Shown: positions 1-64,000 of the stretch, piece by piece
Layout: each line of letters starts with the position of its first letter
Numbering within the stretch: the stretch's first letter is position 1
Source of the DNA: a virus
Virus record (IMG/VR): IMGVR_UViG_3300008111_000001
Length of the DNA stretch: 64,000 nucleotides
Reading direction: 5' to 3' (one strand)
Notes under the pieces: model-generated
The model's input: only the letters and a program-made list of their open reading frames with translations
What the model was told of the DNA's origin: nothing
Database searches by the model: none
Program-made: the position numbers and the translations under genes

Positions 1-1386
1 GGAATTGGAGTTTTGGCTAGACCGTTAAACACAGAAATGCCGGAACAAAATATAATTAAAGACACTAGATCTGATTATGATAGATTTTCTTTTAACCTAA
101 ATCCATTAAACTACTCTAGTATTACTTTAATTTTATTTAAAACATTTCCTGATGAAATTTTAAATAATTCTGATAAACCATACATTTATGAGTTTGGTCT
201 AAGAGATATTTACATTGGTTCCAAATACCACGATAGAAGAGCTACAGTTGTCTCTTCGCCAATATCAATACCTGAGGTAGACAATGGTCTTCTTTCTATA
301 GAATCAGTAAGCTTAAACGTGCAACATCAGGTTGGGCCAGGTTATGATGTTGATTACTTTGTCGCAGCTGATGTTCCAAATGCAACTGGTATCGACTCGT
401 TTAATTGGATAGCAATTGATCCGGAAAACTCTTTGTCTACTTCAAATCCTACGATTGCAAATTTGCAAACAACCAATAGAAATAGCAGATTAATTTACGA
501 TGGAGCAGGGCAAGTTGGCGGCTTTGAATTAATTGATTTAAATTCCACTTCTGGAAATATTAACGAATTAAATCCAAATACAAATATATATTCTGGGAAA
601 ACCGTTTATCGAGTCTGCAATGTTGGTGCGGAACAGATAAAACAACCTTTTATTCTAAATGGAATAAATTCAATAAGAAACTATGCGCTTCTTAGATCTT
701 CTAGTTCTAATATCACAGAACAATATTATAAGTCTTTAAATATATGGACACAAAAGATTTCACAATCTTCATCTGATATCACTCAGACTAGCCCTATTGA
801 AAATCAACTCAATGCAATAAATCCTGGTTTTAACGGTATATGTTCCGGATTGTTGGAGACCAGTCTTTCTGCAACAAGGGATAATACCGTAATACATACT
901 GTGACTAAAAGTAGAGAAGATTTTACATTAGCCATATATTTAAATGATGTTTTAATCGCAGATCTTCCATCTGGTGTTTTGTCCAAAGACATTGAGTGGG
1001 ATTTTAAGACCGGAATTAATTATATTAAAGTAACGTATGATAAAAACTTTGAAGGCCTTATCACTTTCAATATAATGTCTGGAAGAAGACTGTCCGATTA
1101 TGGAACTGTATTTTTGGACTACTATTCATATCTTGATCCATACGAATTTAGGCAAAGAGTATCGCAATCAAATTACGTATTTACCGTGGATCAGGCATTT
1201 GGCGCACAGGAAATTTTGAGCTCTAGGCATTTAGCGGGTACATCTCAACTAGTCTATTATGGGGAGAATTCCAATATAGTTAAAGCAGTCAGGTATAGGG
1301 CTGACCTGTATAGAGATAAGAATCCATTGATTTCTCCAATAATAGATAATATAAGAATAAAATTTAGGCACAACGAAGAAGGATAA
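1..1386 (+). CDS. Putative virion structural protein (baseplate/tail region), probably 5'-truncated by the window edge
   Basis: The frame is open from base 1 (GGA ATT GGA GTT TTG), so the TTG at 13 is probably not the true start. Ser/Asn/Ile-rich, beta-like composition; co-oriented with downstream structural-type genes. Confidence 0.55.
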   Translation, partial: GIGVLARPLNTEMPEQNIIKDTRSDYDRFSFNLNPLNYSSITLILFKTFPDEILNNSDKPYIYEFGLRDIYIGSKYHDRRATVVSSPISIPEVDNGLLSIESVSLNVQHQVGPGYDVDYFVAADVPNATGIDSFNWIAIDPENSLSTSNPTIANLQTTNRNSRLIYDGAGQVGGFELIDLNSTSGNINELNPNTNIYSGKTVYRVCNVGAEQIKQPFILNGINSIRNYALLRSSSSNITEQYYKSLNIWTQKISQSSSDITQTSPIENQLNAINPGFNGICSGLLETSLSATRDNTVIHTVTKSREDFTLAIYLNDVLIADLPSGVLSKDIEWDFKTGINYIKVTYDKNFEGLITFNIMSGRRLSDYGTVFLDYYSYLDPYEFRQRVSQSNYVFTVDQAFGAQEILSSRHLAGTSQLVYYGENSNIVKAVRYRADLYRDKNPLISPIIDNIRIKFRHNEEG

Positions 1387-1387
1387 A

Positions 1388-1783
1388 ATGGCTATTAGCT
1401 ATAGAAATTCTAATAAAATAAATAGAATAATTGAACCGCTTTATCAGATTGATAGAGTTAAGTTCAAGTCACCTAGAAATAGTTTAATGGAAAATTTAGA
1501 AAGTAATTTATTGAAGATAGATTTTTCTAGAATACTAAACCATTTAAACGAAGTTGATAATTCTATTCTGGATAAGTTAAAATATTTTATTGGCGATATA
1601 ACAGATTATACGGAGCAGGCAAAGTTAGAAGATGGTATCTCGTATGACTTTCCAACTTTACAAAGATACATAGATGAAGCGAGCCCTTCATTGGAAACAT
1701 TGACAATAGATACTACTAATAAGTTAAGTGGAAAATTGTCTAGATTAATTAATAAAGTTTCTAGATTAGAAAACGGTGAATGA
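1388..1783 (+). CDS. Hypothetical protein, probably structural
   Basis: 131-aa ORF coupled to both neighbours (1-nt gap upstream, 8-nt overlap downstream). Confidence 0.6.
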   Translation: MAISYRNSNKINRIIEPLYQIDRVKFKSPRNSLMENLESNLLKIDFSRILNHLNEVDNSILDKLKYFIGDITDYTEQAKLEDGISYDFPTLQRYIDEASPSLETLTIDTTNKLSGKLSRLINKVSRLENGE

Positions 1784-3038
1784 TATGACTGATGTATTAA
1801 AAACTAAAAAAAGAGACTATAAATATAACGGTCCAGTAGATAGCTCAGACTATAATGCCAGGATAGAAGAAAACTATCAAGACCTGGTTTATCTTTATAA
1901 TAGAGCAAATATTATAGATGCCCGACTTGCCACTGCTTTCGAGAGGGTTTTGAAGGATCACATATTTCTTGCAAACGCAATACAAGACTTGGTCGATAGG
2001 GTATCAGCTCTTGAATCAGCTTCTAATACCTTGTCAATATATTCCTTTTCACAGCTCGACTATGCAACTTTTGTTGGCACGAGTTTTTCTATTCCAGGGA
2101 CAGAATTATTAAGCTTTGATCCCATATATAATATCGTGACCCTACCTAGGGTTTCAAGTGGTTCGTTTTCTAAGCTAAAGTTTGGCCAATCTGGCGTTGG
2201 CCAAATAGTCCCAGACTACTTTAAAACCAGAATAGATATTTCATATGCCGGAGTAGATACCTCTGGAGCCGTAATAGATAGCACTCCAATATATAACTGC
2301 ATTCTAGACGCGCCCGATAAGGTTTGGAAAAGAACGGTAGTCTCAAATACAAACCCAACAACTGGCGCACAACTAATGCTGTATGTCCAAATACCTAATG
2401 ATGCTGTGGGCATCTTAAGATCCAATGTTATCAAACTAAATCCCTTCCCTGCCCTTGGCTGTGAGATATACTCAATTGAGTATACGACAGTTGATAATCC
2501 ATCTTTATCACCCGCAGATACTTGGATACCATTAAATAAAAATAGTTTCTATGACTCTGTGGCTTCAGCTGTAGGAAAAGTTGCCCCTGGTGGATGGTCA
2601 ACTCTTGGTTCTGATTCTATAAAAAATTCTGGTCCACTTTGCTTCCAGTTTCCAGAAACAAATATAACAGCCATAAGAATAAAAATGAATCAAAAAAATT
2701 ATCTAACAGAGGCCGGACAATACGTATACACATATGGTCTTTCTGATCTAGATGTTAAATATGAAAAGTATCTGCCAACAGGAAAGATGATCATAAAGTA
2801 TTCTGCTCCAGCTGGCGATGTAATAGAAGAAGTGACAAATGTCTCACCCAAGATATATAATGTAGCGGAAAGCCAACTAGACGAAGCGTTCAGTTACAGA
2901 ATTATATACGATGATGCAGGCACCTATAGCCTCACTAACCCCGGTGCCAATAACCATGTGTGGATAGAGGTTACCTTAAACCAGTTGGATGACAAAACTG
3001 CACCAGTTCTTTCTGATTTAATTATTGAATATATCTAA
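1776..3038 (+). CDS. Putative virion structural protein
   Basis: 420-aa ORF with an N-terminal coiled-coil segment (YKYNGPVDSSDYNARIEENYQDL) followed by a beta-rich body. Confidence 0.55.
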   Translation: MNDMTDVLKTKKRDYKYNGPVDSSDYNARIEENYQDLVYLYNRANIIDARLATAFERVLKDHIFLANAIQDLVDRVSALESASNTLSIYSFSQLDYATFVGTSFSIPGTELLSFDPIYNIVTLPRVSSGSFSKLKFGQSGVGQIVPDYFKTRIDISYAGVDTSGAVIDSTPIYNCILDAPDKVWKRTVVSNTNPTTGAQLMLYVQIPNDAVGILRSNVIKLNPFPALGCEIYSIEYTTVDNPSLSPADTWIPLNKNSFYDSVASAVGKVAPGGWSTLGSDSIKNSGPLCFQFPETNITAIRIKMNQKNYLTEAGQYVYTYGLSDLDVKYEKYLPTGKMIIKYSAPAGDVIEEVTNVSPKIYNVAESQLDEAFSYRIIYDDAGTYSLTNPGANNHVWIEVTLNQLDDKTAPVLSDLIIEYI

Positions 3039-3084
3039 CTTAAAATTACTATAAGTATACGGATTTCTGACAAGGAGAAAATAA

Positions 3085-3717
3085 ATGGCTACTTTTTATG
3101 TAGGACCTAGACCAGTTTTAAAGGGTAGATCATCATCTGAGATGGTTAATCCATATACTACTATGACCGGAAAGTCTAAGGGTACTGGTACCTATTCTTT
3201 CTACCCACTTTACAGCACTAGTCACGTATTAGACGGTGCACCTGATAATCATTTTGCTCCCGGTACCGGTGAGTTTCCTGGCAATAGATTCCTTTCTCAG
3301 GTATTTAATGGAACTACACTTTACGTTCATCCACTTTCTGGTACCTTCCCTGATGGAAGTGCAACATATGATGGAGCTAGATTCAGGCCACTAGAATACA
3401 AGGGCCTTGCGGGAGCAAAAGCATTCCCATCAGACTTTGGCCACGCATCAAGAGCAGACAGAGAATATTCTCTATACAATAATTACATCTTTGACGGTGT
3501 AACATCTGCTAATATATTTGCCAATACCGGTCACGGACCGAGAACTGAAGCTGGAGGAGCTCCAGCTACATTTGGTTTATTCAAGCCAAGTGAATTCCAG
3601 GGTGTAACAAGCTCTGTTGTATTCACTTCTGGATATGGCCAAGCAAATACAACTGGAGACTATGGTCGTGAAAAAGTTCAAGAGTGGTACGGAGTCCCTT
3701 CGGCTAAAGCTCTCTGA
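3085..3717 (+). CDS. Gly-rich hypothetical protein, probably late/structural
   Basis: AAGGAG Shine-Dalgarno upstream; TTACTAT motif at 3046-3052. Confidence 0.7.
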   Translation: MATFYVGPRPVLKGRSSSEMVNPYTTMTGKSKGTGTYSFYPLYSTSHVLDGAPDNHFAPGTGEFPGNRFLSQVFNGTTLYVHPLSGTFPDGSATYDGARFRPLEYKGLAGAKAFPSDFGHASRADREYSLYNNYIFDGVTSANIFANTGHGPRTEAGGAPATFGLFKPSEFQGVTSSVVFTSGYGQANTTGDYGREKVQEWYGVPSAKAL

Positions 3718-3982
3718 TGCCATAAGTGCTCCCCTAGTTCTTGAAAAACAAGAGCGAAAAAGCGGATTGACTGCTTGGGGTGCCTTAGCATTGGGAATTA
3801 TAGCATACGACGTATATGCTATAAAGTCTAAAAAGATTGAAACTTTAACTAGATCTTTTTGGAGATTAACTGAAAAACCATTAATAGGAATTATACCAGT
3901 AGGAGTGTGGTTAGGTTTAACTTTTCATCTTCTTATAGAGAAGTTGGTTAGAAAAAGTATTCTTAACAAAGGAGTTATATGA
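3617..3982 (+). CDS. Small membrane protein (true start probably downstream, near TTG ~3768)
   Basis: Two hydrophobic segments (AWGALALGIIAYDVYA and IIPVGVWLGLTFHLL). The N-terminal ~33 codons overlap the previous gene. Confidence 0.55.
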   Translation: MYSLLDMAKQIQLETMVVKKFKSGTESLRLKLSDAISAPLVLEKQERKSGLTAWGALALGIIAYDVYAIKSKKIETLTRSFWRLTEKPLIGIIPVGVWLGLTFHLLIEKLVRKSILNKGVI

Positions 3983-4179
3983 CTAAATTACATAAAGATA
4001 TTATTGAAAGAGCAATCTGGACTGCAGTCCAGGCTTTTGTAGCTGTTTACACAGTTGGTGGAGTGGATGAATTAAAGTCCGCTGCAACGGCTGCGGTTGC
4101 AGCAGGGATCAGCGTTATCAAGGGCTTCGCTGCCACAAAAATTGGTAATGCAGAAAGTGCAGCAACTTTAAAAGGTTAA
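3979..4179 (+). CDS. Holin, r1t-like family
   Basis: ERAIWTAVQAFVAV...AATAAVAAGISVIK matches the r1t-type holin pattern common in actinophages; AAGGAG SD. Confidence 0.7.
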   Translation: MTKLHKDIIERAIWTAVQAFVAVYTVGGVDELKSAATAAVAAGISVIKGFAATKIGNAESAATLKG

Positions 4180-4205
4180 TTTAGTATTATATAGTGGCTG
4201 TGACG

Positions 4206-4214
4206 TGATATAAT
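4206..4214 (+). promoter_or_regulatory. Extended -10 promoter (TGATATAAT) for the nucleotide-metabolism operon
   Basis: Exact TGnTATAAT in the intergenic gap. Confidence 0.55.
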
Positions 4215-4240
4215 GTATCTGTCAGAAGGCCAATAGAGTA

Positions 4241-4269
4241 ACGGCCCCGTCTGAAATTGACGGGGCTGT
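4241..4269 (+). terminator. GC-rich hairpin (terminator or leader structure)
   Basis: ACGGCCCCGTC-TGAAATT-GACGGGGCTGT, an 11-bp stem with one G-U pair, followed by CTCTTT. Confidence 0.5.
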
Positions 4270-4331
4270 CTCTTTATACTGGCAAGTATATATGTTTAAA
4301 CCAATTTATGCGAGCTTATTTAGGATTAAGG

Positions 4332-5039
4332 ATGTCTATACAAGAGGTTCAAGAAGCAATAATAAACAAGTCTCTGCCGCTTTCTATTGCAGAAAAATAT
4401 TTGAAGCTATACGTTGCTGATGTTAGTTGGGAGCAGTCGATAAAAACTTTGTGGACTAATTCCGTTAACAAGCTGCGCAGTGAAGACTTAGCTAAGGAAC
4501 ATGTTAAAAAGGCAATTAGCTGTGCAACTATATTGCCGTTTACCGAAAACACAGCCATACCAGAACCTCCTACCAATCTATTATTTTGGTGCACTGGTTG
4601 GGCTCAGTTTAACAAGCACGACTGGTTTTCTATGTATGTTGATGTTCTTAAGGAAGACGTAAAAGTAGTTCAGCTTAGAAATCAGGCTATACAAATCGGC
4701 GTAATAGATCCCATAGATGTTTCTCCGATAACTAGACAAGCTTATAATTGGCTTTATCAGAAAACCGAAGAAAATGAAAATTGTTCACAAATTGATATGA
4801 ATGATTTGAAGATTAAATTTTCAAATTTGGTTAAAGCATATGGTGGAGCAGTTATTTGTAACATATTTATTAACCACAAATCAAATGTCGATAAAGTATT
4901 TAACTGGAGAAGCGGGTACTTTTTTGAAAAACAAATACACAAAGTTTATTCTATAGATCAAATAAAGAAGATAAAATTAGCAGAGTTAAATAAAACAAAC
5001 AATCAATATATTAAAAAGGTAGGAGTGCAAAATGTCTGA
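4332..5039 (+). CDS. Hypothetical protein
   Basis: ORF track gives 4257-5039; the ATG at 4332 has AGGATTAAGG upstream and is the more likely start. Overlaps the nrdJ start. Confidence 0.7.
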   Translation: MSIQEVQEAIINKSLPLSIAEKYLKLYVADVSWEQSIKTLWTNSVNKLRSEDLAKEHVKKAISCATILPFTENTAIPEPPTNLLFWCTGWAQFNKHDWFSMYVDVLKEDVKVVQLRNQAIQIGVIDPIDVSPITRQAYNWLYQKTEENENCSQIDMNDLKIKFSNLVKAYGGAVICNIFINHKSNVDKVFNWRSGYFFEKQIHKVYSIDQIKKIKLAELNKTNNQYIKKVGVQNV

Positions 5040-7089
5040 GGGTTCATCCGTGTTTACTTTTCGTTTAAGTGATGATTTCGTTGAAACATACAAGAAAGTT
5101 AAACCACCATTTGGTTATACAGATGCCGCTGGTAATTCTGTTGGAGAAATCACGTTCTTAAGAACGTATTCTAGAATGAAGGAAAGTGGAACCAAGGAAA
5201 CTTGGGTTGATGTGTGCGAACGAGTAATTAACGGAATGTACTCTTTACAAAAAGAACACTGCAAGAAGAACAGACTGCCATGGAATGATATAAAGGCTCA
5301 GGCATCAGCAAAAGAGGCTTTTGATAGACTGTTTAACTTGAAGTGGACACCTCCCGGTAGAGGCCTGTGGGTGATGGGGACCCCTATAGTCATGGTCCAA
5401 AGAAACTCTGCAGCGTTACAGAACTGCGCTTTTGTTAGTACGTCAGAAATGACAAAGGCCAATCCAGCTAAGCCATTTGGTTTTCTCATGGAAGCATCTA
5501 TGCTCGGCGTAGGAGTGGGGTTCGATGACAAGGGTGCGGATAAAGATTTTAATATACATGAACCAACTAGACCCATGGTGATTGATACCATTGAGGATTC
5601 TCGTGAGGGATGGGTTAATTCTGTCGTTTCCTTAATCAATTCATATTTAAAGCCTGACCAAAATCCTCTGGAATTTGACTACTCTTTGATCAGACCATTG
5701 GGTACTCCAATTAAAACTTTTGGCGGTACTGCAGCTGGTCCAGATCCTTTGATAAAGCTGCATAATCATATTAGAAAGATGTTTGATGGAAGAGCTGGGC
5801 AAAAGCTCACCAGAGTAGATATAGCCGATATTGGTAATACCATAGGTGTTTGTGTTGTATCTGGCAATGTTCGTAGATCAGCAGAGCTTTTAATCGGACG
5901 TTTGGATGACCAAGACTTTCTTAATCTAAAAAATTCTGAAAAGTTTCCAGAAAGAAATTCTTATTCCGCCGAATCTCCAGGTTGGGGGTGGATGTCCAAT
6001 AACTCGGTAGAAACATCGGTTGGCACAGATCTATCAAATATTGTTGATGGAATATCTAGAAATGGTGAGCCTGGCGTAATCTGGATGGATATGTCGAAAA
6101 AGTATGGTAGATTAGCTGATCCGCCAAACAACAAGGATCATCGTGTAGCAGGATATAACCCTTGCGCAGAGCAGTCCTTAGAGTCCTACGAATGCTGCAC
6201 CCTAGTTGAAACATACTTAAATAGACATGATTCACTAGAGGACTTTAGGAGAACGCTAAAGTTTGCTTACCTATATGCTAAGACAGTAACGCTTCTTCCA
6301 ACTCACTGGGAGGAAACAAACGCTATCATGCAAAGAAATCGTAGAATTGGCACATCTGTCTCCGGTGTTGCAAACTTTGCCGACAAATTAGGTCTCCCAG
6401 TACTAAGAGAGTGGCTAGATAGTGGATATCAAACTGTGCAGAGATATGATAATATCTATTCAGAATGGCTAGGTATACGTGAGTCCATTAAGACTACTAC
6501 CGTAAAGCCTTCTGGCACAGTATCAATTTTGGCGGGCGAGTCCCCTGGTGTTCATTGGACTCCTGGTGGCAAATACTTCCTAAGAGCAATTAGATTCGCA
6601 AATGATGATCCAATGTTGCCATTATTTAAGATGGCAAACTATAGAGTTGAACCAGCATCTGAGTCTCCAGATACCACATCTGTGGTGTTCTTTCCTATTA
6701 AGTCAGATGCTCGTAGATCTGAAAAAGATGTAACAATCTTTGAAAAGATGTCTTTGGCTGCAACAGCTCAAAGATATTGGTCTGACAATTCCGTTTCCGT
6801 GACTATATCATTTGACGCAGAAGAAGAGAAGCATCACGTTGGCACCGTATTGCATATGTATGACGGACAGCTGAAAACTGTATCATTCTTGCCTCAGGGT
6901 AATTTCACATACCCTCAAATGCCGTACACTCAAATAGAGCAAAATGATTACGATGAGTCTTCAAAAAATTTGTTGCCAATAGATCTAGATGGAATTTATG
7001 CTGGCCTAGCTGCTGATGCTATAGGAGAGCAGTATTGCACTACCGACTCGTGTGAAATTAAATTTATAAAAGACAACGCAAAGGTATGA
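5032..7089 (+). CDS. nrdJ: Class II (adenosylcobalamin-dependent) ribonucleotide reductase, monomeric RTPR-like
   Basis: FLRTYSR, WTPPGRGLW, NCAF, GNVRRSA, the finger-loop GYNPCAEQSLESYECC, TTVKPSGTVS, and C-terminal CTTDSC cysteine pair. No small-subunit gene is adjacent. Confidence 0.93.
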   Translation: MSEGSSVFTFRLSDDFVETYKKVKPPFGYTDAAGNSVGEITFLRTYSRMKESGTKETWVDVCERVINGMYSLQKEHCKKNRLPWNDIKAQASAKEAFDRLFNLKWTPPGRGLWVMGTPIVMVQRNSAALQNCAFVSTSEMTKANPAKPFGFLMEASMLGVGVGFDDKGADKDFNIHEPTRPMVIDTIEDSREGWVNSVVSLINSYLKPDQNPLEFDYSLIRPLGTPIKTFGGTAAGPDPLIKLHNHIRKMFDGRAGQKLTRVDIADIGNTIGVCVVSGNVRRSAELLIGRLDDQDFLNLKNSEKFPERNSYSAESPGWGWMSNNSVETSVGTDLSNIVDGISRNGEPGVIWMDMSKKYGRLADPPNNKDHRVAGYNPCAEQSLESYECCTLVETYLNRHDSLEDFRRTLKFAYLYAKTVTLLPTHWEETNAIMQRNRRIGTSVSGVANFADKLGLPVLREWLDSGYQTVQRYDNIYSEWLGIRESIKTTTVKPSGTVSILAGESPGVHWTPGGKYFLRAIRFANDDPMLPLFKMANYRVEPASESPDTTSVVFFPIKSDARRSEKDVTIFEKMSLAATAQRYWSDNSVSVTISFDAEEEKHHVGTVLHMYDGQLKTVSFLPQGNFTYPQMPYTQIEQNDYDESSKNLLPIDLDGIYAGLAADAIGEQYCTTDSCEIKFIKDNAKV

Positions 7090-7090
7090 T

Positions 7091-7441
7091 ATGTCGGAAG
7101 ATCCTGATTTTGAAAAAAAGTTTTCTGAGATAATTAATTCAGAAGAGTTAAAAGATTTTTCTGAAAACTGTTTCAAAGATGGTCCATTAACAGTAAAAGA
7201 GCTTTTGCTAATGCAAAGATCTTTGATCGACGCCTTGAATAATATAGCGGAAATAATAGAGGGATTAAATAATGGTGAAAACGATTTAGTTCAACCTGGT
7301 AGTGAAGAGTTTGAAAAGTTAGGTTTACTGTATAGAATATCTGAAGATTTTAATGATTCTATAAGTGAAAATTTTGTTATTTTTACAATTGATGATGATG
7401 AAGATTTTGAAGAGGATGATTCTGAAAATGGAGAAAACTAG
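7091..7441 (+). CDS. Acidic hypothetical protein
   Basis: 116 aa with a strongly Asp/Glu-rich tail. Confidence 0.65.
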   Translation: MSEDPDFEKKFSEIINSEELKDFSENCFKDGPLTVKELLLMQRSLIDALNNIAEIIEGLNNGENDLVQPGSEEFEKLGLLYRISEDFNDSISENFVIFTIDDDEDFEEDDSENGEN

Positions 7442-8129
7442 TAATTTAATAGAAGTTTTAGATAAAGGCTATGTTAGACTCGTAGACGTTATGGGGTCTG
7501 ACCTCTCAGTGGTAAATGCTGCCAGAGCTTCATTTGCTAAAGAGTCTGAAGAAATGTCTGTTGCAGATGGACGATTGCTGCACTTTCTCGCCAGAGAAAA
7601 TCATATGTCTCCATTTAGGCATGCCTTTGCTACGTTTGAGTTTAAAGCTCCTTTAATGGTTGCTCGTCAGCATTGGAAGTATGTTGTTGGTGCAGATCAT
7701 ACGATGGACTCATGGAATGAGTCAAGTAGACGCTATATCACTATGGATCCTGAGTTTTATATTCCATCAAAAGATGATTGGAGATTAGCTCCGGATAATA
7801 GAAAGCAGGGTTCGGGTGGTCCGATAGACCCTTGGACAGGCGCAATTCTAACTCAACAATTACTAGATTACATAGAGCAAGGTGAATCCCATTACGCTAT
7901 GGCTATAAATTCTGGAGTAGCACCTGAGCAAGCAAGATTATTCTTGCCGGCTTATGGAATGTATGTAGTTTATCGGTGGTCTTGCAGTCTTCAGTCTATA
8001 GCTTTATTTCTCTCTCAGAGATTGGCCGAAGATTCACAAAAAGAAATACAACTATATGCTCAAGCCGTAAGAGACCTTATCATAGATAAGTTCCCAGTTT
8101 CTATACCACTACTTGTTGGTGAATTGTGA
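7428..8129 (+). CDS. thyX: Flavin-dependent thymidylate synthase
   Basis: VNAARAS, HMSPF, ARQHWKY...WNESSRRY (ThyX motif), EQARLFLP. The ATG at 7428 is the likely start. Confidence 0.92.
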   Translation: MEKTSNLIEVLDKGYVRLVDVMGSDLSVVNAARASFAKESEEMSVADGRLLHFLARENHMSPFRHAFATFEFKAPLMVARQHWKYVVGADHTMDSWNESSRRYITMDPEFYIPSKDDWRLAPDNRKQGSGGPIDPWTGAILTQQLLDYIEQGESHYAMAINSGVAPEQARLFLPAYGMYVVYRWSCSLQSIALFLSQRLAEDSQKEIQLYAQAVRDLIIDKFPVSIPLLVGEL

Positions 8130-8299
8130 TACTTTTAGATCTTATTAAGTTAATAGTATTTTCATTTATCTTTAACTGGTGTATATCTTTGCAAATACTA
8201 CAGCAGTCTTTAGATTCCTCTAAAAAAAGACAAAAGATTACTGCAGTTATATTGAGTATGTTAGCTGGGGCTTTGGCTGGTGCTGTGCTAATATGGTAG
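8126..8299 (+). CDS. Small membrane protein (not in ORF track)
   Basis: GTG start overlapping the thyX stop; 57 aa with two hydrophobic stretches; fills the gap up to the deaminase. Confidence 0.5.
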   Translation: MILLDLIKLIVFSFIFNWCISLQILQQSLDSSKKRQKITAVILSMLAGALAGAVLIW

Positions 8300-8763
8300 T
8301 TGATTTTATATCAAGAAAAGATATTCAGTACATGAATTTATGTATGCAAATATCTAAAATATTTTCTACTTGTGGAAAAAAGAAATACGCAGCAATATTA
8401 GTTGATGATCTTGGACATGTGGTTGGGATGGGATATAATGGTGGCGCTAGCGGTCTGCTTCATTGTGAAGACGGTGGTTGTCCAAGATATATAGAAAATT
8501 CACCAAATGGTTCGATATATGATAATTGTATAGCAGTGCATGCAGAAGCTAACGCTCTGCTACATTCAGATTATTCTGCTAGGCCAAAAAAATTGTATGT
8601 AAATGGACCGCCATGTTTCTCTTGCGCTAAACTGATTGCAAATTCAACAGTTGAAACTGTATACTATGTTTGCGACACTGCATATGCTAATTGGCATGAG
8701 GTTAAGAATTTTCTAGAAAAGTGCTCAGTAAAAACTATAGAGGTAAAAAATGCCAGCTGCTAA
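8293..8763 (+). CDS. dCMP deaminase
   Basis: Zinc motifs HAEANAL and PCFSC; STC...GYNG pattern of the ComEB/dCMP deaminase family. Confidence 0.88.
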   Translation: MVVDFISRKDIQYMNLCMQISKIFSTCGKKKYAAILVDDLGHVVGMGYNGGASGLLHCEDGGCPRYIENSPNGSIYDNCIAVHAEANALLHSDYSARPKKLYVNGPPCFSCAKLIANSTVETVYYVCDTAYANWHEVKNFLEKCSVKTIEVKNASC

Positions 8764-8956
8764 ACTAAACTACATATTGGTTTATAAAGAACACAGCCAA
8801 ATATATGGTTGTTCTTCAAAAAAGATTGCGATGGAAAGTCCACCGCCCGAGGGCTATTCGGTAGATGACAAAAATGTTTTTTTTATAACATTTGAGCCCG
8901 ATACCGATAGTATAAGCATACATAAAGTAAATAATCAGGAAGAAAGTAATGAGTAA
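8750..8956 (+). CDS. Hypothetical protein
   Basis: 68-aa ORF coupled to neighbours. Confidence 0.55.
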   Translation: MPAAKLNYILVYKEHSQIYGCSSKKIAMESPPPEGYSVDDKNVFFITFEPDTDSISIHKVNNQEESNE

Positions 8957-9182
8957 GAAACAATCATACAAAAAAAAGATAAGCCTAAAGCTAAACGTAG
9001 AAGATACAGCTATAGTCATACCTTATGATGTAGCTATGCATATAGCTGAAACATATGATTTCGTGTCTATGGATGCAGAAGAAGAACATGTTCAATATTA
9101 TAAGGACGTTGCTGATCTAGTTAGAGCGCAGGCAAATGAGAATCGCCATGAGTTACAGGATGATGAGTATGAAGAATGGTGA
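8949..9182 (+). CDS. Hypothetical protein
   Basis: 77-aa ORF coupled to neighbours. Confidence 0.55.
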   Translation: MSKKQSYKKKISLKLNVEDTAIVIPYDVAMHIAETYDFVSMDAEEEHVQYYKDVADLVRAQANENRHELQDDEYEEW

Positions 9183-9432
9183 GAAGACTCTTTTTATTTT
9201 TATGATGTTTGCTCTTGGCTCATTAATTGGCAAATCTCAGTCTAAAAAGAAAATAGTTGAAAAATCAAAAGAGCCAAATGTTGCGCAATATTTAAATAGA
9301 CTAATTGAATTTTATGATTCCAATACACTAGATATTGTTGAGGATGAATTTCTAAATTTAGTAGACTTTGGAATGAGCCCAAAAAATGCTTTTGGTGCTG
9401 TAACACACAAGCAGGTAATTAATAATGATTGA
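9169..9432 (+). CDS. Small protein with an N-terminal membrane anchor
   Basis: LFIFMMFALGSLIG followed by a basic segment; start uncertain (9136-9203). Confidence 0.5.
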   Translation: MKNGEKTLFIFMMFALGSLIGKSQSKKKIVEKSKEPNVAQYLNRLIEFYDSNTLDIVEDEFLNLVDFGMSPKNAFGAVTHKQVINND

Positions 9433-10216
9433 TTTATGTGTAGTTAATTATAATACAAGACCACTTTTAAATAGATTTTTAGATTGTCTTCATAATGATC
9501 TTCATAATCATCCCAAGGTTTGGAATTTGTATATCGCAGATAACGATTCTACGGACGATAGTGTTGATTGGTTAAAGTATAATTATCAGAGATATAGGAT
9601 TAATAAATTCTATCATAATGATAACATTGGCTACTCCGCTGCTTGTAACCAACTCGCTGCTGAAGGAAGATCAGATATTATATGCCTACTCAACGCTGAT
9701 GTATGGATAGATAATGAAAATTTAGTTAGAGCAGCAAATATATTTGATGAAAATCCCGATATTCATATTTTAGGGCCAAAGCAAAGAGATGAGAATGGTT
9801 TAATCACCCATGCCGGTATAGTCGGCACTAATACAGCTCCTAGACATCGGGGATGGCGTCAAAGCGATTTTAATGATGAGCTATTTAAAGATAGAATTAA
9901 TTGCGTAACAGTTTCTGGCTCTGCCTACTTTATTCGTCGTGAAGTTTGGAATACACTGACTAATAATCCTAAATATAGAGAAATGTATCCAAACGCAACT
10001 GGAGCATTTTTGCCGACTCCTCATTATTATGAGGAAACCTGGTGCTCTTATTTTGCTAGGCATCTTGGCTATAATGTAGTTTATGATGGCAGTGTATCAA
10101 TAGGACATAGTTGGCATAAATCTTCTGCTGTTGGTGGCGAGGCAGATGGTAAGTTTTCTGTTAGTAGAGATATTTTTAGAAGAGCTTGCGATTTTATTGG
10201 GATAGAAAGAGACTAA
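9425..10216 (+). CDS. Glycosyltransferase family 2
   Basis: VVNYN, IADNDSTD, NIGYSAACN, LLNADV, VSGSAYFIRR, YYEETW. Confidence 0.88.
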   Translation: MIDLCVVNYNTRPLLNRFLDCLHNDLHNHPKVWNLYIADNDSTDDSVDWLKYNYQRYRINKFYHNDNIGYSAACNQLAAEGRSDIICLLNADVWIDNENLVRAANIFDENPDIHILGPKQRDENGLITHAGIVGTNTAPRHRGWRQSDFNDELFKDRINCVTVSGSAYFIRREVWNTLTNNPKYREMYPNATGAFLPTPHYYEETWCSYFARHLGYNVVYDGSVSIGHSWHKSSAVGGEADGKFSVSRDIFRRACDFIGIERD

Positions 10217-10223
10217 TTCACCA

Positions 10224-11102
10224 ATGCTAACATACGGCTCACTTTTTTCGGGCGCAGGAGGAATAGATATTGGTCTAGATAATGCTGGTATGAGCTGTAA
10301 GTTTCAAGTAGAGATAGATGAAAATTGTCAACAAATATTACAGTACAATTGGCCTAATGTCTTAAAATTCAAAGACATAAAAAATGTTAATGGATATGAT
10401 TTACCGGAAGTAGACTTAATTGCGTTTGGATCTCCATGTCAAGACTTATCTACTGCTGGGAATAAAACAGGACTTTATGGAAATAAATCTATTTTATTTT
10501 ATGAAGCTACAAGAATAATAAAAGAAATGAGAGCCAAAACGAATGGACAATACCCAAAATGGTCAATCTGGGAAAATGTTGTTGGAGCCTTATCTTCCAA
10601 CGGAGGTTCCGACTTTGGGCAAGTCCTCCGAGAAATGGATGAAGCAGGGGCGCATTTCAGTGAATGGGCAGTGTTGGATGCACAATACTTTGGAATACCC
10701 CAGCAACGAAGAAGAGTTTACGTCATCTCTGTCTATGATTCTGTTATCGCCAAAAGATGTCCAGAAAAAATATTTTCTCTCAGCCAAGGCAGCGATGGGA
10801 ATTCTTCGAAGAGTATCAAGAGAGAACAAAAAGATTCCACAGAAATTGCTAGTTGCCTTAGAAGCGGTGGCCAAGGAGGAGTCCCCTCAAGTAGGGGAGA
10901 ACATTTAGTTGTTGAGTCAGAAAAAAGGGTTAGAAGACTTACTCCAATTGAATGGGAAAGACTCATGGGCTGGCCGGATAATCACACCTTATTCCGTATT
11001 GATGGACAGACTAACTCAGACACAATAAGATATAAAATGTGTGGTAACGGAGCCGCATCACCTGTGGTAAAATGGATAGCAGATCAAATAAAGGAGATAT
11101 AA
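10224..11102 (+). CDS. DNA cytosine-C5 methyltransferase
   Basis: Motif I LFSGAGG, motif IV GSPCQDLS, motif VI ENV, motif VIII QQRRRVY, RRLTPIEWERLMGWPD, and motif X MCGNG. Confidence 0.93.
   Translation: MLTYGSLFSGAGGIDIGLDNAGMSCKFQVEIDENCQQILQYNWPNVLKFKDIKNVNGYDLPEVDLIAFGSPCQDLSTAGNKTGLYGNKSILFYEATRIIKEMRAKTNGQYPKWSIWENVVGALSSNGGSDFGQVLREMDEAGAHFSEWAVLDAQYFGIPQQRRRVYVISVYDSVIAKRCPEKIFSLSQGSDGNSSKSIKREQKDSTEIASCLRSGGQGGVPSSRGEHLVVESEKRVRRLTPIEWERLMGWPDNHTLFRIDGQTNSDTIRYKMCGNGAASPVVKWIADQIKEI
10543..10908 (+). CDS. Out-of-frame overlapping ORF resembling the beta polypeptide of M.EcoHK31I-type methyltransferases
   Basis: 121-aa +1-frame ORF lying entirely inside the MTase gene; SSLSMIL...VQKKYFLSAKAAMGILRR...KKIPQKLLVALEAVA. 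Confidence 0.6.
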   Translation: MDNTQNGQSGKMLLEPYLPTEVPTLGKSSEKWMKQGRISVNGQCWMHNTLEYPSNEEEFTSSLSMILLSPKDVQKKYFLSAKAAMGILRRVSRENKKIPQKLLVALEAVAKEESPQVGENI

Positions 11103-11501
11103 ATGTCGGATAAATTAAATCCATGGATATACAATGCAGAGGTAAAAAAAGTTGTTGATGGTGACACTTTTGATATTATTATTGACCTTGGTTTTGACGT
11201 GCTCAAAAAGGGTAGAGTTCGCTTATATGGCGTTAATACTCCGGAAAGCAGAACGTCTAACGTTGAAGAAAAGAAGATGGGATTAGCTGCAAAAGAGTTC
11301 ACGGACCAATGGTTAACCGCCGCCAATCACAAAGTTAAAATTGAAACTATTATTGATAAGAACGAAAAGTACGGAAGAGTTCTGGCAAGAGTGTGGAATG
11401 AGGCTGAAGAGTGTCTAAATGATGCTATAATAGCGTCTGGTCTTGCTAGAGCATACTTTGGCGTAGGCGATAAAACATTCACTGAATTCAAAAAGGACTA
11501 A
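11103..11501 (+). CDS. Thermonuclease (SNase-like)
   Basis: VVDGDTFD, RVRLYGVNTPES, KYGRVLA, LIASGLA-type motifs. Confidence 0.85.
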   Translation: MSDKLNPWIYNAEVKKVVDGDTFDIIIDLGFDVLKKGRVRLYGVNTPESRTSNVEEKKMGLAAKEFTDQWLTAANHKVKIETIIDKNEKYGRVLARVWNEAEECLNDAIIASGLARAYFGVGDKTFTEFKKD

Positions 11502-11502
11502 A

Positions 11503-11922
11503 GTGCAAACATTTTTACCGTACGCAGATTTTGAAAAATCTGTAGAAGTATTAGACTATCGCAGATTGGGGAAGCAACGTGTTGAAACATTTCAAGTTCT
11601 TAATATTTTACTTGAAAGAACGCCTACGAAAGGTTGGCGAAACCATCCAGTCACGCTAATGTGGACCGGGTATGAATCAGCTCTGAAGTTATATCAAAAT
11701 ATAACTATCCGTGAATGGGTTCGTAGAGGATACAATAACAATATGCAATACGAAGAAATAGAACCGGGAACTGTTGTAATGCCAGCCTGGTTTGGCAATG
11801 AAGAATTCCATAGATCACATAGATCAAATCTTCTTCGTAAAGACTTTGGATATTATTCACAGTATTTTGATGAACCAAATGACCTAGAATATTATTGGCC
11901 AGGAGTAAGCTATGCCTCTTAA
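11503..11922 (+). CDS. MSMEG_6728-like / pyrimidine-dimer glycosylase (DenV) superfamily protein
   Basis: MQTFLPY...LDYRRLGKQRVE...WRNHP..MW...HRSHRSNLLRKD. Confidence 0.75.
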   Translation: MQTFLPYADFEKSVEVLDYRRLGKQRVETFQVLNILLERTPTKGWRNHPVTLMWTGYESALKLYQNITIREWVRRGYNNNMQYEEIEPGTVVMPAWFGNEEFHRSHRSNLLRKDFGYYSQYFDEPNDLEYYWPGVSYAS

Positions 11923-12316
11923 AGTATTTTTATCTGGAGCCATTGAAGGTGTCGAAGAATATGGTCGCAGTTGGAGAAAAGCTGCTACTGAAAAGCTGCA
12001 CCTTTTTGGTTATGATGTTTTAGATCCAACACTAATCTTCGATAAAGAGTATGAAACTCCAGAAGAAATTGTTGAAAAGAATTTGTTTTTACAGCGCAGA
12101 GCCGATATAATTCTTGTAGAATATATGATCAAAGATCGCCCATATATAGGAACTGATTTTGAATTAGCTTGGGCTAAATTCAACAATCAACCCGCAGTAG
12201 TTTTCTGCTGTGATTCAAATAAAAATAGAGTTTATTTGAAATATATGGCAACAAAACTTGCATCATCGATGCAAGATGCGATAGAATATATCGCAACCAA
12301 TTATCCATCAAATTAA
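11912..12316 (+). CDS. Nucleoside 2-deoxyribosyltransferase-like protein
   Basis: VFLSGAI...VLDP...ADIILV...GTDFELAWA pattern of the NDT fold. Confidence 0.75.
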   Translation: MPLKVFLSGAIEGVEEYGRSWRKAATEKLHLFGYDVLDPTLIFDKEYETPEEIVEKNLFLQRRADIILVEYMIKDRPYIGTDFELAWAKFNNQPAVVFCCDSNKNRVYLKYMATKLASSMQDAIEYIATNYPSN

Positions 12317-12330
12317 CGAAAGGTAATACA

Positions 12331-12525
12331 ATGTCAGATAACAAGTTGAAGTATTTCACAGTAACAACAACAGCAATCGTCAAGGCCAACAATAAGACCG
12401 AGGCGGAAAAGCTGGCTATGTCAACTGGTCGTCGTCCAGTCGGCGTTGCTGGAGAGGTAATCTTCAAGGACGTTGAGATCGAGCGCATCTCGGCTGTTGA
12501 GGCCCACGATCAGCTCGTTGGCTGA
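12331..12525 (+). CDS. Small hypothetical protein with GC-richer codon usage
   Basis: 64 aa; GAAAGG SD; frequent GC-ending codons (AAG, GAG, GTC, ATC). Confidence 0.7.
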   Translation: MSDNKLKYFTVTTTAIVKANNKTEAEKLAMSTGRRPVGVAGEVIFKDVEIERISAVEAHDQLVG

Positions 12526-12551
12526 GTAGTTCAGCAAACGTATTTGTTGTG

Positions 12552-12579
12552 GCTTGAGGGGGAGCAATCCCCCTCAAGC
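12552..12579 (+). terminator. Intrinsic terminator-like hairpin
   Basis: Perfect 12-bp stem GCTTGAGGGGGA/TCCCCCTCAAGC with a GCAA tetraloop, followed by TGTTT. Confidence 0.7.
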
Positions 12580-12602
12580 TGTTTCTAAGGATTGGATATT
12601 TT

Positions 12603-13295
12603 ATGATAATAGCTCAAATGATAGGCAAGAATGAATCCGAGAGATTTCTTGAAGATGTCTTAGAAAGACTATCTTCACAAGTAGATAAGATTGTTTTTAC
12701 AGATGATTGTTCTGATGATAACACTATTGAAATAGCTGCAAAATACGCAGAAGTTTTTCAGAGTCCAGAACCTCTATTCAAAGTGCACGAAGGCAAGCTA
12801 AGAGCTTTTGCGTGGGGAAACTTAGAAAAGTTTGCCTCTGTTGGCGATTGGATAATCGCTATAGATTGCGACGAGATGCTACATCACATTAATGAAATGC
12901 CAATAAGAGATGTTTTGGCTCAGTCTCCAAATGATGTTGTTAATGTTAGGTTCTATCATATGTGGAACGATTCTCAATATCGAGTGGATAAACTTTGGGC
13001 GCCAAACAATAGTTCAAGAATATTTAGATTTGTTCCAAATGGCGGATTTGCAAATAGACAACTCGCCTGTGGATCAGAGCCTACGTATGTAGCAGATTGG
13101 ATTCGCCAAAGAAATTGGTGGCTTAACTCCGGTTTAGTCATGCAACATTTAGGATATGTTAAGGATTCCGACAAAAAAGATAAATATTCAAGATATTCAG
13201 AGATAGATGGTGGTAGATTTCATAACGGAGATCATATTAATTCAATAATGGACGAAAACCCAGTCTTAATTGACTGGGGTACATTTGGTATATAA
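12603..13295 (+). CDS. Glycosyltransferase family 2-like protein
   Basis: KNE...IVFTDDCSDDNT...WIIAIDCDE...MQHLGY. Confidence 0.82.
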   Translation: MIIAQMIGKNESERFLEDVLERLSSQVDKIVFTDDCSDDNTIEIAAKYAEVFQSPEPLFKVHEGKLRAFAWGNLEKFASVGDWIIAIDCDEMLHHINEMPIRDVLAQSPNDVVNVRFYHMWNDSQYRVDKLWAPNNSSRIFRFVPNGGFANRQLACGSEPTYVADWIRQRNWWLNSGLVMQHLGYVKDSDKKDKYSRYSEIDGGRFHNGDHINSIMDENPVLIDWGTFGI

Positions 13296-13308
13296 TTAGG
13301 AGAAAAAA

Positions 13309-13950
13309 ATGACCTGTCTTAACCCCGCTGAATCAATCAAAAACATTACATTGGCTCTTGAAAAGAACAAAAAGTTTTCTTACATTAACGTTACAAAGTC
13401 GGCAATTATCGCTCTAAGTAAAAGTTCAGATAACTCCTTTCCTTCACACTTTGCCAAGAGCGTAATCGCCTCCTTGAAAAATAATGATCCTATGATGATG
13501 AAAGCTATATCTCATTCATTGGTTTCTGACATAGAGGATGGAAAGCATTACAAAATAGGTCTCCATAAAAATGGAACGTACTATTATTCAAATATTTTTG
13601 AATATTATTACATGAATAATAAAGATGTATATAACTCAACAGTTAACTATTACATAAAGAATTCTCCAAGCGTTGTTATCACCTTTCATGATAAGAAGCT
13701 TATACAAAAACATTTTGGCAATAGTGCCCACATAATCAACGTTGCGTATACCAATTACTATGAAAAATTAGATAATATATATGCTCAACTAACCGAATTT
13801 GAGGGTGGAGTAGATTACTGCATTATGGATTGTGGCGTCCTTGGTTTGGCGTTGGCTTCTAAGATATGGGAAAACTTGAACATGTCAGTATTAGATTTTG
13901 GTAAAACATTAAGTTTGAGTAAGACTCCTCAAACAGTAAGCGTGGCATGA
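13309..13950 (+). CDS. GT-D-fold-like protein (tentative)
   Basis: KKFSYI at the N-terminus and DYCIMDCGVLGLALASKI...VLDFG at the C-terminus resemble GT-D fold proteins; adjacent to a GT2. Confidence 0.45.
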   Translation: MTCLNPAESIKNITLALEKNKKFSYINVTKSAIIALSKSSDNSFPSHFAKSVIASLKNNDPMMMKAISHSLVSDIEDGKHYKIGLHKNGTYYYSNIFEYYYMNNKDVYNSTVNYYIKNSPSVVITFHDKKLIQKHFGNSAHIINVAYTNYYEKLDNIYAQLTEFEGGVDYCIMDCGVLGLALASKIWENLNMSVLDFGKTLSLSKTPQTVSVA

Positions 13951-14603
13951 AAAAAGAATACAAAAAGCTAGAAGAAGATGATATTAATTTTCTTACTGAT
14001 CTTCTTTTTGATACATCTTTATCTATTAGCGAAATCGCTAAGCAATTAGACGTATCTATACCGGAAGTTAATAAGAAAATAAATTCTCTTGGTTTGTCGT
14101 GGCTGAAAAATTCTAGAAAAAAAATGTCTAGAGGCCAAACTGCTTTGACGATGATAATGCAAAAACTTCTTCCTGGTGAAGAAATCATTAATGAACACCA
14201 TATAGGTGACAAGTTAAAGCTGGATGTATTTTGCCCTAAATATAAAATAGCAGCAGAGTATCATGGTAGACAGCATTTTTATTATACTAGTAGATTTTTT
14301 GAATCCAAGTATGACTTTGAACAAGCTCAGAAAAGAGATGAAAAAAAAGCGCAGTACTGCATAGACAATGGAATAGCTTTGATCGTTTTTAGGTACAACG
14401 ATTTGTTAACTGAACAAGCTGTTTATGATAGAATGTTAACAGCAATAAGGGAAACTGATTTTGTTTCAAAACCGACTCGCAAAACATCCATAAGTTCTAA
14501 TCCAGCGTACCAAGAAGCTAAAAAGAAAAACTCTGAGTACAAAAAGAAATTGTACAGAAAAATAAAAGGTTCCAAAATTGATGACCGCAGAAGAAGTATC
14601 TGA
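13947..14603 (+). CDS. HTH + Vsr/DUF559-like endonuclease
   Basis: N-terminal HTH (SISEIAKQLDVSIPEV); LDVFCP...AAEYHGRQHF...RDEKK...ALIVFRY. Confidence 0.75.
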   Translation: MKKEYKKLEEDDINFLTDLLFDTSLSISEIAKQLDVSIPEVNKKINSLGLSWLKNSRKKMSRGQTALTMIMQKLLPGEEIINEHHIGDKLKLDVFCPKYKIAAEYHGRQHFYYTSRFFESKYDFEQAQKRDEKKAQYCIDNGIALIVFRYNDLLTEQAVYDRMLTAIRETDFVSKPTRKTSISSNPAYQEAKKKNSEYKKKLYRKIKGSKIDDRRRSI

Positions 14604-16041
14604 GTTAGAAAACTCTCCAATAGAATACCATGCCTTCTCATTATGCCTAAAGCAGCCAGGTGCTGTAGAATTTTTTAATGATAATTTATCTAGTGATATA
14701 GTTGGAATTATTCATGGAGAAAAAGGCGTTCATGAATTCTATGAAGCACTTCTGGGTTTCCACCGTGCTACTGGATTGGATATAGTAGATCCTGTAGCTT
14801 TTAAAGTTTGGTTGCAGTCTGAAACTGATATCTACAACGCTTTAGGTGGAGACACTGGTCTTTCTATAATGCTGGACTATGTTCTTGGTATTGACGTTGG
14901 AAGTAAAGAATCTGTTTTAGAGTTAATTAAGCATAAAGCAAATAAACGAAAGCAGATAAATTATCTTCAAGAGCTTCAGATATTAATTAATAAAAAAGGT
15001 CTCAAGTCTGAAGAAGATACTTCCAGAATATCTGAGTTAACTTCAAAGATTAAAGATTTAGAAAATTCGATAAAGTACAACCCTTTTGATAAGTTAACAA
15101 CAGCTTCAGATATTATGTCTAGAGCTGATGATCTGCTAGACATACCCAGCTTTATGCCTACACAGTTTAAGGCTTTAAATAGGGCTATGGGCTATACTGA
15201 AGACGGTGGCTTCTTTAAGGGGGCTGTCCATGCCGTAATTGCCCCATCAGGTAAGGGTAAGAGTACTTTTACAAAATGCCTAGCGAATCACTGGCTTGAT
15301 TCAGGTTACAGAGTTTTATATGTCAACTTCGAAGAAGCTATTGGTCACTGGGAAAGAATATTGATGACACAAATAATAGGCAAGAATGTTTATTCGGAGT
15401 CTGAGAAATGGTCACAAAAAGAGAAGTTAGATTATATATCGATTTTTAAATCTAGATTGGAAAAATGGGGAGATCGCCTTATGGTTAGACATGATCCTGA
15501 TACCCCATACTTTGAGGATTTAGAATTTTGGCTTAGAGATTTAATAGGACACGCAGATAAAACTCCAGATGTATTAATAATTGACACCATACAATCAATG
15601 TTCACTAGAGGTAACGGTAAGGGTAAGCCTCGATGGGGTGAATTTGAAGAAATGATGGTTAGATTAGAAAAACTAGCTAGAGATATGAATTGCGTTTTAA
15701 TAATAACCGCACAAGAAAATGCTAATAGAATGAAAGAAAGAAGAGAAGTTGTCCAGCAATCTGACACCGGCGGATCTTTAGCTATTCAGCAAAAATGTGC
15801 AGTAACTATTTTTATTACTGAAAAACGTTTAGCGACCCAAGATGAAACCGAAGATGAAAACATTATGCAGCTACAGATTCCCAAGAACAGAATAACTGGC
15901 TCTGCCTTTCTTTATGATCCCCCATTGGTTCGCTACAATGACGAAAAGAAAATATATGAAGATTATGAAGTTGTGAGCGAAAGCTCTTATACGGAAAGTA
16001 CAGATTTACAAGATTTACTTAATGGAGAAGGGTTTGATTGA
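14578..16041 (+). CDS. dnaB: DnaB-like replicative helicase (SF4)
   Basis: Walker A APSGKGKST, NFEE, Walker B LIIDTIQ, TAQ, KNR. Confidence 0.85.
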   Translation: MMTAEEVSELENSPIEYHAFSLCLKQPGAVEFFNDNLSSDIVGIIHGEKGVHEFYEALLGFHRATGLDIVDPVAFKVWLQSETDIYNALGGDTGLSIMLDYVLGIDVGSKESVLELIKHKANKRKQINYLQELQILINKKGLKSEEDTSRISELTSKIKDLENSIKYNPFDKLTTASDIMSRADDLLDIPSFMPTQFKALNRAMGYTEDGGFFKGAVHAVIAPSGKGKSTFTKCLANHWLDSGYRVLYVNFEEAIGHWERILMTQIIGKNVYSESEKWSQKEKLDYISIFKSRLEKWGDRLMVRHDPDTPYFEDLEFWLRDLIGHADKTPDVLIIDTIQSMFTRGNGKGKPRWGEFEEMMVRLEKLARDMNCVLIITAQENANRMKERREVVQQSDTGGSLAIQQKCAVTIFITEKRLATQDETEDENIMQLQIPKNRITGSAFLYDPPLVRYNDEKKIYEDYEVVSESSYTESTDLQDLLNGEGFD

Positions 16042-16832
16042 TGATAGATTTAAGTACTGATTCAATAAAAGACTTTCAAACATGTGAAAGATTATATGAT
16101 TATAGATATGTAGAAAAGCTTCCTGAGACAATCTATTCTCGTGATCTCTATGCTCTAAAGTTTGAAAATAGTTTAAAGAATATTATAAATTTTTTTTGGT
16201 TCAAAAAACAAGCCGGAATCACCCCATCATACGCATCCCTACTAAATAGATGGGAAAAGATTTGGTTTCCAAAGGATACGACTCATTATGATCTAACAAT
16301 AGAGCAGCACGAAAGTGCTTATGGAAACATGTCTAGCTTGACGGCCCAGGCAGCAAACATCCTACTTAATTTCCATGAAACCTATAGTCAATTAGATGCA
16401 ATCCCGTTGTCTATTGCAGATGAGTATGTCGTTACTGTAGATAAAACAGTGAGAATACATGATAAGTTTGATCTTATATATCGGCACGCAGGGCAAAATT
16501 ACGTTGTTAAGTTTATTTTTAACTATAAGAATAGTTACAGACAAATGTATCAAGTAGATTTTTCTTCGATGTATTTAGCTTTCAAAAATCTTCATCCAGG
16601 AAAGGTTGCTTCAACAAAGTTTGGTTATGTTGATTTAATGTCAAACAATCTAAAGTTTAACGAATATGAAATAACTGAACAAGACATAGAGTCAATAAAT
16701 TACTGGTGTGCTACAATAGAGGATAAAGATGTTTTTGTGCCCAGAAGAGGTTTAACATATTATTGTAAAAAGTGTCCATTTGATACGCCGTGTTCCAAAT
16801 GGTCTTTCTCAACTCAAGCTAAAGTAAAGTGA
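16038..16832 (+). CDS. RecB/Cas4-like PD-(D/E)XK fold protein with a degenerate active site
   Basis: N-terminal DFQTCERLYDY and C-terminal CKKCPFDTPC Cys cluster; DKFDL...VVKF in place of D-x-K. Confidence 0.65.
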   Translation: MMIDLSTDSIKDFQTCERLYDYRYVEKLPETIYSRDLYALKFENSLKNIINFFWFKKQAGITPSYASLLNRWEKIWFPKDTTHYDLTIEQHESAYGNMSSLTAQAANILLNFHETYSQLDAIPLSIADEYVVTVDKTVRIHDKFDLIYRHAGQNYVVKFIFNYKNSYRQMYQVDFSSMYLAFKNLHPGKVASTKFGYVDLMSNNLKFNEYEITEQDIESINYWCATIEDKDVFVPRRGLTYYCKKCPFDTPCSKWSFSTQAKVK

Positions 16833-16842
16833 GTATTATATT

Positions 16843-17520
16843 ATGGCTAAAAATTTCTTAGATGAAATTCTTAAAGAAGATAAAAAGAGTTTTTTTGAAA
16901 CAGAAAATGATGTACTGCATCAGTTGTTGGATGAAATAAATCTAATTACAGACGATGCTATAGTTTCATTTGTAAGATCAGTATTGTTGAAGGCAGAAAT
17001 ATTTTGGGATATTCCATCTAGTTTTTCAGGCAAATATCATCCTGGCGATGAGCATGGTCCTGGCGGCAACGTACTGCACACTAAGCGAGTTGTTAGGGTA
17101 GCATCTATCTTGGCTGATTCGTATTCTTTGTCAGATGATGAGAGAAATGTAATTATAGCAGCGTGCCTGCTCCATGACGTCACAAAGGGCATACCCGATT
17201 TTAATGATGCATCCTCTTTTCACTATGACCCCATGCATCCATATACGGTGGCTAAGTTTGTCCAAAATTGTCAAATGTATGATAAAGAATATGGAAACGA
17301 TTCTCAGTCAACTAGTTTATTTATAGCAGAAGAATCTATACAAGCCATATTGCGTTTAGTTAGATGTCATCTTGGTCCATGGTCACCAGTGCCAGAAACC
17401 TATCCTATTACTTATTTAGATTATATTGTTCATATAGCAGATAATCTTGCTAGCAAGATCCATACGGTTATAGAAGATAGTGAGCTTATCAATGAAAAGT
17501 GGCGAAAGCAAGCTGAGTAA
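16843..17520 (+). CDS. HD-domain phosphohydrolase (YhaM-like)
   Basis: PSSFSGKYHP, LHTKRV, LLHDVTK, CHLGPW, HIAD. Confidence 0.82.
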   Translation: MAKNFLDEILKEDKKSFFETENDVLHQLLDEINLITDDAIVSFVRSVLLKAEIFWDIPSSFSGKYHPGDEHGPGGNVLHTKRVVRVASILADSYSLSDDERNVIIAACLLHDVTKGIPDFNDASSFHYDPMHPYTVAKFVQNCQMYDKEYGNDSQSTSLFIAEESIQAILRLVRCHLGPWSPVPETYPITYLDYIVHIADNLASKIHTVIEDSELINEKWRKQAE

Positions 17521-17674
17521 GCAGCAGCGTATTGTAAATAGAACGTTTATTTTAAACAACTTAGATGATATAATTAAAGAGTCTGTTTATTATAGAACAA
17601 ACGCAGATTGTCTCGCAGAGCAATCTGTTGCAAAGATTAACATCTATAACGATACTAAGGTAAAGATATTGTGA
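17480..17674 (+). CDS. Hypothetical protein
   Basis: 64-aa ORF coupled to the primase start. Confidence 0.45.
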   Translation: MSLSMKSGESKLSKQQRIVNRTFILNNLDDIIKESVYYRTNADCLAEQSVAKINIYNDTKVKIL

Positions 17675-18867
17675 AAATGCCAGCCGATCAATCTAAATAT
17701 ATTTCTAATTGGAAATATTTTGAGATAGCTAAGTATGTAAAAAGTTTAGATAGAGTTATTAGAGTCAAGAACAATGACAGACCTGTGTTAATAACGGACG
17801 CAGAGTTAAATAATTTTATTACACAAAACAATAATACCGGTTTGTATACTTCAATATGGAGATATAACGAAACCAATTTGGATTCAGCAACAAGATTGGC
17901 TTCTCTTTATTTTGATATAGACAATAAAGATCAAGAGCAGTCATTAAAAGACTGCATAAAACTTTATGATTATCTTTCCAATTTTATTCCAAAGAATTCT
18001 ATAATAGTTTATTTTACTGGCAAAAAAGGCTTTCATGTTGAGTGCGAAGCCATCGCCTTGGGAATAAATCCGTCTAACAATCTGCCAAATATATTTAGAT
18101 TTATAGCAGAAAGCATTAAATCAAAGTTGAATATAGAATCTTTAGACTTTAGTGTCTACGATGCTAGAAGAATGTGGAGACTTGCGGGAAGCGTTCATCA
18201 AGATACTGGGTTATATAAAAATATAATTTCAGAACAGATGCTGAAAACTGGTTTATCGGCAATAATGGAATACTGTTTATCTCCAGCTGATAACCTAATA
18301 GAAGAACAGTGTTTCAGTGCAAAAGCTAATGAATGGTTTAGAAGTTTTACGTATGAACTAGAGATACATAAAGAAAAATCTAAGGACTTTATTGGTTACT
18401 TTAATAAGTATGGCTCTTCTGCTTTTAAATCTTTTCAAGAATCAGAAAAAGAATTTACTCCAAAAAATCTTGTAGAAAACTGCACAGCTGTAAAAAGACT
18501 GTGGCAACAAGCTATAGAAAAAAAATACTTAGAGCATGAAGCTAGATTGTTTTTGTGTTCCATTCTTACATATAGTGACGAATCCATAAAATTCTTACAC
18601 GGAATACTAAGTAATTGTGATGATTATAACGTGGAAAAAACCAATAGTCACGTAAATGATTGGATTAAGAGAAGACAATTAGGAATTGGCGGAAGACCAT
18701 ATACCTGCGAAAGAGCAAATGCTGTAGGAGTTGGTTGCGGTGAATGTTCGTTGGAAAAAAGAAATAAATGGATAAAAGTTGGCGATAAATATATCGAAAC
18801 ACAAGACCAATCTTCTCCTTCACCAATAAGGTTTGCTTATAAAAATACTAAAAAAGGAGGTGAATAA
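17671..18867 (+). CDS. Archaeo-eukaryotic-type primase (AEP catalytic domain + Cys-rich PriL-like C-terminal domain)
   Basis: YFDID (motif I), YFTGKKGFHV (motif II), DFSVYD..RMWRLAGS (motif III); C-terminal NC...HEARLFL...PYTC...CGEC. Confidence 0.8.
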   Translation: MKMPADQSKYISNWKYFEIAKYVKSLDRVIRVKNNDRPVLITDAELNNFITQNNNTGLYTSIWRYNETNLDSATRLASLYFDIDNKDQEQSLKDCIKLYDYLSNFIPKNSIIVYFTGKKGFHVECEAIALGINPSNNLPNIFRFIAESIKSKLNIESLDFSVYDARRMWRLAGSVHQDTGLYKNIISEQMLKTGLSAIMEYCLSPADNLIEEQCFSAKANEWFRSFTYELEIHKEKSKDFIGYFNKYGSSAFKSFQESEKEFTPKNLVENCTAVKRLWQQAIEKKYLEHEARLFLCSILTYSDESIKFLHGILSNCDDYNVEKTNSHVNDWIKRRQLGIGGRPYTCERANAVGVGCGECSLEKRNKWIKVGDKYIETQDQSSPSPIRFAYKNTKKGGE

Positions 18868-18870
18868 TCC

Positions 18871-19077
18871 ATGGATAATGTAAAAGATCCAGATGATGTT
18901 ATTGGCGTTTGCTCAGAATGCAAGTCAGATCAGCCTGATAGCTATATGTACAAAAGCCCATTCGCCCAAGAGGGTAAACCGGTACCTTGCAAGTACTGTG
19001 GCGGAGTTGTAATTATCACGTATAGGGAAACTAGAGACAGCGCTCTTGATGGTTCCGATAAAAGTAGAGGCATTTGA
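18871..19077 (+). CDS. Small zinc-ribbon protein
   Basis: CSEC...CKYCGG; AGGAGG SD. Confidence 0.65.
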   Translation: MDNVKDPDDVIGVCSECKSDQPDSYMYKSPFAQEGKPVPCKYCGGVVIITYRETRDSALDGSDKSRGI

Positions 19078-22000
19078 TGAAAAATTGGACTAACCTCCAT
19101 AACCATACAATATATTCCATGCTCGATGGCCATGGTAGAGTTGAGCAGTATTTGGAAAGAGCCAAGTCTCTCGGCATGAGAGGCTTGGCTACTACCGATC
19201 ATGGAAACATACACTCTTGGCTAGACTTTTATGACGCTGGTCAAGCAACAGGGGTAAAGCCTATTCTTGGCTCTGAATTTTATCAAGCTAGAAAATCTAG
19301 ATTTGATAGGGATGAAGAGGAGCGTTCTGGGCCGGCAAAAAATGAATGGGAACAAAGAGGACCATATCACATAACTATATTGGCTAAAAATAATACTGGC
19401 TATAATAATATAATCAAAATGTCTTCTAGATCTTTTCTAGAAGGGTATTATGTTAAGCCTAGAATAGATCACGAATTAATAGCTGAACATTCAGATGGAA
19501 TTATCGTTCTTTCAGGGTGTTTGAACGGAGAAATTGCCCAGGCTCTTTTACGTGATGATTATGATTTTGCGATTAAGTCTGCAAGAAAAATGCAGGACAT
19601 TGTTGGTAGAGAAAATTACTTTATAGAAATTCAAGATCATGGTTTATCTGAGCAGAAAAAAATTACTAGTCAGCTAATAGATATCGCTAATTCTATAAGT
19701 GCAAAAATAGTTCCTACTGGCGATTGCCACTACGTGCACCAACACGATGCTAGAGCGCACGACATAATGCTCTGTGTCGCCACCAACGCAACTATCGATA
19801 CTCCTAATAGATTTTCTTTTAGTGGCGATGAGTTTTATCTTCAATCTTATGAGGATATGGAGAGAAAGTTTCAGCCAGAGTGGCTAAAAAATACCATGCA
19901 CATATGTGATATGGTTGATCTTGATTTAAATTTTGGCAATATACATTTTCCTAATTTTCCTATTCCTACAAACGAAACGTCAACTCAGTACTTTGAAAGA
20001 TTGGCTTGGGATGGTTTAAAGAAAAGATATGGAGATCCACTCCCGCAACACATTATTGATAGAGCTCACCACGAAATAAGAGTAGTTAAGGAAATGGGCT
20101 TTCCGGAGTACTTCTTAGTTGTTTCTGATTTGGTCAACTGGGCTAAAAATAATGAGATTAGAGTTGGTTGGGGTCGAGGATCTGCGGCTGGCAGCATACT
20201 GTCTTACGCATTTAGAATTACTAATTTAGATCCGATTAAGTTTGGTCTTATGTTTGAGCGATTCCTTGTGGAAGGAAGAAAATCAATGCCAGACATTGAC
20301 CTTGACTTTGATGATAGACATAGAGATGAAGTAATTAATTACGCCAGAGAAAAATATGGTCATGACCATGTTGCTCATATATGTACCTTTAATAAAACTG
20401 GAGCTCGCCAATCAATCAGAGACGCAGCTAGAGCCTTAGGCTATGATTTTTCTTCTGGCGATAATGTGGCTAAATTGGTCCCACCTCCAGTACTCGGTAT
20501 TTCAAAAAGTCTAACCGAGTGCATGCAAGTGGGAGACTTTGCTGGCCTGTACGGTAAAGACGAAAATGCTAAAAAGATTATAGATGCCGCCTTTGGTTTA
20601 GAGGGTCTTGTTAGACAGACTGGAATTCATGCCGCTGGAATAGTTATTTCTAAGGATGCTCTTACCGAATATCTCCCCGTAATGCAAAAAGGAGTAGATA
20701 ATCCTTTGGTCACTCAGTGGGATATGGGTAGAGTTGAGCAATGTGGCCTTCTTAAAATTGACTTCTTGGGCTTAAGAAATCTGGGCATCATAGATTCTTG
20801 TGTAAAATTAATAAAGAAACATCATAATCTAGATATAGATATTGATCAAATACCTCTTGATGATTCAAATACGTATGAGCAATTATGTCGTGGCAACTGT
20901 ATTGGCGTCTTTCAGTTGGAATCATCCGGTATGCGCCAACTCATGATGCAACTACAGCCTAAAAACATAGAAGATATCATGGCTTTAATCTCACTGTACC
21001 GACCGGGACCAATGGGCTCAGGAATGGACAAGGAGTACATTGATCGCAAGCATGGGCGTAGTAGAGTCAAGTATGAGCATCCTAAGCTAGAGAAGGTGTT
21101 GGGTCCATCACTTGGAATCATGCTTTACCAGGAGGACGTGCTTGGGGTGGCAAGAGAGTTGGCTGGCTTTTCTTCAGCTGAAGCTGATGATTTAAGAAAA
21201 GTTATTGGCAAAAAGTTAATGGACAAGATTGCAAGTATGCGATCAAAGTTTGTTGACGGCTGCATTGAAAATTCTGGTTTAACCGAAATATTAGCAAATA
21301 AAATATTTTCAGATATCGAATATTTCGGTGGCTATGGTTTCAACAGAGCTCACGCTGCAAGCTATGCAATGATTAGTTATATTACGGCATACTTAAAAAC
21401 TAATTACACTGTTGAATACATGGCAGCGCTCATGTCGTCAGTGGTGGGAAATAAAGATAAGCAGTCGTTGTATTTGGCAGACTGCAGAAAATTGGGTATA
21501 AATGTTTTGCCTCCATCCATTAATTACTCTGGTATAGATTTTGAAGTTTTAGATTCTAATTCTATTATTTTTGGGCTATCTGCAATTAACGGCATAGGTA
21601 ACTCAATAGCGGAAAATATAGTTTCAGTTAGAGATCAGTCAAATCCATATAATAACATGCACGACTTCTTTAGAAGATGTGGGGCAACTCTTTTAAAGAA
21701 AAGTACATTAGAGCACCTGGCCAAAGCTGGTGCACTAGATGAATTGTTTAATCTAGAAATCACCGAACTAAATAGAATTGAAGAAATTAAGTTACTTGAA
21801 ATAGAAAAAGAAGAATTAGGAATATATGTTACTGATCACCCTGTAAATGGAATATGGGACATATTATCTAAAAAAATTGACTGTGAAATATTTGATTTAT
21901 CAGAACTTTCGAATAATACTCAAGTAAGAATTGGTGGCATATTAGGTGATGTAAAGCCAATAGTTACAAAAAAGGGAATGAAAATGTATAAATTAATATT

Positions 22001-22409
22001 GGAAGACATATCTTCTGATATTGAAATTATCGTTTTTCCAAAATCTTTAAAAAATCTAGGAGATTCCCCATTTGCAAAAGGTGACATCCTAATAGTTAAT
22101 GGAACTGTTAATAAAGAGGGCGATGAGGAAAACTCAATAGTTAAACTGTACTATAATTCATCCGAAAAAGTTGATTCAAAAATATTTTCCAGTGGCAAGG
22201 CAATAATACTGGAAATAGATGAAAACTTTTCTCCCTCATTAATTGAAAAAATATATGATATAATTGAATCAACAAAAGGTGATAAACCAGTATTCATGCA
22301 AATGATTAATGGTAATCACAAATATATATTTAAGTTTAAGAATAATACGTCATCAAAAGTTCAATCTGTTATTGAAAATATTATTAGAATGGAGAAAGAA
22401 AATGTCTAG
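19074..22409 (+). CDS. dnaE: DNA polymerase III alpha subunit (family C)
   Basis: PHP domain (LHNHT, TDHGN), GRGSAAGS, MPDIDLDF, HAAG, KIDFLGL, YGFNRAHA, C-terminal OB fold. No intein is visible. Confidence 0.96.
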   Translation: MMKNWTNLHNHTIYSMLDGHGRVEQYLERAKSLGMRGLATTDHGNIHSWLDFYDAGQATGVKPILGSEFYQARKSRFDRDEEERSGPAKNEWEQRGPYHITILAKNNTGYNNIIKMSSRSFLEGYYVKPRIDHELIAEHSDGIIVLSGCLNGEIAQALLRDDYDFAIKSARKMQDIVGRENYFIEIQDHGLSEQKKITSQLIDIANSISAKIVPTGDCHYVHQHDARAHDIMLCVATNATIDTPNRFSFSGDEFYLQSYEDMERKFQPEWLKNTMHICDMVDLDLNFGNIHFPNFPIPTNETSTQYFERLAWDGLKKRYGDPLPQHIIDRAHHEIRVVKEMGFPEYFLVVSDLVNWAKNNEIRVGWGRGSAAGSILSYAFRITNLDPIKFGLMFERFLVEGRKSMPDIDLDFDDRHRDEVINYAREKYGHDHVAHICTFNKTGARQSIRDAARALGYDFSSGDNVAKLVPPPVLGISKSLTECMQVGDFAGLYGKDENAKKIIDAAFGLEGLVRQTGIHAAGIVISKDALTEYLPVMQKGVDNPLVTQWDMGRVEQCGLLKIDFLGLRNLGIIDSCVKLIKKHHNLDIDIDQIPLDDSNTYEQLCRGNCIGVFQLESSGMRQLMMQLQPKNIEDIMALISLYRPGPMGSGMDKEYIDRKHGRSRVKYEHPKLEKVLGPSLGIMLYQEDVLGVARELAGFSSAEADDLRKVIGKKLMDKIASMRSKFVDGCIENSGLTEILANKIFSDIEYFGGYGFNRAHAASYAMISYITAYLKTNYTVEYMAALMSSVVGNKDKQSLYLADCRKLGINVLPPSINYSGIDFEVLDSNSIIFGLSAINGIGNSIAENIVSVRDQSNPYNNMHDFFRRCGATLLKKSTLEHLAKAGALDELFNLEITELNRIEEIKLLEIEKEELGIYVTDHPVNGIWDILSKKIDCEIFDLSELSNNTQVRIGGILGDVKPIVTKKGMKMYKLILEDISSDIEIIVFPKSLKNLGDSPFAKGDILIVNGTVNKEGDEENSIVKLYYNSSEKVDSKIFSSGKAIILEIDENFSPSLIEKIYDIIESTKGDKPVFMQMINGNHKYIFKFKNNTSSKVQSVIENIIRMEKENV

Positions 22410-22767
22410 TATTGGACCAACAGTAAATCCAGTACAAAAGTGGTGCTGGTCCTTCTGCCCTTCATGCAATAGATGCCAGGATAAAGGTAGATATACCAAG
22501 TGCAACGGGTGTAGTGGTAGATATGATCCGGATTTAAGAATACCTGTTGATAATGAAGATTTCTGCGATTGTAAAAATGGTGTTCTTAGATGGAAAACGC
22601 AACAAGGTAAATTGATTGTAACTAGATTTAAATCCAATCCTTTTAAGGGTCAGGTTAAATATGAAAAGAAAACGGAAGATGAAAGAGATTGGGATTCTTA
22701 CGTTAAAGATATGCGAGAAAAATTGGATGACCCAAGCTGGAATCCAATAACTATATACGAGGAGTGA
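22402..22767 (+). CDS. Cys-rich hypothetical protein
   Basis: CWSFCPSCNRC...CNGC...CDC; the ATG at 22402 overlaps the dnaE end. Confidence 0.65.
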   Translation: MSSIGPTVNPVQKWCWSFCPSCNRCQDKGRYTKCNGCSGRYDPDLRIPVDNEDFCDCKNGVLRWKTQQGKLIVTRFKSNPFKGQVKYEKKTEDERDWDSYVKDMREKLDDPSWNPITIYEE

Positions 22768-22991
22768 AAATGTTACCCGCAGTTGTTCAAAAAGGAAATA
22801 TAAAACTAACAGAGTATTCTGATTCAACTTATGGATACGACGATAGATTGTTTATTCAATGCACGTGTGTCGGCTTTTATCTAACAAAAAATGACCTTAA
22901 AGATCTATTGACTGTTGTGCATTACTATTTAAATGCAGATGATATTACCGACGTATCCGTTTCTATAGGAGGGGAAAATGTGGCCCTATGA
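22764..22991 (+). CDS. Hypothetical protein
   Basis: 75-aa ORF with a GTGA overlap. Confidence 0.55.
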   Translation: MKMLPAVVQKGNIKLTEYSDSTYGYDDRLFIQCTCVGFYLTKNDLKDLLTVVHYYLNADDITDVSVSIGGENVAL

Positions 22992-23142
22992 AGAAGATGA
23001 TCATATGGAATTAGGTGAAACTGGATGGATCCCAATTGGACAGGGAGCCTATATCAATAAAAATACTGGTCATACTATTGATGAAATAGGAAGAGAATTC
23101 GATCAAAATGGTCAATTAATTTATGACCCAAATGAACAATAA
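22978..23142 (+). CDS. Small hypothetical protein (not in ORF track)
   Basis: ATG 22978 after GGAGGGG; MWPYEEDDHMELGETGWIPIGQGAY..., 54 aa. Confidence 0.5.
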   Translation: MWPYEEDDHMELGETGWIPIGQGAYINKNTGHTIDEIGREFDQNGQLIYDPNEQ

Positions 23143-23149
23143 TTAGGAG

Positions 23150-23953
23150 TTGTCTTTGAGTTTAATTAAAATTAAAAGTTATAATGATCTAACGGATTTG
23201 CAGACGCTAGCTTTAGTTGATTTCTCATATTCTAGAATAGATACATATCAGCAGTGTCCCGCTAAATATTTTTATTCGTACATTTGTAAGGAGCCACGAG
23301 CATTTAATCCTCCCGCAGTACTAGGGAACATAGTTCATGCTGTACTAGAGAATGTATTAGATAATGACAAGTCTCTAGACATCAATGAGTTAGAGCAGGA
23401 ATATAATAAAAATATTCCCATTTGGGATCCAGATAATAATATACCAAAAGATTTAATATCTGTCGGATCTGTCATCTTGCAGGAATTCTATGATGAATAT
23501 TACGATAAAAAGTTTAACATATATGAAAAAGAGTTAGCATTTGATTTTATTATTGGATGCTATCGAATACTTGGTTTCATTGATAGGGTGGATGTTATTG
23601 GGGATCGAGTTAATATTGTAGACTATAAAACAGGAAAATGGGAAGTTGCCCTAAAAGACGTGCCAAATAATCTGCAACTAGGAATATACGCTCTAGCTAT
23701 GCATAATATTTTTCCGGAAAAAGAAATCTATGCGGAATTACACTATCTAAGATCTGGCAAGAAAAAAGGTCACCTTTTTACTAGTGAAGATATTGAAAAT
23801 GTAAAGTTAAAATTGATTAGTTCTATAACTAAAATAATCAATGACACTAACTTTACGCCAACATCCAATGTGCGCATATGCTCATACTGCGATCACGCTA
23901 AAAGCGGAGCTTGCCCAACAGGTGTTTTTAGGAACAAAAAGAATAATGGATAA
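23150..23953 (+). CDS. RecB-family / Cas4-like exonuclease
   Basis: SYSRIDTYQQCP, GFIDRVD, IVDYKTG, QLGIY, CSYCDH...C. Confidence 0.88.
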   Translation: MSLSLIKIKSYNDLTDLQTLALVDFSYSRIDTYQQCPAKYFYSYICKEPRAFNPPAVLGNIVHAVLENVLDNDKSLDINELEQEYNKNIPIWDPDNNIPKDLISVGSVILQEFYDEYYDKKFNIYEKELAFDFIIGCYRILGFIDRVDVIGDRVNIVDYKTGKWEVALKDVPNNLQLGIYALAMHNIFPEKEIYAELHYLRSGKKKGHLFTSEDIENVKLKLISSITKIINDTNFTPTSNVRICSYCDHAKSGACPTGVFRNKKNNG

Positions 23954-23990
23954 CAAAAAAGACCGGGGTTTCCCCCGGCCCTTTTTGTTG
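23952..23990. terminator. Bidirectional terminator between convergent genes
   Basis: A-tract, GC stem (CCGGGG/CCCCGG), then T-tract, between the recB-like gene and the minus-strand small ORF. Confidence 0.65.
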
Positions 23991-24002
23991 GGAAAGCAAC
24001 TA

Positions 24003-24215
24003 TCAGAAATCAGTTACAGGATTTTCCTCAGCAGAGAGCCAAAGGTCGAAATCCTCAAACTCAGTTACCATTTTGACAGCCGACTGATGGTCGACACCAA
24101 GAACCTTGGTCATGTCGTCAATGATCTCTTCGTTGATTGTCTGATTGATGCTGTTGATGATTGTTTTTAGTGTGTTCATGGTGAACAGTATACTCTCTTT
24201 CTTTTGGATTTCCAA
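24003..24215 (-). CDS. Small hypothetical protein, isolated on the minus strand (start possibly ~24179)
   Basis: MNTLKTIINSINQTINEEIIDDMTKVLG...; GC-richer codons; has its own terminator. Confidence 0.6.
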   Translation of the reverse strand: MEIQKKESILFTMNTLKTIINSINQTINEEIIDDMTKVLGVDHQSAVKMVTEFEDFDLWLSAEENPVTDF

Positions 24216-24266
24216 CCTATTTTGATTTTTTTATCAGGATAGTGTATAATTTATCTACGAACTATC

Positions 24267-24854
24267 TTGATACGTAAAGGATACACAATGGACATACCGA
24301 TTGTCAACCCAGAACAGTTTTTTTTGGAGAAATCTTCTTTCAAGAAACATCCAAACTTAAAAAATATTAGGAATAAATCTGTTGATTCTGAGATTATTGA
24401 AAACGATGCGGTAATTTCCAGGAAAAAAGGTAATGCATATCAGTATACCAAGACTGGTTACAGAAAAGATATAGACATGAATGTTCGTTCTAGTTGGGAA
24501 GCAAATTTTGTTAGGGTATTGAAGATTTATAAAATTGATTTTGAATTTGAACCTACCGTATTTTCTTTTCCAATCAAAAGGGGAACCAGGGGTTATACAC
24601 CAGATTTTCTTTTGAATAGAAATCATGATTGGGTAGAAATAAAGGGCTACCTAGATGATAAAAGTAAAATTAAATTAAAAAGATTTAAAAGATATTATCC
24701 AGATGAATTTGAAAACTTTACTTGCGTAATAAGTAAATATTCAAACGACGCAAAGAACTTCATGAAAGAATTAGAGGTTCCTAATATTATCTTTTATGAA
24801 GACTTTAGGGATTATTACAGTGAGTATATAGTTCACTGGGAAGGAAAAAAATGA
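24267..24854 (+). CDS. PD-(D/E)XK endonuclease (T7 endo I / resolvase-like)
   Basis: RSSWEANF...YTPDF...VEIKG. Confidence 0.78.
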   Translation: MIRKGYTMDIPIVNPEQFFLEKSSFKKHPNLKNIRNKSVDSEIIENDAVISRKKGNAYQYTKTGYRKDIDMNVRSSWEANFVRVLKIYKIDFEFEPTVFSFPIKRGTRGYTPDFLLNRNHDWVEIKGYLDDKSKIKLKRFKRYYPDEFENFTCVISKYSNDAKNFMKELEVPNIIFYEDFRDYYSEYIVHWEGKK

Positions 24855-25717
24855 CAAGCTACAAAGAACAGTACTATTCCTTAGCTGAAGAGGAAATGCA
24901 GAAACTAATATCTGATAGCAAAAAGGGTTCTCAAAAATCTCAAGAAGAATTGTTGAAAGTTTTTAGTAATTTCTTGACTAAATATATTTCTTTATTATAC
25001 TATGGAAAATTTAATTTAAACGATTATGATATCAGAAGATTTGTTTCTCTTTTTATAAAAGAGCCTTCTGCTAGATTTGCTCTCATGAAAAATAAAATAA
25101 GCAGTAGTAATTTAAAAATAGTTAATGAAACAATGCGGGGCATTCATTATATGACAAAAAGATATGGTGACGAAGAAGATATTAGGCAAACAGTCTACAT
25201 GACATTCTTTCAGTGCGTAGCAAGATATGAGAGGAAGGATTCAGCAAAAGGGCCAATACCATTTAGTGGATTTTTGTATAGCTATTTTTTTTATCTCTTA
25301 AAGAAAAATGTAGATACATTTTTAATTGATCAGTTAGGCAGAAAAACATTCCCTTTGCTGGATGACGAGGCTACAAGTGACGAAAGCGACGAAGATTATG
25401 TTGTTGGATTTAAGGCTGATCCAATAGAATATAGTATGGAAAGATTGATGGCAACTGATAGAATAGATGAATTCTGGGTATTAGGAGAGAATGTAGAAGG
25501 TCCATTTGATAAACTGTCGATACAGGAAAGGCAGCTTTTGAAATGGAGATATGTCGATGGTAAAAGATCGAGTCAAATTTCACAAATTGTCAATGAGCAC
25601 CCCAATACAGTAAGAGAGCACCTCTCTAAGGTTAGGGAAAAAGTAAAACAAATACTTCTAGAGGACGAGTTCTCGTATGAAGAACTTTACTATCTATTAA
25701 AAATGGAGAATAAATGA
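24851..25717 (+). CDS. Phage sigma-70-family sigma factor
   Basis: Region 2-like EEDIRQTVYMTFFQCVARY...FSGFL; region 4-like LSIQERQLLKWRYVDG..SSQISQIV..HPNTVREHLSKVREKV. Confidence 0.78.
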   Translation: MTSYKEQYYSLAEEEMQKLISDSKKGSQKSQEELLKVFSNFLTKYISLLYYGKFNLNDYDIRRFVSLFIKEPSARFALMKNKISSSNLKIVNETMRGIHYMTKRYGDEEDIRQTVYMTFFQCVARYERKDSAKGPIPFSGFLYSYFFYLLKKNVDTFLIDQLGRKTFPLLDDEATSDESDEDYVVGFKADPIEYSMERLMATDRIDEFWVLGENVEGPFDKLSIQERQLLKWRYVDGKRSSQISQIVNEHPNTVREHLSKVREKVKQILLEDEFSYEELYYLLKMENK

Positions 25718-26232
25718 ACAGTTCAACTCTTGAAAAACTTCAAGAAATGCTGCAGCAATTTCTAGGGCCTCAATTGAAAGAGGTTATAGATGCGTACAAT
25801 GATAATAATAATTCTTACAAATACTTTATTGAAATTCCAGAAACTGATGTTGTAGATTTGGGCATAGAAAAAATAGCTTCTCTTGTAGCAAGAACATCTA
25901 ATGTGTACGGTAGAGCAGCAAGATTTGCCGGAATATCTAGAGCCCAATACAAGATCTTGGAAGGGAAGTACAAAAAGGTTTACAAATCAAATCGCGTAGG
26001 AAAGAATGAAGCAGAAAGAGAAGCTGCAGCTATGGACGCTGCGGAGGATGAATATTTTGCTCTAGTAACTTGTGAGGCGATTGTTAACTTAGCAGAAGCT
26101 ATGGAATCTGCAGCAAGAATTGCATCTGAATCCGCAAGAAAACTTATGGATAAAATACAGTCTATGCAGGTAGCTTCATTTAGAGAAGACAAGGGCTCAT
26201 TTATGGAGTCAGATTTTTTTAATACATACTAA
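25714..26232 (+). CDS. Helical hypothetical protein
   Basis: 172 aa; coiled-coil-like Ala/Glu-rich C-terminal half. Confidence 0.7.
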   Translation: MNSSTLEKLQEMLQQFLGPQLKEVIDAYNDNNNSYKYFIEIPETDVVDLGIEKIASLVARTSNVYGRAARFAGISRAQYKILEGKYKKVYKSNRVGKNEAEREAAAMDAAEDEYFALVTCEAIVNLAEAMESAARIASESARKLMDKIQSMQVASFREDKGSFMESDFFNTY

Positions 26233-26243
26233 AAGGATAATAT

Positions 26244-26468
26244 ATGTTTATAGGTTACTATAAAAGTGTTGGATCATCTAAAGAGTTTTATTCTTCTAAA
26301 AGAAATGATTTAAATTTTCCAATACAAGTAGAGTATGAGGGCGATAGATACTTGTTGAGTAAAACCATACAAGTGTCCTCAGAATCTCAAGAAAAAAATA
26401 TTGTTAACACCGCCAAAAAATACGGAATAAAATATGACATTAGAATTGACTCAGGAGCAAATAGCTGA
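26244..26468 (+). CDS. Hypothetical protein
   Basis: 74 aa; AAGGA SD. Confidence 0.6.
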   Translation: MFIGYYKSVGSSKEFYSSKRNDLNFPIQVEYEGDRYLLSKTIQVSSESQEKNIVNTAKKYGIKYDIRIDSGANS

Positions 26469-26589
26469 TTTAAGGTCAGAAATTGAAAACTTTTTGTTTG
26501 AAATATCTTCTCAAGACAGAGAACTATATAGCAGGCAAGAGATAGAAAACATGCTTCTTGACATATATTCTTTACTTAAAACAAACTGA
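26434..26589 (+). CDS. Small hypothetical protein (not in ORF track)
   Basis: MTLELTQEQIADLRSEIENFLFEISSQDRELYSRQEIENMLLDIYSLLKTN, 51 aa; fills the gap before RNase H. Confidence 0.5.
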   Translation: MTLELTQEQIADLRSEIENFLFEISSQDRELYSRQEIENMLLDIYSLLKTN

Positions 26590-26601
26590 AAACGGTGTTA
26601 A

Positions 26602-27036
26602 ATGAATATAGAAGTTTTTTGCGATGGTGCATCACGAGGTCAAGGCCAAAAGAAATTTGGTGAGGCAGCGTGTTCCGCTGTGGTTTATAGAAATAGAAAA
26701 AAAATAGCTCAATTTGCCAGAGGCCTTGGGCCAAGAACAAATAATGAAGCTGAATACGAGGCGGTTATAGCTGGTCTGCTTATTTGTTCTATGGCAGATC
26801 TGGCTGATCCAATAATATATACTGATTCAGCCGTTGTAGCCAATCAGGTTAATGGAAGATGGAAATGTAAAAATCCAACTTTAATTCCACTATTAATGAC
26901 AATAGAAGAGATCAAAGATGAGTTCAATTTTCGAGTTGTACAAGTTAAAAGATCGTTTGTCTGGGAGCCAGACGCTCTAGCAAATGCATTTCTTGACGAA
27001 TTAGAACTAAGAAAAGAACACATTTCCAAGATATAA
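26602..27036 (+). CDS. rnhA: Ribonuclease HI
   Basis: DGASRG, TNNEAEYEAVIAGL, YTDS.VVANQVNG.WK, DALAN. Confidence 0.9.
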   Translation: MNIEVFCDGASRGQGQKKFGEAACSAVVYRNRKKIAQFARGLGPRTNNEAEYEAVIAGLLICSMADLADPIIYTDSAVVANQVNGRWKCKNPTLIPLLMTIEEIKDEFNFRVVQVKRSFVWEPDALANAFLDELELRKEHISKI

Positions 27037-27037
27037 C

Positions 27038-27046
27038 TGCTATAAT
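27038..27046 (+). promoter_or_regulatory. Extended -10 promoter (TGCTATAAT)
   Basis: Exact TGnTATAAT immediately upstream of the kinase gene. Confidence 0.45.
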
Positions 27047-27056
27047 ATAGTCCATC

Positions 27057-27845
27057 ATGTTAGAAAAAAAATATTATAAAGAATACCCATTAATTGTTGG
27101 CCTAGCAGGCAAAGCTGCTAGTGGCAAGACTTCAGTGGCTGAGAGTATAGTTCCTAAGGCGTCGGTAAACCCCATTAATAACGCCGTTATATGGGATCAT
27201 ATATTCTTTACTCTACCATTATATGAAATAGCTTCTATTAAGAGAACTACGCTGGGTCTTCGTCAAAAAGATCGTCAACTGTTCTCTATCCACCAAGTTT
27301 TGTTTGATTTATTTGGCGGAAATGCTTTAGGTAATATACCGGATTACAAACATTTCACTGATCTAGTCGAACAGATGTACAGCTTGCCAATAGAACAGGA
27401 GCCATTAAAGCCAAGAAGTTTCTTGCAGAAGGCAGGAGATTTGTGTCGCCTATATGACCCCGAGTGCTTTGCTAAATGGGTTATATATAAAGCTTCCAGA
27501 ATTCATAGAGCAATAATATCTACTGAGTCTTATGAGGATAATCAGCTTCCTGTTGGAATAATTATTTCCGATGTTCGGTTTGAAAATGAAGCTAATAAGA
27601 TTCTAAGTCAACCAAATGGAGTAGTTATCTACTTTGATGCCTCAGACGATACTAGAAATGAAAGAATGATTAAGCGAGATGGGGCTGTAATGACAGAAGC
27701 TCAAGCATCTCATAAGTCAGAGAAAGAATGTGACTTGGTAAAAGCAATAGCTTCTGCTATAATTAATACAGACAACATGTCAATGGAAGAGCAGTCTTCT
27801 AAAACTTTAGAAATAATTAACGGATTCGTAAACGCATATGCCTAA
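27057..27845 (+). CDS. Deoxynucleoside monophosphate kinase
   Basis: P-loop GLAGKAASGKT, PRSFLQ..G, ISDVRFENEA, H.SE. Confidence 0.85.
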   Translation: MLEKKYYKEYPLIVGLAGKAASGKTSVAESIVPKASVNPINNAVIWDHIFFTLPLYEIASIKRTTLGLRQKDRQLFSIHQVLFDLFGGNALGNIPDYKHFTDLVEQMYSLPIEQEPLKPRSFLQKAGDLCRLYDPECFAKWVIYKASRIHRAIISTESYEDNQLPVGIIISDVRFENEANKILSQPNGVVIYFDASDDTRNERMIKRDGAVMTEAQASHKSEKECDLVKAIASAIINTDNMSMEEQSSKTLEIINGFVNAYA

Positions 27846-28161
27846 AATAACTAAAACAGCAATGGAGCAGTCTAGCGATTCTCCTCTAGATCAGGTGGTT
27901 AATCTTTTGAGTAATGAAATTTCCTTAACAAGCTCCCCCATAGTAATATGTGGGGTAAATAGAAAAATCAATATTGGAAACTTTGAAAATATTGATGTCT
28001 ATGCAGGGGTTACCATACCTTTGCATGGTGTTTCTTTTGTCGACAAAGAAGCTCTTACGGCAGCAGTTGAAGAAGCTGTCGCTTATGGTTTTTCTTTGGC
28101 TTCGAAAGAAACTGGTGAGCGCTATATGCTCATTAAAGAATCACAGCAAGGTACAAAGTAA
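27838..28161 (+). CDS. Hypothetical protein
   Basis: 107 aa containing RKINIGNFENIDV. Confidence 0.65.
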   Translation: MPKITKTAMEQSSDSPLDQVVNLLSNEISLTSSPIVICGVNRKINIGNFENIDVYAGVTIPLHGVSFVDKEALTAAVEEAVAYGFSLASKETGERYMLIKESQQGTK

Positions 28162-28172
28162 TAGGAGATAAA

Positions 28173-28499
28173 ATGAAACTAATTAAAAAGCTTGCAAGAA
28201 AATTGCTGTTTCCAAAAAAGAAGCAGTCACCAACCCCTGTTTTTCAGACTAAACCAACTACATCTGCCAATTCAGTCGCAGAACCAGTTATAAAGTTTGA
28301 GCAGCCAAAGGTTGGAGGTAGTGATTTAGATGACAAAAAGCCTGTATCTGATACCGAAACTTGTCTAGACAAAAAGCCTGCTACCAAAAAGCCTGGTAGA
28401 CCAAAAGGGCAAACAAGCAATTCTGCAAAGAAGCCTTCAGCAAAAAAGCCGGCAACCTATAAGCAGAATATGCAAAAAAACCAAAATAAAAATAAGTAA
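28173..28499 (+). CDS. Lys/Pro-rich basic protein
   Basis: Repeated KKP(A/V/S) units and a KPGRPK AT-hook-like segment; AGGAG SD. Confidence 0.7.
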   Translation: MKLIKKLARKLLFPKKKQSPTPVFQTKPTTSANSVAEPVIKFEQPKVGGSDLDDKKPVSDTETCLDKKPATKKPGRPKGQTSNSAKKPSAKKPATYKQNMQKNQNKNK

Positions 28500-28588
28500 A
28501 ATATACTAAACTATTTTTTAGACTAGTTATATGGCAGCAGAAATGTTACTATATAACTAGTCTTTTTTTATTGATAAGGTGGTTAATT

Positions 28589-28735
28589 ATGGCCGATAAA
28601 GGTTGGGGTAGTAAAACATCCTCAGAGAAGAATTATTACAAATTACTCAAAGATTCTGTTATGAATGTTATCGACACCAAGAAAACTGGTGGACAATATT
28701 CAAGCCATTGGACAAAAAATAAAAATGGCAAGTAA
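28589..28735 (+). CDS. Basic microprotein, 48 aa (not in ORF track)
   Basis: MADKGWGSKTSSEKNYYKLLKDSVMNVIDTKKTGGQYSSHWTKNKNGK; AAGGTGG SD; TTACTAT motif upstream. Confidence 0.55.
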   Translation: MADKGWGSKTSSEKNYYKLLKDSVMNVIDTKKTGGQYSSHWTKNKNGK

Positions 28736-28898
28736 GAAAAAGACAGCTTATCAAAAAAAGATTAAGTCTGTTATGGGTGAATACGGTAGAGGTACCCTGC
28801 ATTCCGGTAAGGGTGGTCCGGTAGTTAAGTCCAAGAAGCAAGCAATCGCTATTGCAATATCATCAGCTGGTAGATTGAAAAAGAAGCGCAAAAAATAA
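28725..28898 (+). CDS. Basic microprotein (DUF6496-like)
   Basis: KIKSVMGEYGRGTLHSGKGGPVVKSKKQAIAIAISSAG; the ATG at 28725 is more likely than 28665. Confidence 0.7.
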   Translation: MASKKKTAYQKKIKSVMGEYGRGTLHSGKGGPVVKSKKQAIAIAISSAGRLKKKRKK

Positions 28899-29005
28899 TG
28901 GCTTTGAAAAAATTTATTTATATAAGTGGACCAAGAATGGGTACAAATAATCAAAAATCTAATGGTCCTGTTTTAAAAAATAAAAAGCGTAGAAAGAAAA
29001 AGTAA
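28898..29005 (+). CDS. Basic microprotein, 35 aa (not in ORF track)
   Basis: MALKKFIYISGPRMGTNNQKSNGPVLKNKKRRKKK; TAATG overlaps at both ends. Confidence 0.55.
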   Translation: MALKKFIYISGPRMGTNNQKSNGPVLKNKKRRKKK

Positions 29006-29316
29006 TGGCAGCTAAAAAGGATCCACGCTTAGCAAGAGCTGGGGTAAGCGGTTTTAATAAACCAAAAAGAACACCTAGTCATCCAACTAAGTCTCACATT
29101 GTTGTAGCTAAATCTGGTGGCAAAGTTAAGACAATTCGCTTTGGTCAGCAGGGCGTAAAGACTAATCAAACCGTTGGTCAGAGGAAGGCTTTTGCCTCAC
29201 GCCACGCTAAGAATATATCTAAAGGACCTATGTCTGCAGCATACTGGGCCAATAAAGTTAAATGGAGTCCCAGTAAAACTCAGTCTCCCTCCAAAAAATG
29301 GGTTAAAGGATCTTGA
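29005..29316 (+). CDS. Basic small protein
   Basis: GVSGFNKPKRTPSHPTKSHIVVAK...KTIRFGQQG...SAAYWANKVKW, a sequence type I recognise from environmental phages. Confidence 0.75.
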   Translation: MAAKKDPRLARAGVSGFNKPKRTPSHPTKSHIVVAKSGGKVKTIRFGQQGVKTNQTVGQRKAFASRHAKNISKGPMSAAYWANKVKWSPSKTQSPSKKWVKGS

Positions 29317-29317
29317 G

Positions 29318-29581
29318 ATGGAAGCTGTCATTGTTGCAATAATAACCGCTATTGGTGGGATACTGATGGCCCTGGTTCAAAAGGGTCGCAAAGAAAACAA
29401 AAATGATCACAATGTTGTTGCGACAATGTTAATAGATGTCAAAGATGAAATAATTAATCTACATCACAAAATAGATCATGTAGACGAGCAGGTTGACAAA
29501 GTGGATGATCAAATGCATGATCACATGATGTGGCACTATCGTAAGTCAAGTGAAAACAAGAAGAAAAAAGAGGAGGTGTAA
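29318..29581 (+). CDS. Single-TM protein with coiled coil (holin/membrane accessory-like)
   Basis: MEAVIVAIITAIGGILMALVQ followed by heptad repeats; ATG 29318 follows the previous stop. Confidence 0.65.
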   Translation: MEAVIVAIITAIGGILMALVQKGRKENKNDHNVVATMLIDVKDEIINLHHKIDHVDEQVDKVDDQMHDHMMWHYRKSSENKKKKEEV

Positions 29582-29583
29582 TT

Positions 29584-29724
29584 ATGGCTGGTCACGTAGG
29601 AAACAAGAAGATGGGCGGTTCCAAGAAGATGGGCGGTTCCAAGAAAATGGGCGGTTCCAAGAAAATGGGCGGTTCCAAGAAGATGGGCGGTTCCAAGAAA
29701 ATGGGTGGCAAGAAGATGTACTGA
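29584..29724 (+). CDS. 46-aa (KKMGGS)n repeat microprotein (not in ORF track)
   Basis: MAGHVGN(KKMGGS)x5 KKMGG KKMY; GAGGAGG upstream; variation within the repeat is synonymous (AAG/AAA, GGC/GGT). Confidence 0.65.
   Translation: MAGHVGNKKMGGSKKMGGSKKMGGSKKMGGSKKMGGSKKMGGKKMY
29605..29718 (+). repeat. 18-bp tandem repeat, about 6 copies
   Basis: AAGAARATGGGCGGTTCC repeated head-to-tail without spacers. Confidence 0.95.
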
Positions 29725-29763
29725 AATTGATTTTCAGTCTTAGTTAAGATTAGAGGAATAGTT

Positions 29764-29895
29764 ATGGCTATGAAGAAGAAGGCAGCTGTCCCCAAAAAGG
29801 TGGCTTCAAAAAAAACAGCTGGTCTTACTCCAGCTCAAAAAAAACTTCCACCTTTTATACAAAAAGCTATCATGAATAAAAAGAAGAAGAAGTAA
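29764..29895 (+). CDS. Basic microprotein, 43 aa (not in ORF track)
   Basis: MAMKKKAAVPKKVASKKTAGLTPAQKKLPPFIQKAIMNKKKKK; GAGG SD. Confidence 0.6.
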   Translation: MAMKKKAAVPKKVASKKTAGLTPAQKKLPPFIQKAIMNKKKKK

Positions 29896-29906
29896 TCTTC
29901 CTACTT

Positions 29907-29945
29907 AAGAGGGCTATGGCTGTAGTGTCATAGCCCTCTTTTTTA
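29907..29945 (+). terminator. Intrinsic terminator
   Basis: AAGAGGGCTATG...CATAGCCCTCTT stem followed by a T-run. Confidence 0.75.
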
Positions 29946-29995
29946 TTTTCTTAGATTACTATATCCTCTGCGGACAACTAGAAGACGAGGGAGAT

Positions 29996-31348
29996 ATGTC
30001 TAGAATTAAAAATATTTTATCAGCATTATTTATTGTTATAGGTGTAGGGTTATTTATTAATCCAGCAGGTCAAGCTCCAGTAGCTTTAGCCACCAGTGGT
30101 GGTGGTGGACCAATCGTTCTAGATGGAATGGACCCAGTATGCCATTCGGGGTGGGAAAGCACTGGACAATACATCGCAAAGGTTCTGAAGAAAGTGCATG
30201 ACGGCTCCAGAAACCTAAGCAACGGACACATTGCTATCATTGGCTCAAATGCCACTACAACTTCTTGTGGCTCCAACTGGTCCAGTCAGTTAAGCACACA
30301 ATTTCTAGCAGAGTTTCCTACTGCTCCACAGATAGATTTCTATATTACAGATTCAGAAATTAATACTTTCTTTAGCACTACAGTTACTTCTAATCCTCCA
30401 GCCGTATTATGGATACCAGATAACTGGAATCGCACATCCGGCACTGAAGCAATATTTACATCGAATGCAGAGAAAATAGCTGACTTTGTTAATGGTGGTG
30501 GCGGTCTTTTTGCCAATGCCGGTTCCTATGGGTGGTTGACAGCATTACTTCCCAACGCCGTTTATAATAATGGAGGATGCAATGGTGGACCAGAAGCTAC
30601 GACTGATGGGACAAATGATTTTGGATTAAGCAATACATTAGTTGCAGCTTGTTGGCATGGATATTTTACCGGTAATGTCGGCACACTAAAGACTCTTGTT
30701 GACTATCCATATAATCCAAATGATTCATCTGATATGACAGCATCGCGCAAAGCAGTATCCATTGGTGGCGGAAGCGTATCCCTACCAAGTTCATTCGTAC
30801 TATCATATAGTCCTGCAACCCCTCGTGCAGGTGAGCCAATTACTATTACAGCAACAGCTCAAACTTTAGCAGGTGTGCCACAAGCTGGTGTCACAGTGTC
30901 TATGACAGTTTCTTCTGGTCCAGATTCTGGACAGACTTTTACTGCAACAACCGATGCAAGCGGGGTGGCTAATATTACTGTTAACACGGCATCACAGGGC
31001 ACGGCTGTATATACAGCTAGCGCAACGGTTAATGGTGTTGTAAAAGTAGTTTCAATAACAGTTTTGTGGGATCCTCCAGCCCCAACAACGGTCCCAGTCA
31101 CAGAAGCTCCAACAACTGTGCCAGAAACAACTACGAGCACAGAAGCTCCTGTATTGGTTGAGCCAACCACAACAGTACACGACCATAGTAGTCACGATCA
31201 TGGAGTGGACACCACAGTGCAGGCACAGCTTCCTTTAACCGGCAGAGATACTAAGTCATCTATGGGTATCGGCGCTTTTCTGATTACTATAGGCATATCA
31301 ATGTTTATTTTAAATCGAAAGGTTTTAAGAAATGGCAAAACCAGCTGA
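29996..31348 (+). CDS. Secreted surface protein with an Ig-like (Big_1) domain and LPxTG sorting signal
   Basis: N-terminal signal peptide; GEPITITATA...PQAGVTV...TTDASGVA (Big_1-like); Thr/Pro linker; LPLTG + hydrophobic helix + RKVLR basic tail. Confidence 0.78.
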   Translation: MSRIKNILSALFIVIGVGLFINPAGQAPVALATSGGGGPIVLDGMDPVCHSGWESTGQYIAKVLKKVHDGSRNLSNGHIAIIGSNATTTSCGSNWSSQLSTQFLAEFPTAPQIDFYITDSEINTFFSTTVTSNPPAVLWIPDNWNRTSGTEAIFTSNAEKIADFVNGGGGLFANAGSYGWLTALLPNAVYNNGGCNGGPEATTDGTNDFGLSNTLVAACWHGYFTGNVGTLKTLVDYPYNPNDSSDMTASRKAVSIGGGSVSLPSSFVLSYSPATPRAGEPITITATAQTLAGVPQAGVTVSMTVSSGPDSGQTFTATTDASGVANITVNTASQGTAVYTASATVNGVVKVVSITVLWDPPAPTTVPVTEAPTTVPETTTSTEAPVLVEPTTTVHDHSSHDHGVDTTVQAQLPLTGRDTKSSMGIGAFLITIGISMFILNRKVLRNGKTS

Positions 31349-31535
31349 TAAAAAATGGATCCAAAAGGCAATCAAAAGACCTGGCGCCTTTACCGCTAAA
31401 GCTAAAAAGCGAAAAATGACAGTAGCCGGTTTCGCAGCTGCCGTAAAAAAGAATCCACAAAAATATGATACAAGAACAGTACGTCAAGCTAATTTGGCTA
31501 CAACGTTAAGAAAAATTTCTAAAAAGAAGAAGTGA
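31332..31535 (+). CDS. Basic small protein
   Basis: KKWIQKAIKRPGAFTAKAKK...RQANLATTLRKISKKKK. Confidence 0.7.
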   Translation: MAKPADKKWIQKAIKRPGAFTAKAKKRKMTVAGFAAAVKKNPQKYDTRTVRQANLATTLRKISKKKK

Positions 31536-31548
31536 ATAGGAGATTATT

Positions 31549-32364
31549 GTGATATACCCTTATATTAAACTCGTTGTTCCTACAGCATTAAAGGCCCATA
31601 AAAATGGACAACTTCCAGCTAATTTGTTGGCTAAGGTAAAAACTGGTGGACAGATGTATGCCCCGGTGGCTGCACAGTTTGACAAGATGTACGACGCAGC
31701 ACTTGCTGCCGGATACAAGCTGGTCAATGTTGGCGATTACCGTTCTTTTGAGGGCCAGCTATCCATGTTTATGGATCGCTATACTACAACTGATCAGGGT
31801 CGCAAGCCTCAGGTGACACGTCAATATGAGGGTAAGACTTGGTACCTTAAGCCAGGTAAGGCCCCTTCAGCTGCTCCTGATCCCACTGGACTTAAGGGAT
31901 CTAACCACGGTTGGGGTATCGCAATTGATCTCGGCTATAAAGACGCAGCTGGCAAAACTGCAAGCATGGGCGGTGCATGTTTTGAATGGATGTGCGCTAA
32001 CGCTCCAAAGTGGGGATTCTATCTCCAGACAAGCGACAAGAACTCTAAAGAGTTCGAAGCTTGGCACTGGCAATACTGCCTAGGTGATGCAGCTCCTGAC
32101 GGATCTGCTGCCGCTCCTGTTGAGGCTATTAAGCCATCTGGCGGTGCCGTTGAAGCTGGGCCTATGGAGTTTAAGTATCCCGGCCAACCAGTTAAGCTTG
32201 GTTCCAAAGGCGCTTCGGCTATGTTGGTTCAAGCAATTATTGGCGCAAAAGCTGATGGTGATTTTGGTCCAAAGTCAGTTGAGGCCCTTAAAAAGTGGCA
32301 AGCAGCAAATGGTCTTAAGGCTGATGGTGTTGTTGGTCCAATAACATGGGATAAAATGTTCTGA
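31549..32364 (+). CDS. Endolysin: M15/VanY-like peptidase + peptidoglycan-binding domain
   Basis: YRS...Q, SNHGWGIAIDL, EAWHWQY zinc-peptidase motifs; C-terminal ADGDFGPKSVEALKKWQAANGLKADGVVGPITW (PG_binding_1). Confidence 0.88.
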   Translation: MIYPYIKLVVPTALKAHKNGQLPANLLAKVKTGGQMYAPVAAQFDKMYDAALAAGYKLVNVGDYRSFEGQLSMFMDRYTTTDQGRKPQVTRQYEGKTWYLKPGKAPSAAPDPTGLKGSNHGWGIAIDLGYKDAAGKTASMGGACFEWMCANAPKWGFYLQTSDKNSKEFEAWHWQYCLGDAAPDGSAAAPVEAIKPSGGAVEAGPMEFKYPGQPVKLGSKGASAMLVQAIIGAKADGDFGPKSVEALKKWQAANGLKADGVVGPITWDKMF

Positions 32365-32555
32365 TGAAAAAAATAATACTTACTTTAACTGCAATTATTG
32401 GAGCCTTTTGCATGGGTCTTTTGAGTGGTTGCAGTGACTCATATCGATACCCTTGTCAGGATCCAGTAAATTGGGAGACTGCGGATTGTAAACCACCTAT
32501 TTGTAATGCCTCTGGAACGTGTCCAGAAGATATTTATGGGAGTATACCAGGATGA
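32364..32555 (+). CDS. Small Cys-rich lipoprotein
   Basis: Signal peptide with lipobox LSG-C; RYPCQDP..W...CKPPIC...GTC. Confidence 0.7.
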   Translation: MKKIILTLTAIIGAFCMGLLSGCSDSYRYPCQDPVNWETADCKPPICNASGTCPEDIYGSIPG

Positions 32556-32857
32556 ATAATGTAAAAAAAAGATATACGAATAGTGAAATAAAAGCTAGAA
32601 TGGTTTTCTTTGTAGGAGCAACTTTAGCGTTCACCTTTGCTGTCATAGTTATTGGCGTTATGTACGCACTCGTGTTTGTTACCCAGCCAATTGATCAGCA
32701 GTCACCAAATGATAAAGCATTTATCGACTCACTGCTTGTTCCGATTGTATTATTCCTCTCAGGATGCCTGTCGGGTGTTCTGGCAGCGAATGGCTTAAAG
32801 GATAAAGAGAAGCCAACTGGTAATAGCTATGGAGTATATGATCAGGACCAAGACTGA
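32552..32857 (+). CDS. Two-TM membrane protein (lysis accessory/holin-like)
   Basis: Two long hydrophobic helices; ATGA overlap with the lipoprotein gene. Confidence 0.7.
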   Translation: MNNVKKRYTNSEIKARMVFFVGATLAFTFAVIVIGVMYALVFVTQPIDQQSPNDKAFIDSLLVPIVLFLSGCLSGVLAANGLKDKEKPTGNSYGVYDQDQD

Positions 32858-33033
32858 TGGCCGCAAAGAGAAACGTTCCAAAAAATCCAAAACTATGGAG
32901 TCAAGCTAAATCATTAGCTAAGTCTAAGTTTGATGTTTACCCTAGCGCATATGCTAATGCATGGGCTGCAAAAAAATATAAATCAATGGGTGGAACTTGG
33001 GGAACTACTTCGGCACCACGTAAAAAGAAGTGA
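32857..33033 (+). CDS. Basic microprotein, 58 aa (DUF5872-like; not in ORF track)
   Basis: MAAKRNVPKNPKLWSQAKSLAKSKFDVYPSAYANAWAAKKYKSMGGTW...RKKK; TGATG overlap. Confidence 0.65.
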   Translation: MAAKRNVPKNPKLWSQAKSLAKSKFDVYPSAYANAWAAKKYKSMGGTWGTTSAPRKKK

Positions 33034-33039
33034 TATAAT

Positions 33040-33318
33040 ATGGCCGGACCCAAAGGCGTTGGCTTAACTAAATGGTTTAATCAGAAATGGGTAAACATTG
33101 GTGCGCCAAAAAAGAATGGCAAATGGCAACCATGCGGGACATCAGGTAAAGGTGGCGGGTACGCTAAATGCGTGCCAGTTGCCAAAGCTAACTCCATGTC
33201 TTCTTCACAAAGAAGAAGTGCGGTTCAAAGAAAAAGATCTCAAGGTACTCCATCGAAAGGTGTTAAAGGGCAATCTCCAAAGAATGTTGCTACCTTTAAA
33301 AAGAAAAAGAAAAAGTAA
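33040..33318 (+). CDS. Basic small protein
   Basis: GLTKWFNQKWVNIG...PCG...YAKCVP...KKKKKK. Confidence 0.7.
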   Translation: MAGPKGVGLTKWFNQKWVNIGAPKKNGKWQPCGTSGKGGGYAKCVPVAKANSMSSSQRRSAVQRKRSQGTPSKGVKGQSPKNVATFKKKKKK

Positions 33319-33524
33319 TGGATGAAATTTTTTCTGGCTTTATGCCGGCAATAAAAAATATTGAGATCACAGCTCAGACACCAATGATAACTGGAGATGG
33401 ATCATTAATTAATGGCCATATAGTTAAAATAACTCTTGGTGACGATAATGAGATAATACTTTCTGTAATGGAAGATCAGCTTCAAAAATTATTTTTTTTG
33501 ATATTAAAAGTATTAAATACATAA
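33318..33524 (+). CDS. Hypothetical protein
   Basis: 68 aa with a TAATG overlap. Confidence 0.55.
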   Translation: MDEIFSGFMPAIKNIEITAQTPMITGDGSLINGHIVKITLGDDNEIILSVMEDQLQKLFFLILKVLNT

Positions 33525-33534
33525 TTACCTATAT

Positions 33535-33587
33535 AATGGTGGTGTGATGTGACATTGTGAGCATCGCACCACCATTTGTGTTATAAT
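33535..33587 (+). promoter_or_regulatory. 15-bp-stem hairpin followed by an extended -10 (TGTTATAAT, 33579-33587)
   Basis: AATGGTGGTGTGATG-N12-CATCGCACCACCATT (one G-U pair); TATAAT boxes at 33532 and 33582. Confidence 0.5.
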
Positions 33588-33644
33588 GTATGACTATTAT
33601 GTAGCGTCAAACTGATTCTACCCAATTGAAAAGACGGTGCTAGA

Positions 33645-34403
33645 ATGGCTAAAATTTTATACTATGATATAGAGACAGCTCCCAACCTAAGTTATGTTTG
33701 GGGTCATTATGAGCAGAATGTTATTGAACACGAACGTGAATGGTACATGTTGTGTGTTTCATATAGATGGGAGCACGAAAAGTCTACCCATGTTTGCTCT
33801 CTTATAGATTTTCCTGAAGAGTACAAAAAGAATCCGGAAAATGATTTTCATGTAGTTAAGAAGCTTTGGGATTTACTGAATGAAGCTGACATAGCTATTG
33901 CGCATAACGGCGATAAGTTCGATATGCGTAAAGCTAATGCAAGATTTATTTCCCATAACATGGGTCCAACTTCACCAGTTAGACAAGTTGATACATTAAA
34001 GGTTGCTAGAAAATATTTCATGTTTAACAGCAATAGACTAGATCATCTTGGTCAGCATTTGGGAGTTGGCAGAAAAGTTGATACTGGTGGCTTTGAAACT
34101 TGGGCTGGTTGTATGCGTGGCGACCTAAAGTGTTGGAAGTTAATGACAAAGTACGCTAAGCAGGACGTAGACCTATTGAGAAACGTCTATATGAAATTGC
34201 GCCCATGGATGAATAATCACCCGAATCTAAACGTATATGAAGGTGAGTGTAATTGCCCAACATGTGGATCCGATGATTTGCAGAAGAGAGGCCAAAGATA
34301 TACTCAGACAGGCGCATACCAGCAGTGGTATTGTAATTCTTGTGGAGCTTGGAGTAGAACTCGTTTAATGGAAGATGTAGAGCGCCCAGGGCTTGTTCCC
34401 TAA
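33645..34403 (+). CDS. DnaQ/RNase H-like 3'-5' exonuclease with a C-terminal zinc ribbon
   Basis: YYDIET (ExoI), AHNGDKFD (ExoII), YAKQDV (ExoIII); CPTCGS...CNSCG. Confidence 0.85.
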   Translation: MAKILYYDIETAPNLSYVWGHYEQNVIEHEREWYMLCVSYRWEHEKSTHVCSLIDFPEEYKKNPENDFHVVKKLWDLLNEADIAIAHNGDKFDMRKANARFISHNMGPTSPVRQVDTLKVARKYFMFNSNRLDHLGQHLGVGRKVDTGGFETWAGCMRGDLKCWKLMTKYAKQDVDLLRNVYMKLRPWMNNHPNLNVYEGECNCPTCGSDDLQKRGQRYTQTGAYQQWYCNSCGAWSRTRLMEDVERPGLVP

Positions 34404-34410
34404 TAGGACT

Positions 34411-34501
34411 GGAGAGGTGCCAGAGTTCGGTTGAATGGAACATCCTGCTAAGATGTCGACGTTTGAAAGAATGTCCGTGGGTTCAAATCCCACCCTCTCC
34501 G
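34411..34501 (+). tRNA. trnS: tRNA-Ser (GCT)
   Basis: Acceptor GGAGAGG/CCTCTCC, anticodon arm ACATC-CTGCTAA-GATGT, long variable arm, T-loop GGTTCAAATCC, discriminator G; no encoded CCA. Confidence 0.9.
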
Positions 34502-34520
34502 CAAAATAAAGGATAATATT

Positions 34521-35186
34521 ATGCAAAGAAATATATATTGTTTTTGGGTTGGACATAATAATACTTTAATGAATCAAAATAGAATTAATGGAATAAAGTC
34601 ATTAATTAATAATTCTGGCGTTAATGTTATTCTTGTCAATAACGATAACCTTATTGAATACATACTTCCTGATCATCCACTTCATGAAGGATTTCAGTAT
34701 TTGTCAGACGTACATAAAGCTGACTATCTAAGAACATACTTTATGCATCATTACGGCGGTGGCTATAGTGATGTGAAGCCATGTTCATGGAATTGGAATA
34801 AATATTTCAATGAATTAGAAAATAGTGACGCTTTTGGAATTGGCGCCCCTGAAGATGAGGGTGAATTGAGCGTTACACCAAAACAAAGACCATGGTTAGG
34901 TCAGCATTGGGATAAGTTAATGACAAATGATTTATATATCTTCAAACCAAACACTCAATTTACGAATGAATGGTATAACAATCTTTTGGAAATAATGGAT
35001 CAAAAATTAGAAAGACTTAGAGCATATCCTGCAACGTCTCCGAGAGAAGCCGCAGATACAGTTGTTACAAGATACCCAATTGAATGGGGAGAGATTCTAT
35101 TGGAAATATTTCATCCATTGTGTTATAAGTATACTGATCGTTTGATTAAAACAATGCCTTATCCAGTCACAGTAAACTATAGGTAA
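34521..35186 (+). CDS. DXD glycosyltransferase (capsular-polysaccharide-synthesis / GT32-like)
   Basis: IYCFWVG, HKADYLRTYFMHHYGGGYSD. Confidence 0.78.
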   Translation: MQRNIYCFWVGHNNTLMNQNRINGIKSLINNSGVNVILVNNDNLIEYILPDHPLHEGFQYLSDVHKADYLRTYFMHHYGGGYSDVKPCSWNWNKYFNELENSDAFGIGAPEDEGELSVTPKQRPWLGQHWDKLMTNDLYIFKPNTQFTNEWYNNLLEIMDQKLERLRAYPATSPREAADTVVTRYPIEWGEILLEIFHPLCYKYTDRLIKTMPYPVTVNYR

Positions 35187-35191
35187 ATATT

Positions 35192-35767
35192 ATGAGAATC
35201 GAAAGTATCCCAAAAGGCGATGGAATCAAAGTAGTCATAGGAACTAGAACTTATATAGGTCCAGATTGGATACATGTAGATATAGATCCATTTTATTTAC
35301 ATGCAACAGATGGTAAATGTTATGACGTTGACATTGTTGCCGATGCTAGAGACATTCCACTACCTGACAATCATGCAGATATAGTTTTTAGTTCTGAATG
35401 TTTAGAACATTTTTCTTGGAAAGAATATCAAAGCGCTCTTAAGGAATGGTGTAGAATACTTAAGCCAGGTGGTCTCATCAGAATTGAAGTTCCAGATTTT
35501 CTTAATGCCTGTAGGCAGTTATTGAATTTGAATTCTCTTGAGGGTGATAGAGCAATGCAACAAATATTTTTTGCTGGACAAACAAATCAGTACGACTTTC
35601 ATTATGTGGGATTAACTAGTAGAATGTTAATTGATGATTTTAAGAATTTAGGACTTGAAGTTATTAATGTAGTTGAAGCAGATGAGTTTGGCCTACTAAA
35701 AGTAGATGCAGAAAAATCTGTAATTGATCAAGATTATTTATTAAAAATAGATGCAAGAAAGTTATGA
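35192..35767 (+). CDS. Class I SAM-dependent methyltransferase (Methyltransf_11-like)
   Basis: WIHVDID...VADARDIPLPDN..DIVFSSECLEHF...EWCRILKPGG..RIEVPD. Confidence 0.82.
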   Translation: MRIESIPKGDGIKVVIGTRTYIGPDWIHVDIDPFYLHATDGKCYDVDIVADARDIPLPDNHADIVFSSECLEHFSWKEYQSALKEWCRILKPGGLIRIEVPDFLNACRQLLNLNSLEGDRAMQQIFFAGQTNQYDFHYVGLTSRMLIDDFKNLGLEVINVVEADEFGLLKVDAEKSVIDQDYLLKIDARKL

Positions 35768-36470
35768 TATGGTAGACGATTGGTTTGGGAATACAGTTAT
35801 TTGTACAGCCGTAACTGGTGGGTACGACTATGCATTTAGGCAGCCTCCTTTGCTAGGAGTTGATTATATATTCTTTACAGATGGAAATTCCCCTAACGAA
35901 ATTCCAAGTCCATGGAAGATAGAATTTTTACCTGAATGTGATAGTCACCTGGACAATAGACGTAGAGCAAAGAGACCTAAGTTAAATCCGCACTCTATTC
36001 CGATTCTAAATAATTATAAATATATGATTTGGATAGATGGAGAAATGCAAATCATTAATCCAAATTTTGTAGATGAAATAATGCAGTTTATGAATAATGG
36101 ATTTGTTGCATCATTACACCCCGATGCTGCTGTTGAAAATGGAAGATACTGTGCTTATGGCGAAGCTACAATTAGGCCTCCCAAGTATGCAAGTGAACCT
36201 CTTGATGCTCAGTGTGATTTTTATAGATCAGAAGGTTTTCCTGAAAATTACGGACTGTACGCTTGTGGTCTCTCTGCAAGAGATATGACTAATGAAAAGG
36301 TTAGACAAATTGGTGAGTTGTGGCATGAGCAAAATCTCACATGGTCTTATCAAGATCAAGTAAGTTTCCCATATTGTTTATGGAAATATGATTTCAAGCC
36401 AGACATTCTTCCAAAGACTTTATACCACATGGAATGGTTATCTTTAAATTTACACAAGAAAGAAGATTGA
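35751..36470 (+). CDS. DUF616/TOD1-like glycosyltransferase
   Basis: TAVTGGYD, FFTD, RRAKRPK, WIDG, QDQVSFPYCLW. Confidence 0.72.
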   Translation: MQESYDMVDDWFGNTVICTAVTGGYDYAFRQPPLLGVDYIFFTDGNSPNEIPSPWKIEFLPECDSHLDNRRRAKRPKLNPHSIPILNNYKYMIWIDGEMQIINPNFVDEIMQFMNNGFVASLHPDAAVENGRYCAYGEATIRPPKYASEPLDAQCDFYRSEGFPENYGLYACGLSARDMTNEKVRQIGELWHEQNLTWSYQDQVSFPYCLWKYDFKPDILPKTLYHMEWLSLNLHKKED

Positions 36471-36471
36471 T

Positions 36472-37014
36472 ATGAGTACATTAAAATTTAATCTAGGCGG
36501 TATTGGATGCAATACAGATTACAAAACAGTAAACCTAGCAGAAGTATGTGATATCAAAGCTAATATTATGGATTTGGATTCATTCTGTCAAGATAATACT
36601 GTAGATGAATTTTTTCTCTCCCATACGTTAGAGCATATTCCCGTAACAGATTATAAAAAATTTGTACTTCATATGCACAGAAAGCTTAAAGTTGGTGGAA
36701 CAATTAGAGTAGTCCAAACAGACATTGGAAGACTAATCCAAATGTGGGTTAACGGTGAAATTTCCTTTAGAGCTATGAGAGCACTAATATTTACACCGGC
36801 AAGTAGATGTGACTCTAACATTCTTCAGCAGCACCAGAGTATGTGGTCCCAGCAAGAGTTAATAAAGGATTTTGAAGCTTTTGGAATGACAGCTGAAGGT
36901 TTTGATGCAGGAGTCTGGCTATACGATATTGATGACGACATTCTTCCTGAAGAAACAAAAAATGACTTTGGAAAACGTATGCCAAACCTTGGTGTACTTG
37001 CTACCAAAATATAA
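36472..37014 (+). CDS. SAM-dependent methyltransferase-like protein (paralog of 35192)
   Basis: KFNLGG...VDEFFLSHTLEHI...LKVGG.IRVVQTD...H.SMW. Confidence 0.68.
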   Translation: MSTLKFNLGGIGCNTDYKTVNLAEVCDIKANIMDLDSFCQDNTVDEFFLSHTLEHIPVTDYKKFVLHMHRKLKVGGTIRVVQTDIGRLIQMWVNGEISFRAMRALIFTPASRCDSNILQQHQSMWSQQELIKDFEAFGMTAEGFDAGVWLYDIDDDILPEETKNDFGKRMPNLGVLATKI

Positions 37015-37057
37015 TTACTATACTCCTAGATGTATTAAAAATATGTAAGGAGTTAAA

Positions 37058-37261
37058 ATGGCCGGTAAAAAGCCCGCAAAGAAAAATGTTTCGAATTCAC
37101 CTGTAGCTACTCTTAAAGTAGAACAACCAGGTAAGCCAATCCTATATGTAGGATTAAAGGGTAGATCCTTTACCTGCCCCACATGCAGTAGAGAACTCCA
37201 ACGTGGTATGGTTTATGAGCATAATAATGAAAGATTCTGCTCTAGAAAGTGTATAGGTTGA
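37058..37261 (+). CDS. Small basic zinc-finger (TRASH-like) protein
   Basis: CPTC...FCSRKC; AAGGAG SD; TTACTAT at 37015. Confidence 0.65.
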   Translation: MAGKKPAKKNVSNSPVATLKVEQPGKPILYVGLKGRSFTCPTCSRELQRGMVYEHNNERFCSRKCIG

Positions 37262-37268
37262 CGTAAAA

Positions 37269-38834
37269 ATGCCTTTGACAAACTTAGATGAAGTAAAGCA
37301 ATATTATCCAAAGGGCTATTCAGCCCCAAATATGAGTGGAAACAATGCATTTGAATCTAATCACTTTGTCAACTCAAAAAATCAAGCACATGGAGTCAAT
37401 ACTAATCACGGATGGAAATTACACGCAGATCTTAAGGCGCAGCTCACGGAAGAAGAAGCTTACGCAAAGTTGGGATTAAAACTCAGGGATCCCTCAGGGG
37501 GGATAACGAAAGGCGTTGATGTTGTTGATCAAGAACTTTACTTGAATTTTGAGAAAAGAACAAGTGCTCTTGGAGTTAACCTTAGGAATATGAGTGAAAA
37601 AGATCGCCAAAAATGGTTGTATAAATTCCTCCTAAACGGAGGTAGAGAGAATATTGATGATGTAGCAAAATTTGTTGATCCTAATGATACTTTGAGATTA
37701 GTTGAACTACTAGGAGAAAATGATATAGGATTTAAAACAAGCTCAAGCTATGGATCAGGACGGCACTTTACCTTCTATGCTCAATCCATAGAAGAAAGAG
37801 ATAGGATTATTGGCGCCTTAGAAGGAAGCGATATCGCTGATCGTCTCGAGGATCAATATGATCCTAATTATCGCAAAACAATAAGAGAAGGCGTTGAAGA
37901 AAAAAATGCCCCCATTTCTCAGAAAACAAGTGGTAGATTCACCACAGATTATCTTAATCCACATTACGTTGATGATAGTGGGCGTCCATATTTAGATTTA
38001 CAGCATGATTCTGAAAGTTTGGAAATAAAAGATCAACCAGGAAGAACTCCCGCCAATCCAGCACAAGTGGAAGAAAATAAAAAGCTGCTGATCAAAGGCA
38101 CTCTTGACACAAAGGATATGGAGGCAGTTGAGCAGGTGAAAAACAATTTTCCAGAAATGGATGAACTCTTACGCGGTAAACCTGGTTACACTACCCCATA
38201 TTCAACAATTGAAGATCAAATAGCATGGCGACAAGCAAATGGAGTAATGGGGTATGATGAACATGAATTTATAAAGCCACGTCCTACGGCAACTACCGGC
38301 CCAACTCCAGGCTCCGTTCCTTCTCAGCCTACGGTGACTACCGGTGAAACTCCAGGCGCAGGTGGGCCACGTCCTACGGCAACTACCGGCCCAACTCCAG
38401 GCTCCGTTCCTTCTCAGCCTACGGTGACTACCGGTGAAACTCCAGGTAGAAAACCAGTTGGCAGACCGGTTACCACTGCAAATACGCCATCGCCACCACC
38501 TACAGCAACTCAAGCTAGAGAAACAGCAGAAAAAGTTACTAAGTCTGGTAACGCAACACCCCCACCAAAAGCAACAATACAGTCTACCGCCCCAACGCCA
38601 TCAAGACCATCTAGTGGAGCTCCAGTTAAATCCCCAGGCAGACTTAGAACTGCAGCCGATGATTTATCTGCTGCGGTCACACAAGGTCCAAATGGTGCTA
38701 GAAATCTTAAAATGTTAGGAATAGCTGGAGCTCTTGGAGTTGCGGGATTTGGAGTGTCTCGTTTTAGAGGCTCTGCTCAAGACGATGAAGAAACTAGAAG
38801 AAGATTAGAGATGCAAAGAAGGGGCACAATGTAG
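37269..38834 (+). CDS. 521-aa protein: lyase-motif N-terminal domain, Pro/Thr-rich linker, C-terminal hydrophobic helix
   Basis: GWKLH...GFKT...HFTFY motifs; low-complexity PT region with an internal duplication; MLGIAGALGVAGFGV near the C-terminus. Confidence 0.75.
   Translation: MPLTNLDEVKQYYPKGYSAPNMSGNNAFESNHFVNSKNQAHGVNTNHGWKLHADLKAQLTEEEAYAKLGLKLRDPSGGITKGVDVVDQELYLNFEKRTSALGVNLRNMSEKDRQKWLYKFLLNGGRENIDDVAKFVDPNDTLRLVELLGENDIGFKTSSSYGSGRHFTFYAQSIEERDRIIGALEGSDIADRLEDQYDPNYRKTIREGVEEKNAPISQKTSGRFTTDYLNPHYVDDSGRPYLDLQHDSESLEIKDQPGRTPANPAQVEENKKLLIKGTLDTKDMEAVEQVKNNFPEMDELLRGKPGYTTPYSTIEDQIAWRQANGVMGYDEHEFIKPRPTATTGPTPGSVPSQPTVTTGETPGAGGPRPTATTGPTPGSVPSQPTVTTGETPGRKPVGRPVTTANTPSPPPTATQARETAEKVTKSGNATPPPKATIQSTAPTPSRPSSGAPVKSPGRLRTAADDLSAAVTQGPNGARNLKMLGIAGALGVAGFGVSRFRGSAQDDEETRRRLEMQRRGTM
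38276..38446 (+). repeat. Direct repeat: two identical 81-bp copies, period 90 bp
   Basis: 38276-38356 equals 38366-38446, encoding RPTATTGPTPGSVPSQPTVTTGETPG. Confidence 0.95.
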
Positions 38835-38880
38835 TAATATATTGTTACTATATTTTTATGCAAAAGATCGGAGAATAATA

Positions 38881-39204
38881 ATGTCTATTTATTGGTTAGC
38901 AGAATTTTTAGAAGAAATGGATCAAAAGCTTGCTCCAGCAGAGGCTGAGTATGTAAACGCCATGATAGGTATTGTGGGCAAGTATGGAAAGCTAGCCAAT
39001 GATGATGGCAATGGCATTTGGGTTGGGTATGTCCCAGGTATTGAAAATGATAATCTTCCCATAGGGGTTAAGTGTGGTAATTGCGCATTTTATGAGGGTA
39101 ATGGCATGTGCAAAATTGTCGCTCAAACTGTCGAAGAGAACGGGTATTGCAGACTTGCTGCAATTTGGCAAGGCGCTGTGAATGGCGGTTCCAAGGATGA
39201 GTAA
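38881..39204 (+). CDS. HiPIP-like 4-Cys protein, copy 1
   Basis: KCGNCAFYEGNGMCKIVAQTVEENGYCRL; ATG 38881 is the likely start. Confidence 0.65.
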   Translation: MSIYWLAEFLEEMDQKLAPAEAEYVNAMIGIVGKYGKLANDDGNGIWVGYVPGIENDNLPIGVKCGNCAFYEGNGMCKIVAQTVEENGYCRLAAIWQGAVNGGSKDE

Positions 39205-39571
39205 TTATTGGCTATCAGAATACTCAAGCGGCGATGATGAGGAAATGCCGGAAGATGAAATGCCCGAAGAAGAACCTGAGGACGAAGAGGATCCAGATGA
39301 TCCTGAAGAAAAATTAAATCCTCGTCAAAAAATGATGTATGATCATTATGAACATTTGGTAGAAATGTTTGGTAAATTTGATCAAACAGCCAAAGCAAAT
39401 GGTGCGCACTATGCTCCTGCTAAATTAAATCCTTTTATTAAAGAAGGTATGATTTGTTCTAACTGTGTGTTCTTTATGGGCGGACAGGGATGCGAAATTG
39501 TAGCTGGAAAAATAGAACCTAACGCTATATGTAAGTTATGGATTATTCCTGAAGATCTTATTGTAAAATAA
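39197..39571 (+). CDS. HiPIP-like 4-Cys protein, copy 2, with an acidic N-terminal linker
   Basis: CSNCVFFMGGQGCEIVAGKIEPNAICKLWII; the N-terminus MSNYWLSE matches MSIYWLAE of copy 1. Confidence 0.65.
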   Translation: MSNYWLSEYSSGDDEEMPEDEMPEEEPEDEEDPDDPEEKLNPRQKMMYDHYEHLVEMFGKFDQTAKANGAHYAPAKLNPFIKEGMICSNCVFFMGGQGCEIVAGKIEPNAICKLWIIPEDLIVK

Positions 39572-39573
39572 AA

Positions 39574-39762
39574 TCAATCAGAGTCATCCATTTCCTTTTT
39601 AATAACAGCGCCAAATAAAACTATAATTAAAGTAGCTACGCTAATCTTTATACCCCAAGATTGAACATCTCCAGACAAAGTGATGAGAACTAGTATTGTT
39701 CCAGCTATTGTCCAAGCTTGTTCGTAAAGTGCAGCTATTAATTTCTTTAAAAATTTCTTCAT
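39574..39762 (-). CDS. Two-TM small membrane protein
   Basis: AWTIAGTILVLITLSG...ISVATLIIVLF; AGGGAG SD; lies directly downstream of the large surface protein. Confidence 0.7.
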   Translation of the reverse strand: MKKFLKKLIAALYEQAWTIAGTILVLITLSGDVQSWGIKISVATLIIVLFGAVIKKEMDDSD

Positions 39763-39778
39763 TATATCTCCCTGTTTA

Positions 39779-42217
39779 TTATCTTCTTCTTGAAGCTCCA
39801 GCTACTGGAGCAACTGCTATGACTGCACCAGCAGCTATAACGGCTCTTCTTTGTCCTACGTTTATATTTGAACCTAGTGGGACATAAGTGTTTAGACTTC
39901 CTGAACCAAATATATTTATTTCTTCTTCAAATGAAGAACGGACTTCAGTTGGAGCATCTTGCACCGCAGCAATAATTTCCAAAGCTTGCTCTTCTGTTAT
40001 TTCTTCTATGGGGATCTCAGCAAAAATTTCTGCTGCCTGTTCTCCATCGATAGATGATAGTACCTCTGCGCTGGTCGCAATCTCAGTTGCTTGCTCCTCT
40101 GTTATTCCATTTTCTATAATTGCATCGACAGCTTCTTGGACTTGCTCATCAGTAACTGTGTCACTACTTAACGCGTCAACTAGATTTTCGAATTGTTCGT
40201 CACTTAATGGTTGATCCAAAACGGCATCAATGACTGCAGTAAATTCTTCATCACTCAGTGGTTCTTCGAACACGGTATCCAAGACTTCAGCAAAGGCTTC
40301 GTCACTTAGTTCTTCTGCGAATACTTGATCAATAACTTCGGTGAATTGTTCTTCCGAAAGGTCTCCTGATAATAATTCTGTAGCAGCTGCAACTAATTCT
40401 TCTTCACTGTCAGCTGAAGTTAGTATTTCGTCTACGGCATTAGCAAATTCTTCTTCAGTTAAATCACCAGATAAAATTTCATCTACTTGATTTTGTATGT
40501 CTTCTGGAACTGTTTCTTCAGGTTGGGTATCTTCTGGTGTGTTAGGCTCTGGTTCTACTATTTCTGGTTCAGTTGTTGGTGGATCAGTGTCTGGTGGTAT
40601 AACGACTGGAGGAGTTGTTTCTGGTTCAGTCACTGGTGGTTCAACTATTTCTGGTTCAGTTGTTGTAGTTGTTTCCGGTTCTGTTGTTGGTGGTTCTGTT
40701 GTTGTAGGTCCAGTCGTTGTGGGCACTGTTGGCATGGAAATTAAAACTTCAGCAACAGATGCTGTCTGTGAGTACACGCCAAACGTGTCATTGTCTGCTC
40801 TTACTGAGATCGTGTATTCAACATCAAGTCCACCAGTAGATTGAAATAATGAATAATTTAAAATAATTGAAGTATTTAATGCAGTCTGATCGCCCACATT
40901 ACCAGTAGCAACACCCCAACCAGAAGTGCCATTACTCCAAGAAACTGCATATCTTTCAGGGGACACTCCAACATTATCATCTGCTGCCTCCCAGCTTATG
41001 AGTAAGCCATCTTCGGTGAGCAAGGTGGTTAGATTGGCGGGCTGCCCAAGAAACTTTGGTAGTGTAGTGGTTGTGGTAGTAGTTGTGGTGGGCGTTGATG
41101 TTCCAAATATCTTAATATTAAATCCACACCATTCGCTATTCCAGTTGCTCATGGTTACTCCATTGCTAGTGCCGCCAATGTAAGAAGGGTAGTTATTAAC
41201 ATCATACGGTTCCAGCCATGCGCTTTGCCCAGGTTCAATGAGTCCGGCAAAAACTGCTGCAGCGCCAAAGTTTGAGTCATCTGTAAACGGTCCACTTCCC
41301 CATCCACCACCATTTATTGTACCCGTTACATAAATGGGTGAATATGGCCCACAACCTCCACCACTATAACTTCCCTGAGGAATGGTTGTGGTTGTAGTAG
41401 TTGTAGTTGGAGTAGGCGCTGAATATGTAGCAGTGACCGAAAGCCATTTACCGGTGCCTGGACATGGATCACCAAAAACGCTATTGTTCGCACCAATAAC
41501 TAGAGTATTTTGTCCAAGAAATTGTGCCTGCTGTTCACCACTTAACGTTGCATGGCAACTTTGATTTACTGCATAGTTTTCATTTTCGCCAGTTGGAGTT
41601 CCATAGGACATAAATGTTATGCCAGTAAACACTGATCCTTCTGGCGCCTCTAGTGTTAATATTTGGTTTTCCCAAACTTTTGCGAACATAGAAAGTTCAG
41701 TTGTTGTTGCTATGAGTGATGCATTTTTAATTACTGGCCCATAGCATCCAGCCCAAAAAAGAGAGTCTACGCCAGAAAAAGTAACAGTAACCAGTTCATT
41801 TTGTTCTGTTGTTGTTATTTGTAGAGTAGAAGCTTGAATCACTCCGGCGGTTAATACTCCGGTAGTATCTGACTCATTGGAGTCAGACAGGGTGGCACTG
41901 TATGTTCCACCCCATTCACTACTAGCAAGAAATGATAGTTCTAAATTGGATGGAGAAGGAACAATAACCTGTTGTGTTACAGAGTTTTGGACATAACTAA
42001 ATGTTAATTGAGAAGCCGCCCAAAGCCCTAAGCTTGGAGAGCCACCAGAACATCCTGCTCCGCCGTTGGCTCCGGTCCACCCCCCACCATTTGCTGAAAA
42101 ATTTCCATTAATTAAAATGTTTTCCGATGTCGCCCTAACATTCATTGGTGCAAAGAATCCAACAATAGCAATACAAACTGTTGATAATCTAAGTAAATTG
42201 CCAATAAAATTCCGCAT
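39779..42217 (-). CDS. Secreted multidomain surface/adhesin-like protein (carbohydrate-binding, SUEL-type lectin, LCCL, FN3-like, acidic repeats)
   Basis: Signal peptide; FMSYGTPTG..SCHA...ANNSVFGDPCPGTGKWLSV (SUEL/Gal_lectin); GWGSGPFTDDSNFGAAAVFAGLI...YIGGTSNGVTM (LCCL); poly-Thr linkers; PE/PT stalk. Confidence 0.8.
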   Translation of the reverse strand: MRNFIGNLLRLSTVCIAIVGFFAPMNVRATSENILINGNFSANGGGWTGANGGAGCSGGSPSLGLWAASQLTFSYVQNSVTQQVIVPSPSNLELSFLASSEWGGTYSATLSDSNESDTTGVLTAGVIQASTLQITTTEQNELVTVTFSGVDSLFWAGCYGPVIKNASLIATTTELSMFAKVWENQILTLEAPEGSVFTGITFMSYGTPTGENENYAVNQSCHATLSGEQQAQFLGQNTLVIGANNSVFGDPCPGTGKWLSVTATYSAPTPTTTTTTTTIPQGSYSGGGCGPYSPIYVTGTINGGGWGSGPFTDDSNFGAAAVFAGLIEPGQSAWLEPYDVNNYPSYIGGTSNGVTMSNWNSEWCGFNIKIFGTSTPTTTTTTTTTLPKFLGQPANLTTLLTEDGLLISWEAADDNVGVSPERYAVSWSNGTSGWGVATGNVGDQTALNTSIILNYSLFQSTGGLDVEYTISVRADNDTFGVYSQTASVAEVLISMPTVPTTTGPTTTEPPTTEPETTTTTEPEIVEPPVTEPETTPPVVIPPDTDPPTTEPEIVEPEPNTPEDTQPEETVPEDIQNQVDEILSGDLTEEEFANAVDEILTSADSEEELVAAATELLSGDLSEEQFTEVIDQVFAEELSDEAFAEVLDTVFEEPLSDEEFTAVIDAVLDQPLSDEQFENLVDALSSDTVTDEQVQEAVDAIIENGITEEQATEIATSAEVLSSIDGEQAAEIFAEIPIEEITEEQALEIIAAVQDAPTEVRSSFEEEINIFGSGSLNTYVPLGSNINVGQRRAVIAAGAVIAVAPVAGASRRR
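40076..40483 (-). repeat. Eight degenerate 17-aa acidic helical repeats (51-bp period)
   Basis: DEILSGDLTEEEFANAV / DEILTSADSEEELVAAA / TELLSGDLSEEQFTEVI / DQVFAEELSDEAFAEVL / DTVFEEPLSDEEFTAVI / DAVLDQPLSDEQFENLV / ... Confidence 0.85.
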
Positions 42218-42241
42218 ATAAGACTCCCATCCACTATTAAA

Positions 42242-42309
42242 ATAGTAAGACTTAACTACTTAAATCAAATCAGCTTTAACTAGCGCAAACATAAAAAATA
42301 TGTTACTAT
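42242..42309. promoter_or_regulatory. Divergent pair of TTACTAT promoter-like motifs
   Basis: ATAGTAA at 42242-42248 (minus strand, towards the surface protein) and TTACTAT at 42303-42309 (plus strand, towards the tail fibre). Confidence 0.55.
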
Positions 42310-42354
42310 TGTTGTATAAAGCGCTTACTTTATCTATGTTTATAGAGGTTTTTA

Positions 42355-45300
42355 ATGGCCAATACTCTTGTTCTAAAAAATTCAGGTACCTCTACGTCCG
42401 TACCCTCCAGTTTAACTCATGGTGAAATAGCAATAAACTATAACGATGGAAAAATATTTTATAAAAACGCTTCCAATACTATAGTTACTGCAAAATTAAT
42501 TACTGGAATTACTGGAACAACAGATCAGATTACTGTTACTGAAACCTCTGGTTCTTTTGCGATTAGTTTACCTTCGACAGTTAAATTAACTACTTTATTT
42601 ATTGATAATATAGAAGTAGATACAACTGGTGCAACTAATGGTCAAGCATTAGTTTATAATGGTACAAAATTTGCACCGGCAACAGCAACTGGCCCTCAGG
42701 GAGCACAAGGAGCACAAGGGGCTCAGGGTCCACAAGGCTCCGCTGGGGCACAGGGTCCCCAGGGGGACGCTGGTCCACAGGGCGCTACAGGTGCCCAGGG
42801 GGCAACTGGCCCACAAGGAGATGTGGGCCCCCAAGGCGCTACAGGTGCCCAAGGCGCTACAGGTGCACAGGGACCACAGGGTGACACCGGCCCTCAGGGA
42901 GCTCAAGGTGCTCAAGGCCCCCAGGGTGCTAGTGGTGTAGCTGGAGCATTGAATGATTTATCTGATGCTGTTATTACGTCTCCTGAAGAGTTCCAAGGTC
43001 TTTCTTATAATGGCTCATCATGGGTAAACAGTCATCAGCCGTTGGTGTCATATGTCCGTAACGCAGAATCCACAACCATTACGACCGGTACTTGCGTTTA
43101 TCTATTTGGCGCCACAGGAGACCATGCCACAGTAAAAAGGGCTGATAACAACAGTGATACTACTTCGGCAAAAACTGTTGGTATAGCCGGTGCTAACATT
43201 ACCGCTGGCAACAACGGACCTGTTATTACCCGTGGCTATGTTGATGGTATTGATCTTTCTGTTGGATATACGGCTGGCGATATCTTGTGGTTGGGAGAAA
43301 ATGGGGCATTTACTACTACTAAACCCAGCGCCCCTGACCATTTAGTTTTTATTGGTGTTGTTGTTCGAGCTACTAACAACGGTATTATCTACGTTGCTAC
43401 TCAAAACGGTTACGAACTTGATGAACTTCATGACGTAAGTTTGCCTTCACCTAACTCTGGGGAGTTTCTTAAGTACAACGGATCACTGTGGGTTGCTGAT
43501 GCTATTGATCTTGGAACCGATACAACCGGAAATTATATGGTTGATGTATCTGCTGGCACGGGAGTGTCAATAACGCATACGCCATCGGAAGGCAGCACTG
43601 CTACAATAGGTATTGGTCAAGCAGTAGGTACGACCGACAATCCAACTTTTGCTGGAGTCACAGCTGATGCCATTAGAATAGGTGTTACAGCATCTAATGA
43701 AATAGATACTTCGACTGGTAACTTAACAATTGATTCCGCCGGTGGCACAACAACAATTGATGATAATTTAATTGTATCAGGTGATCTCACAGTATCAGGC
43801 ACAACAACCACAATCAACAGCGAAACAATTAATTTAGCTGATAATATAATTACCCTTAACAGTAACTTTTCTACTGGCTCACCAACAGAAAATTCTGGCA
43901 TTGCGGTGTTGCGTGGATCATCTCCAACAGTTTCAATGCGTTGGAATGAAAGTCTAGACAGGTGGGAATATACTGAAGATGGCACAAACTTTGTTCAATT
44001 AGACGGAACTGGACCCCAGGGTGCTCAGGGTGCAACTGGCCCACAGGGCGATGTTGGTCCCCAAGGGTCAACTGGGGCAACTGGTTCGCAGGGTCCACAG
44101 GGAGCAATTGGAGCTACTGGCCCACAGGGTTCCCAGGGATCCACGGGATCTCAAGGTCCGCAAGGTGATACTGGTCCACAGGGAGCAACTGGAGCCCAAG
44201 GTGCTACCGGTGCCCAAGGGTCACAAGGAGATATTGGCCCCCAGGGCCCACAAGGCGCGCAAGGAGCTCAAGGGGCAACTGGTCCTCAAGGTCCCCAAGG
44301 TGATGTTGGCCCACAAGGAGCTACAGGAGCTCAGGGTTCAACGGGTCCACAAGGAGACATAGGACCCCAAGGAGCTCAAGGACCAATAGGTCCTCAAGGT
44401 TCTCAGGGAGCTACTGGAGCGCAAGGTCCGCAGGGTGCAACTGGCGCCCAAGGTGCAGTTGGCCCACAAGGTGACACTGGCGCCCAAGGCGCAACAGGTC
44501 CCCAGGGTTCCCAGGGAGACACTGGCCCCCAAGGTGCAACCGGTCCACAAGGAGCCACTGGCGCAACTGGATCACAAGGTTCCACAGGCGCCCAAGGAGC
44601 TCAAGGAGCCCAAGGCGCTGCCGGATTATCTTCCAGCTTCTACAACTATACTGCAAAAACTGGAACGACAAGTGGCAATCCTGGTTCTGGATATTTAATT
44701 TGGAATAATAATAGTCAAACAAGCGCAACACAAATAAATGTTAGTCATTTAGACAACTTGTCAAATGACGTTGATGTGTTCCTTTCTGTTATTAAATCTG
44801 GCGACACAATAATAATTCAGTCTGTTTCTGATTCAGATGATTATCAAAAATGGACAGTGTCTTCAACTATTACTGTTAATCCAAATAGTTATGTAGAAAT
44901 ACCAGTAAGTTTAATTACTTCTGGGGGAGACGGCACCACTGGTTTTGCAAATGATGCGGGGTTATTATTCATATTTTCCAGTATTGGCCCTCAAGGTGCT
45001 CAGGGAGCACAAGGCGCAACCGGAGCGCAAGGCGCTACTGGCTCTACTGGTCCTCAAGGCCCTCAAGGTGACGTTGGTCCCCAAGGGGCTACCGGAGCAC
45101 AGGGTTCCACCGGGGCACAGGGTGCCACTGGAGCACAAGGGGATACTGGTCCCCAGGGAGCAACTGGCCCCCAGGGATCAACTGGCCCTCAGGGTGATAT
45201 AGGCCCACAGGGAGCAACTGGCCCCCAGGGAGCAACCGGCCCACAAGGGGCAACTGGCCCGCAGGGAGCTCAGGGTGATACCGGTCCACAAGGAGCCACC

Positions 45301-46539
45301 GGCCCTCAAGGTGACACAGGTCCACAAGGAGCCGCCGGCCCTCAAGGTGCAACCGGCCCTCAGGGCGACATTGGTCCACAGGGGTCTACCGGCGCCCAAG
45401 GTGCAACCGGCGCCCAAGGTGCAACTGGCCCACAGGGAGCTACCGGTCCACAAGGAGATGTTGGTCCCCAAGGTGCTACAGGAGCTACTGGACCACAAGG
45501 AGATATGGGTCCTCAGGGTGCTACAGGAGCCACCGGTGCCCAAGGCCCCCAAGGTGCAACCGGCCCACAAGGAGCAACTGGCCCACAAGGAGCAACTGGA
45601 GCTCAGGGTGCAGAGGGTCCTCAAGGCTCCCAAGGCGCCCAAGGCGCCGAGGGACCTCAGGGCGCTCAAGGTGCAACAGGCCCAGTTGCAGGCTCCGCTA
45701 ATCAAGTCGTATACAAAGACGGGACAAATGCTGCCGCAGGCAGTGCAAACCTCACATTTGACGGAACTCGCTTAACTGCTGCAGCATTAACAGTAGATAC
45801 AAATACACTATATGTTGATGCAACAAATAATCGTGTTGGCGTAAATACAGCATCTCCAGCGACAGCTTTTGATGTTATTGGCACTGCGACCATTCGTACG
45901 GCAGCCACACAGGATGGCGTTGCACTTGCGGGTCGCGCTGGTGGTACGAGTACGTATGAAGTTACGCTAACTCCCACAACACTAACTGCAGATAGAACAC
46001 TAACTCTTCCAAATGCTTCTGGAACTGTAGCAACTACAGCAAATTTGGGGCTTGTATATATATCTAGCGGAACATTTTCTGGCGCTACACAAGTAAATTT
46101 GCAGTCTGTTTTTTCTGCTACTTACGAAAACTATCGACTAGTTTTAACTAACTTACAGGCAGCTAGCACAGACTTCTACCTATTCCTCATAAACATGCTA
46201 TCAAGCAGCACTGCAGCTACAACAAGTTACTATTATGCAATGCAAGGGTTGACTTTCGGTGGAACTACTGATAATTACACTGGACAGAACTCTTCACTTG
46301 GGGTTTGCGGCGCAATATCCAACTCCGACATTCACATAGTCATGGATATTTCTCGTCCGAATGTTGCCGATAGGACAATAATTTCAGCACATTGCGCATC
46401 AGCGTGGGGTAATTATACAGCGACTGTGCAGCATACAACGGCAAGTGCGTATGATGGAATACAATTAAATAATTTTAGACTTGGTTCTAGCTCAGTCAAT
46501 CTATCTGGAACCTGGAAACTTTATGGGTACACAAATTAA
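42355..46539 (+). CDS. Long tail fibre with three collagen-like blocks
   Basis: N-terminal [18 protein letters not shown] anchor domain; Gly-X-Y runs ([12 protein letters not shown]) at ~42691-42948, 44011-44625 and 44986-45695, separated by beta-rich modules. Confidence 0.9.
42691..45695 (+). repeat. Collagen-like 9-bp-period coding repeats (three blocks)
   Basis: GGNCCNCAR/GGNGCNACN-type triplets with extensive synonymous variation and high local GC. Confidence 0.9.
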
Positions 46540-46551
46540 TAGGAGACAACA

Positions 46552-46737
46552 ATGCCAAGAGTAAGATATGTCTATGATGGCACAAATCAAACTGAAACAA
46601 CAGGTAATTTTAGTGCCGGAGAAGAAACAGCGCAAGATGCACAAGACGCTACTAATGAATCAACTTATAAAACTAATTCAAAAGCGGTTAGTCGCGATAT
46701 AGCTGACAATCGTAGATTTATTATGGAGGTAATTTAA
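46552..46737 (+). CDS. Small hypothetical protein in the fibre operon
   Basis: 61 aa; AGGAG SD; TAATG coupling to the next gene. Confidence 0.6.
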   Translation: MPRVRYVYDGTNQTETTGNFSAGEETAQDAQDATNESTYKTNSKAVSRDIADNRRFIMEVI

Positions 46738-47111
46738 TGCCTATTCAAATGAAGAGGTTATCTGGTCCAGACAATTTTGCCTCTGCAGATACCGAAGAAG
46801 ATTTATATACAGTTCCAAGAAATACCGGTTACACAACTACAACTGTTATTAAAGAAATTATCCTCTGCAATACCGCAGCTTCTGCTGCAACTGTCACTTT
46901 GTGGTTAAAGCCAAAAAATGTTACGGTTGCAACGGATCATGTATTTATCAATGCGCTTTCACTAGCGGCAAATGAAACTGTTACTTTATCTACATCTTTA
47001 ATATTAACAAATGATGATAATACGGCTGGAGATACATATTCTGATAAAATTCGTGGAAAAGCAAGTGCAACTACAGTAAACTATATAATAAATGGTTATG
47101 AAGAGTACTGA
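46737..47111 (+). CDS. Putative virion beta-sandwich protein
   Basis: TEEDLYTVP...TVIKEIILCNT..SAATVTLW...NETV, a small structural-gene pattern common in phages. Confidence 0.65.
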   Translation: MPIQMKRLSGPDNFASADTEEDLYTVPRNTGYTTTTVIKEIILCNTAASAATVTLWLKPKNVTVATDHVFINALSLAANETVTLSTSLILTNDDNTAGDTYSDKIRGKASATTVNYIINGYEEY

Positions 47112-47116
47112 TATTT

Positions 47117-47905
47117 ATGGGAAAGTTTATTAGGGCAAATAATACTACAACAGGAATTAGTTTTGTTGGCGGTACTTCGTCCACACATTCTGACTTACTT
47201 ACCATGTCAAACTTAGTTGACGTTCCTGACTCAATTTATGGATCCGCAGCTGATGGATCAGTAACCTTTGATGGCTCAAGTACCGTTTTGTCAATGGCGC
47301 CAGCATCTTCTGTATACACAATGACTAGGGATATATATTGTTACAACTTAACTTTATCGGCAAACGTGCGCTTAAATCCAGCTGGTTATAGAATTTTTGT
47401 ACAAAATTTATTAACATTTGGTAGTGGGTCTACTATTGGTTTTACCACAGGTTTTTCTACCGCTGGATCAATACAACAGGGCGGAGCAGCAAACAATGTT
47501 TCGTTGTCGCCAGTGACACATAGCCTTGGGGGCTCAAGCGCAACATATAATGCGACAGCACCAACAGCAGCTACAGGCGGAACCAACTATTACAAACAAC
47601 CATTTCAGGCAATAAAAGGATATTCCATTACTGGGTCTTCGACTACTCCAACATTTTTAAAAGGTGGAGCTGGCGGAACAGCTGGTGCTGGAGGCGGAGT
47701 TGTAATCTTAGCTGCTAGATTTATTGGCGTTTCCAGTGGCACTGGTTACATTAAAGCTCCTGGAACAGCGGGGGCTGGCGGTGGTGGCGGTGGTGTTATT
47801 ATTATTATTTCATCTGCAGCAACATTAAATTCTGGTGTTTCCACTGATGTTACTGGTGGGACCAGCTGCGTTGCTGGAACGGTAATTTATTCACAGGTGG
47901 CATAG
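47117..47905 (+). CDS. Gly-rich fibre/appendage protein
   Basis: DSIYGSAADGSVT...MTRDIYCYNLTL...GYRIFV; GGAGG..GGGVVIL..GGGGGVIII beta-solenoid-type motifs. Confidence 0.72.
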   Translation: MGKFIRANNTTTGISFVGGTSSTHSDLLTMSNLVDVPDSIYGSAADGSVTFDGSSTVLSMAPASSVYTMTRDIYCYNLTLSANVRLNPAGYRIFVQNLLTFGSGSTIGFTTGFSTAGSIQQGGAANNVSLSPVTHSLGGSSATYNATAPTAATGGTNYYKQPFQAIKGYSITGSSTTPTFLKGGAGGTAGAGGGVVILAARFIGVSSGTGYIKAPGTAGAGGGGGGVIIIISSAATLNSGVSTDVTGGTSCVAGTVIYSQVA

Positions 47906-47907
47906 TT

Positions 47908-49641
47908 ATGGTTGGCAGGATTCGAAGAATAAATAAAACAATTACACAGCGTGATGATTCAATTTTTGGCGAAGGCACTGACGGTGCTGTGACAATATCT
48001 AGTGGTACAACATATTTAACAAAAGATATGTATTACACTAATCTAACAATCAACTCTGGCGCAACATTATTTACTAATGGTTTTAGAGTTTTTGTTAATG
48101 GAACATTAACTAATAATGGAACACTAGGAATGCCAACTTTAACTGCAGCTACTGTAGCAGATGGTTCTGGCACAGTAGCTGGCAGACAAAACGCTCTTAA
48201 TCCAGCTAAAGCATGGGGCACAAGCACAGACGCATTATCTGTAACAGATATGCACGATATGGACGATGCTGTATCAGGTTGGTTTATTACTTCAGCTGGG
48301 GCAATTACCAAAATAGGATCAGGCTCACTTGGGGTAGCTGGTTCAAGTGGAAATGTTGCGGCTGCAACTGCTGGTAATTATCCTGGTCATTCCAATACGG
48401 TTGGTGCTGCCGGTGGAACAGGCAATGCGGCGACAGCTGGTACTGGTGGAGCAGGAGGTCTTGGTGGTGGATTGGTTATTGTTTTAGCCAAAAATATCTC
48501 TGGCACTGGTTATATAGTTAGTTATGGATTTGCTGGAAACCCAGGAAATCCTGCGGTGCAAGGTAATCCAGCTCCAAATATTAGCGGATATCATACTGGC
48601 GGATTCTATCATCATGCTATTAATGGACACAGGATAAGTCCTGCTACTAGTAATCAAAATAGCCCCCATCATAACCATGGAAACCATAATCATAATGCCG
48701 GAGTCCTTCCTGGAAATCCAACAAATGCAACAGGAGTAGTCAATGCTGGGCATCATCCTGCAACTAACAATCACGCACATGCTTCACATGGTACTAATCA
48801 TAATAGTGGCAGCAATTTTAGCAATAGTCCTCCTTATGTAATTTACGTATTAGCACATAATGGTGGGACGAATCATAACTCCGGTAACGGTCATCATCAT
48901 CATCCAGCTAATGGAAGCAGGCCTTCGCCTCATCAAGCGAATTCAAACGCTGCGCATCATAGCCATGGTTCACATACGCATACTCCAGTTCACATTTTTG
49001 GGCATGCGACATCAAACCATAATGGATCTCATTCTTGTGATTGTAATCATGGCGCTCATCATCACAATCCTGGACATGGTCATCACGCTGGCAATCATAA
49101 TGCCGGAAATCATCCCTATCCACACGGGGTGGGTGGGCATGGATCTGGGCCTAATCCAACGTCACACAACGCCCACGCTGTAACTCATCCTGGTCATGGC
49201 CATCATCATACGGCAGAAACTCCCCATGGTGCATCTAATCCGCATTCATATGGTGGAGCAAAAGGCATACCTCACTCAGCATTGGTTTTGGGTCATAATG
49301 GAAGCAATCCGCATACAAGTGGAAGCCACCCTCATGGAGCTGGAAGTACTGGGCCAAGTCCTAATGCAACCATAACTGCAGGCAGCCACAATGCAGGTGA
49401 CCACACACACACGGCTGCCACAGTAAACCACAGCTCCGGAGCAGTTACCAGCAATAGAACAGCAGCTCCAACTCACACTGCAACAAATGCAAATTATACT
49501 GGTGGGTCTGGAGGTACAGCAAATCCGGGTAATACTGGTGCAACAGGGAGTACCGGTGGTATAATTGTCGTTACAAGAAACGCCGGAAATGCTGCTAATC
49601 AACTAGGACATTCTAATTATTCTAAGATACTAGATATCTAA
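47908..49641 (+). CDS. Paralog of 47117 carrying a ~300-aa His/Asn/Gly-rich insertion
   Basis: DSIFGEGTDGAVT...LTKDMYYTNLTI...GFRVFV; GGAGGLGGGLVIV; the central segment has about 60 His by hand count. Confidence 0.8.
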   Translation: MVGRIRRINKTITQRDDSIFGEGTDGAVTISSGTTYLTKDMYYTNLTINSGATLFTNGFRVFVNGTLTNNGTLGMPTLTAATVADGSGTVAGRQNALNPAKAWGTSTDALSVTDMHDMDDAVSGWFITSAGAITKIGSGSLGVAGSSGNVAAATAGNYPGHSNTVGAAGGTGNAATAGTGGAGGLGGGLVIVLAKNISGTGYIVSYGFAGNPGNPAVQGNPAPNISGYHTGGFYHHAINGHRISPATSNQNSPHHNHGNHNHNAGVLPGNPTNATGVVNAGHHPATNNHAHASHGTNHNSGSNFSNSPPYVIYVLAHNGGTNHNSGNGHHHHPANGSRPSPHQANSNAAHHSHGSHTHTPVHIFGHATSNHNGSHSCDCNHGAHHHNPGHGHHAGNHNAGNHPYPHGVGGHGSGPNPTSHNAHAVTHPGHGHHHTAETPHGASNPHSYGGAKGIPHSALVLGHNGSNPHTSGSHPHGAGSTGPSPNATITAGSHNAGDHTHTAATVNHSSGAVTSNRTAAPTHTATNANYTGGSGGTANPGNTGATGSTGGIIVVTRNAGNAANQLGHSNYSKILDI

Positions 49642-49649
49642 AAATAATA

Positions 49650-49658
49650 TGATATAAT
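49650..49658 (+). promoter_or_regulatory. Extended -10 promoter (TGATATAAT) for the tailoring-enzyme operon
   Basis: Exact TGnTATAAT upstream of AAGGAG and ATG 49681. Confidence 0.55.
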
Positions 49659-49680
49659 TGTACAAACTTAAGGAGAAAAA

Positions 49681-49926
49681 ATGTCATTTTTTAATTCAAT
49701 TAGTTCAGAAAGAAAACTTCAAATTGTTGAAGCAAGAATATCTTCATTAAAAGAACAACTATGGACACTTTTAATCGACGCAGAAATTGACCCAGACACA
49801 TTAGATGTTAATACTTTTGATGCAGCTATTGATATAGCTGAAAAGTTCTCTTATTTAAGAGAACAGTATGTAAATTTAACATCTATTATTGAAAAAATGG
49901 AACAAGTAAAATCAGGATTAGAATAA
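49681..49926 (+). CDS. Small helical protein
   Basis: 81 aa, coiled-coil-like; IDP..L motif shared with 53732. Confidence 0.7.
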   Translation: MSFFNSISSERKLQIVEARISSLKEQLWTLLIDAEIDPDTLDVNTFDAAIDIAEKFSYLREQYVNLTSIIEKMEQVKSGLE

Positions 49927-49929
49927 TTT

Positions 49930-50520
49930 ATGAAATTTAAAGAACACGCTACGTGTGTAGTTGAATATGAAAATGTTTTTGACGCACAAAAATTTATAAT
50001 TCTTCTAGAAGAAGAATGCAGTGAATCATGGGGATATTTGTCTTGGCAAAGATCTACTGTTGGCACTGGTCAAGTTTCTGATATTAGAACATCTCTAAGT
50101 TGTGAGCTAGAGCCAATTAATAGCAAAGATATTCAAATAGAGCGAGTAAAGCCACTTGCCGCTGAATGGATCTCTATGTGGGAGAAAGTGGACCCCATAG
50201 TATGGGACTATAGAAATTATTTTGAGCTAGACCTAGATGCCGACGAAGGATATAGGGTGTTAAAATATTCTGCAGGAGCGGAATATGGCATTCATCACGA
50301 TCATGCTCCAATGAACGCAAGAACGTTAAGTTTAGTTGCCTTTTTGAATGATGATTATACTGGAGGCAATTTAGTATTTCCTAAGTTTAATATTTCAATT
50401 AAGCCAAAAGCTGGAAGTGTTATTCTTTTTCCATCCAACTTTCCATACGCTCACATCGCAGAACCAGTAGGTGAAGTTGATGGTACAACTAAATATTCAT
50501 TAGTTACATGGTTTAGATGA
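49930..50520 (+). CDS. 2OG-Fe(II) oxygenase (prolyl-hydroxylase-like)
   Basis: LKYSAG.EYGIHHD (HxD), FLNDDYTGGNL.F, LFPSNFPYAH, KYSLVTWF. Confidence 0.9.
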   Translation: MKFKEHATCVVEYENVFDAQKFIILLEEECSESWGYLSWQRSTVGTGQVSDIRTSLSCELEPINSKDIQIERVKPLAAEWISMWEKVDPIVWDYRNYFELDLDADEGYRVLKYSAGAEYGIHHDHAPMNARTLSLVAFLNDDYTGGNLVFPKFNISIKPKAGSVILFPSNFPYAHIAEPVGEVDGTTKYSLVTWFR

Positions 50521-50774
50521 TTGAGGAAATAATGGGATATAATCTGCAAAAAGATTTTGAATATGTACAAAGTAAACTGTGTGAAATAATAATTTTTATT
50601 GGTGGAGAAACTGATGTGATTTCTTCTTATAATATAAATACATTATTGCAGATGTGCGTAGATGTATATGGCCAAAATAACTACAATGACGCAGAATTGC
50701 TTAGCTTACAGCAGAGTCTTAGAAGACTTTGGTATATGTATACCGTATTAAAATGGAGATTAGAAAATGTCTGA
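50517..50774 (+). CDS. Small helical protein
   Basis: 85 aa, coupled by ATGA overlap. Confidence 0.6.
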   Translation: MIEEIMGYNLQKDFEYVQSKLCEIIIFIGGETDVISSYNINTLLQMCVDVYGQNNYNDAELLSLQQSLRRLWYMYTVLKWRLENV

Positions 50775-51474
50775 AAATTATGCTAATCCAGAAATATCTA
50801 ATATTTATTCAAAAACCAAAAGTTTTGAGCTATCGCACGATGATTTAAGACAATCTTTTTTAAATGTTCTTGATAGCGAAATACAGACTGGGGTAGATAG
50901 AAGTAACGATGCAAGAGGTATGTCTCAGCAGCTGAACTGGCACTCTGCGGTATTGGGAAATTTATGTCACGACAACAGCTCTGGACTAGATGCTGAGTTA
51001 TTTGTTAGATCTTTAGCTGAGTTTGTAACTAGGTTAAAAAATCCAAATACAGCTTTGTGTGGGACAATATGCCATCTAGTTATGGCGGAGATAAAAAAAA
51101 TTGTTCCAAATATTGACTATATAAATACAGTGCACCTAGATTATTTAGAAAAATATTTGAATGAGTCTATCGATAGCAGCAATGTCATCCTAATGCAGGA
51201 TATTGAAACTTCTTCGTTAGATAAGTTTTATGATCTTATTTTTATAGACTTTGAAATATTTAGTCACGATCTGTCTTTAGTAGACAATCTTTGGGCAAAA
51301 GTAGCCCCAAATGGCTTAATGTGTTTATGGAATGTTAATGATTTTCACAAAGTCTATCAAAGAGGCACTGGGCATGCCTGGACTCAATACCTAATGTCAT
51401 TAACTGAGCGTGAAGACATGTACACTTTCCACATTCCAATTCTAACAGGATTTACGTTGGTTATTAAAAGATGA
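50767..51474 (+). CDS. SAM-dependent methyltransferase-like protein (tentative)
   Basis: C-terminal YDLIFIDF...LVDNLWAKVAPNGLMCLWN resembles the class I MTase beta4-beta5 region; motif I is not clear. Confidence 0.45.
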   Translation: MSENYANPEISNIYSKTKSFELSHDDLRQSFLNVLDSEIQTGVDRSNDARGMSQQLNWHSAVLGNLCHDNSSGLDAELFVRSLAEFVTRLKNPNTALCGTICHLVMAEIKKIVPNIDYINTVHLDYLEKYLNESIDSSNVILMQDIETSSLDKFYDLIFIDFEIFSHDLSLVDNLWAKVAPNGLMCLWNVNDFHKVYQRGTGHAWTQYLMSLTEREDMYTFHIPILTGFTLVIKR

Positions 51475-52946
51475 ATCAAAAAAAAATTATAGTAGTAGGT
51501 TCAGGAACAGCTGGGCTTGTAACTGGATTAATTATTAAATCTTATTTTAAAGATTATAGTGTAATCAATATATCTTCCAGTAAACGTGGTATTATTGGAG
51601 TAGGAGAAGGCTCAACTGAGCATTGGCGCATATTTCAAGATATCATCGGCATTCATCCTCATGATATGATTAAAAATGTAGACATTACCCATAAGTATGG
51701 AATTAGATATGAAAATTGGACAAATCATACTCCTGATTATTTTCATAGCGTTGGTGGCACTGGGGTTCATTTTGGTAGCTTTTGGGCCGGATACGCAACT
51801 GCGCTAGAGAACAATAGATTGTTAACAAACACCTATTCTTGGCGCGGAATAGTAGAAGATAAAATTATTGATCTTGGTGAAAAAACACATTATGGATCTA
51901 ATCAATATCATTTTGATACATTTAAGTTAAATGAGTATCTAATTAAATTGTCTAAAGAAAAAGGAATTATTTTTATAGACGATGATGTAATTGATGTTTT
52001 TGTATCAGAAAATGGATACATTGAAAGTGTACTTACTAAAGAAAATAATCAAAATATATCTGCAGATTTTTTCGTCGATGCAACTGGATTTCATAGGCAG
52101 GTTTTAAGCAAAATTGCCGACCAAACATTTATTCCGTATAGAAAATATTTACCGTGCGATAAGGCAATAGCCTTTCCTACAGAAGCTGATCCATCAGGAA
52201 GAATACGTCCATATACTAGAGCACGAGCGCTAAAAAATGGTTGGATGTGGGAGATACCAACGTTAAGCCGTAGAGGAAATGGTTATGTATTTTCTTCTGA
52301 TTTTTGTTCAACCGAACAAGCTATCAAAGAGGCTTCTGAAATTCATGAATTTGAAGTTACTCCAGCAAAAGTTATAGATTTTACTTCTGGATATTTTAAA
52401 GAAACATGGAAGAATAACTGTATTGCTGTCGGACTTGCTGCGGGATTTGTTGAACCATTAGAGGCTACTTCAATTTCTACAACAATTCAACAAGCAAGAG
52501 TTCTATGCTCATATCTTCCAACCTTCTCTGAGAATAGAACATATGGGATAAAAGAATATCATAGAATAATGGATTCTATTATGAATAATATTCTATGTAT
52601 GATTTCTCTGCATTATATTTCAGATAGATCAGATACAGAAATGTGGAGAGCTCAACAGTCAGCAGAAAAACCAGAATTGTTACAGCATCTTATTGAGTTG
52701 TGGAGTATACGTTGTCCGGAAACGCACGATGTGCCATCTACAGGATATGAATTATTTGGCGCACCACATTTATGGCATGTTGCTCAGGGGCAAGGTGTGC
52801 TAAAATCAGATATTGCATCAATGCAATTGGATGCTTACGGTGCTAGATCATCTGGAATTGAAAATATAAAAAATATAGCTAAAGAATTTTTATCTCATAA
52901 ATTGGTGGATCATGGTGAAGAACTCAGAAAAATTAAAAATAGTTAG
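51471..52946 (+). CDS. Flavin-dependent halogenase (tryptophan halogenase family)
   Basis: VVGSGTAG (FAD), IGVGEGST, THKYGI (catalytic Lys position), GWMWEIP (WxWxIP), FVEPLEATSI. Confidence 0.88.
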   Translation: MNQKKIIVVGSGTAGLVTGLIIKSYFKDYSVINISSSKRGIIGVGEGSTEHWRIFQDIIGIHPHDMIKNVDITHKYGIRYENWTNHTPDYFHSVGGTGVHFGSFWAGYATALENNRLLTNTYSWRGIVEDKIIDLGEKTHYGSNQYHFDTFKLNEYLIKLSKEKGIIFIDDDVIDVFVSENGYIESVLTKENNQNISADFFVDATGFHRQVLSKIADQTFIPYRKYLPCDKAIAFPTEADPSGRIRPYTRARALKNGWMWEIPTLSRRGNGYVFSSDFCSTEQAIKEASEIHEFEVTPAKVIDFTSGYFKETWKNNCIAVGLAAGFVEPLEATSISTTIQQARVLCSYLPTFSENRTYGIKEYHRIMDSIMNNILCMISLHYISDRSDTEMWRAQQSAEKPELLQHLIELWSIRCPETHDVPSTGYELFGAPHLWHVAQGQGVLKSDIASMQLDAYGARSSGIENIKNIAKEFLSHKLVDHGEELRKIKNS

Positions 52947-53730
52947 TCCAAAAGTATTCAATGACATTCCAAAAATAAAAGAAGGTCAAGTATTTCTTTC
53001 TCCTCAAATCATGCAATTGATGGATGATGATTGTAGACCTTATGTCAATCTTGGTAATTGGCCAGATTGGTGGAAAGAATTAAGTGGAAGCGAGGGCAGC
53101 CTGAAGAGATGTTCTGGCACATCGGATTATCTTGCTACAGGATTTACGATCCCTTTGTGGGCTAAGGCAATGTTTAGGCCATCAGTTGATTATAAGTCGT
53201 GGGAAGCGCAATTTGATCTATCTAATGATATTGGAAATTTTGGTATAGAAAGCTTTAACTATGGACAAACGGGAGAATGTCCGGTAACAAAAGTTAGAAA
53301 AATTGAAAAAGCTAATTATGTAAAAATAATAAATCCATGGCTAACTAAAACAGCACCAGGATGGTCAAGCCTATTCTTGCCACCATTATGGGATCCTAAC
53401 CCAAACTACACAATGCTACCAGCCGTAGTGAATACTGATTACTATCATAATGCCCACATGGTTATTAATATCTTAACAGATCAACCATTTGAATTAGAAA
53501 TCGGTAGACCAATGTGGCACGTAATTCCATTTAAAAGAACAAAGTCTTTAGAGGCTATTTGGGGAGATGAGTCTGCATATAACCTATTGAGATATAGGGG
53601 TTTCGGTGGGCCTTTTTCCCCAAAAAGACAAAAAAGTAAATATAAAAAACTTCAAAGAGAAATAGATGAATCTATTGTTTCTGAAAAGAAAAAACTATTA
53701 AATAAAATTTTTAATAAAAATAGGAGTTGA
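52912..53730 (+). CDS. Hypothetical protein of a phage family often found beside oxygenases (beta-barrel-like)
   Basis: LKRCSGTSDYLATGFTIPLW...KIINPW..KTAPGWSSLFLPP...LPAVVNTD...VIPFKR. Confidence 0.7.
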   Translation: MVKNSEKLKIVSPKVFNDIPKIKEGQVFLSPQIMQLMDDDCRPYVNLGNWPDWWKELSGSEGSLKRCSGTSDYLATGFTIPLWAKAMFRPSVDYKSWEAQFDLSNDIGNFGIESFNYGQTGECPVTKVRKIEKANYVKIINPWLTKTAPGWSSLFLPPLWDPNPNYTMLPAVVNTDYYHNAHMVINILTDQPFELEIGRPMWHVIPFKRTKSLEAIWGDESAYNLLRYRGFGGPFSPKRQKSKYKKLQREIDESIVSEKKKLLNKIFNKNRS

Positions 53731-53731
53731 A

Positions 53732-53983
53732 ATGGACTTCATATTATCTGACAATGAAAAAATGGCACTTAAGTTAAGTGCTCGTAAAAAATTAGAACTA
53801 GAAATATATTCAGCTGCTATAATGGTGGGAATAGATCCAGAGGAATTGGAGATGGTTGATGGTAAATTTACATGGACACCAGTTTTTTCCGGAAATGAAG
53901 TAATGGGAGACTCTTGGAAAACTATTACTGAAAAACGTTTAAAGCAAGTTTTAAATGCATATGAAAAATTGATAGGTTCCTGA
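53732..53983 (+). CDS. Small helical protein, possible paralog of 49681
   Basis: EKMALKLSARKKLELEIYSAAIMVGIDPEELE. Confidence 0.65.
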   Translation: MDFILSDNEKMALKLSARKKLELEIYSAAIMVGIDPEELEMVDGKFTWTPVFSGNEVMGDSWKTITEKRLKQVLNAYEKLIGS

Positions 53984-53997
53984 TAATAAGGATTGAT

Positions 53998-54708
53998 ATG
54001 GATCAAGCTAGTTTCTATTGGCCAGCTGGCACAGCTTCTGCAATAATGGTTGCAGACAATATTGTTGATAAAGAAATATGTGATTTAACTTTAAGTGAGT
54101 TAAAAAAATATTATAGTCAAGTCGCTTCACCAGGCCCAACCATTAGTGGGCTAATGCCATCTATTAAAAGTAGCATGGATATAAACTGGTCACATCAAGC
54201 GATGGTTTGTCAAAATATTCCAACTGATAAATTGGATGCATGTGAAGTCCATATTGTTGAAAAACTATTTCTCTGCATTGCTAAGTATAGGGAGCAGTTT
54301 AGGTGGCTATGGGAATGGAATGATATATCTGATACAGGATTTAGAGTGCAAGAATACAAAAAAGGTGTTGGATACTACAGAGAGCATATAGATGGTGGTA
54401 TGGGTGATAAGACTTATACCAGAGACAGAATTCTTGCTGCTATAATATATCTAAACGATGTTGAAATGGGTGGGGAAACATACTTTAGGGAGCATGAGTT
54501 GAGAGTTCCAGCAAAAGCTGGTTCGATATGTTTATTTCCAACACATTGGACATACCCGCATCAAGGATGTCTTCCAATATCAAATGACAAGTGGATCATA
54601 TCAACCTTTATACAAACACAAGCTAATGATATAGTTGAGTCTCTTGATGCACAAGAGGAAAAAGAAATTGTATTATCTTCTACGAAAATGCCAAAAAATG
54701 ACAAGTAA
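53998..54708 (+). CDS. 2OG-Fe(II) oxygenase (prolyl-hydroxylase-like)
   Basis: VQEYKKG.GYYREHID, IIYLNDVEMGGETYF, LFPTHWTYPHQG, KWIISTF. Confidence 0.9.
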   Translation: MDQASFYWPAGTASAIMVADNIVDKEICDLTLSELKKYYSQVASPGPTISGLMPSIKSSMDINWSHQAMVCQNIPTDKLDACEVHIVEKLFLCIAKYREQFRWLWEWNDISDTGFRVQEYKKGVGYYREHIDGGMGDKTYTRDRILAAIIYLNDVEMGGETYFREHELRVPAKAGSICLFPTHWTYPHQGCLPISNDKWIISTFIQTQANDIVESLDAQEEKEIVLSSTKMPKNDK

Positions 54709-55348
54709 AACCGTATACGATTATTTTACTGGTAGACTATTGACAGTTAGACCAGACCCATTTGTGTTAGATAATGTATTATCTGAAGAAGATTTTAATA
54801 GTCTTAAGTATGATATTGAATTAGAAAAAAATAACTCAAACTTAAACTATGATCGCACCATGGGTAGATTCACTATTTCTGATGAAAAATTATTTCAAAA
54901 AGAAAAAGAAAAACTTACCAGCCTTGCTAGAAAAATATTTAACTCAGAAACATTAGTTCCATCATATTGTTTGTACGCTGTTTATAGAGGTCACCGGGCA
55001 AATTTGCCTCACCACATAGATGATAATGCCTGCACATATACTATTGATTTATGCATTTCATACAAAACGCAGTGGCCCATTTATGTAAACGATATTGAGT
55101 TTAAATTAGAGCCGAATCAAGCAGTGTGCTATTATGGGGAAGATCAGTATCATTGGAGAAATAAATTTCCTGATCCAGCGAACAACGAAGTTGAAATGAT
55201 TTTTTTTCATTTTATTGAACCAGATCATTGGTCAATAATAAATGGTCAAGAATATAGAAAAGAAATATTAGGCAACTGCATTCAACATCAAAAAAAGGTT
55301 CTAAAATACTTACTTAATAGCCCAAAGGTAAATAGTGATGGTAGATAA
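54698..55348 (+). CDS. 2OG-Fe(II) oxygenase-like protein
   Basis: LPHHID...YTIDLCIS..TQWPI...AVCYYGEDQYHWR..F...MIFFHF; start probably the ATG near 54698. Confidence 0.75.
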   Translation: MTSKTVYDYFTGRLLTVRPDPFVLDNVLSEEDFNSLKYDIELEKNNSNLNYDRTMGRFTISDEKLFQKEKEKLTSLARKIFNSETLVPSYCLYAVYRGHRANLPHHIDDNACTYTIDLCISYKTQWPIYVNDIEFKLEPNQAVCYYGEDQYHWRNKFPDPANNEVEMIFFHFIEPDHWSIINGQEYRKEILGNCIQHQKKVLKYLLNSPKVNSDGR

Positions 55349-55637
55349 TATTAAAATATTTTTTTCTAAAGTTATAGACGCAGTAAAAGAAATGTCCAAT
55401 AAATCCTATTGGAATAAACCTAACTCTGTTGAGGCTTGGGGTTTTGCTACAAAAATAGCTATTATATTTCCTGGCTTATTATTTGGCAAACAGTGGTGGT
55501 GGTTGTATATTTTCGCCATTGCGTCAAGCCTAAGTTTAATATGGTCTTCTACTAAAAAAACCCTTCCAACAATTATTATCTTTAATCTATTATGGGTCGC
55601 CTTAGCTAGTGCAGCGATAATTAAACACTTTGTATGA
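55335..55637 (+). CDS. Small membrane protein
   Basis: EAWGFATKIAIIFPGLLFGKQWWWLYIFAI...TLPTIIIFNLLW; three hydrophobic segments. Confidence 0.7.
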   Translation: MMVDNIKIFFSKVIDAVKEMSNKSYWNKPNSVEAWGFATKIAIIFPGLLFGKQWWWLYIFAIASSLSLIWSSTKKTLPTIIIFNLLWVALASAAIIKHFV

Positions 55638-56407
55638 TTTCAATAATAACACCTACGTATAACACAGATAAAAATGTGCTTGCCCGCACATGGGCTTCTC
55701 TAAAGGGGCAAACATTTAAGGATTGGGAGTGGGTCATTATAGATGACTCAACCAACGACAACGTTTGGCATCAAGTCTATGGTTTTGCTTCTGATGAAAG
55801 ATACAAAATCCAGATGCACAAAAGTCATGTTCATTCTGGAAATATAGGTCGCAATAAAAGACGTGGATTCATGCTCTCAGAGGGCTCAATATTAGTTGAG
55901 CTAGATCATGACGATGAGCTAACTCCAGACGCTCTGACAGAGATTTACGAGGCGTTCCGGGCAAATCCTGAGGTTGGCTTTGTTTACTCGGACTGGTGCG
56001 AAATACTGCCCGATGGTCAATCGGGTATTTATCCTAAAGGTTGGGCTTTTGGCTATGGTTCAGAGTACTGGTCTCAAGAGTATGGCGTTTGGGTTATGTC
56101 TTCTCCGGAAATAAATCCAACCACCATGAAGCATATTGTTTCTGCTCCCAACCACGTTAGGGCATGGAGAGCTAACGTATATCATCAGTTGGGTGGGCAT
56201 AATCCAGATTATGAAATTGCCGATGACTACGAATTAGTCGTGAGAACTTTTCTAGCCACTAATTTTTATCATATTAAGAAACTATTGTACAAACAATATA
56301 CTAGTCCAGCCACAGCGCAGCGTCAAAAGAATGATCTCATACAAAAGTATGTTGCTGAGATATCAGCTAGATATTCTAGCGATATAGATAAAAAATTTGG
56401 TATATAA
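55634..56407 (+). CDS. Glycosyltransferase family 2
   Basis: SIITPTYN, WEWVIIDD, VELDHDDEL, VGFVYSD, ADDYEL. Confidence 0.88.
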   Translation: MISIITPTYNTDKNVLARTWASLKGQTFKDWEWVIIDDSTNDNVWHQVYGFASDERYKIQMHKSHVHSGNIGRNKRRGFMLSEGSILVELDHDDELTPDALTEIYEAFRANPEVGFVYSDWCEILPDGQSGIYPKGWAFGYGSEYWSQEYGVWVMSSPEINPTTMKHIVSAPNHVRAWRANVYHQLGGHNPDYEIADDYELVVRTFLATNFYHIKKLLYKQYTSPATAQRQKNDLIQKYVAEISARYSSDIDKKFGI

Positions 56408-56408
56408 G

Positions 56409-56570
56409 TTATTTTTTTTGAGAGTGCTCTTGAACAAAACGTTCAACAGCTCTATTAATTTTTTGTGTTAAATTTTCTACTGGTGTGACCATTTCTGAGC
56501 AGTCAATATCATAGTATTCCTCAGCGCTAGTAGCGTACGGATCTGAGCAGTATAGTGTACCTTGGTTCAT
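56409..56570 (-). CDS. Small hypothetical protein, 53 aa (not in ORF track)
   Basis: MNQGTLYCSDPYATSAEEYYDIDCSEMVTPVENLTQKINRAVERFVQEHSQKK; AAGGA SD. Confidence 0.5.
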   Translation of the reverse strand: MNQGTLYCSDPYATSAEEYYDIDCSEMVTPVENLTQKINRAVERFVQEHSQKK

Positions 56571-56655
56571 TTTATTCCTTTTCCAAAACTAAACTTTTTT
56601 CAAAAATGAAAACGGGCCTCAAAATTTTTTTCCAAATTTACCCTATATAGGGATT

Positions 56656-56982
56656 TCAGTCCATAGGGGGTCTACGAATTTGTAGGGAACTACTGCGACC
56701 ACCCATCCCAAAAAGACCTCTTTTAGTATCTGTTCTTAAGAAGCTTGGATTGTCATAGGTTGTAGTGGATCCAAACATCCCACCTCGACCACGTGGAGTT
56801 CTTGTCATCATTGTATTGGGGCTCATGGGTGTTCTTGGCATTTTCCTGGACTGAGCTGCTGTTTGACCTAAAAAGTCGTTAATAGCGCTTCCTCCGCGAC
56901 CTCCAGGTGACATAGTGTCTTGAAATGCCCCTAACATTCTCATTCCAGCTCTTGATAATCTGCTATTTCCAAAACCAGGCAT
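56656..56982 (-). CDS. Gly/Arg/Met-rich basic low-complexity protein
   Basis: RGGRGGMFG-type repeats; AAGGAG SD; TTACTAT motif on the minus strand at 57024-57030. Confidence 0.65.
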   Translation of the reverse strand: MPGFGNSRLSRAGMRMLGAFQDTMSPGGRGGSAINDFLGQTAAQSRKMPRTPMSPNTMMTRTPRGRGGMFGSTTTYDNPSFLRTDTKRGLFGMGGRSSSLQIRRPPMD

Positions 56983-57004
56983 TTGTCTTTCTCCTTAAGT
57001 AAAA

Positions 57005-57343
57005 TTAACTTATACTATAATCTATAGTAACGACATTTCCGTCGGTAAACTTTCCTATAAAATCTATATAGTGAACGATATCGCCATCCCTATATGTTGT
57101 ATAAAAATTCAAAAATCCATGAAAATTAGCGTCTTTATACGAAGATAGCTCAATTGTTTGCTTGTCTAGCCAGCTAAATTCTTTATATAAAAGTCTTCCA
57201 GAATCAGCTATCAAATAACTGTCTAGCATACAGTGCAGGTCTTTTGTCTGAAACTCATGACCAGGGGAAAATGATACTTTTTTATTTTCCAAGGTTATTT
57301 CTGGAAGATTATATTCTACGTATATTGAATCATACATTCCCAT
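57005..57343 (-). CDS. Hypothetical protein
   Basis: MGMYD...EFQTKDL...GKFTDG, a sequence type I recognise from environmental phages. Confidence 0.7.
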   Translation of the reverse strand: MGMYDSIYVEYNLPEITLENKKVSFSPGHEFQTKDLHCMLDSYLIADSGRLLYKEFSWLDKQTIELSSYKDANFHGFLNFYTTYRDGDIVHYIDFIGKFTDGNVVTIDYSIS

Positions 57344-57494
57344 TGGGGCCCCGATCTTAGGTCTATTTTTTTTTAAAAATATATATATGTAATTATAATG
57401 CTTTTTTGTATGAATAATAAAAGTTTATTCTTTGGACATAATTAAATATGGAATAAGTATCATCATTGCTGCTAGAAAGAAACCAATTATAACA

Positions 57495-57788
57495 TCAAAC
57501 ATTCTGTTCAATTCCTTTAATGTTGTTTTTAGTGTTAATTCTAGAAAATAAAAGTTTAGATTGGGAGAAAATGCAACCAAAATTGATTGGCATATCTACA
57601 AAGTCTTCACGGAAAAGAGGTCGACCTAAACGTTTTTCAAAGCAGCTAACACAAAGCATTTCAAACTTTGAAGCTACAGAACACCATATTTTATCGTGAA
57701 GCATATAGTATTCGTTTTTGATGAAAGTATTTTCTTGACAATCTGCACAATCAAATCCTTCTAAGAAGTAATCGTCTAGATTAGTCAT
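57495..57788 (-). CDS. Cys-rich hypothetical protein
   Basis: CADC...EYYML...W...MLCVSCFEKRLGRPL. Confidence 0.7.
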   Translation of the reverse strand: MTNLDDYFLEGFDCADCQENTFIKNEYYMLHDKIWCSVASKFEMLCVSCFEKRLGRPLFREDFVDMPINFGCIFSQSKLLFSRINTKNNIKGIEQNV

Positions 57789-57889
57789 TAGTTATAGGTC
57801 CTCTACAGGTTTTTTTATTTAATTCTTTTTTGAGATCCGGAATAGTTTTTGCACGTAATTTTTGAGTGCGGAAAAGAAAAAGGTCATGT

Positions 57890-58027
57890 TTAGTCCATTT
57901 TCTGGTCATTATTAATATCTTCTTTAAAGACAGAGGATAATATTTTTATAAGTATTCCAGATGTAAAAAGAATAGCAAAAAATGTTAAAAACATACTAAA
58001 CAAATTGGGTGCTTGCTGAGCGATCAT
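57890..58027 (-). CDS. Small membrane peptide, 45 aa (not in ORF track)
   Basis: MIAQQAPNLFSMFLTFFAILFTSGILIKILSSVFKEDINNDQKMD; AAGGA SD. Confidence 0.45.
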   Translation of the reverse strand: MIAQQAPNLFSMFLTFFAILFTSGILIKILSSVFKEDINNDQKMD

Positions 58028-58062
58028 AATACCATCCTTTACATAAAGATAGTAACATTATA

Positions 58063-58278
58063 TCACAGTGTTTGACTTTGATAGGGAATTATTTCAAACT
58101 CGTCAATTTCGGGAATAATTCCCAATATAGATCCAGAATCCCAGTTAACATGAATTGTTTCTAGGTCATCAATAAAATGTATTGTACCGCATTCGCCAGA
58201 TTTGATACGAGTATATGGATCATTTATTTGAATTGCCCGAACTCTCTGGCCAACTCTCAAATTTTTCACTAAGTTCAT
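58063..58278 (-). CDS. DUF4314-like SH3-fold protein
   Basis: GQRVR.I.INDPY...G.CGTI.FIDD..TIHVNWDSGS.LG.IP..D. Confidence 0.75.
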   Translation of the reverse strand: MNLVKNLRVGQRVRAIQINDPYTRIKSGECGTIHFIDDLETIHVNWDSGSILGIIPEIDEFEIIPYQSQTL

Positions 58279-58435
58279 CTTGGTTTAGCAAAACCTTTAA
58301 ATTATAATAAAGTGGATGAATACCATCAAGATACTCAGGGTACATTGTCGCATACAAGGACATCGTTGTAGCCTCCTCCGGCGTTTCCGCTTCTACAACG
58401 AGTGTCCTTGTAATGCTTATTACATATTTAGTCAT
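58220..58435 (-). CDS. Hypothetical protein
   Basis: MTKYVISITRTLVVEAETPEEA, a typical small phage gene. Confidence 0.55.
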   Translation of the reverse strand: MTKYVISITRTLVVEAETPEEATTMSLYATMYPEYLDGIHPLYYNLKVLLNQDELSEKFESWPESSGNSNK

Positions 58436-58487
58436 ATATCTTCCCTAAATTAGAGATTCAAGAAAGATAGTAATGACAAACATGCGA

Positions 58488-58829
58488 TCAGCCAAGCATG
58501 ACCCAAAGATCAAACATCTTTGTATTCTCATTGTAAAGAGAAGCTGTTGAAAGGGTCAAGTTGTCTTTTTTGGCGCGGGTATAAAGAGATACACGCAAGG
58601 AGGAAAGCTGTTCTTTTGACGTAACAGGTATGTTCACATGGAACCACTGATTACGATTAGTGATAAGCTCATTATATATATTGGTGATTACCGGGTTGCG
58701 ACGGCGACCTTTACCACTATTCATGGGAGGCTCACCTTTAATTCTGGTGAGAAGCTTTGTAGGCTCGGCAATAGCAAACTTACGAGGGTTTGCTTCTATC
58801 TGAGTTTCAAGACTAGGACGAACAGGCAT
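58488..58829 (-). CDS. Hypothetical protein
   Basis: 113 aa; AGGAG SD. Confidence 0.65.
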   Translation of the reverse strand: MPVRPSLETQIEANPRKFAIAEPTKLLTRIKGEPPMNSGKGRRRNPVITNIYNELITNRNQWFHVNIPVTSKEQLSSLRVSLYTRAKKDNLTLSTASLYNENTKMFDLWVMLG

Positions 58830-59173
58830 TATTTTCTCCTTGTAAATTGGTTTGTTCAGATTTTTGTTTAAACAATAATGTAATTAAACTCTCTTTTTAA
58901 GAAGATCAAGAATTTCATTAAGTATTATTTTGATTTCCTTAAGGTTGTCATTAACCTGATTTAAGGGAGCTGTTGTGGAATGATAAGCAATGCTTTCTTG
59001 GCGAATTCTGTCATTTGCACGAGCTGCAGCATCCTTTTCAGCCTGTCTAAATGCGTTCATTTCTTATTGCTCCAAAAATCATCTTTGCCCAAAAAATGCT
59101 TGATAACAAAAATATTAGCAAGCACTATTGTTGTACCGAAAAAGAATCCAGCAAAAAAACTCATTATAATCTC

Positions 59174-59818
59174 CTAATCTTTTTTCCAAGGGGCCACATC
59201 TTGATCTCCAATAACAAGCGCTTTTTCAATAACGATATCAGCTTTTGAAGAATAATAGCCTTGGCGAACAACTTTTGCTGGAGCACCATGAGGAGACCAA
59301 GAGTCATGGTAATAGTGATAAACAGAAACTTCTTCGCCTAATTCACCAATGCGCTCAATTCCAAGCTTAGTTAAGTTATGGGTTAACGTACCATAAGCTT
59401 GTTTATATATATCACTATAATCATAGCCATTATGATTATCACCAAGATCAATTCCTTGCTCAAGCTCTTGATGATGTTTAATCAACATGCGCAAAAGATC
59501 CCAACGAGCTACTTCAATTTCTGCATCTAAAGCTTTTCTGCGATGAGATATTAAATCAACAATAGTATTTTTATATTTTTCAATATCTTGTTTTTGCTGC
59601 TCTATGGTTTGAAGAGCATCTTCTAAAGCTTGAGAAAGAATAGAATTTGTTTCCATAACTTCAGCTGCATTATCAATAATAGCAGTCGTTGGATACTTGG
59701 GGAAGACCATTGCTTTGCCATCTTTAGTGCAGGCATCGGACGTGCAATATCTAAAAAGGCGTTCTGGATGAATATTTGGTTTACCGCAATAAACACATGT
59801 TAAATATGTTTCAGTCAT
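59174..59818 (-). CDS. Zn-finger + coiled coil + GrpE-like C-terminal domain protein
   Basis: CVYCG...C...C; heptad coiled coil; LTKLGIERIGELGEEV...HD...KVVRQGY......IEKALV. ATG 59818 is preferred over 59896. Confidence 0.6.
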   Translation of the reverse strand: MTETYLTCVYCGKPNIHPERLFRYCTSDACTKDGKAMVFPKYPTTAIIDNAAEVMETNSILSQALEDALQTIEQQKQDIEKYKNTIVDLISHRRKALDAEIEVARWDLLRMLIKHHQELEQGIDLGDNHNGYDYSDIYKQAYGTLTHNLTKLGIERIGELGEEVSVYHYYHDSWSPHGAPAKVVRQGYYSSKADIVIEKALVIGDQDVAPWKKD

Positions 59819-59819
59819 A

Positions 59820-60017
59820 TTATGATTTGATGGCCTCTGCGTATAAAGTATTATATTGTTTTGCGAGCTTATGTATCTCTTCTTGAGGTGCGCCACCCTC
59901 TATTGCCATAGCTAGTTGAGATCCAAGAACACCTATTCTTTGCCATTTTTTAACTAAGAAGTCTGGAGGTATAGGTTGTGGTTTATCGTACTTTGAAGGA
60001 TATTTACTATAAGCCAA
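59820..60017 (-). CDS. Hypothetical protein
   Basis: 65 aa, tightly packed in the minus-strand operon. Confidence 0.6.
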   Translation of the reverse strand: MAYSKYPSKYDKPQPIPPDFLVKKWQRIGVLGSQLAMAIEGGAPQEEIHKLAKQYNTLYAEAIKS

Positions 60018-60266
60018 TTAGTTATCCTCAAATATTTCTTTATATATTAAAGACATTTCGTGATCGATAACTTCTTGAGTTATAGGAGCGTCATGAAGAT
60101 CTTCATACCACATAGTAAAATATCTCTCGGCTACTTGTTGCCAGCGACTAGATTCTCTTTCCCAATACTTTAAATCTTGTTGAGCGCGAGAAAGAGAAAC
60201 TTGAAGATCTTGAATAATAGCATGAGACTCACTCACCAGGCTACTCCTTGAGCTACTTCTTTGCAA
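60018..60266 (-). CDS. Coiled-coil hypothetical protein
   Basis: 82 aa; start uncertain. Confidence 0.5.
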   Translation of the reverse strand: MQRSSSRSSLVSESHAIIQDLQVSLSRAQQDLKYWERESSRWQQVAERYFTMWYEDLHDAPITQEVIDHEMSLIYKEIFEDN

Positions 60267-60535
60267 GTTTCATACTCTGCATCTGCATATTCTTTTTTGC
60301 CAAGTTGTGTAGCGAGATTTTCTGCGACTTCTTTCCATAAATTACGGTCAGCTCGCATGCTGTCAAACATTTCTTTTAGAGCATGAAAGTCATTTTCACA
60401 GTCTTGAATATCACTGATCAAAGAAGAGATTATTGCAGACTGATCTTCAGCTGGAATTATCGGGTTGATGTACTCTGGCTCATCAATTGGTTCACGGAAC
60501 ATCAATTCTCCTTTATAGTGGACTATATTATTCAA
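60233..60535 (-). CDS. Coiled-coil hypothetical protein
   Basis: 100 aa containing RADRNLWKEVAENLA. Confidence 0.6.
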   Translation of the reverse strand: MNNIVHYKGELMFREPIDEPEYINPIIPAEDQSAIISSLISDIQDCENDFHALKEMFDSMRADRNLWKEVAENLATQLGKKEYADAEYETCKEVAQGVAW

Positions 60536-60843
60536 TCGTTATACCTACTGACTAGATTAATTATTTGATTGTGAAGATCTGCAACTTTATCAACTGTCGA
60601 CAAATCGTTAGTATATCTAGTGTAAATTTTAAGAACTTCACGAGAGTAAGCTATGTCACCTTGTGAAACGAAAAGATCATTGTCATGTGAATTCAGCCAA
60701 ATATGCAGAGCAGCAGCAAGAGCATTCATTATAATATTAGAGTCTTCTATTTGTATAAAATAGTTTTTATTATTTTCTTCCAAAATAGAAACCTTATGTG
60801 AGAGAGCATTAACCATGGCTGTTTTCATTGCGAGATGATCCAT
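60532..60843 (-). CDS. Coiled-coil hypothetical protein
   Basis: 103 aa; AAGGAG SD. Confidence 0.6.
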   Translation of the reverse strand: MDHLAMKTAMVNALSHKVSILEENNKNYFIQIEDSNIIMNALAAALHIWLNSHDNDLFVSQGDIAYSREVLKIYTRYTNDLSTVDKVADLHNQIINLVSRYND

Positions 60844-60953
60844 TAGTACTCCTTAGCGGTAGCGATCAGGCGAATAGTAACAGTAGATACTAGCAGAATA
60901 ATCGCTGAAATAAAAGCAAAGGAGTAAAACTTTTGGGCGCTATTTTCAGTCAT
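60843..60953 (-). CDS. Small membrane peptide, 36 aa (not in ORF track)
   Basis: MTENSAQKFYSFAFISAIILLVSTVTIRLIATAKEY; fills the gap with coupled start and stop. Confidence 0.45.
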   Translation of the reverse strand: MTENSAQKFYSFAFISAIILLVSTVTIRLIATAKEY

Positions 60954-61200
60954 CAGGAGTAACCTCCATTAAAAATCTAGTTTTCCAACGTTCTGTAGCC
61001 ATTTGTGTGGCCGGATGTTCATATTGAACTATAGGCCACTGGTCTGTATCAATTAAAGCAGTGATAGCTTCCTCTTGGCCACAATCGGAACAAATTTCAG
61101 TTTTATTATCTATACGAGATATGGCTCCTGGATATTCTCCAGCAAAAGCATTACTTGGAATAAACCCCAAACAACGAGGGCAAACAGGTTTAGTTAACAT
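60946..61200 (-). CDS. Zinc-finger hypothetical protein
   Basis: CPRC...YPGAISRIDNKTEICSDCGQEEA. Confidence 0.7.
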   Translation of the reverse strand: MLTKPVCPRCLGFIPSNAFAGEYPGAISRIDNKTEICSDCGQEEAITALIDTDQWPIVQYEHPATQMATERWKTRFLMEVTPDD

Positions 61201-61688
61201 ATTTGAAAACCTCCACAATCAAATAAAAATTGTGAAAAATTAGATATATTATCTAAAGTAAGAAAGTAAGAAGATTCGAAATTAGGAGCTTGACCGGTAC
61301 CTTTGCACTGATGACATTCGGGTTTCGGTGCTTTAGTTTCAGACTTGGGAAATGGTATTTCTCCCGCAAAATCATAAGATTCAAAAAGAGAAACGCCAGT
61401 ACAAAAACATGTTTGAGTAGGAAGATTATCTATATACTCTTGACGTTCATCTATATATTTTTGAGCAGCGCCTGAATCTATTGATTTACGTAAAGCAAAA
61501 GCAAGTTTGCGAGAATCAACAAAACCAAGACCATCACCATCATTACTATGAGCATTTTCGACTTTTCCGGCTACATCGGGAAGAACGTGAACACAGTACT
61601 CCCATAAAGGATGCCAATACCAAACGTTATTACGAAAATAAGCTCCGACTTCTGTTTTTGGCTTTTTGCCATAAACATCCATTCCCAT
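61194..61688 (-). CDS. Hypothetical protein with a CxxCxGxG (DnaJ-type) zinc motif
   Basis: MGMDVYG...YFRNNVWYWHPLW...CFCTG...CHQCKGTG; GGAGG SD. Confidence 0.7.
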   Translation of the reverse strand: MGMDVYGKKPKTEVGAYFRNNVWYWHPLWEYCVHVLPDVAGKVENAHSNDGDGLGFVDSRKLAFALRKSIDSGAAQKYIDERQEYIDNLPTQTCFCTGVSLFESYDFAGEIPFPKSETKAPKPECHQCKGTGQAPNFESSYFLTLDNISNFSQFLFDCGGFQIC

Positions 61689-61707
61689 AATTACCTCCAA
61701 TGTTGTG

Positions 61708-61780
61708 CTCCGAGAGCAGGGCTCGAACCTGCGACCCGCTGATTAACAGTCAGCTGCTCTGCCAACTGAGCTATCTCGGA
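61708..61780 (-). tRNA. trnN: tRNA-Asn (GTT)
   Basis: TCCGAGATAGCTCAGTTGGCAGAGCAGCTGACTGTTAATCAGCGGGTCGCAGGTTCGAGCCCTGCTCTCGGAG; full cloverleaf; no encoded CCA. Confidence 0.93.
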
Positions 61781-61786
61781 AAGATT

Positions 61787-62077
61787 TCACAATGCTTGAT
61801 CGTATGCTTCAGCTAAACTATTGTATGGATTAACACAGTCATGAGCTACGATAAGTACGTCATGATTGTTTTGCTTAGGAGAGCATTCCATGCATTCGAT
61901 ACGAGATATGTTTTGCTGCGGCACGGGGAGCATAAGGTATAGTGAGCATTCGTAGACTGGATAATCATCTGGCAAGTTAAACTTGTCAACCATATTAATC
62001 CAGGCGCGAATATCGCCTAGTCTTATGTCTTTGCCGTTAGAGGGACTAACGGCAATGTCGATATTAATTTCTGTCAT
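61787..62077 (-). CDS. Hypothetical protein
   Basis: 96 aa; GAGG SD; CMEC motif. Confidence 0.6.
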   Translation of the reverse strand: MTEINIDIAVSPSNGKDIRLGDIRAWINMVDKFNLPDDYPVYECSLYLMLPVPQQNISRIECMECSPKQNNHDVLIVAHDCVNPYNSLAEAYDQAL

Positions 62078-62267
62078 TAGTCCTCAATAATATTAGAATA
62101 AGTTTATGAAAAAGAAATTTTTTTACGAGTAAGATAAATCATAATTATGGAAGCAAGAGTTTCCATAAGCTTAAGTAGAGATTGAAACTCTTTAATACTT
62201 TTCATCAATCTGGTTAAAAATAATTTAAATTTTGACGAAAAGTTTTTAAACATTTTATCCTTTGTGA

Positions 62268-62648
62268 CTATTCAATTCTCTGCATGGTTTTAACACTAAC
62301 AGTATTAGGTGTGCAACGATGAGTAGGGACAGCATTTAAAGGTAAATACATTACAAGAGTAGCATTGCATCCTGGACATTGCCATTTAGAACCCTTCTTA
62401 GTGGATTCGCGGAGATCCAAATAATCAGAAGATCTAGGATGAAGCTGACGATGAACTTTAGAAACAGATAAATCGGAAATTTCCGAATTAAGTACCTTGG
62501 GTTCAGATTGTTGAACTTGAGGTTCAGATATTTTTATAGATGTACTCTCTAAAGAAGAGCATTTAGGGCATAGCAGTGGTTTTCTTCCACGGAGTTTTGT
62601 TCTTTTCCAAGTGGAAGAGCAAGAAGTGCAAGTAAGTTCTTCCTCCAT
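62268..62648 (-). CDS. Double zinc-ribbon protein
   Basis: CTSC...RGRKP..CPKC; CPGC...HRC. Confidence 0.7.
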   Translation of the reverse strand: MEEELTCTSCSSTWKRTKLRGRKPLLCPKCSSLESTSIKISEPQVQQSEPKVLNSEISDLSVSKVHRQLHPRSSDYLDLRESTKKGSKWQCPGCNATLVMYLPLNAVPTHRCTPNTVSVKTMQRIE

Positions 62649-62661
62649 AAGAATCCTTTAA

Positions 62662-63045
62662 CTAACGAGAAAACGATATCTTTTCCTTTGATATTACCAT
62701 GGCCTTGGGTATGTTTATGACCATGCAAAAATAATCATCTTCAGTAATAGTAGAAGCTATTGTGTAATAATTAGATTTTCCATTATCAGAAATAAGGTAT
62801 CCAATCGTATGGCAGAGATAATCTTCTCTTTCTATGGAGGAACTATCGTGCCACTCATCAGTTTCAGAAAAAGCGTCTCTCCAAATAATATAATATACAG
62901 GAGCATTTTTTACTAGTGGTTTTGTATTGTCTTTTTTAGTAAAAGATTTTATCTTTTTTTCTTTTACCTGTTCAATTTCTTTTACCTGTTCAAGAGGAAT
63001 GGCTTCATTCGCAGGAGACTGCGATATTTCAACTCTCTTTGACAT
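62662..63045 (-). CDS. Hypothetical protein
   Basis: YIIWRDA...W...CHTIGYL...IPKAMV; AGGAG SD. Confidence 0.7.
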   Translation of the reverse strand: MSKRVEISQSPANEAIPLEQVKEIEQVKEKKIKSFTKKDNTKPLVKNAPVYYIIWRDAFSETDEWHDSSSIEREDYLCHTIGYLISDNGKSNYYTIASTITEDDYFCMVINIPKAMVISKEKISFSR

Positions 63046-63080
63046 ATTAATCTCCTAGGCTAATATAGCTACAGGAATAC

Positions 63081-63089
63081 ATTATAGCA
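63081..63089 (-). promoter_or_regulatory. Extended -10 promoter (TGCTATAAT, minus strand)
   Basis: ATTATAGCA on the plus strand, 36 bp upstream of the 63045 start. Confidence 0.5.
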
Positions 63090-63218
63090 TCAAGTTAGTA
63101 GGTTTTTGTCAAAGATTCATAATTTATATAATGAGTTGTGCCAAAAACAGACACTGCTATATCGTGAATTTGATCAGAATCACTAAAGTTTAAAGAGGGA
63201 AGATGAGGGTGATGATAT

Positions 63219-63503
63219 TTAGATTTGTTCTTGTTTTTTCGCTTCTTGCTCAATGTTCACCGGCCCATGATTCTCAGATGCAAAAGATAGTCTTTCGCAA
63301 GAATAAATATCTCTTATAGATATATTGAAATAATTACCCATGGACTGAGAAGTAATAAGAGAGTTATAAACGTTTTGAGGAACTCTGTGATAAGCCCAAA
63401 CAGAACCGCTCTTGAACTCTATGACTAATGTCATAGCAACAGAGCTCCAGCCAACTGATTTTATAAAAGAACTATCTTTAGTTTGATGAGTATAAATAGT
63501 CAC
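63219..63503 (-). CDS. KTSC domain protein
   Basis: SSFIKSVGW...LVIEFKSGSVWAYHRVPQNVYNSLITSQSMGNYFN..IR. Confidence 0.85.
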   Translation of the reverse strand: MTIYTHQTKDSSFIKSVGWSSVAMTLVIEFKSGSVWAYHRVPQNVYNSLITSQSMGNYFNISIRDIYSCERLSFASENHGPVNIEQEAKKQEQI

Positions 63504-63511
63504 TTAAAATC

Positions 63512-63979
63512 CTATGGGTAATTGTGCAAAGTTTTAGTTGTGTGATCAACATATAAAACTCTTTGATATATTTCAAACGGAGAAACGTATTCGCCATTAA
63601 TTACTTTGACATCCTGACGAACTTGATAAGCTAAACCATTAGACCAAGAAAAACCTTCAACAACATAACCTTCCTTTTTTCTAACAGCGTAGTAGGGAGA
63701 AGGTGAACCATCTTCCAACATTATATAACGAAAAGTAAAAAGGGGTATTGGTGAAAGTAAATATTGACCAGATTTGTCTTGAACTTTGCCAAAAAATAAA
63801 CAAAATTCAGAAGACATTTTATCAAGTTCATCAAAAGTATATATATCTGGAGCACTATATCTGTAGTACAAATAATTGTTTAGATAATTGTGCTGAAGAT
63901 AAACGTACGAATCCTCTTCATCTATATCAGATTCAACAAGATGCACGGTATGCAATGTTCTAATGAGAGGATCTGTCAT
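63512..63979 (-). CDS. Hypothetical protein (Tyr-rich)
   Basis: 155-aa ORF; the start lies near the window edge. Confidence 0.55.
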   Translation of the reverse strand: MTDPLIRTLHTVHLVESDIDEEDSYVYLQHNYLNNYLYYRYSAPDIYTFDELDKMSSEFCLFFGKVQDKSGQYLLSPIPLFTFRYIMLEDGSPSPYYAVRKKEGYVVEGFSWSNGLAYQVRQDVKVINGEYVSPFEIYQRVLYVDHTTKTLHNYP

Positions 63980-64000
63980 AGTTTTACTCTGATGAAATAA

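Follow-up and report, generated by a model that had tools for sequence, protein, structure and literature searches.

A conserved +1-frame gene nested within a phage C5 cytosine methyltransferase gene may well encode a trans-acting subunit of the enzyme

In the C5 cytosine methyltransferase M.EcoHK31I, the beta polypeptide is encoded wholly within another frame of the alpha gene; motifs I-VIII, X and the target-recognition domain reside in alpha and motif IX in beta, activity requires the two chains together, and beta associates with alpha through its N-terminal part (PMC2836561, PMC3404938). Split C5 methyltransferases (M.SssI, M.HhaI and M.BspRI) reassemble, even when the fragments overlap, and do so best when the cut separates motif VIII from the target-recognition domain (PMC3404938).

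The locus compared here with these systems lies in a stretch of 64,000 nucleotides (the window) of the virus record IMGVR_UViG_3300008111_000001, which as a whole comprises 193,906 bases. A sequence-only reading of the window had pointed to a 121-codon stop-free ORF in the +1 frame inside a C5 methyltransferase gene; ORF listing placed this ORF at 10543..10908, and the two segments quoted in that reading, the peptide at its C-terminus and motif IX in the main frame, were both present. The features of the locus, in window coordinates, were as follows:

10224..11102, + strand: C5 cytosine DNA methyltransferase (main frame), 292 aa, complete, a single chain; the gene is AT-rich
10434-10442, + strand: motif IV (PCQ) of the main chain
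10524..10533, + strand: purine-rich GAAATGAGAG upstream of the nested ATG (main-frame KEMR), candidate weak ribosome-binding region
10543..10908, + strand: nested gene in the +1 frame of the methyltransferase gene, 121 codons, ATG start and TAG stop, from the ORF list
10543..10713, + strand: leader of the nested protein (residues 1-57), overprinting methyltransferase motifs VI-VIII
10572-10580, + strand: motif VI (ENV) of the main chain
10701-10715, + strand: motif VIII (QQRRR) of the main chain
10714..10878, + strand: conserved helical module (nested-protein residues 58-112), SSLSMILL..KYFLSAKAAMGILRRVSRENKKIPQKLLVALEAVA
10749..10883, + strand: main-frame residues ~176-220, a largely passenger stretch (alternative frame 48% versus main frame 24% identity, main codon position 1 the most variable)
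10929-10979, + strand: motif IX of the main chain, VRRLTPIEWERLMGWPD (segment RRLTPIEWERLMGWPD), outside the nested gene and downstream of it

The main-frame product was assigned to the C5 methyltransferases by matches to PF00145 (Pfam, E=6.8e-57) and TIGR00675 (E=8e-54), and by motifs I (FxGxG), IV (PCQ), VI (ENV), VIII (QxRxR), IX (RxLTxxExxRLxGxPD) and X (GNG/GNxV), which were all present, in canonical order and invariant in an alignment with 27 homologues (A2). In motif IX the residues invariant in this alignment were R237, T240, E243, E245, R246, M248, G249, W250 and D252, and the variable region of the window's methyltransferase was very short. Neighbouring genes encoded a dCMP deaminase, two family-2 glycosyltransferases, an SNase-like nuclease, a pyrimidine-dimer glycosylase and a deoxyribosyltransferase-like protein. 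The nested ORF was offset by 319 nt, which puts it in the +1 frame, and measured 125 codons from stop to stop (10531..10908); it extended from just upstream of motif VI across motif VIII to the start of the variable region, terminating 21 nt short of motif IX. A TGA at 10528-10530, within GAAATGAGAG, closed the +1 frame just upstream of the nested gene. Most homologues had a purine-rich stretch (GA(G/A)ATGAGAG or AAGGAG) upstream of the nested start, which makes a good Shine-Dalgarno sequence for the upstream-ATG variant and a weak one in the window, and which is possibly the ribosome-binding site of the nested gene.

The nested protein consisted of two parts of different character. The leader contained a conserved SSxKWxKQGRxSxxGxCW, with W32, G36 and G42 invariant or nearly so, and was modelled by AF2 without confident structure (pLDDT 45-49, residues 1-60 all below 50). 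It is nevertheless under constraint: W32 of the alternative frame was kept even where Met in the main frame was replaced by Leu, forcing a CTG codon. The module that followed was basic, with the consensus SSLxxIL..KYxLSxKAAxGILRRAxRRGKxLPxxLxxALExVA, and the +1 frame was the dominant coding frame across it. Mean column identity in an alignment of the module (A4) was 60%, with invariant L, S, G, I, R, P and L; in an alignment of 58 sequences (A1) the invariant residues were G36, L79, S80, G86, I87, R89, R90, P99 and L106. AF2 gave residues 61-112 a pLDDT of 85-93, with helices at 63-66, 81-94 and 100-111.

Conservation of the alternative frame was assessed in 80 viral-contig loci, selected on the main protein regardless of the nested ORF, which were reduced to 65 non-redundant homologues, 40-74% identical to the window's methyltransferase. 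The +1 frame, whose integrity in homologues the sequence-only reading had singled out for checking, was open in 64 of the 65, with its limits nearly unchanged (113-140 codons); in the one exception (L016) it was only trimmed, by a stop that removed the first ~17 codons of the nested ORF. In 49 of 61 homologues the nested ATG fell in a single alignment column, and in the remainder it lay at most three codons away (61/61 in total); this conserved start was directly preceded by a conserved TGA closing the +1 frame. Counted in bins of 10 codons over the 65 homologues, +1 stops numbered 0-1 over main residues 111-220 versus 18-66 immediately outside, and the +2 frame contained stops throughout.

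Synonymous-codon shuffles that preserved each methyltransferase protein and its codon usage gave an expectation of 176 +1 stops over main residues 111-220, where 7 were observed. For the window's gene by itself, 4.4-4.7 +1 stops were expected, and a stop-free frame was obtained in 0.1-0.3% of the shuffles. With one representative taken from each of seven lineages sharing less than 65% identity, the joint chance of an open frame was ~1e-13. As a negative control, E. coli dcm (a C5 methyltransferase outside the clade) had 5 stops in the equivalent +1 stretch.

Selection in the two frames, the other comparison across homologues that had been suggested, was read most directly from the periodicity of substitutions in 93 pairs with 80-97% nucleotide identity, as differences per site at main codon positions 1, 2 and 3: synonymous change in the main frame was suppressed, and the periodicity after motif VIII was that of +1 codons. 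Upstream of the ORF the values were.106/.041/.321, the normal pattern of a single coding frame. Over the overlap with motifs VI-VIII they were.087/.037/.094, so that main position 3 fell from.321 to.094, meaning that synonymous sites there are frozen; after motif VIII they were.345/.152/.147, the wobble position now being that of the +1 frame. In a sliding profile the constraint began near the nested start, the frame switched at main residue ~169, and the pattern was normal again after 216. The drop in main-frame synonymous variability had begun by residues 97-104, and at residues 129-160 third-position variability fell from 0.40-0.56 to 0.09-0.15. Among divergent pairs there was no excess of alternative-frame identity upstream of the ORF (22.6% versus 21.5% shuffled), while over motifs VI-VIII it was 39% versus 25% shuffled, and after motif VIII it was 48%, versus 24% for the main frame and 16.5% shuffled. 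With the alternative frame twice as conserved here, main residues ~176-220 evolve largely as a shadow of the nested gene.

These data bear directly on the reading that the ORF is untranslated, its openness and conservation being a by-product of the methyltransferase sequence, of codon bias or of constraint at the RNA or DNA level. Part of the alternative-frame similarity over motifs IV-VIII is indeed a shadow of the main frame (PCQ yields PA(K/R), and ENV yields GK(M/T)), and long ORFs arise by chance in high-GC relatives, the chance of an open frame in Mycobacterium phage Dove being 0.11-0.2. However, the shuffles reproduced neither the open frame nor the alternative-frame identity, the gene flanks and the +2 frame were devoid of any such signal, and dcm, outside the clade, did not keep the frame open; constraint at the nucleotide level would also not be expected to yield a +1 periodicity in which the alternative frame is twice as conserved. 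A by-product of this kind is contradicted by the comparative data, and we regard it as extremely improbable. Together, the depletion of stops, the alternative-frame conservation and the periodicity indicate that the alternative frame is translated and under purifying selection, and the nested ORF is almost certainly a real overlapping gene and not a chance open frame. In three of the 65 homologues (L015, L030 and L058) the C-terminal helices of the nested protein were replaced, which, with the truncation in L016, suggests that the protein is not indispensable to every member.

What the nested protein does was approached through its relatives. A search of 1.84 billion representative proteins with a profile built from alignment A1 yielded 5,285 clusters with E<=1e-3, of which 3,721 had E<=1e-10. 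In nine of the ten longest top matches the leader and module ran on in frame into a variable region and motifs IX-X, the latter corresponding to PF00145 profile positions ~250-323; the tenth was a frame-switch chimera. At L085, which encodes one such fused beta (P0076), an alpha ORF with motifs I-VIII is overlapped over ~500 nt in the +1 frame by the beta ORF, and the layout at L084 (beta P0043) was the same. Over residues 1-112 beta P0043 shared 83% identity with the free nested protein of L073, its identity to the C-terminus of the L073 main chain was 97%, and the alpha of the P0043 locus was 87% identical to the first 225 residues of L073; judged from these sequences, the nested and split-overlap layouts interconvert between close relatives. 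Another beta, P0040, began right at the module. In many other homologues the IX-X part had an ORF of its own, whose frame could be any of the three, and the ~120-codon nested ORF was retained. A split between motifs I-VIII and IX-X was present at L085, L084, L033-L036 and others, while the methyltransferase of the window is unsplit, with one uninterrupted ORF of 292 aa. The fusion of the module to the variable region and motifs IX-X argues that it belongs to the enzyme and accompanies the C-terminal, target-recognition half, whether joined to it or free, always out of frame with the catalytic core. Structural modelling of the fused beta P0076 by AF2 was confident for the module and for motifs IX-X; with a pLDDT below 50 in the variable region and a pTM of 0.43, the packing of the domains cannot be read from this model, and a Foldseek search with it returned weak DNMT3 matches only, to the IX-X part.

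The same loci could be taken to mean that the +1 frame is reached by programmed ribosomal frameshifting, giving a trans-frame isoform in which the catalytic core is joined to the helical module. At L085-type loci a single +1 shift after motif VIII would indeed produce the canonical order of motifs I-VIII, module, variable region and motifs IX-X; there is also a run of arginine codons at motif VIII, and predicted proteins that pass from the main to the alternative frame exist in databases (P0032, P0041 and P0186). Against this, the +1 frame is open and constrained for ~60 codons upstream of any plausible shift site, starting from a conserved ATG, no conserved slippery sequence was seen, and in the window a shifted product would stop at 10908, lacking motifs IX-X. 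Furthermore, L63, I66 and L67 of the module share nucleotides with the motif VIII strand (RRRVF/Y). Both being conserved, these nearly invariant module residues and the strand cannot lie in one polypeptide, which speaks against fusion by frameshifting and in favour of a separate chain. Neither the 80 viral loci, nor 16 bacterial loci, nor a search of longer proteins yielded a monomeric relative in which the module follows motif VIII in frame. Frameshifting is therefore improbable, and a free small protein translated from its own start is the reading followed below.

The nested gene was found well beyond the viral contigs. A tblastn search with the 121-aa product against 50,697 phage records matched 194 of them (best E=9e-13), including phages of Mycobacterium, Streptococcus, Ruminococcus, Vibrio, Roseobacter and Escherichia. 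In the three records examined (Mycobacterium phage Dove, MW202796 and Streptococcus phage Javan113) the match was to the +1 frame of an annotated C5 methyltransferase, open over 159-168 codons, and the same +1 ORF is carried by cluster-J-like mycobacteriophages and by streptococcal prophages. With a distant member as query, 530 plasmids were matched, 448 of them from E. coli; the E. coli matches were mostly non-mobilizable P1-like replicons of ~80-145 kb, and one that was examined belonged to IncY. The plasmid match corresponded to the +1 frame of a gene annotated as a Dam-family methyltransferase, which is P1 dmt, and the N-terminal half of its product is a C5 methyltransferase of the same clade. 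In P1 itself (NC_005856) an intact +1 ORF of 162 codons, homologous to the window's nested protein and ending ...IPQRYFLSSKACAGILRRGEKRRKSLPPLLQMALQSVAKA, was located at 66713..67201, where the curated record has no overlapping gene and annotates dmt alone. The same +1 arrangement was present in 16 bacterial genomes, mostly in elements of Burkholderiales, along with MAGs of Actinomycetes and Gammaproteobacteria. Across the viral, plasmid and bacterial matches the nested ORF was always in the +1 frame relative to motifs I-VIII. The suspicion that standard gene callers would miss such a gene was largely borne out, the homologous ORF being without annotation in P1 and the frame only occasionally called; the database proteins that result measure 117-123 aa, share 50-64% identity and start with M(D/E)N(T/I)Q, like that of the window. 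A literature search (without most subscription journals and REBASE) found no description of an overlapping or nested gene in phage C5 methyltransferases or in P1 dmt.

Searches for the origin of the module gave little outside its own family. Comparison of the nested protein and its profile with the sequences of PDB chains produced chance matches only (chorismate lyase, E=0.085; uS15, E=1.2), and a fold search of the AF2 model of the free protein against 48,161 PDB representatives gave a best Z of 3.8, to generic helical hairpins, with no methyltransferase among the fold matches of the module. The nearest clusters in the ESM Atlas were viral hypothetical proteins. The only family match was to PHROG phrog_16143 (139 positions, labelled 'DNA methyltransferase'), with E down to 1e-12, a family probably built from calls of the same alternative frame. 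The module was also considered as a paralogue of motif IX, which was rejected, as hhalign of A4 against a motif IX-X profile (A6) gave no alignment. Tentatively, the module may correspond, out of frame, to the stretch behind motif VIII in ordinary C5 methyltransferases, to which two weak results point. Against E. coli Dcm, hhalign of A1 gave a single weak match at Dcm 297-337 (LAQLLD..KYILTP; E=0.05, probability 1%); a search meant to supply a Dcm-family profile returned only Dcm proteins at least 75% identical, unsuited to that purpose. The alignment of TIGR00675 with the fused beta P0076 reached over the module, running from residue 95 and profile position 178, and the free proteins gave no match to TIGR00675.

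A nested gene that is real and translated could have another role, as a regulator of expression or timing (controller-like), a DNA-binding protein or an anti-defence factor, with the betas as secondary fusions. All of the evidence for selection is compatible with whatever function the protein may have, the module resembles many DNA binders in being strongly basic (RRAxRRGK), the main chain of the window already holds motifs I-X in one piece, and no structural match places the module inside a known methyltransferase fold. On the other hand, the module never occurred away from a C5 methyltransferase gene (matches from 80 viral and 16 bacterial loci, 194 phage records and 530 plasmids), at least nine divergent clusters had it covalently joined to the variable region and motifs IX-X, and it is free in some proteins and fused in very close relatives of theirs. 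Scans against Pfam, NCBIfam and PADLOC, with the free protein and with distant relatives, gave no match. We consider such another role unlikely, though by some way the most credible of the alternatives.

The suggestion of the sequence-only reading that the ORF encodes an accessory polypeptide of the methyltransferase is accordingly in line with what seems the most likely reading, the relatives having it fused to the C-terminal half of the enzyme. Since the module is fused to the variable region and motifs IX-X in sister phages, the free small protein can be read as a trans-acting subunit, a reading that draws both on the fusions and on the published complementation of C5 methyltransferase fragments. 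On the methyltransferase mRNA, ribosomes would initiate in the +1 frame at the internal ATG at 10543 and make a protein of 121 aa; in the window the main frame would supply one chain with motifs I-X and the module would be made as a free small subunit. This protein would bind the main chain, or the complex of DNA and enzyme, in trans at the junction of catalytic and target-recognition parts, and would be needed for full C5-methylation activity or specificity. A pure 'tether' role of the free module is not needed, as the main chain is already continuous; that the nested protein supplies target recognition, as had also been proposed, is possible. Action in trans at this junction is, in our estimate, somewhat favoured, and the claim in full, a real nested gene whose product is a trans-acting subunit of the methyltransferase, is more probable than not. 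More tentatively, with slightly less than even odds, the overlapping gene may be ancient and its product an obligatory small subunit without which the catalytic chain is inactive or mis-targeted, with toggling between free and fused forms.

Long same-strand overlapping genes with clear selection in two frames are rare in double-stranded DNA phages and are removed by standard gene callers. The gene described here is conserved across thousands of sequence clusters, including, without annotation, the model phage P1, and the clade would, if the reading holds, span environmental phages of ~190 kb, P1 Dmt, mycobacteriophages, streptococcal prophages and plasmids. If the product is a subunit, phage 'orphan' C5 methyltransferases need to be cloned, assayed and annotated differently, and recoded or truncated methyltransferase constructs could silently lose a second protein; if it is an obligatory one, thousands of annotated 'orphan' phage methyltransferases would be two-gene enzymes. 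The switching of close relatives between nested and split-overlap layouts offers a natural system for the splitting and re-joining of an enzyme by changes of frame, and with P1 and E. coli the idea is directly testable.

Compared with engineered fragment complementation of M.SssI, M.HhaI and M.BspRI, the nested module sits where the best cut position was found; those fragments derive from a single frame, whereas in the window the piece is natural and is read from the same DNA in another frame. In M.AquI-type enzymes alpha comprises motifs I-VIII together with a portion of the variable region, and beta the rest with motifs IX-X. In the sister loci (L085/P0076, L084/P0043 and others) the split falls at this position too, with the module at the N-terminus of beta, but their genes overlap by 350-500 nt in different frames instead of lying end to end; the methyltransferase of the window, by contrast, is unsplit, the small module alone being separate. 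P1 Dmt belongs to the same C5 methyltransferase clade and has a homologous nested +1 ORF, and differs in an extra C-terminal N6-adenine methyltransferase domain (PF02086) and a longer variable region; its nested ORF is longer, with a different leader. The resemblance to the beta subunit of M.EcoHK31I, with which the sequence-only reading had compared the ORF, holds in part. As in M.EcoHK31I (and M.EaeI), a second polypeptide lies entirely inside the methyltransferase gene in a different frame (10543..10908 in 10224..11102). The identity of the two proteins does not hold, since beta of M.EcoHK31I has motif IX and its alpha has none, while the nested protein of the window has none and the main chain keeps both IX and X; judged by motif order, the M.EcoHK31I beta should lie between the target-recognition domain and motif X, and the ORF of the window lies over motifs VI-VIII and the beginning of the variable region. 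The nested protein is thus analogous to the M.EcoHK31I beta and is not that subunit, the published motif description setting the two apart. A nested second polypeptide of a C5 methyltransferase was itself known from M.EcoHK31I; what is new is the breadth of the arrangement and its presence in P1, by which a single textbook oddity would be extended into a widespread design.

The methyltransferase gene of the window belongs to a gene cluster (8293-13295) for the modification and repair of nucleotides and DNA; the virus record that harbours it is about 194 kb long. Its neighbours in this cluster are as follows:

8293-8763, dCMP deaminase
9425-10216, GT2 glycosyltransferase
11103-11501, SNase-like nuclease
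11503-11922, DenV-like pyrimidine-dimer glycosylase
11912-12316, nucleoside deoxyribosyltransferase-like protein
12603-13295, GT2 glycosyltransferase

In the main frame, one short module (10839-10910; ASCLRSGGQGGVPSSRGEHLV) makes up essentially the entire variable region, and the same module reappears as one of several in two longer relatives (loci L044 and L078). On this module content, the enzyme of the window may be a minimal version with a single specificity. About one third of the homologues carry the motif IX-X part as a separate ORF, whose frame with respect to motifs I-VIII can be any of the three (loci L033-L036, L039-L042, L045, L047, L055, L059, L060, L063-L071, L074 and L080). Variable regions range from approximately 40 to 400 residues and are made up of recurring modules (TLxAxxGTGGNNxP and ARDYKGxxD), which, together with the separate IX-X ORFs, suggests frequent shuffling and splitting of modules. 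In both Mycobacterium phage Dove and Streptococcus phage Javan113, an in-frame stop within the variable region (L001 1923-1925 and L003 1806-1808, respectively) interrupts the methyltransferase, which is annotated as two CDSs covering motifs I-VIII and motifs IX-X. The third frame of the Dove locus (1811..2020) encodes the peptide LTANGVGTCGADDNQAQAGHL, which is in frame with the nested module in the database protein P0024.

In three relatives with single-chain methyltransferases (L015, L030 and L058), the +1 frame is still open and the C-terminal helices of the nested protein (GILRRA...LP..L..AL) have been lost; these loci may represent natural 'module-less' controls. Two of them, L030 and L058, encode the most divergent enzymes, with a short variable region of a different type.

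The family phrog_16143 (PHROGs v4, 139 positions, labelled 'DNA methyltransferase') matched the +1-frame proteins only (E-values from 4.9e-4 down to 1e-12), and is probably a family built from gene calls in the hidden frame, not a methyltransferase domain. An intact +1-frame ORF of 162 codons is also present in dmt of phage P1 (L088 1504-1992, corresponding to NC_005856.1 66713..67201), where dmt is the sole annotation in the curated record, and in 448 E. coli plasmid records, for the most part P1-like. This P1 ORF is homologous to the nested gene of the window.

Follow-up and report, generated by a model that had tools for sequence, protein, structure and literature searches.

A predicted beta-solenoid protein with a long histidine-rich insert, encoded beside an oxygenase and halogenase cassette in an uncultured lake phage

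Gene B, which encodes a predicted beta-solenoid protein with a long histidine-rich insert, follows its smaller paralogue, gene A, within a window of 64,000 nt taken from the IMG/VR virus record IMGVR_UViG_3300008111_000001 (Table 1). The A/B module adjoins an upstream gene for a collagen-like fibre and is followed downstream by a block of enzyme genes. Both reading frames had been placed correctly in a preliminary description of this DNA. The carrier of gene B is an uncultured phage of lake origin with a size of approximately 194 kb.

Table 1. Features of the gene B locus, with positions counted from the first nucleotide of the window
Feature	Position	Strand	Remarks
Collagen-like tail-fibre protein, 1394 aa	42355..46539	+	G-X-Y repeats; PHROG tail-fibre families down to E 2e-136
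p124, small conserved partner preceding A/B	46737..47111	+	phrog_20100, no assigned function
Gene A	47117..47905	+	262-aa paralogue without the insert; 2 His; highly conserved
Gene B	47908..49641	+	577-aa predicted beta-solenoid protein with His-rich insert
B N-terminal scaffold, aa 1-225	47908..48582	+	Conserved alignment block; hhalign to A; AF2
His-rich insert of B, aa 226-530	48583..49497	+	Composition, AF2, dN/dS
B C-terminal scaffold, aa 531-577	49498..49641	+	Last solenoid rung and cap
Promoter-like TGATATAAT, extended -10	49650..49658	+	In the 39-nt gap after B; consensus match only
2OG-Fe(II) oxygenase, prolyl-4-hydroxylase type	49930..50520	+	PF13640, E 3.8e-14; first enzyme of the block
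Flavin-dependent (Trp-type) halogenase	51471..52946	+	PF04820, E 1.4e-99
p272, DUF6065-like	52912..53730	+	35-nt overlap with the halogenase reading frame
Second 2OG-Fe(II) oxygenase	53998..54708	+	PF13640 on the identical gene in L001; position conserved in cassette maps

The product of gene B contains 64 histidines, 60 of which fall within aa 230-530 (H 60, G 43, N 41, A 34, S 31, T 26, P 25), in line with the earlier hand count of about 60 His in some 300 aa at nt ~48590-49500. Histidine therefore makes up approximately 20% of the insert, compared with 2.06% in the 46 other long ORFs of the window, none of which exceeds 9 His in any 100 aa (binomial P = 6e-40 for 60 His in 301 aa). The segment had also been described as nearly free of charge and without a strict repeat unit, and both statements held: only 7 charged residues (D/E/K/R) are present in 301 aa, Tandem Repeats Finder detected no strict repeat in the insert DNA except one 2.1-copy trace of 9 nt, and autocorrelation gave weak peaks only (z 2.7 at lag 9). 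Across the 301 aa, His accounts for 20% and Gly for 14%, and the predicted confidence (pLDDT) is around 27. By composition the insert thereby falls among the His-rich, metal-binding low-complexity proteins of the Nvjp-1, HRG or Hpn kind, whose long, Gly-rich, non-globular regions have at least about 15% His. Neither A nor B gave a match in Pfam and PHROG scans (PHROG at E ≤ 0.01).

By BLASTP alone the resemblance between A and B is marginal (E 0.05). Alignment of the two family alignments with hhalign returned a probability of 99.2% (E 1.5e-19), with A 34-226 corresponding to B 16-206, which bears out the view of the two genes as tandem paralogues, the second of which has its Gly-rich scaffold interrupted by a long insert. 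At the C-terminal rung, A 208-234 aligns with B 533-559. From these flanking alignments, the 13-residue loop APGTAGAGGGGGG of A marks the site of the His-rich stretch of B; according to the models, the insert takes the place of this loop, which connects the final two rungs of a predicted beta-solenoid. The N-terminal scaffold of B carries the family motif IFGxGxDGxVTI...DMYYxNLTxNSGxxLFTNGFRVFV followed by Gly-rich rungs up to GGAGGLGGGLVIVLAKNISGTGYIVS, and the C-terminal scaffold (GGSGGTANPGNTGATGSTGGIIVVTRN...GHSNYSKILDI) is kept in 18 of 18 full-length homologues.

The AF2 model of A is a beta-solenoid (pLDDT 84, pTM 0.81). In the B model the scaffold reaches a pLDDT of 82-94 at aa 20-77 and about 65-89 at aa 180-220, and C-terminal strands are predicted at 552-556 and 572-576 (pLDDT 55-79). 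The insert in the monomer model remains at a pLDDT of around 27 throughout, which may reflect the shallow alignment of 18 sequences, or a fold that depends on metal or on oligomerisation, instead of disorder. The best solved matches to the A model by VIA-align were generic beta-helix adhesins and tailspikes (bactofilin, EtpA, HMW1, Ag43 and the CBA120 tailspike, Z 5-6.2), with S16 gp38 (6f45_D; Z 4.4, rmsd 4.6, 124 aligned residues) ranking below them. A Foldseek search of the A model against the PDB gave no significant match, and so fold class alone is assigned for A. In BFVD, the A fold matched collagen-like proteins of Pandoravirus and Orpheovirus (E 1e-10 to 1e-7), while a purely sequence-based profile search of all PDB chain sequences with the A1 alignment found nothing at E ≤ 1.

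Gene B had been called fibre-like. This stands in the sense that it belongs to a fibre module beside a collagen-like fibre, but not with respect to shape, as AlphaFold predicts a single-chain beta-solenoid and no fibre shaft. The family N-motif also occurs inside, or in the C-terminal part of, longer fibre-like proteins, and genes neighbouring the relatives include Peptidase_S74, Phage_Tail_Tip, PTL_trimer and Phage_tail_APC.

Among known His-rich phage tail-module proteins, the T4 gp37 needle and the P2 gpV apex are alike to B in that transition-metal binding is plausible. Phage fibres and spikes with HxH iron sites are mentioned in PMC11705849 (citing Bartual 2010 and Bonnain 2016), and the 13 H-x-H dyads of the insert could be read as a trimeric, interdigitated needle with a central metal row held by HxH, as in the gp37 tip or gpV apex; the strict dN/dS reported below would suit such a defined fold. 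We consider this very unlikely. The dyads occur at shuffle level (11.6 ± 2.8 in 2000 shuffles, p 0.37), none of the His spacings from 1 to 5 is enriched over shuffles, and no periodicity rises above z 2.7, whereas gp37 is described as holding 7 Fe ions on regular HxH in a trimeric needle. Unlike gp37 and gpV, the 60 His of B lie in a predicted loop of a single-chain solenoid rather than in a fibre shaft, with no match to a solved chain in the sequence-only PDB profile search at E ≤ 1, and a register-dependent needle fits poorly with the frequent indels among homologues. A gp37-like HxH needle was rejected on the spacing statistics and the missing periodicity.

Comparison of the insert with that of a 93%-identical homologue (L091) gave a dN/dS of 0.08. 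Synonymous differences number 91 and non-synonymous ones 38, with 0 indels in 305 codons and 60 of 62 His columns kept. In the same comparison the scaffold (0.10) and A (0.07) were similar to the insert. Judged by these substitutions, the insert is a real, constrained protein under purifying selection, and for a disordered region that matters by composition alone, a dN/dS of 0.08 without indels is remarkably strict. This hints at a specific fold or partner beyond the explanation favoured below. The chance that the His-rich stretch is non-functional low complexity or a mis-called frame is negligible. Such a reading could point to the missing Pfam and PHROG matches and to the low AF2 confidence in the insert, but the frame is open over 577 codons, the C-terminal scaffold is in-frame in all homologues, and the reading is refuted by the dN/dS and the 91 synonymous changes without an indel.

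At moderate divergence the picture differs, with B of the window and that of L011 sharing 91% identity in the scaffold and 52% in the insert. Over longer distances the family alignment is indel-rich in the insert, which varies by lineage from 100 to 850 aa and may be His-rich, Tyr/Asn-rich or Pro/Asp-rich. The indel-rich segment is bracketed by the conserved GGAGGLGGGLVIV and GSTGGIIVVTRN, an architectural resemblance to gp38-type adhesins and not homology. In T2 and S16 gp38, Gly-rich motifs likewise flank a fast-changing segment, and the gene is distal in the fibre set (PMC12032242, PMC3157838). The insert could be a hypervariable receptor-binding loop on a Gly-rich scaffold, like that of gp38, in which the histidines serve for H-bonding or stacking with host sugars or proteins and have no metal role. 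This has in its favour the divergence pattern, the differing lengths and chemistries, the position at the end of the fibre module and the gp38-like arrangement of Gly-rich motifs, yet we hold it to be unlikely. Selection in close relatives is purifying and not diversifying, A resembles S16 gp38 only weakly in structure, with no sequence homology found, and gp38 loops are short and not His-rich, whereas the B family has one low-complexity loop. Moreover, 41-67 His are retained in all 18 full-length homologues despite many indels, and the mean composition of 64 distinct His-rich inserts is H 20.5, G 13, N 11, A 10 and P 10%, which argues for selection on histidine itself. Across the same 64 inserts, short motifs recur far above expectation (HPAG 73 vs 3.3, HNAG 64 vs 3.8, GHNP 66 vs 4.3).

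The next ORF begins 39 nt past the stop codon of B, much as the preliminary description had placed an enzyme operon about 40 bp downstream, and no terminator-like site was found between B and the enzyme genes. The order of the cassette is p124, A, B, P4H-like 2OG oxygenases, flavin halogenase and DUF6065-like protein. The halogenase of the window shares 31-37% identity with halogenases of cyanophages and pelagiphage HTVC008M, and cyanophage flavin halogenases such as VirX1 count among the closest known counterparts. For p272 there was no Pfam match of its own, though in the Atlas clusters nearest to it 11-20% of members bear PF19541, and so does a relative in L009. When p272, p235, p237, p124 and the small ORFs were compared with Pfam at E ≤ 5, no informative match emerged. 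Among loci, the enzyme block may be found downstream, upstream or inverted, yet always near A/B, and A adjoins B in every cassette locus. One contig contains two complete cassettes (L040/L044).

The preliminary description had proposed checking whether the insert co-occurs with the enzymes, and 61 IMG/VR loci with full flanks could be used for such counts, insert-bearing loci having at least 7 kb on each side. All 33 of the 33 His-rich members have 2OG oxygenases nearby, together with a flavin halogenase and a DUF6065-like gene. Oxygenases, p272 and p124 accompany all insert-bearing loci (46/46), and a halogenase is found in 37/37 His-type loci. Tyr-rich sister forms have oxygenases in 9/9 and a halogenase in 0/9. 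By comparison, 14 of the 15 insert-less relatives are without any cassette enzyme, the remaining one (1/15) having enzymes. On the tree, however, presence of the operon changes once and presence of the halogenase twice, so that the association is statistically inseparable from shared descent of one cassette; an independent-pairs test, applied to insert versus operon and to His versus halogenase, found 2 independent pairs only (p = 1). A linkage between insert and enzymes is therefore suggested by the gene content of these loci, while the association belongs to the whole p124-A-B module and not to the insert alone. Among close relatives no clean His-poor B without the operon was found, the candidates (L075/L094 and L093) lying at contig ends. 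Trp is absent from only 3 of 64 halogenase-linked B proteins, and a Trp of B may accordingly be a halogenase target.

The explanation that we favour, with a probability of roughly one half, is that gene B encodes a fibre-module solenoid with a virion-exposed, metal-coordinating host-contact loop, possibly modified by the enzymes. B would be built as a single-chain beta-solenoid like A, in which the last inter-rung loop has been expanded to 305 non-globular, nearly uncharged residues, and this loop would most likely stick out at one end of the solenoid, on the surface of the virion. In that position it would act as a multivalent imidazole array coordinating divalent metals (Zn, Ni, Cu, Fe), contacting the host surface or neighbouring fibre parts, with a behaviour that would switch with pH near the pKa of histidine. 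Because B belongs to a conserved cassette, it is likely to be made and used together with the cassette enzymes, possibly as their substrate. We infer virion exposure, host contact, enzymatic modification and metal binding, the last from composition only. Metal binding is well established for disordered proteins rich in His and Gly, Nvjp-1 and Nai11527 of Nereis jaws among them (PMC9465683, PMC13120676), and virion-bound metals are discussed for aquatic phages in the 'Ferrojan Horse' literature (PMC11705849).

The enzymes themselves allow other roles for the insert. It may be mainly a ribosomally produced substrate, in which the P4H-like oxygenases hydroxylate Pro, Asn or His (in motifs such as HNAG, HPAG and GHNP) and the halogenase adds halogen to His or other aromatic residues, giving a cross-linked or hardened fibre tip; this is a possible if doubtful alternative, and one that overlaps with the favoured explanation without excluding it. 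It would account for the perfect co-inheritance of insert and enzymes, for its persistence through rearrangement and duplication of the cassette, for the lack of a terminator separating B from the enzyme genes and for the recurrent short motifs in the inserts. The co-inheritance nevertheless rests on one change of operon and two of halogenase, making a statistical test impossible, and A and p124 show an equal association. Tyr is the more usual halogenase target, but it is richest exactly where the halogenase is absent, and to our knowledge enzymatic halogenation of protein-bound His has not been described. The cultured cyanophages S-PM2 and S-H38 have related halogenases with no A/B-like or His-rich fibre gene within ±15 kb. 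On the other hand, 2OG/JmjC oxygenases that modify peptides are known to act on Pro, Asn and His, and in bacteria such enzymes cluster with Gly-rich collagen-like and tail-collar proteins (PMC2938197). In Nereis jaws, too, a His-rich protein and halogenation occur together (PMC13120676). Instead, the enzymes could have A, the collagen-like fibre or a small molecule as their target, the last being the role proposed for the Syn9 cluster by Iyer et al. 2010 (PMC2938197). A bolder proposal, that the His-rich loop, like its Tyr/Asn-rich counterpart in the marine sister lineage, is the natural protein substrate of the phage P4H-like oxygenases and flavin halogenase and forms with them a hydroxylated, halogenated and metal-cross-linked tip of the virion fibre, appears decidedly improbable at present.

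Tight linkage of B to Fe(II)-dependent enzymes could also mean that B is an intracellular metal store or metallochaperone outside the virion, from which the neighbouring 2OG oxygenases would draw Fe(II) or some other metal in the infected cell. Metallochaperones typically bear His-rich tracts, as in Hpn and the tails of HypB, UreE and SlyD. We regard the chances of this as remote, as the scaffold is predicted to be a beta-solenoid like those of adhesins and tailspikes, its domain is fused to fibre-like and collagen-like proteins, and the sister lineage keeps the oxygenases with a Tyr/Asn-rich, His-poor insert that is incapable of metal storage.

Two known systems invite comparison with the metal-coordinating loop and its enzymes. 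Nvjp-1 and Nai11527 of the Nereis jaw and the His-rich domains of mussel byssus occur, like B, in a setting of collagen-like fibre and halogenation chemistry (PMC13120676, PMC9465683, PMC6477608). Nai11527 has 16% His and 29% Gly, against 20% His and 14% Gly in the insert, and both are predicted to be non-globular; the likeness is one of composition and concept only, between animal and viral proteins without homology. The Syn9-type cluster (Iyer, Abhiman, de Souza and Aravind 2010, PMC2938197) similarly unites classical 2OG oxygenases, a Trp-type halogenase and a conserved unknown partner, and in the window classical 2OG-Fe(II) oxygenases and a Trp-type flavin halogenase lie in one co-oriented array. 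A dUTPase-fold partner with a conserved cysteine is described for the Syn9 array; p272 of the window is DUF6065-like by its Atlas features. The Syn9 cluster was read as synthesising a secondary metabolite, with 0 mentions of a histidine-rich protein in PMC2938197, whereas the enzymes here stay tied to the p124-A-B module.

Few 'auxiliary' genes are commoner in aquatic phages than those for flavin halogenases and 2OG-Fe(II) oxygenases, and we know of no natural substrate established for the viral enzymes since they were first noted in cyanophage genomes. The insert offers a concrete candidate substrate for these puzzling proteins, and with it a hypothesis testable by expression: a His-packed loop under purifying selection, on a fibre-module protein, is never apart from the enzymes in the loci examined, and whether the loop is His-rich or Tyr-rich goes with the presence or absence of the halogenase. 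Should the loop be exposed as proposed, around 60 imidazoles per chain on the virion surface would bear on the trace metal carried by aquatic viruses, and would represent a mode of host contact or fibre stabilisation undescribed for any cultured phage. Should the insert be a substrate, it would be the first virion protein found to be halogenated by an enzyme after translation; the substrate class of viral halogenases would have been found, along with a viral counterpart of byssus and Nereis-jaw chemistry.

The family is abundant yet without a cultured representative in INPHARED at the sensitivity of BLAST. We found 117 homologues of B, of which the full-length ones (P0002-P0023) are every one His-rich, and more than 770 homologues of A at 53-89% identity, while the N-terminal domain of the family forms 1444 clusters at 50% identity. 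BLAST searches of 50,697 INPHARED phage records with A, B and the N-terminal 230 aa of B gave no match, and those with the relative P0027 matched a 53-aa motif only, in Halorubrum phage HF2 and Hardycor2. A and B reach E 0.01 against no PHROG, unlike the distant superfamily members P0273, P0285, P0027 and P0342, which match the function-less phrog_13336, where no His-rich insert is described. These matches run via the N-terminal motif and the Gly-rich scaffold.

The two open reading frames (ORFs) A and B lie where the preliminary description placed them (see table) and encode proteins of 262 and 577 aa. B contains 64 His, 60 of which fall within aa 230-530, together with G 43, N 41, A 34, S 31, T 26, P 25 and only 7 charged residues. 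The 46 other long ORFs of the window have a His background of 2.06% and a maximum of 9 His per 100 aa; 60 His in 301 aa has a binomial P of 6e-40. No tandem repeat was found in the insert DNA and protein autocorrelation is weak, so the earlier account of about 60 His in about 300 aa, almost free of charge and with no strict repeat unit, holds throughout. The insert also contains the only two Cys of B, arranged as C-D-C (SHSCDCNHG); P0003, an 80%-identical homologue, has C-N-C here, and more distant homologues lack these cysteines.

BLASTP detects only marginal similarity between the two proteins (E 0.05). Comparison of the family alignments, A2 (30 A homologues) against A1 (18 B homologues), gave a probability of 99.2% with E 1.5e-19, bearing out the proposal that the two are tandem paralogues. 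The last rungs of A (208-234) align with B 533-559, and the insert therefore stands in place of the 13-residue inter-strand loop of A. An AlphaFold2 model of A, built with the A alignment, has stacked beta rungs (pLDDT 84, pTM 0.81). Foldseek found no significant match to this model in PDB, VIA-align returned generic beta-helices at Z 5-6.2 (bactofilin, EtpA, HMW1, Ag43 and the CBA120 tailspike), and BFVD matches to the fold were Pandoravirus and Orpheovirus 'collagen-like' proteins and uncultured Caudovirales proteins (E 1e-10 to 1e-4). In the B model the scaffold segments have pLDDT of about 65-94 and aa 224-534 about 27, which may reflect either disorder or an alignment too shallow for prediction.

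The insert is real protein sequence under constraint. The N-terminal ~225 aa and C-terminal ~50 aa are in frame in 18 of 18 full-length homologues (40-93% identity), while the middle is indel-rich and nonetheless holds 41-67 His in each. Compared with the 93%-identical homologue at locus L091, the insert has 91 synonymous and 38 non-synonymous differences, no gaps in 305 codons, a dN/dS of 0.08 and 60 of 62 His columns unchanged; in the same comparison dN/dS is 0.10 for the N-scaffold, 0.03 for the C-scaffold and 0.07 for A. Between the window and locus L011 the scaffold is 91% identical and the insert only 52%. The insert is thus under close constraint over short evolutionary times and is reshaped over longer ones, as by the 13-residue tandem repeats of the family protein P0012. 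The strict short-term constraint suggests a structure or partner more specific than that of a 'disordered chelator'.

In the phage needle model, as outlined in PMC11705849 (citing Bartual 2010 and Bonnain 2016), regularly placed HxH dyads hold Fe in a trimer. The insert has 13 HxH versus 11.6 ± 2.8 in shuffles, no enriched His-His spacing and no periodicity, and a profile search of PDB sequences found no related solved chain. A gp37-type needle therefore does not fit and is very unlikely.

A word-indexed search found 117 relatives of B, most with a His-dense stretch; the relatives of A number more than 770. At E ≤ 1e-3, a full scan with the N-terminal 230 aa of B gave 1444 clusters (50% identity). 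Many of these have the ~55-aa N-motif within a longer protein, either internally or in its C-terminal part; 37 of 138 new representatives are His-rich, the largest having 1326 aa and 128 His. Composition varies little among 64 distinct His-rich inserts (H 20.5, G 13.2, N 11.0, A 10.2, P 10.1%), and HPAG (73 observed/3.3 expected from shuffles), HNAG (64/3.8), GHNP (66/4.3) and PGNP (60/2.4) recur, in counts inflated by kinship among the sequences. Same-site loops of other lineages are Tyr/Asn-rich (NPTNYG, YSYPGN) or Pro/Asp-rich. Pfam and PHROGs hold no named family for A or B, distant members match phrog_13336 (no known function), and neither protein was found in cultured phages of INPHARED at BLAST sensitivity. 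Giant B genes (P0240-P0243; loci L028, L041) reach 1066-1326 aa with 95-128 His, and four or five additional oxygenase-like ORFs precede giant B in L027, L028 and L042. An Lcl C-terminal domain (PF07603/DUF1566) is fused to P0183 and P0186 (A-like, 422-424 aa), P0314, P0317 and P0324. P0244 (1764 aa) is possibly a cellular relative: it bears a pilin-type prokaryotic N-terminal methylation motif, and the family N-motif stands close to its C-terminus. The N-motif (DG.V.I...RDMYY..LT.NSG) is also 50% identical to a hypothetical-protein stretch in archaeal myoviruses.

Coordinates of features discussed in the text
Feature	Location	Strand	Remark
A	window 47117-47905	+	
B	window 47908-49641	+	
His-rich insert of B	window 48583-49497	+	
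C-D-C pair	B aa 376-379		
812-aa protein	window 39779-42217	-	just upstream of collagen-like fibre
N-motif match	Halorubrum phage HF2 AF222060.2 50794-50955		
N-motif match	Hardycor2 MN901520.1 26669-26830		
Tandem cassettes (L040, L044)	IMG/VR 3300042545_001591, 3300042291_001557; about 150-6400 and 9600-17100		
S-H38 His-rich ORF	L233:20823-21110; Synechococcus phage S-H38 MW117965.1 about 70732-71019	+	4.4 kb downstream of halogenase

The window belongs to the genome of an uncultured lake phage (contig about 192-199 kb), which encodes a DnaE-type polymerase. A 1394-aa collagen-like fibre, a 61-aa ORF, the small conserved ORF p124, A and B follow in order. The next ORF begins 39 nt after B, agreeing with the ~40 bp noted earlier; small ORFs, two P4H-type 2OG oxygenases, a flavin halogenase, a DUF6065-like protein (p272) and a GT2 follow. 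The gap contains TGATATAAT, promoter-like by consensus match only, and no terminator was found in it. The 812-aa protein, with weak SUEL-lectin and LCCL matches (its L003 homologue matches LCCL), may be a carbohydrate-binding fibre component.

With purpose-built HMMs we scored 231 loci, drawn from IMG/VR and from further assemblies; the census comprises the 61 non-redundant ones flanked on both sides by 7 kb or more. All 33 loci with a His-rich insert (≥15 His per 100 aa) carry oxygenase, halogenase, p272, p124 and the A+B pair, as do all 4 with 8-14 His per 100 aa. The 9 loci of the Tyr-rich marine lineage have all of these except halogenase (0/9), and among the 15 with neither insert type oxygenase, p272, p124 and the A+B pair each occur in 1 and halogenase in 0. 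The proposed association of insert and operon is thus seen among homologues. It is predicted by functional coupling and equally by inheritance of one cassette: on the scaffold tree operon presence is one change and halogenase presence two, leaving only two independent contrasts (p = 1). Coupling to the enzymes applies to the whole p124-A-B module, not to the insert alone. The enzyme block is mostly downstream, being upstream in L008, L059, L072, L076 and L084 and inverted in L063. The marine sister lineage (L126-L147, L009, L010, including TARA) has the order p124-B-A, a Tyr/Asn/Pro-rich insert in B (NPTNYG and YSYPGN repeats, 28-40 Tyr, 10-13 His), two oxygenases, two or three p272-like genes and no halogenase. 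One phage contig (L040/L044) carries two complete tandem cassettes (p124-A-B-oxygenase-halogenase-p272) with unlike B proteins (536 aa with 55 His, 709 aa with 31 His).

The best-supported reading, to which we give a probability of roughly one half, is that B is a beta-solenoid of the fibre module in which the terminal loop would have grown into a long arm, dense in imidazole and almost without charge. On the virion surface, where we infer it to be exposed, the arm would coordinate divalent metals and make contact with other parts of the fibre or with the surface of the host, B being produced and used jointly with the neighbouring enzymes. The data show the composition and placement of the insert, the selection on it and its co-inheritance with the enzymes; metal binding and modification, like exposure, are inferences. 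That the loop is modified as a substrate of the cassette enzymes is the most interesting reading compatible with the data, and as a general statement it is doubtful; a hydroxylated, halogenated and metal-cross-linked fibre tip in full is improbable.

The Syn9 enzyme cluster was read as metabolite synthesis by Iyer et al. 2010 (PMC2938197), who mention no His-rich protein for it. In two cultured cyanophages with a related halogenase, S-PM2 and S-H38, no A/B-like gene was found within ±15 kb of it. S-H38 does have an unannotated 95-aa ORF, unrelated in type to B, whose N-terminus resembles a signal peptide and whose tail is charged and rich in His (28 His over the 108-aa open frame).
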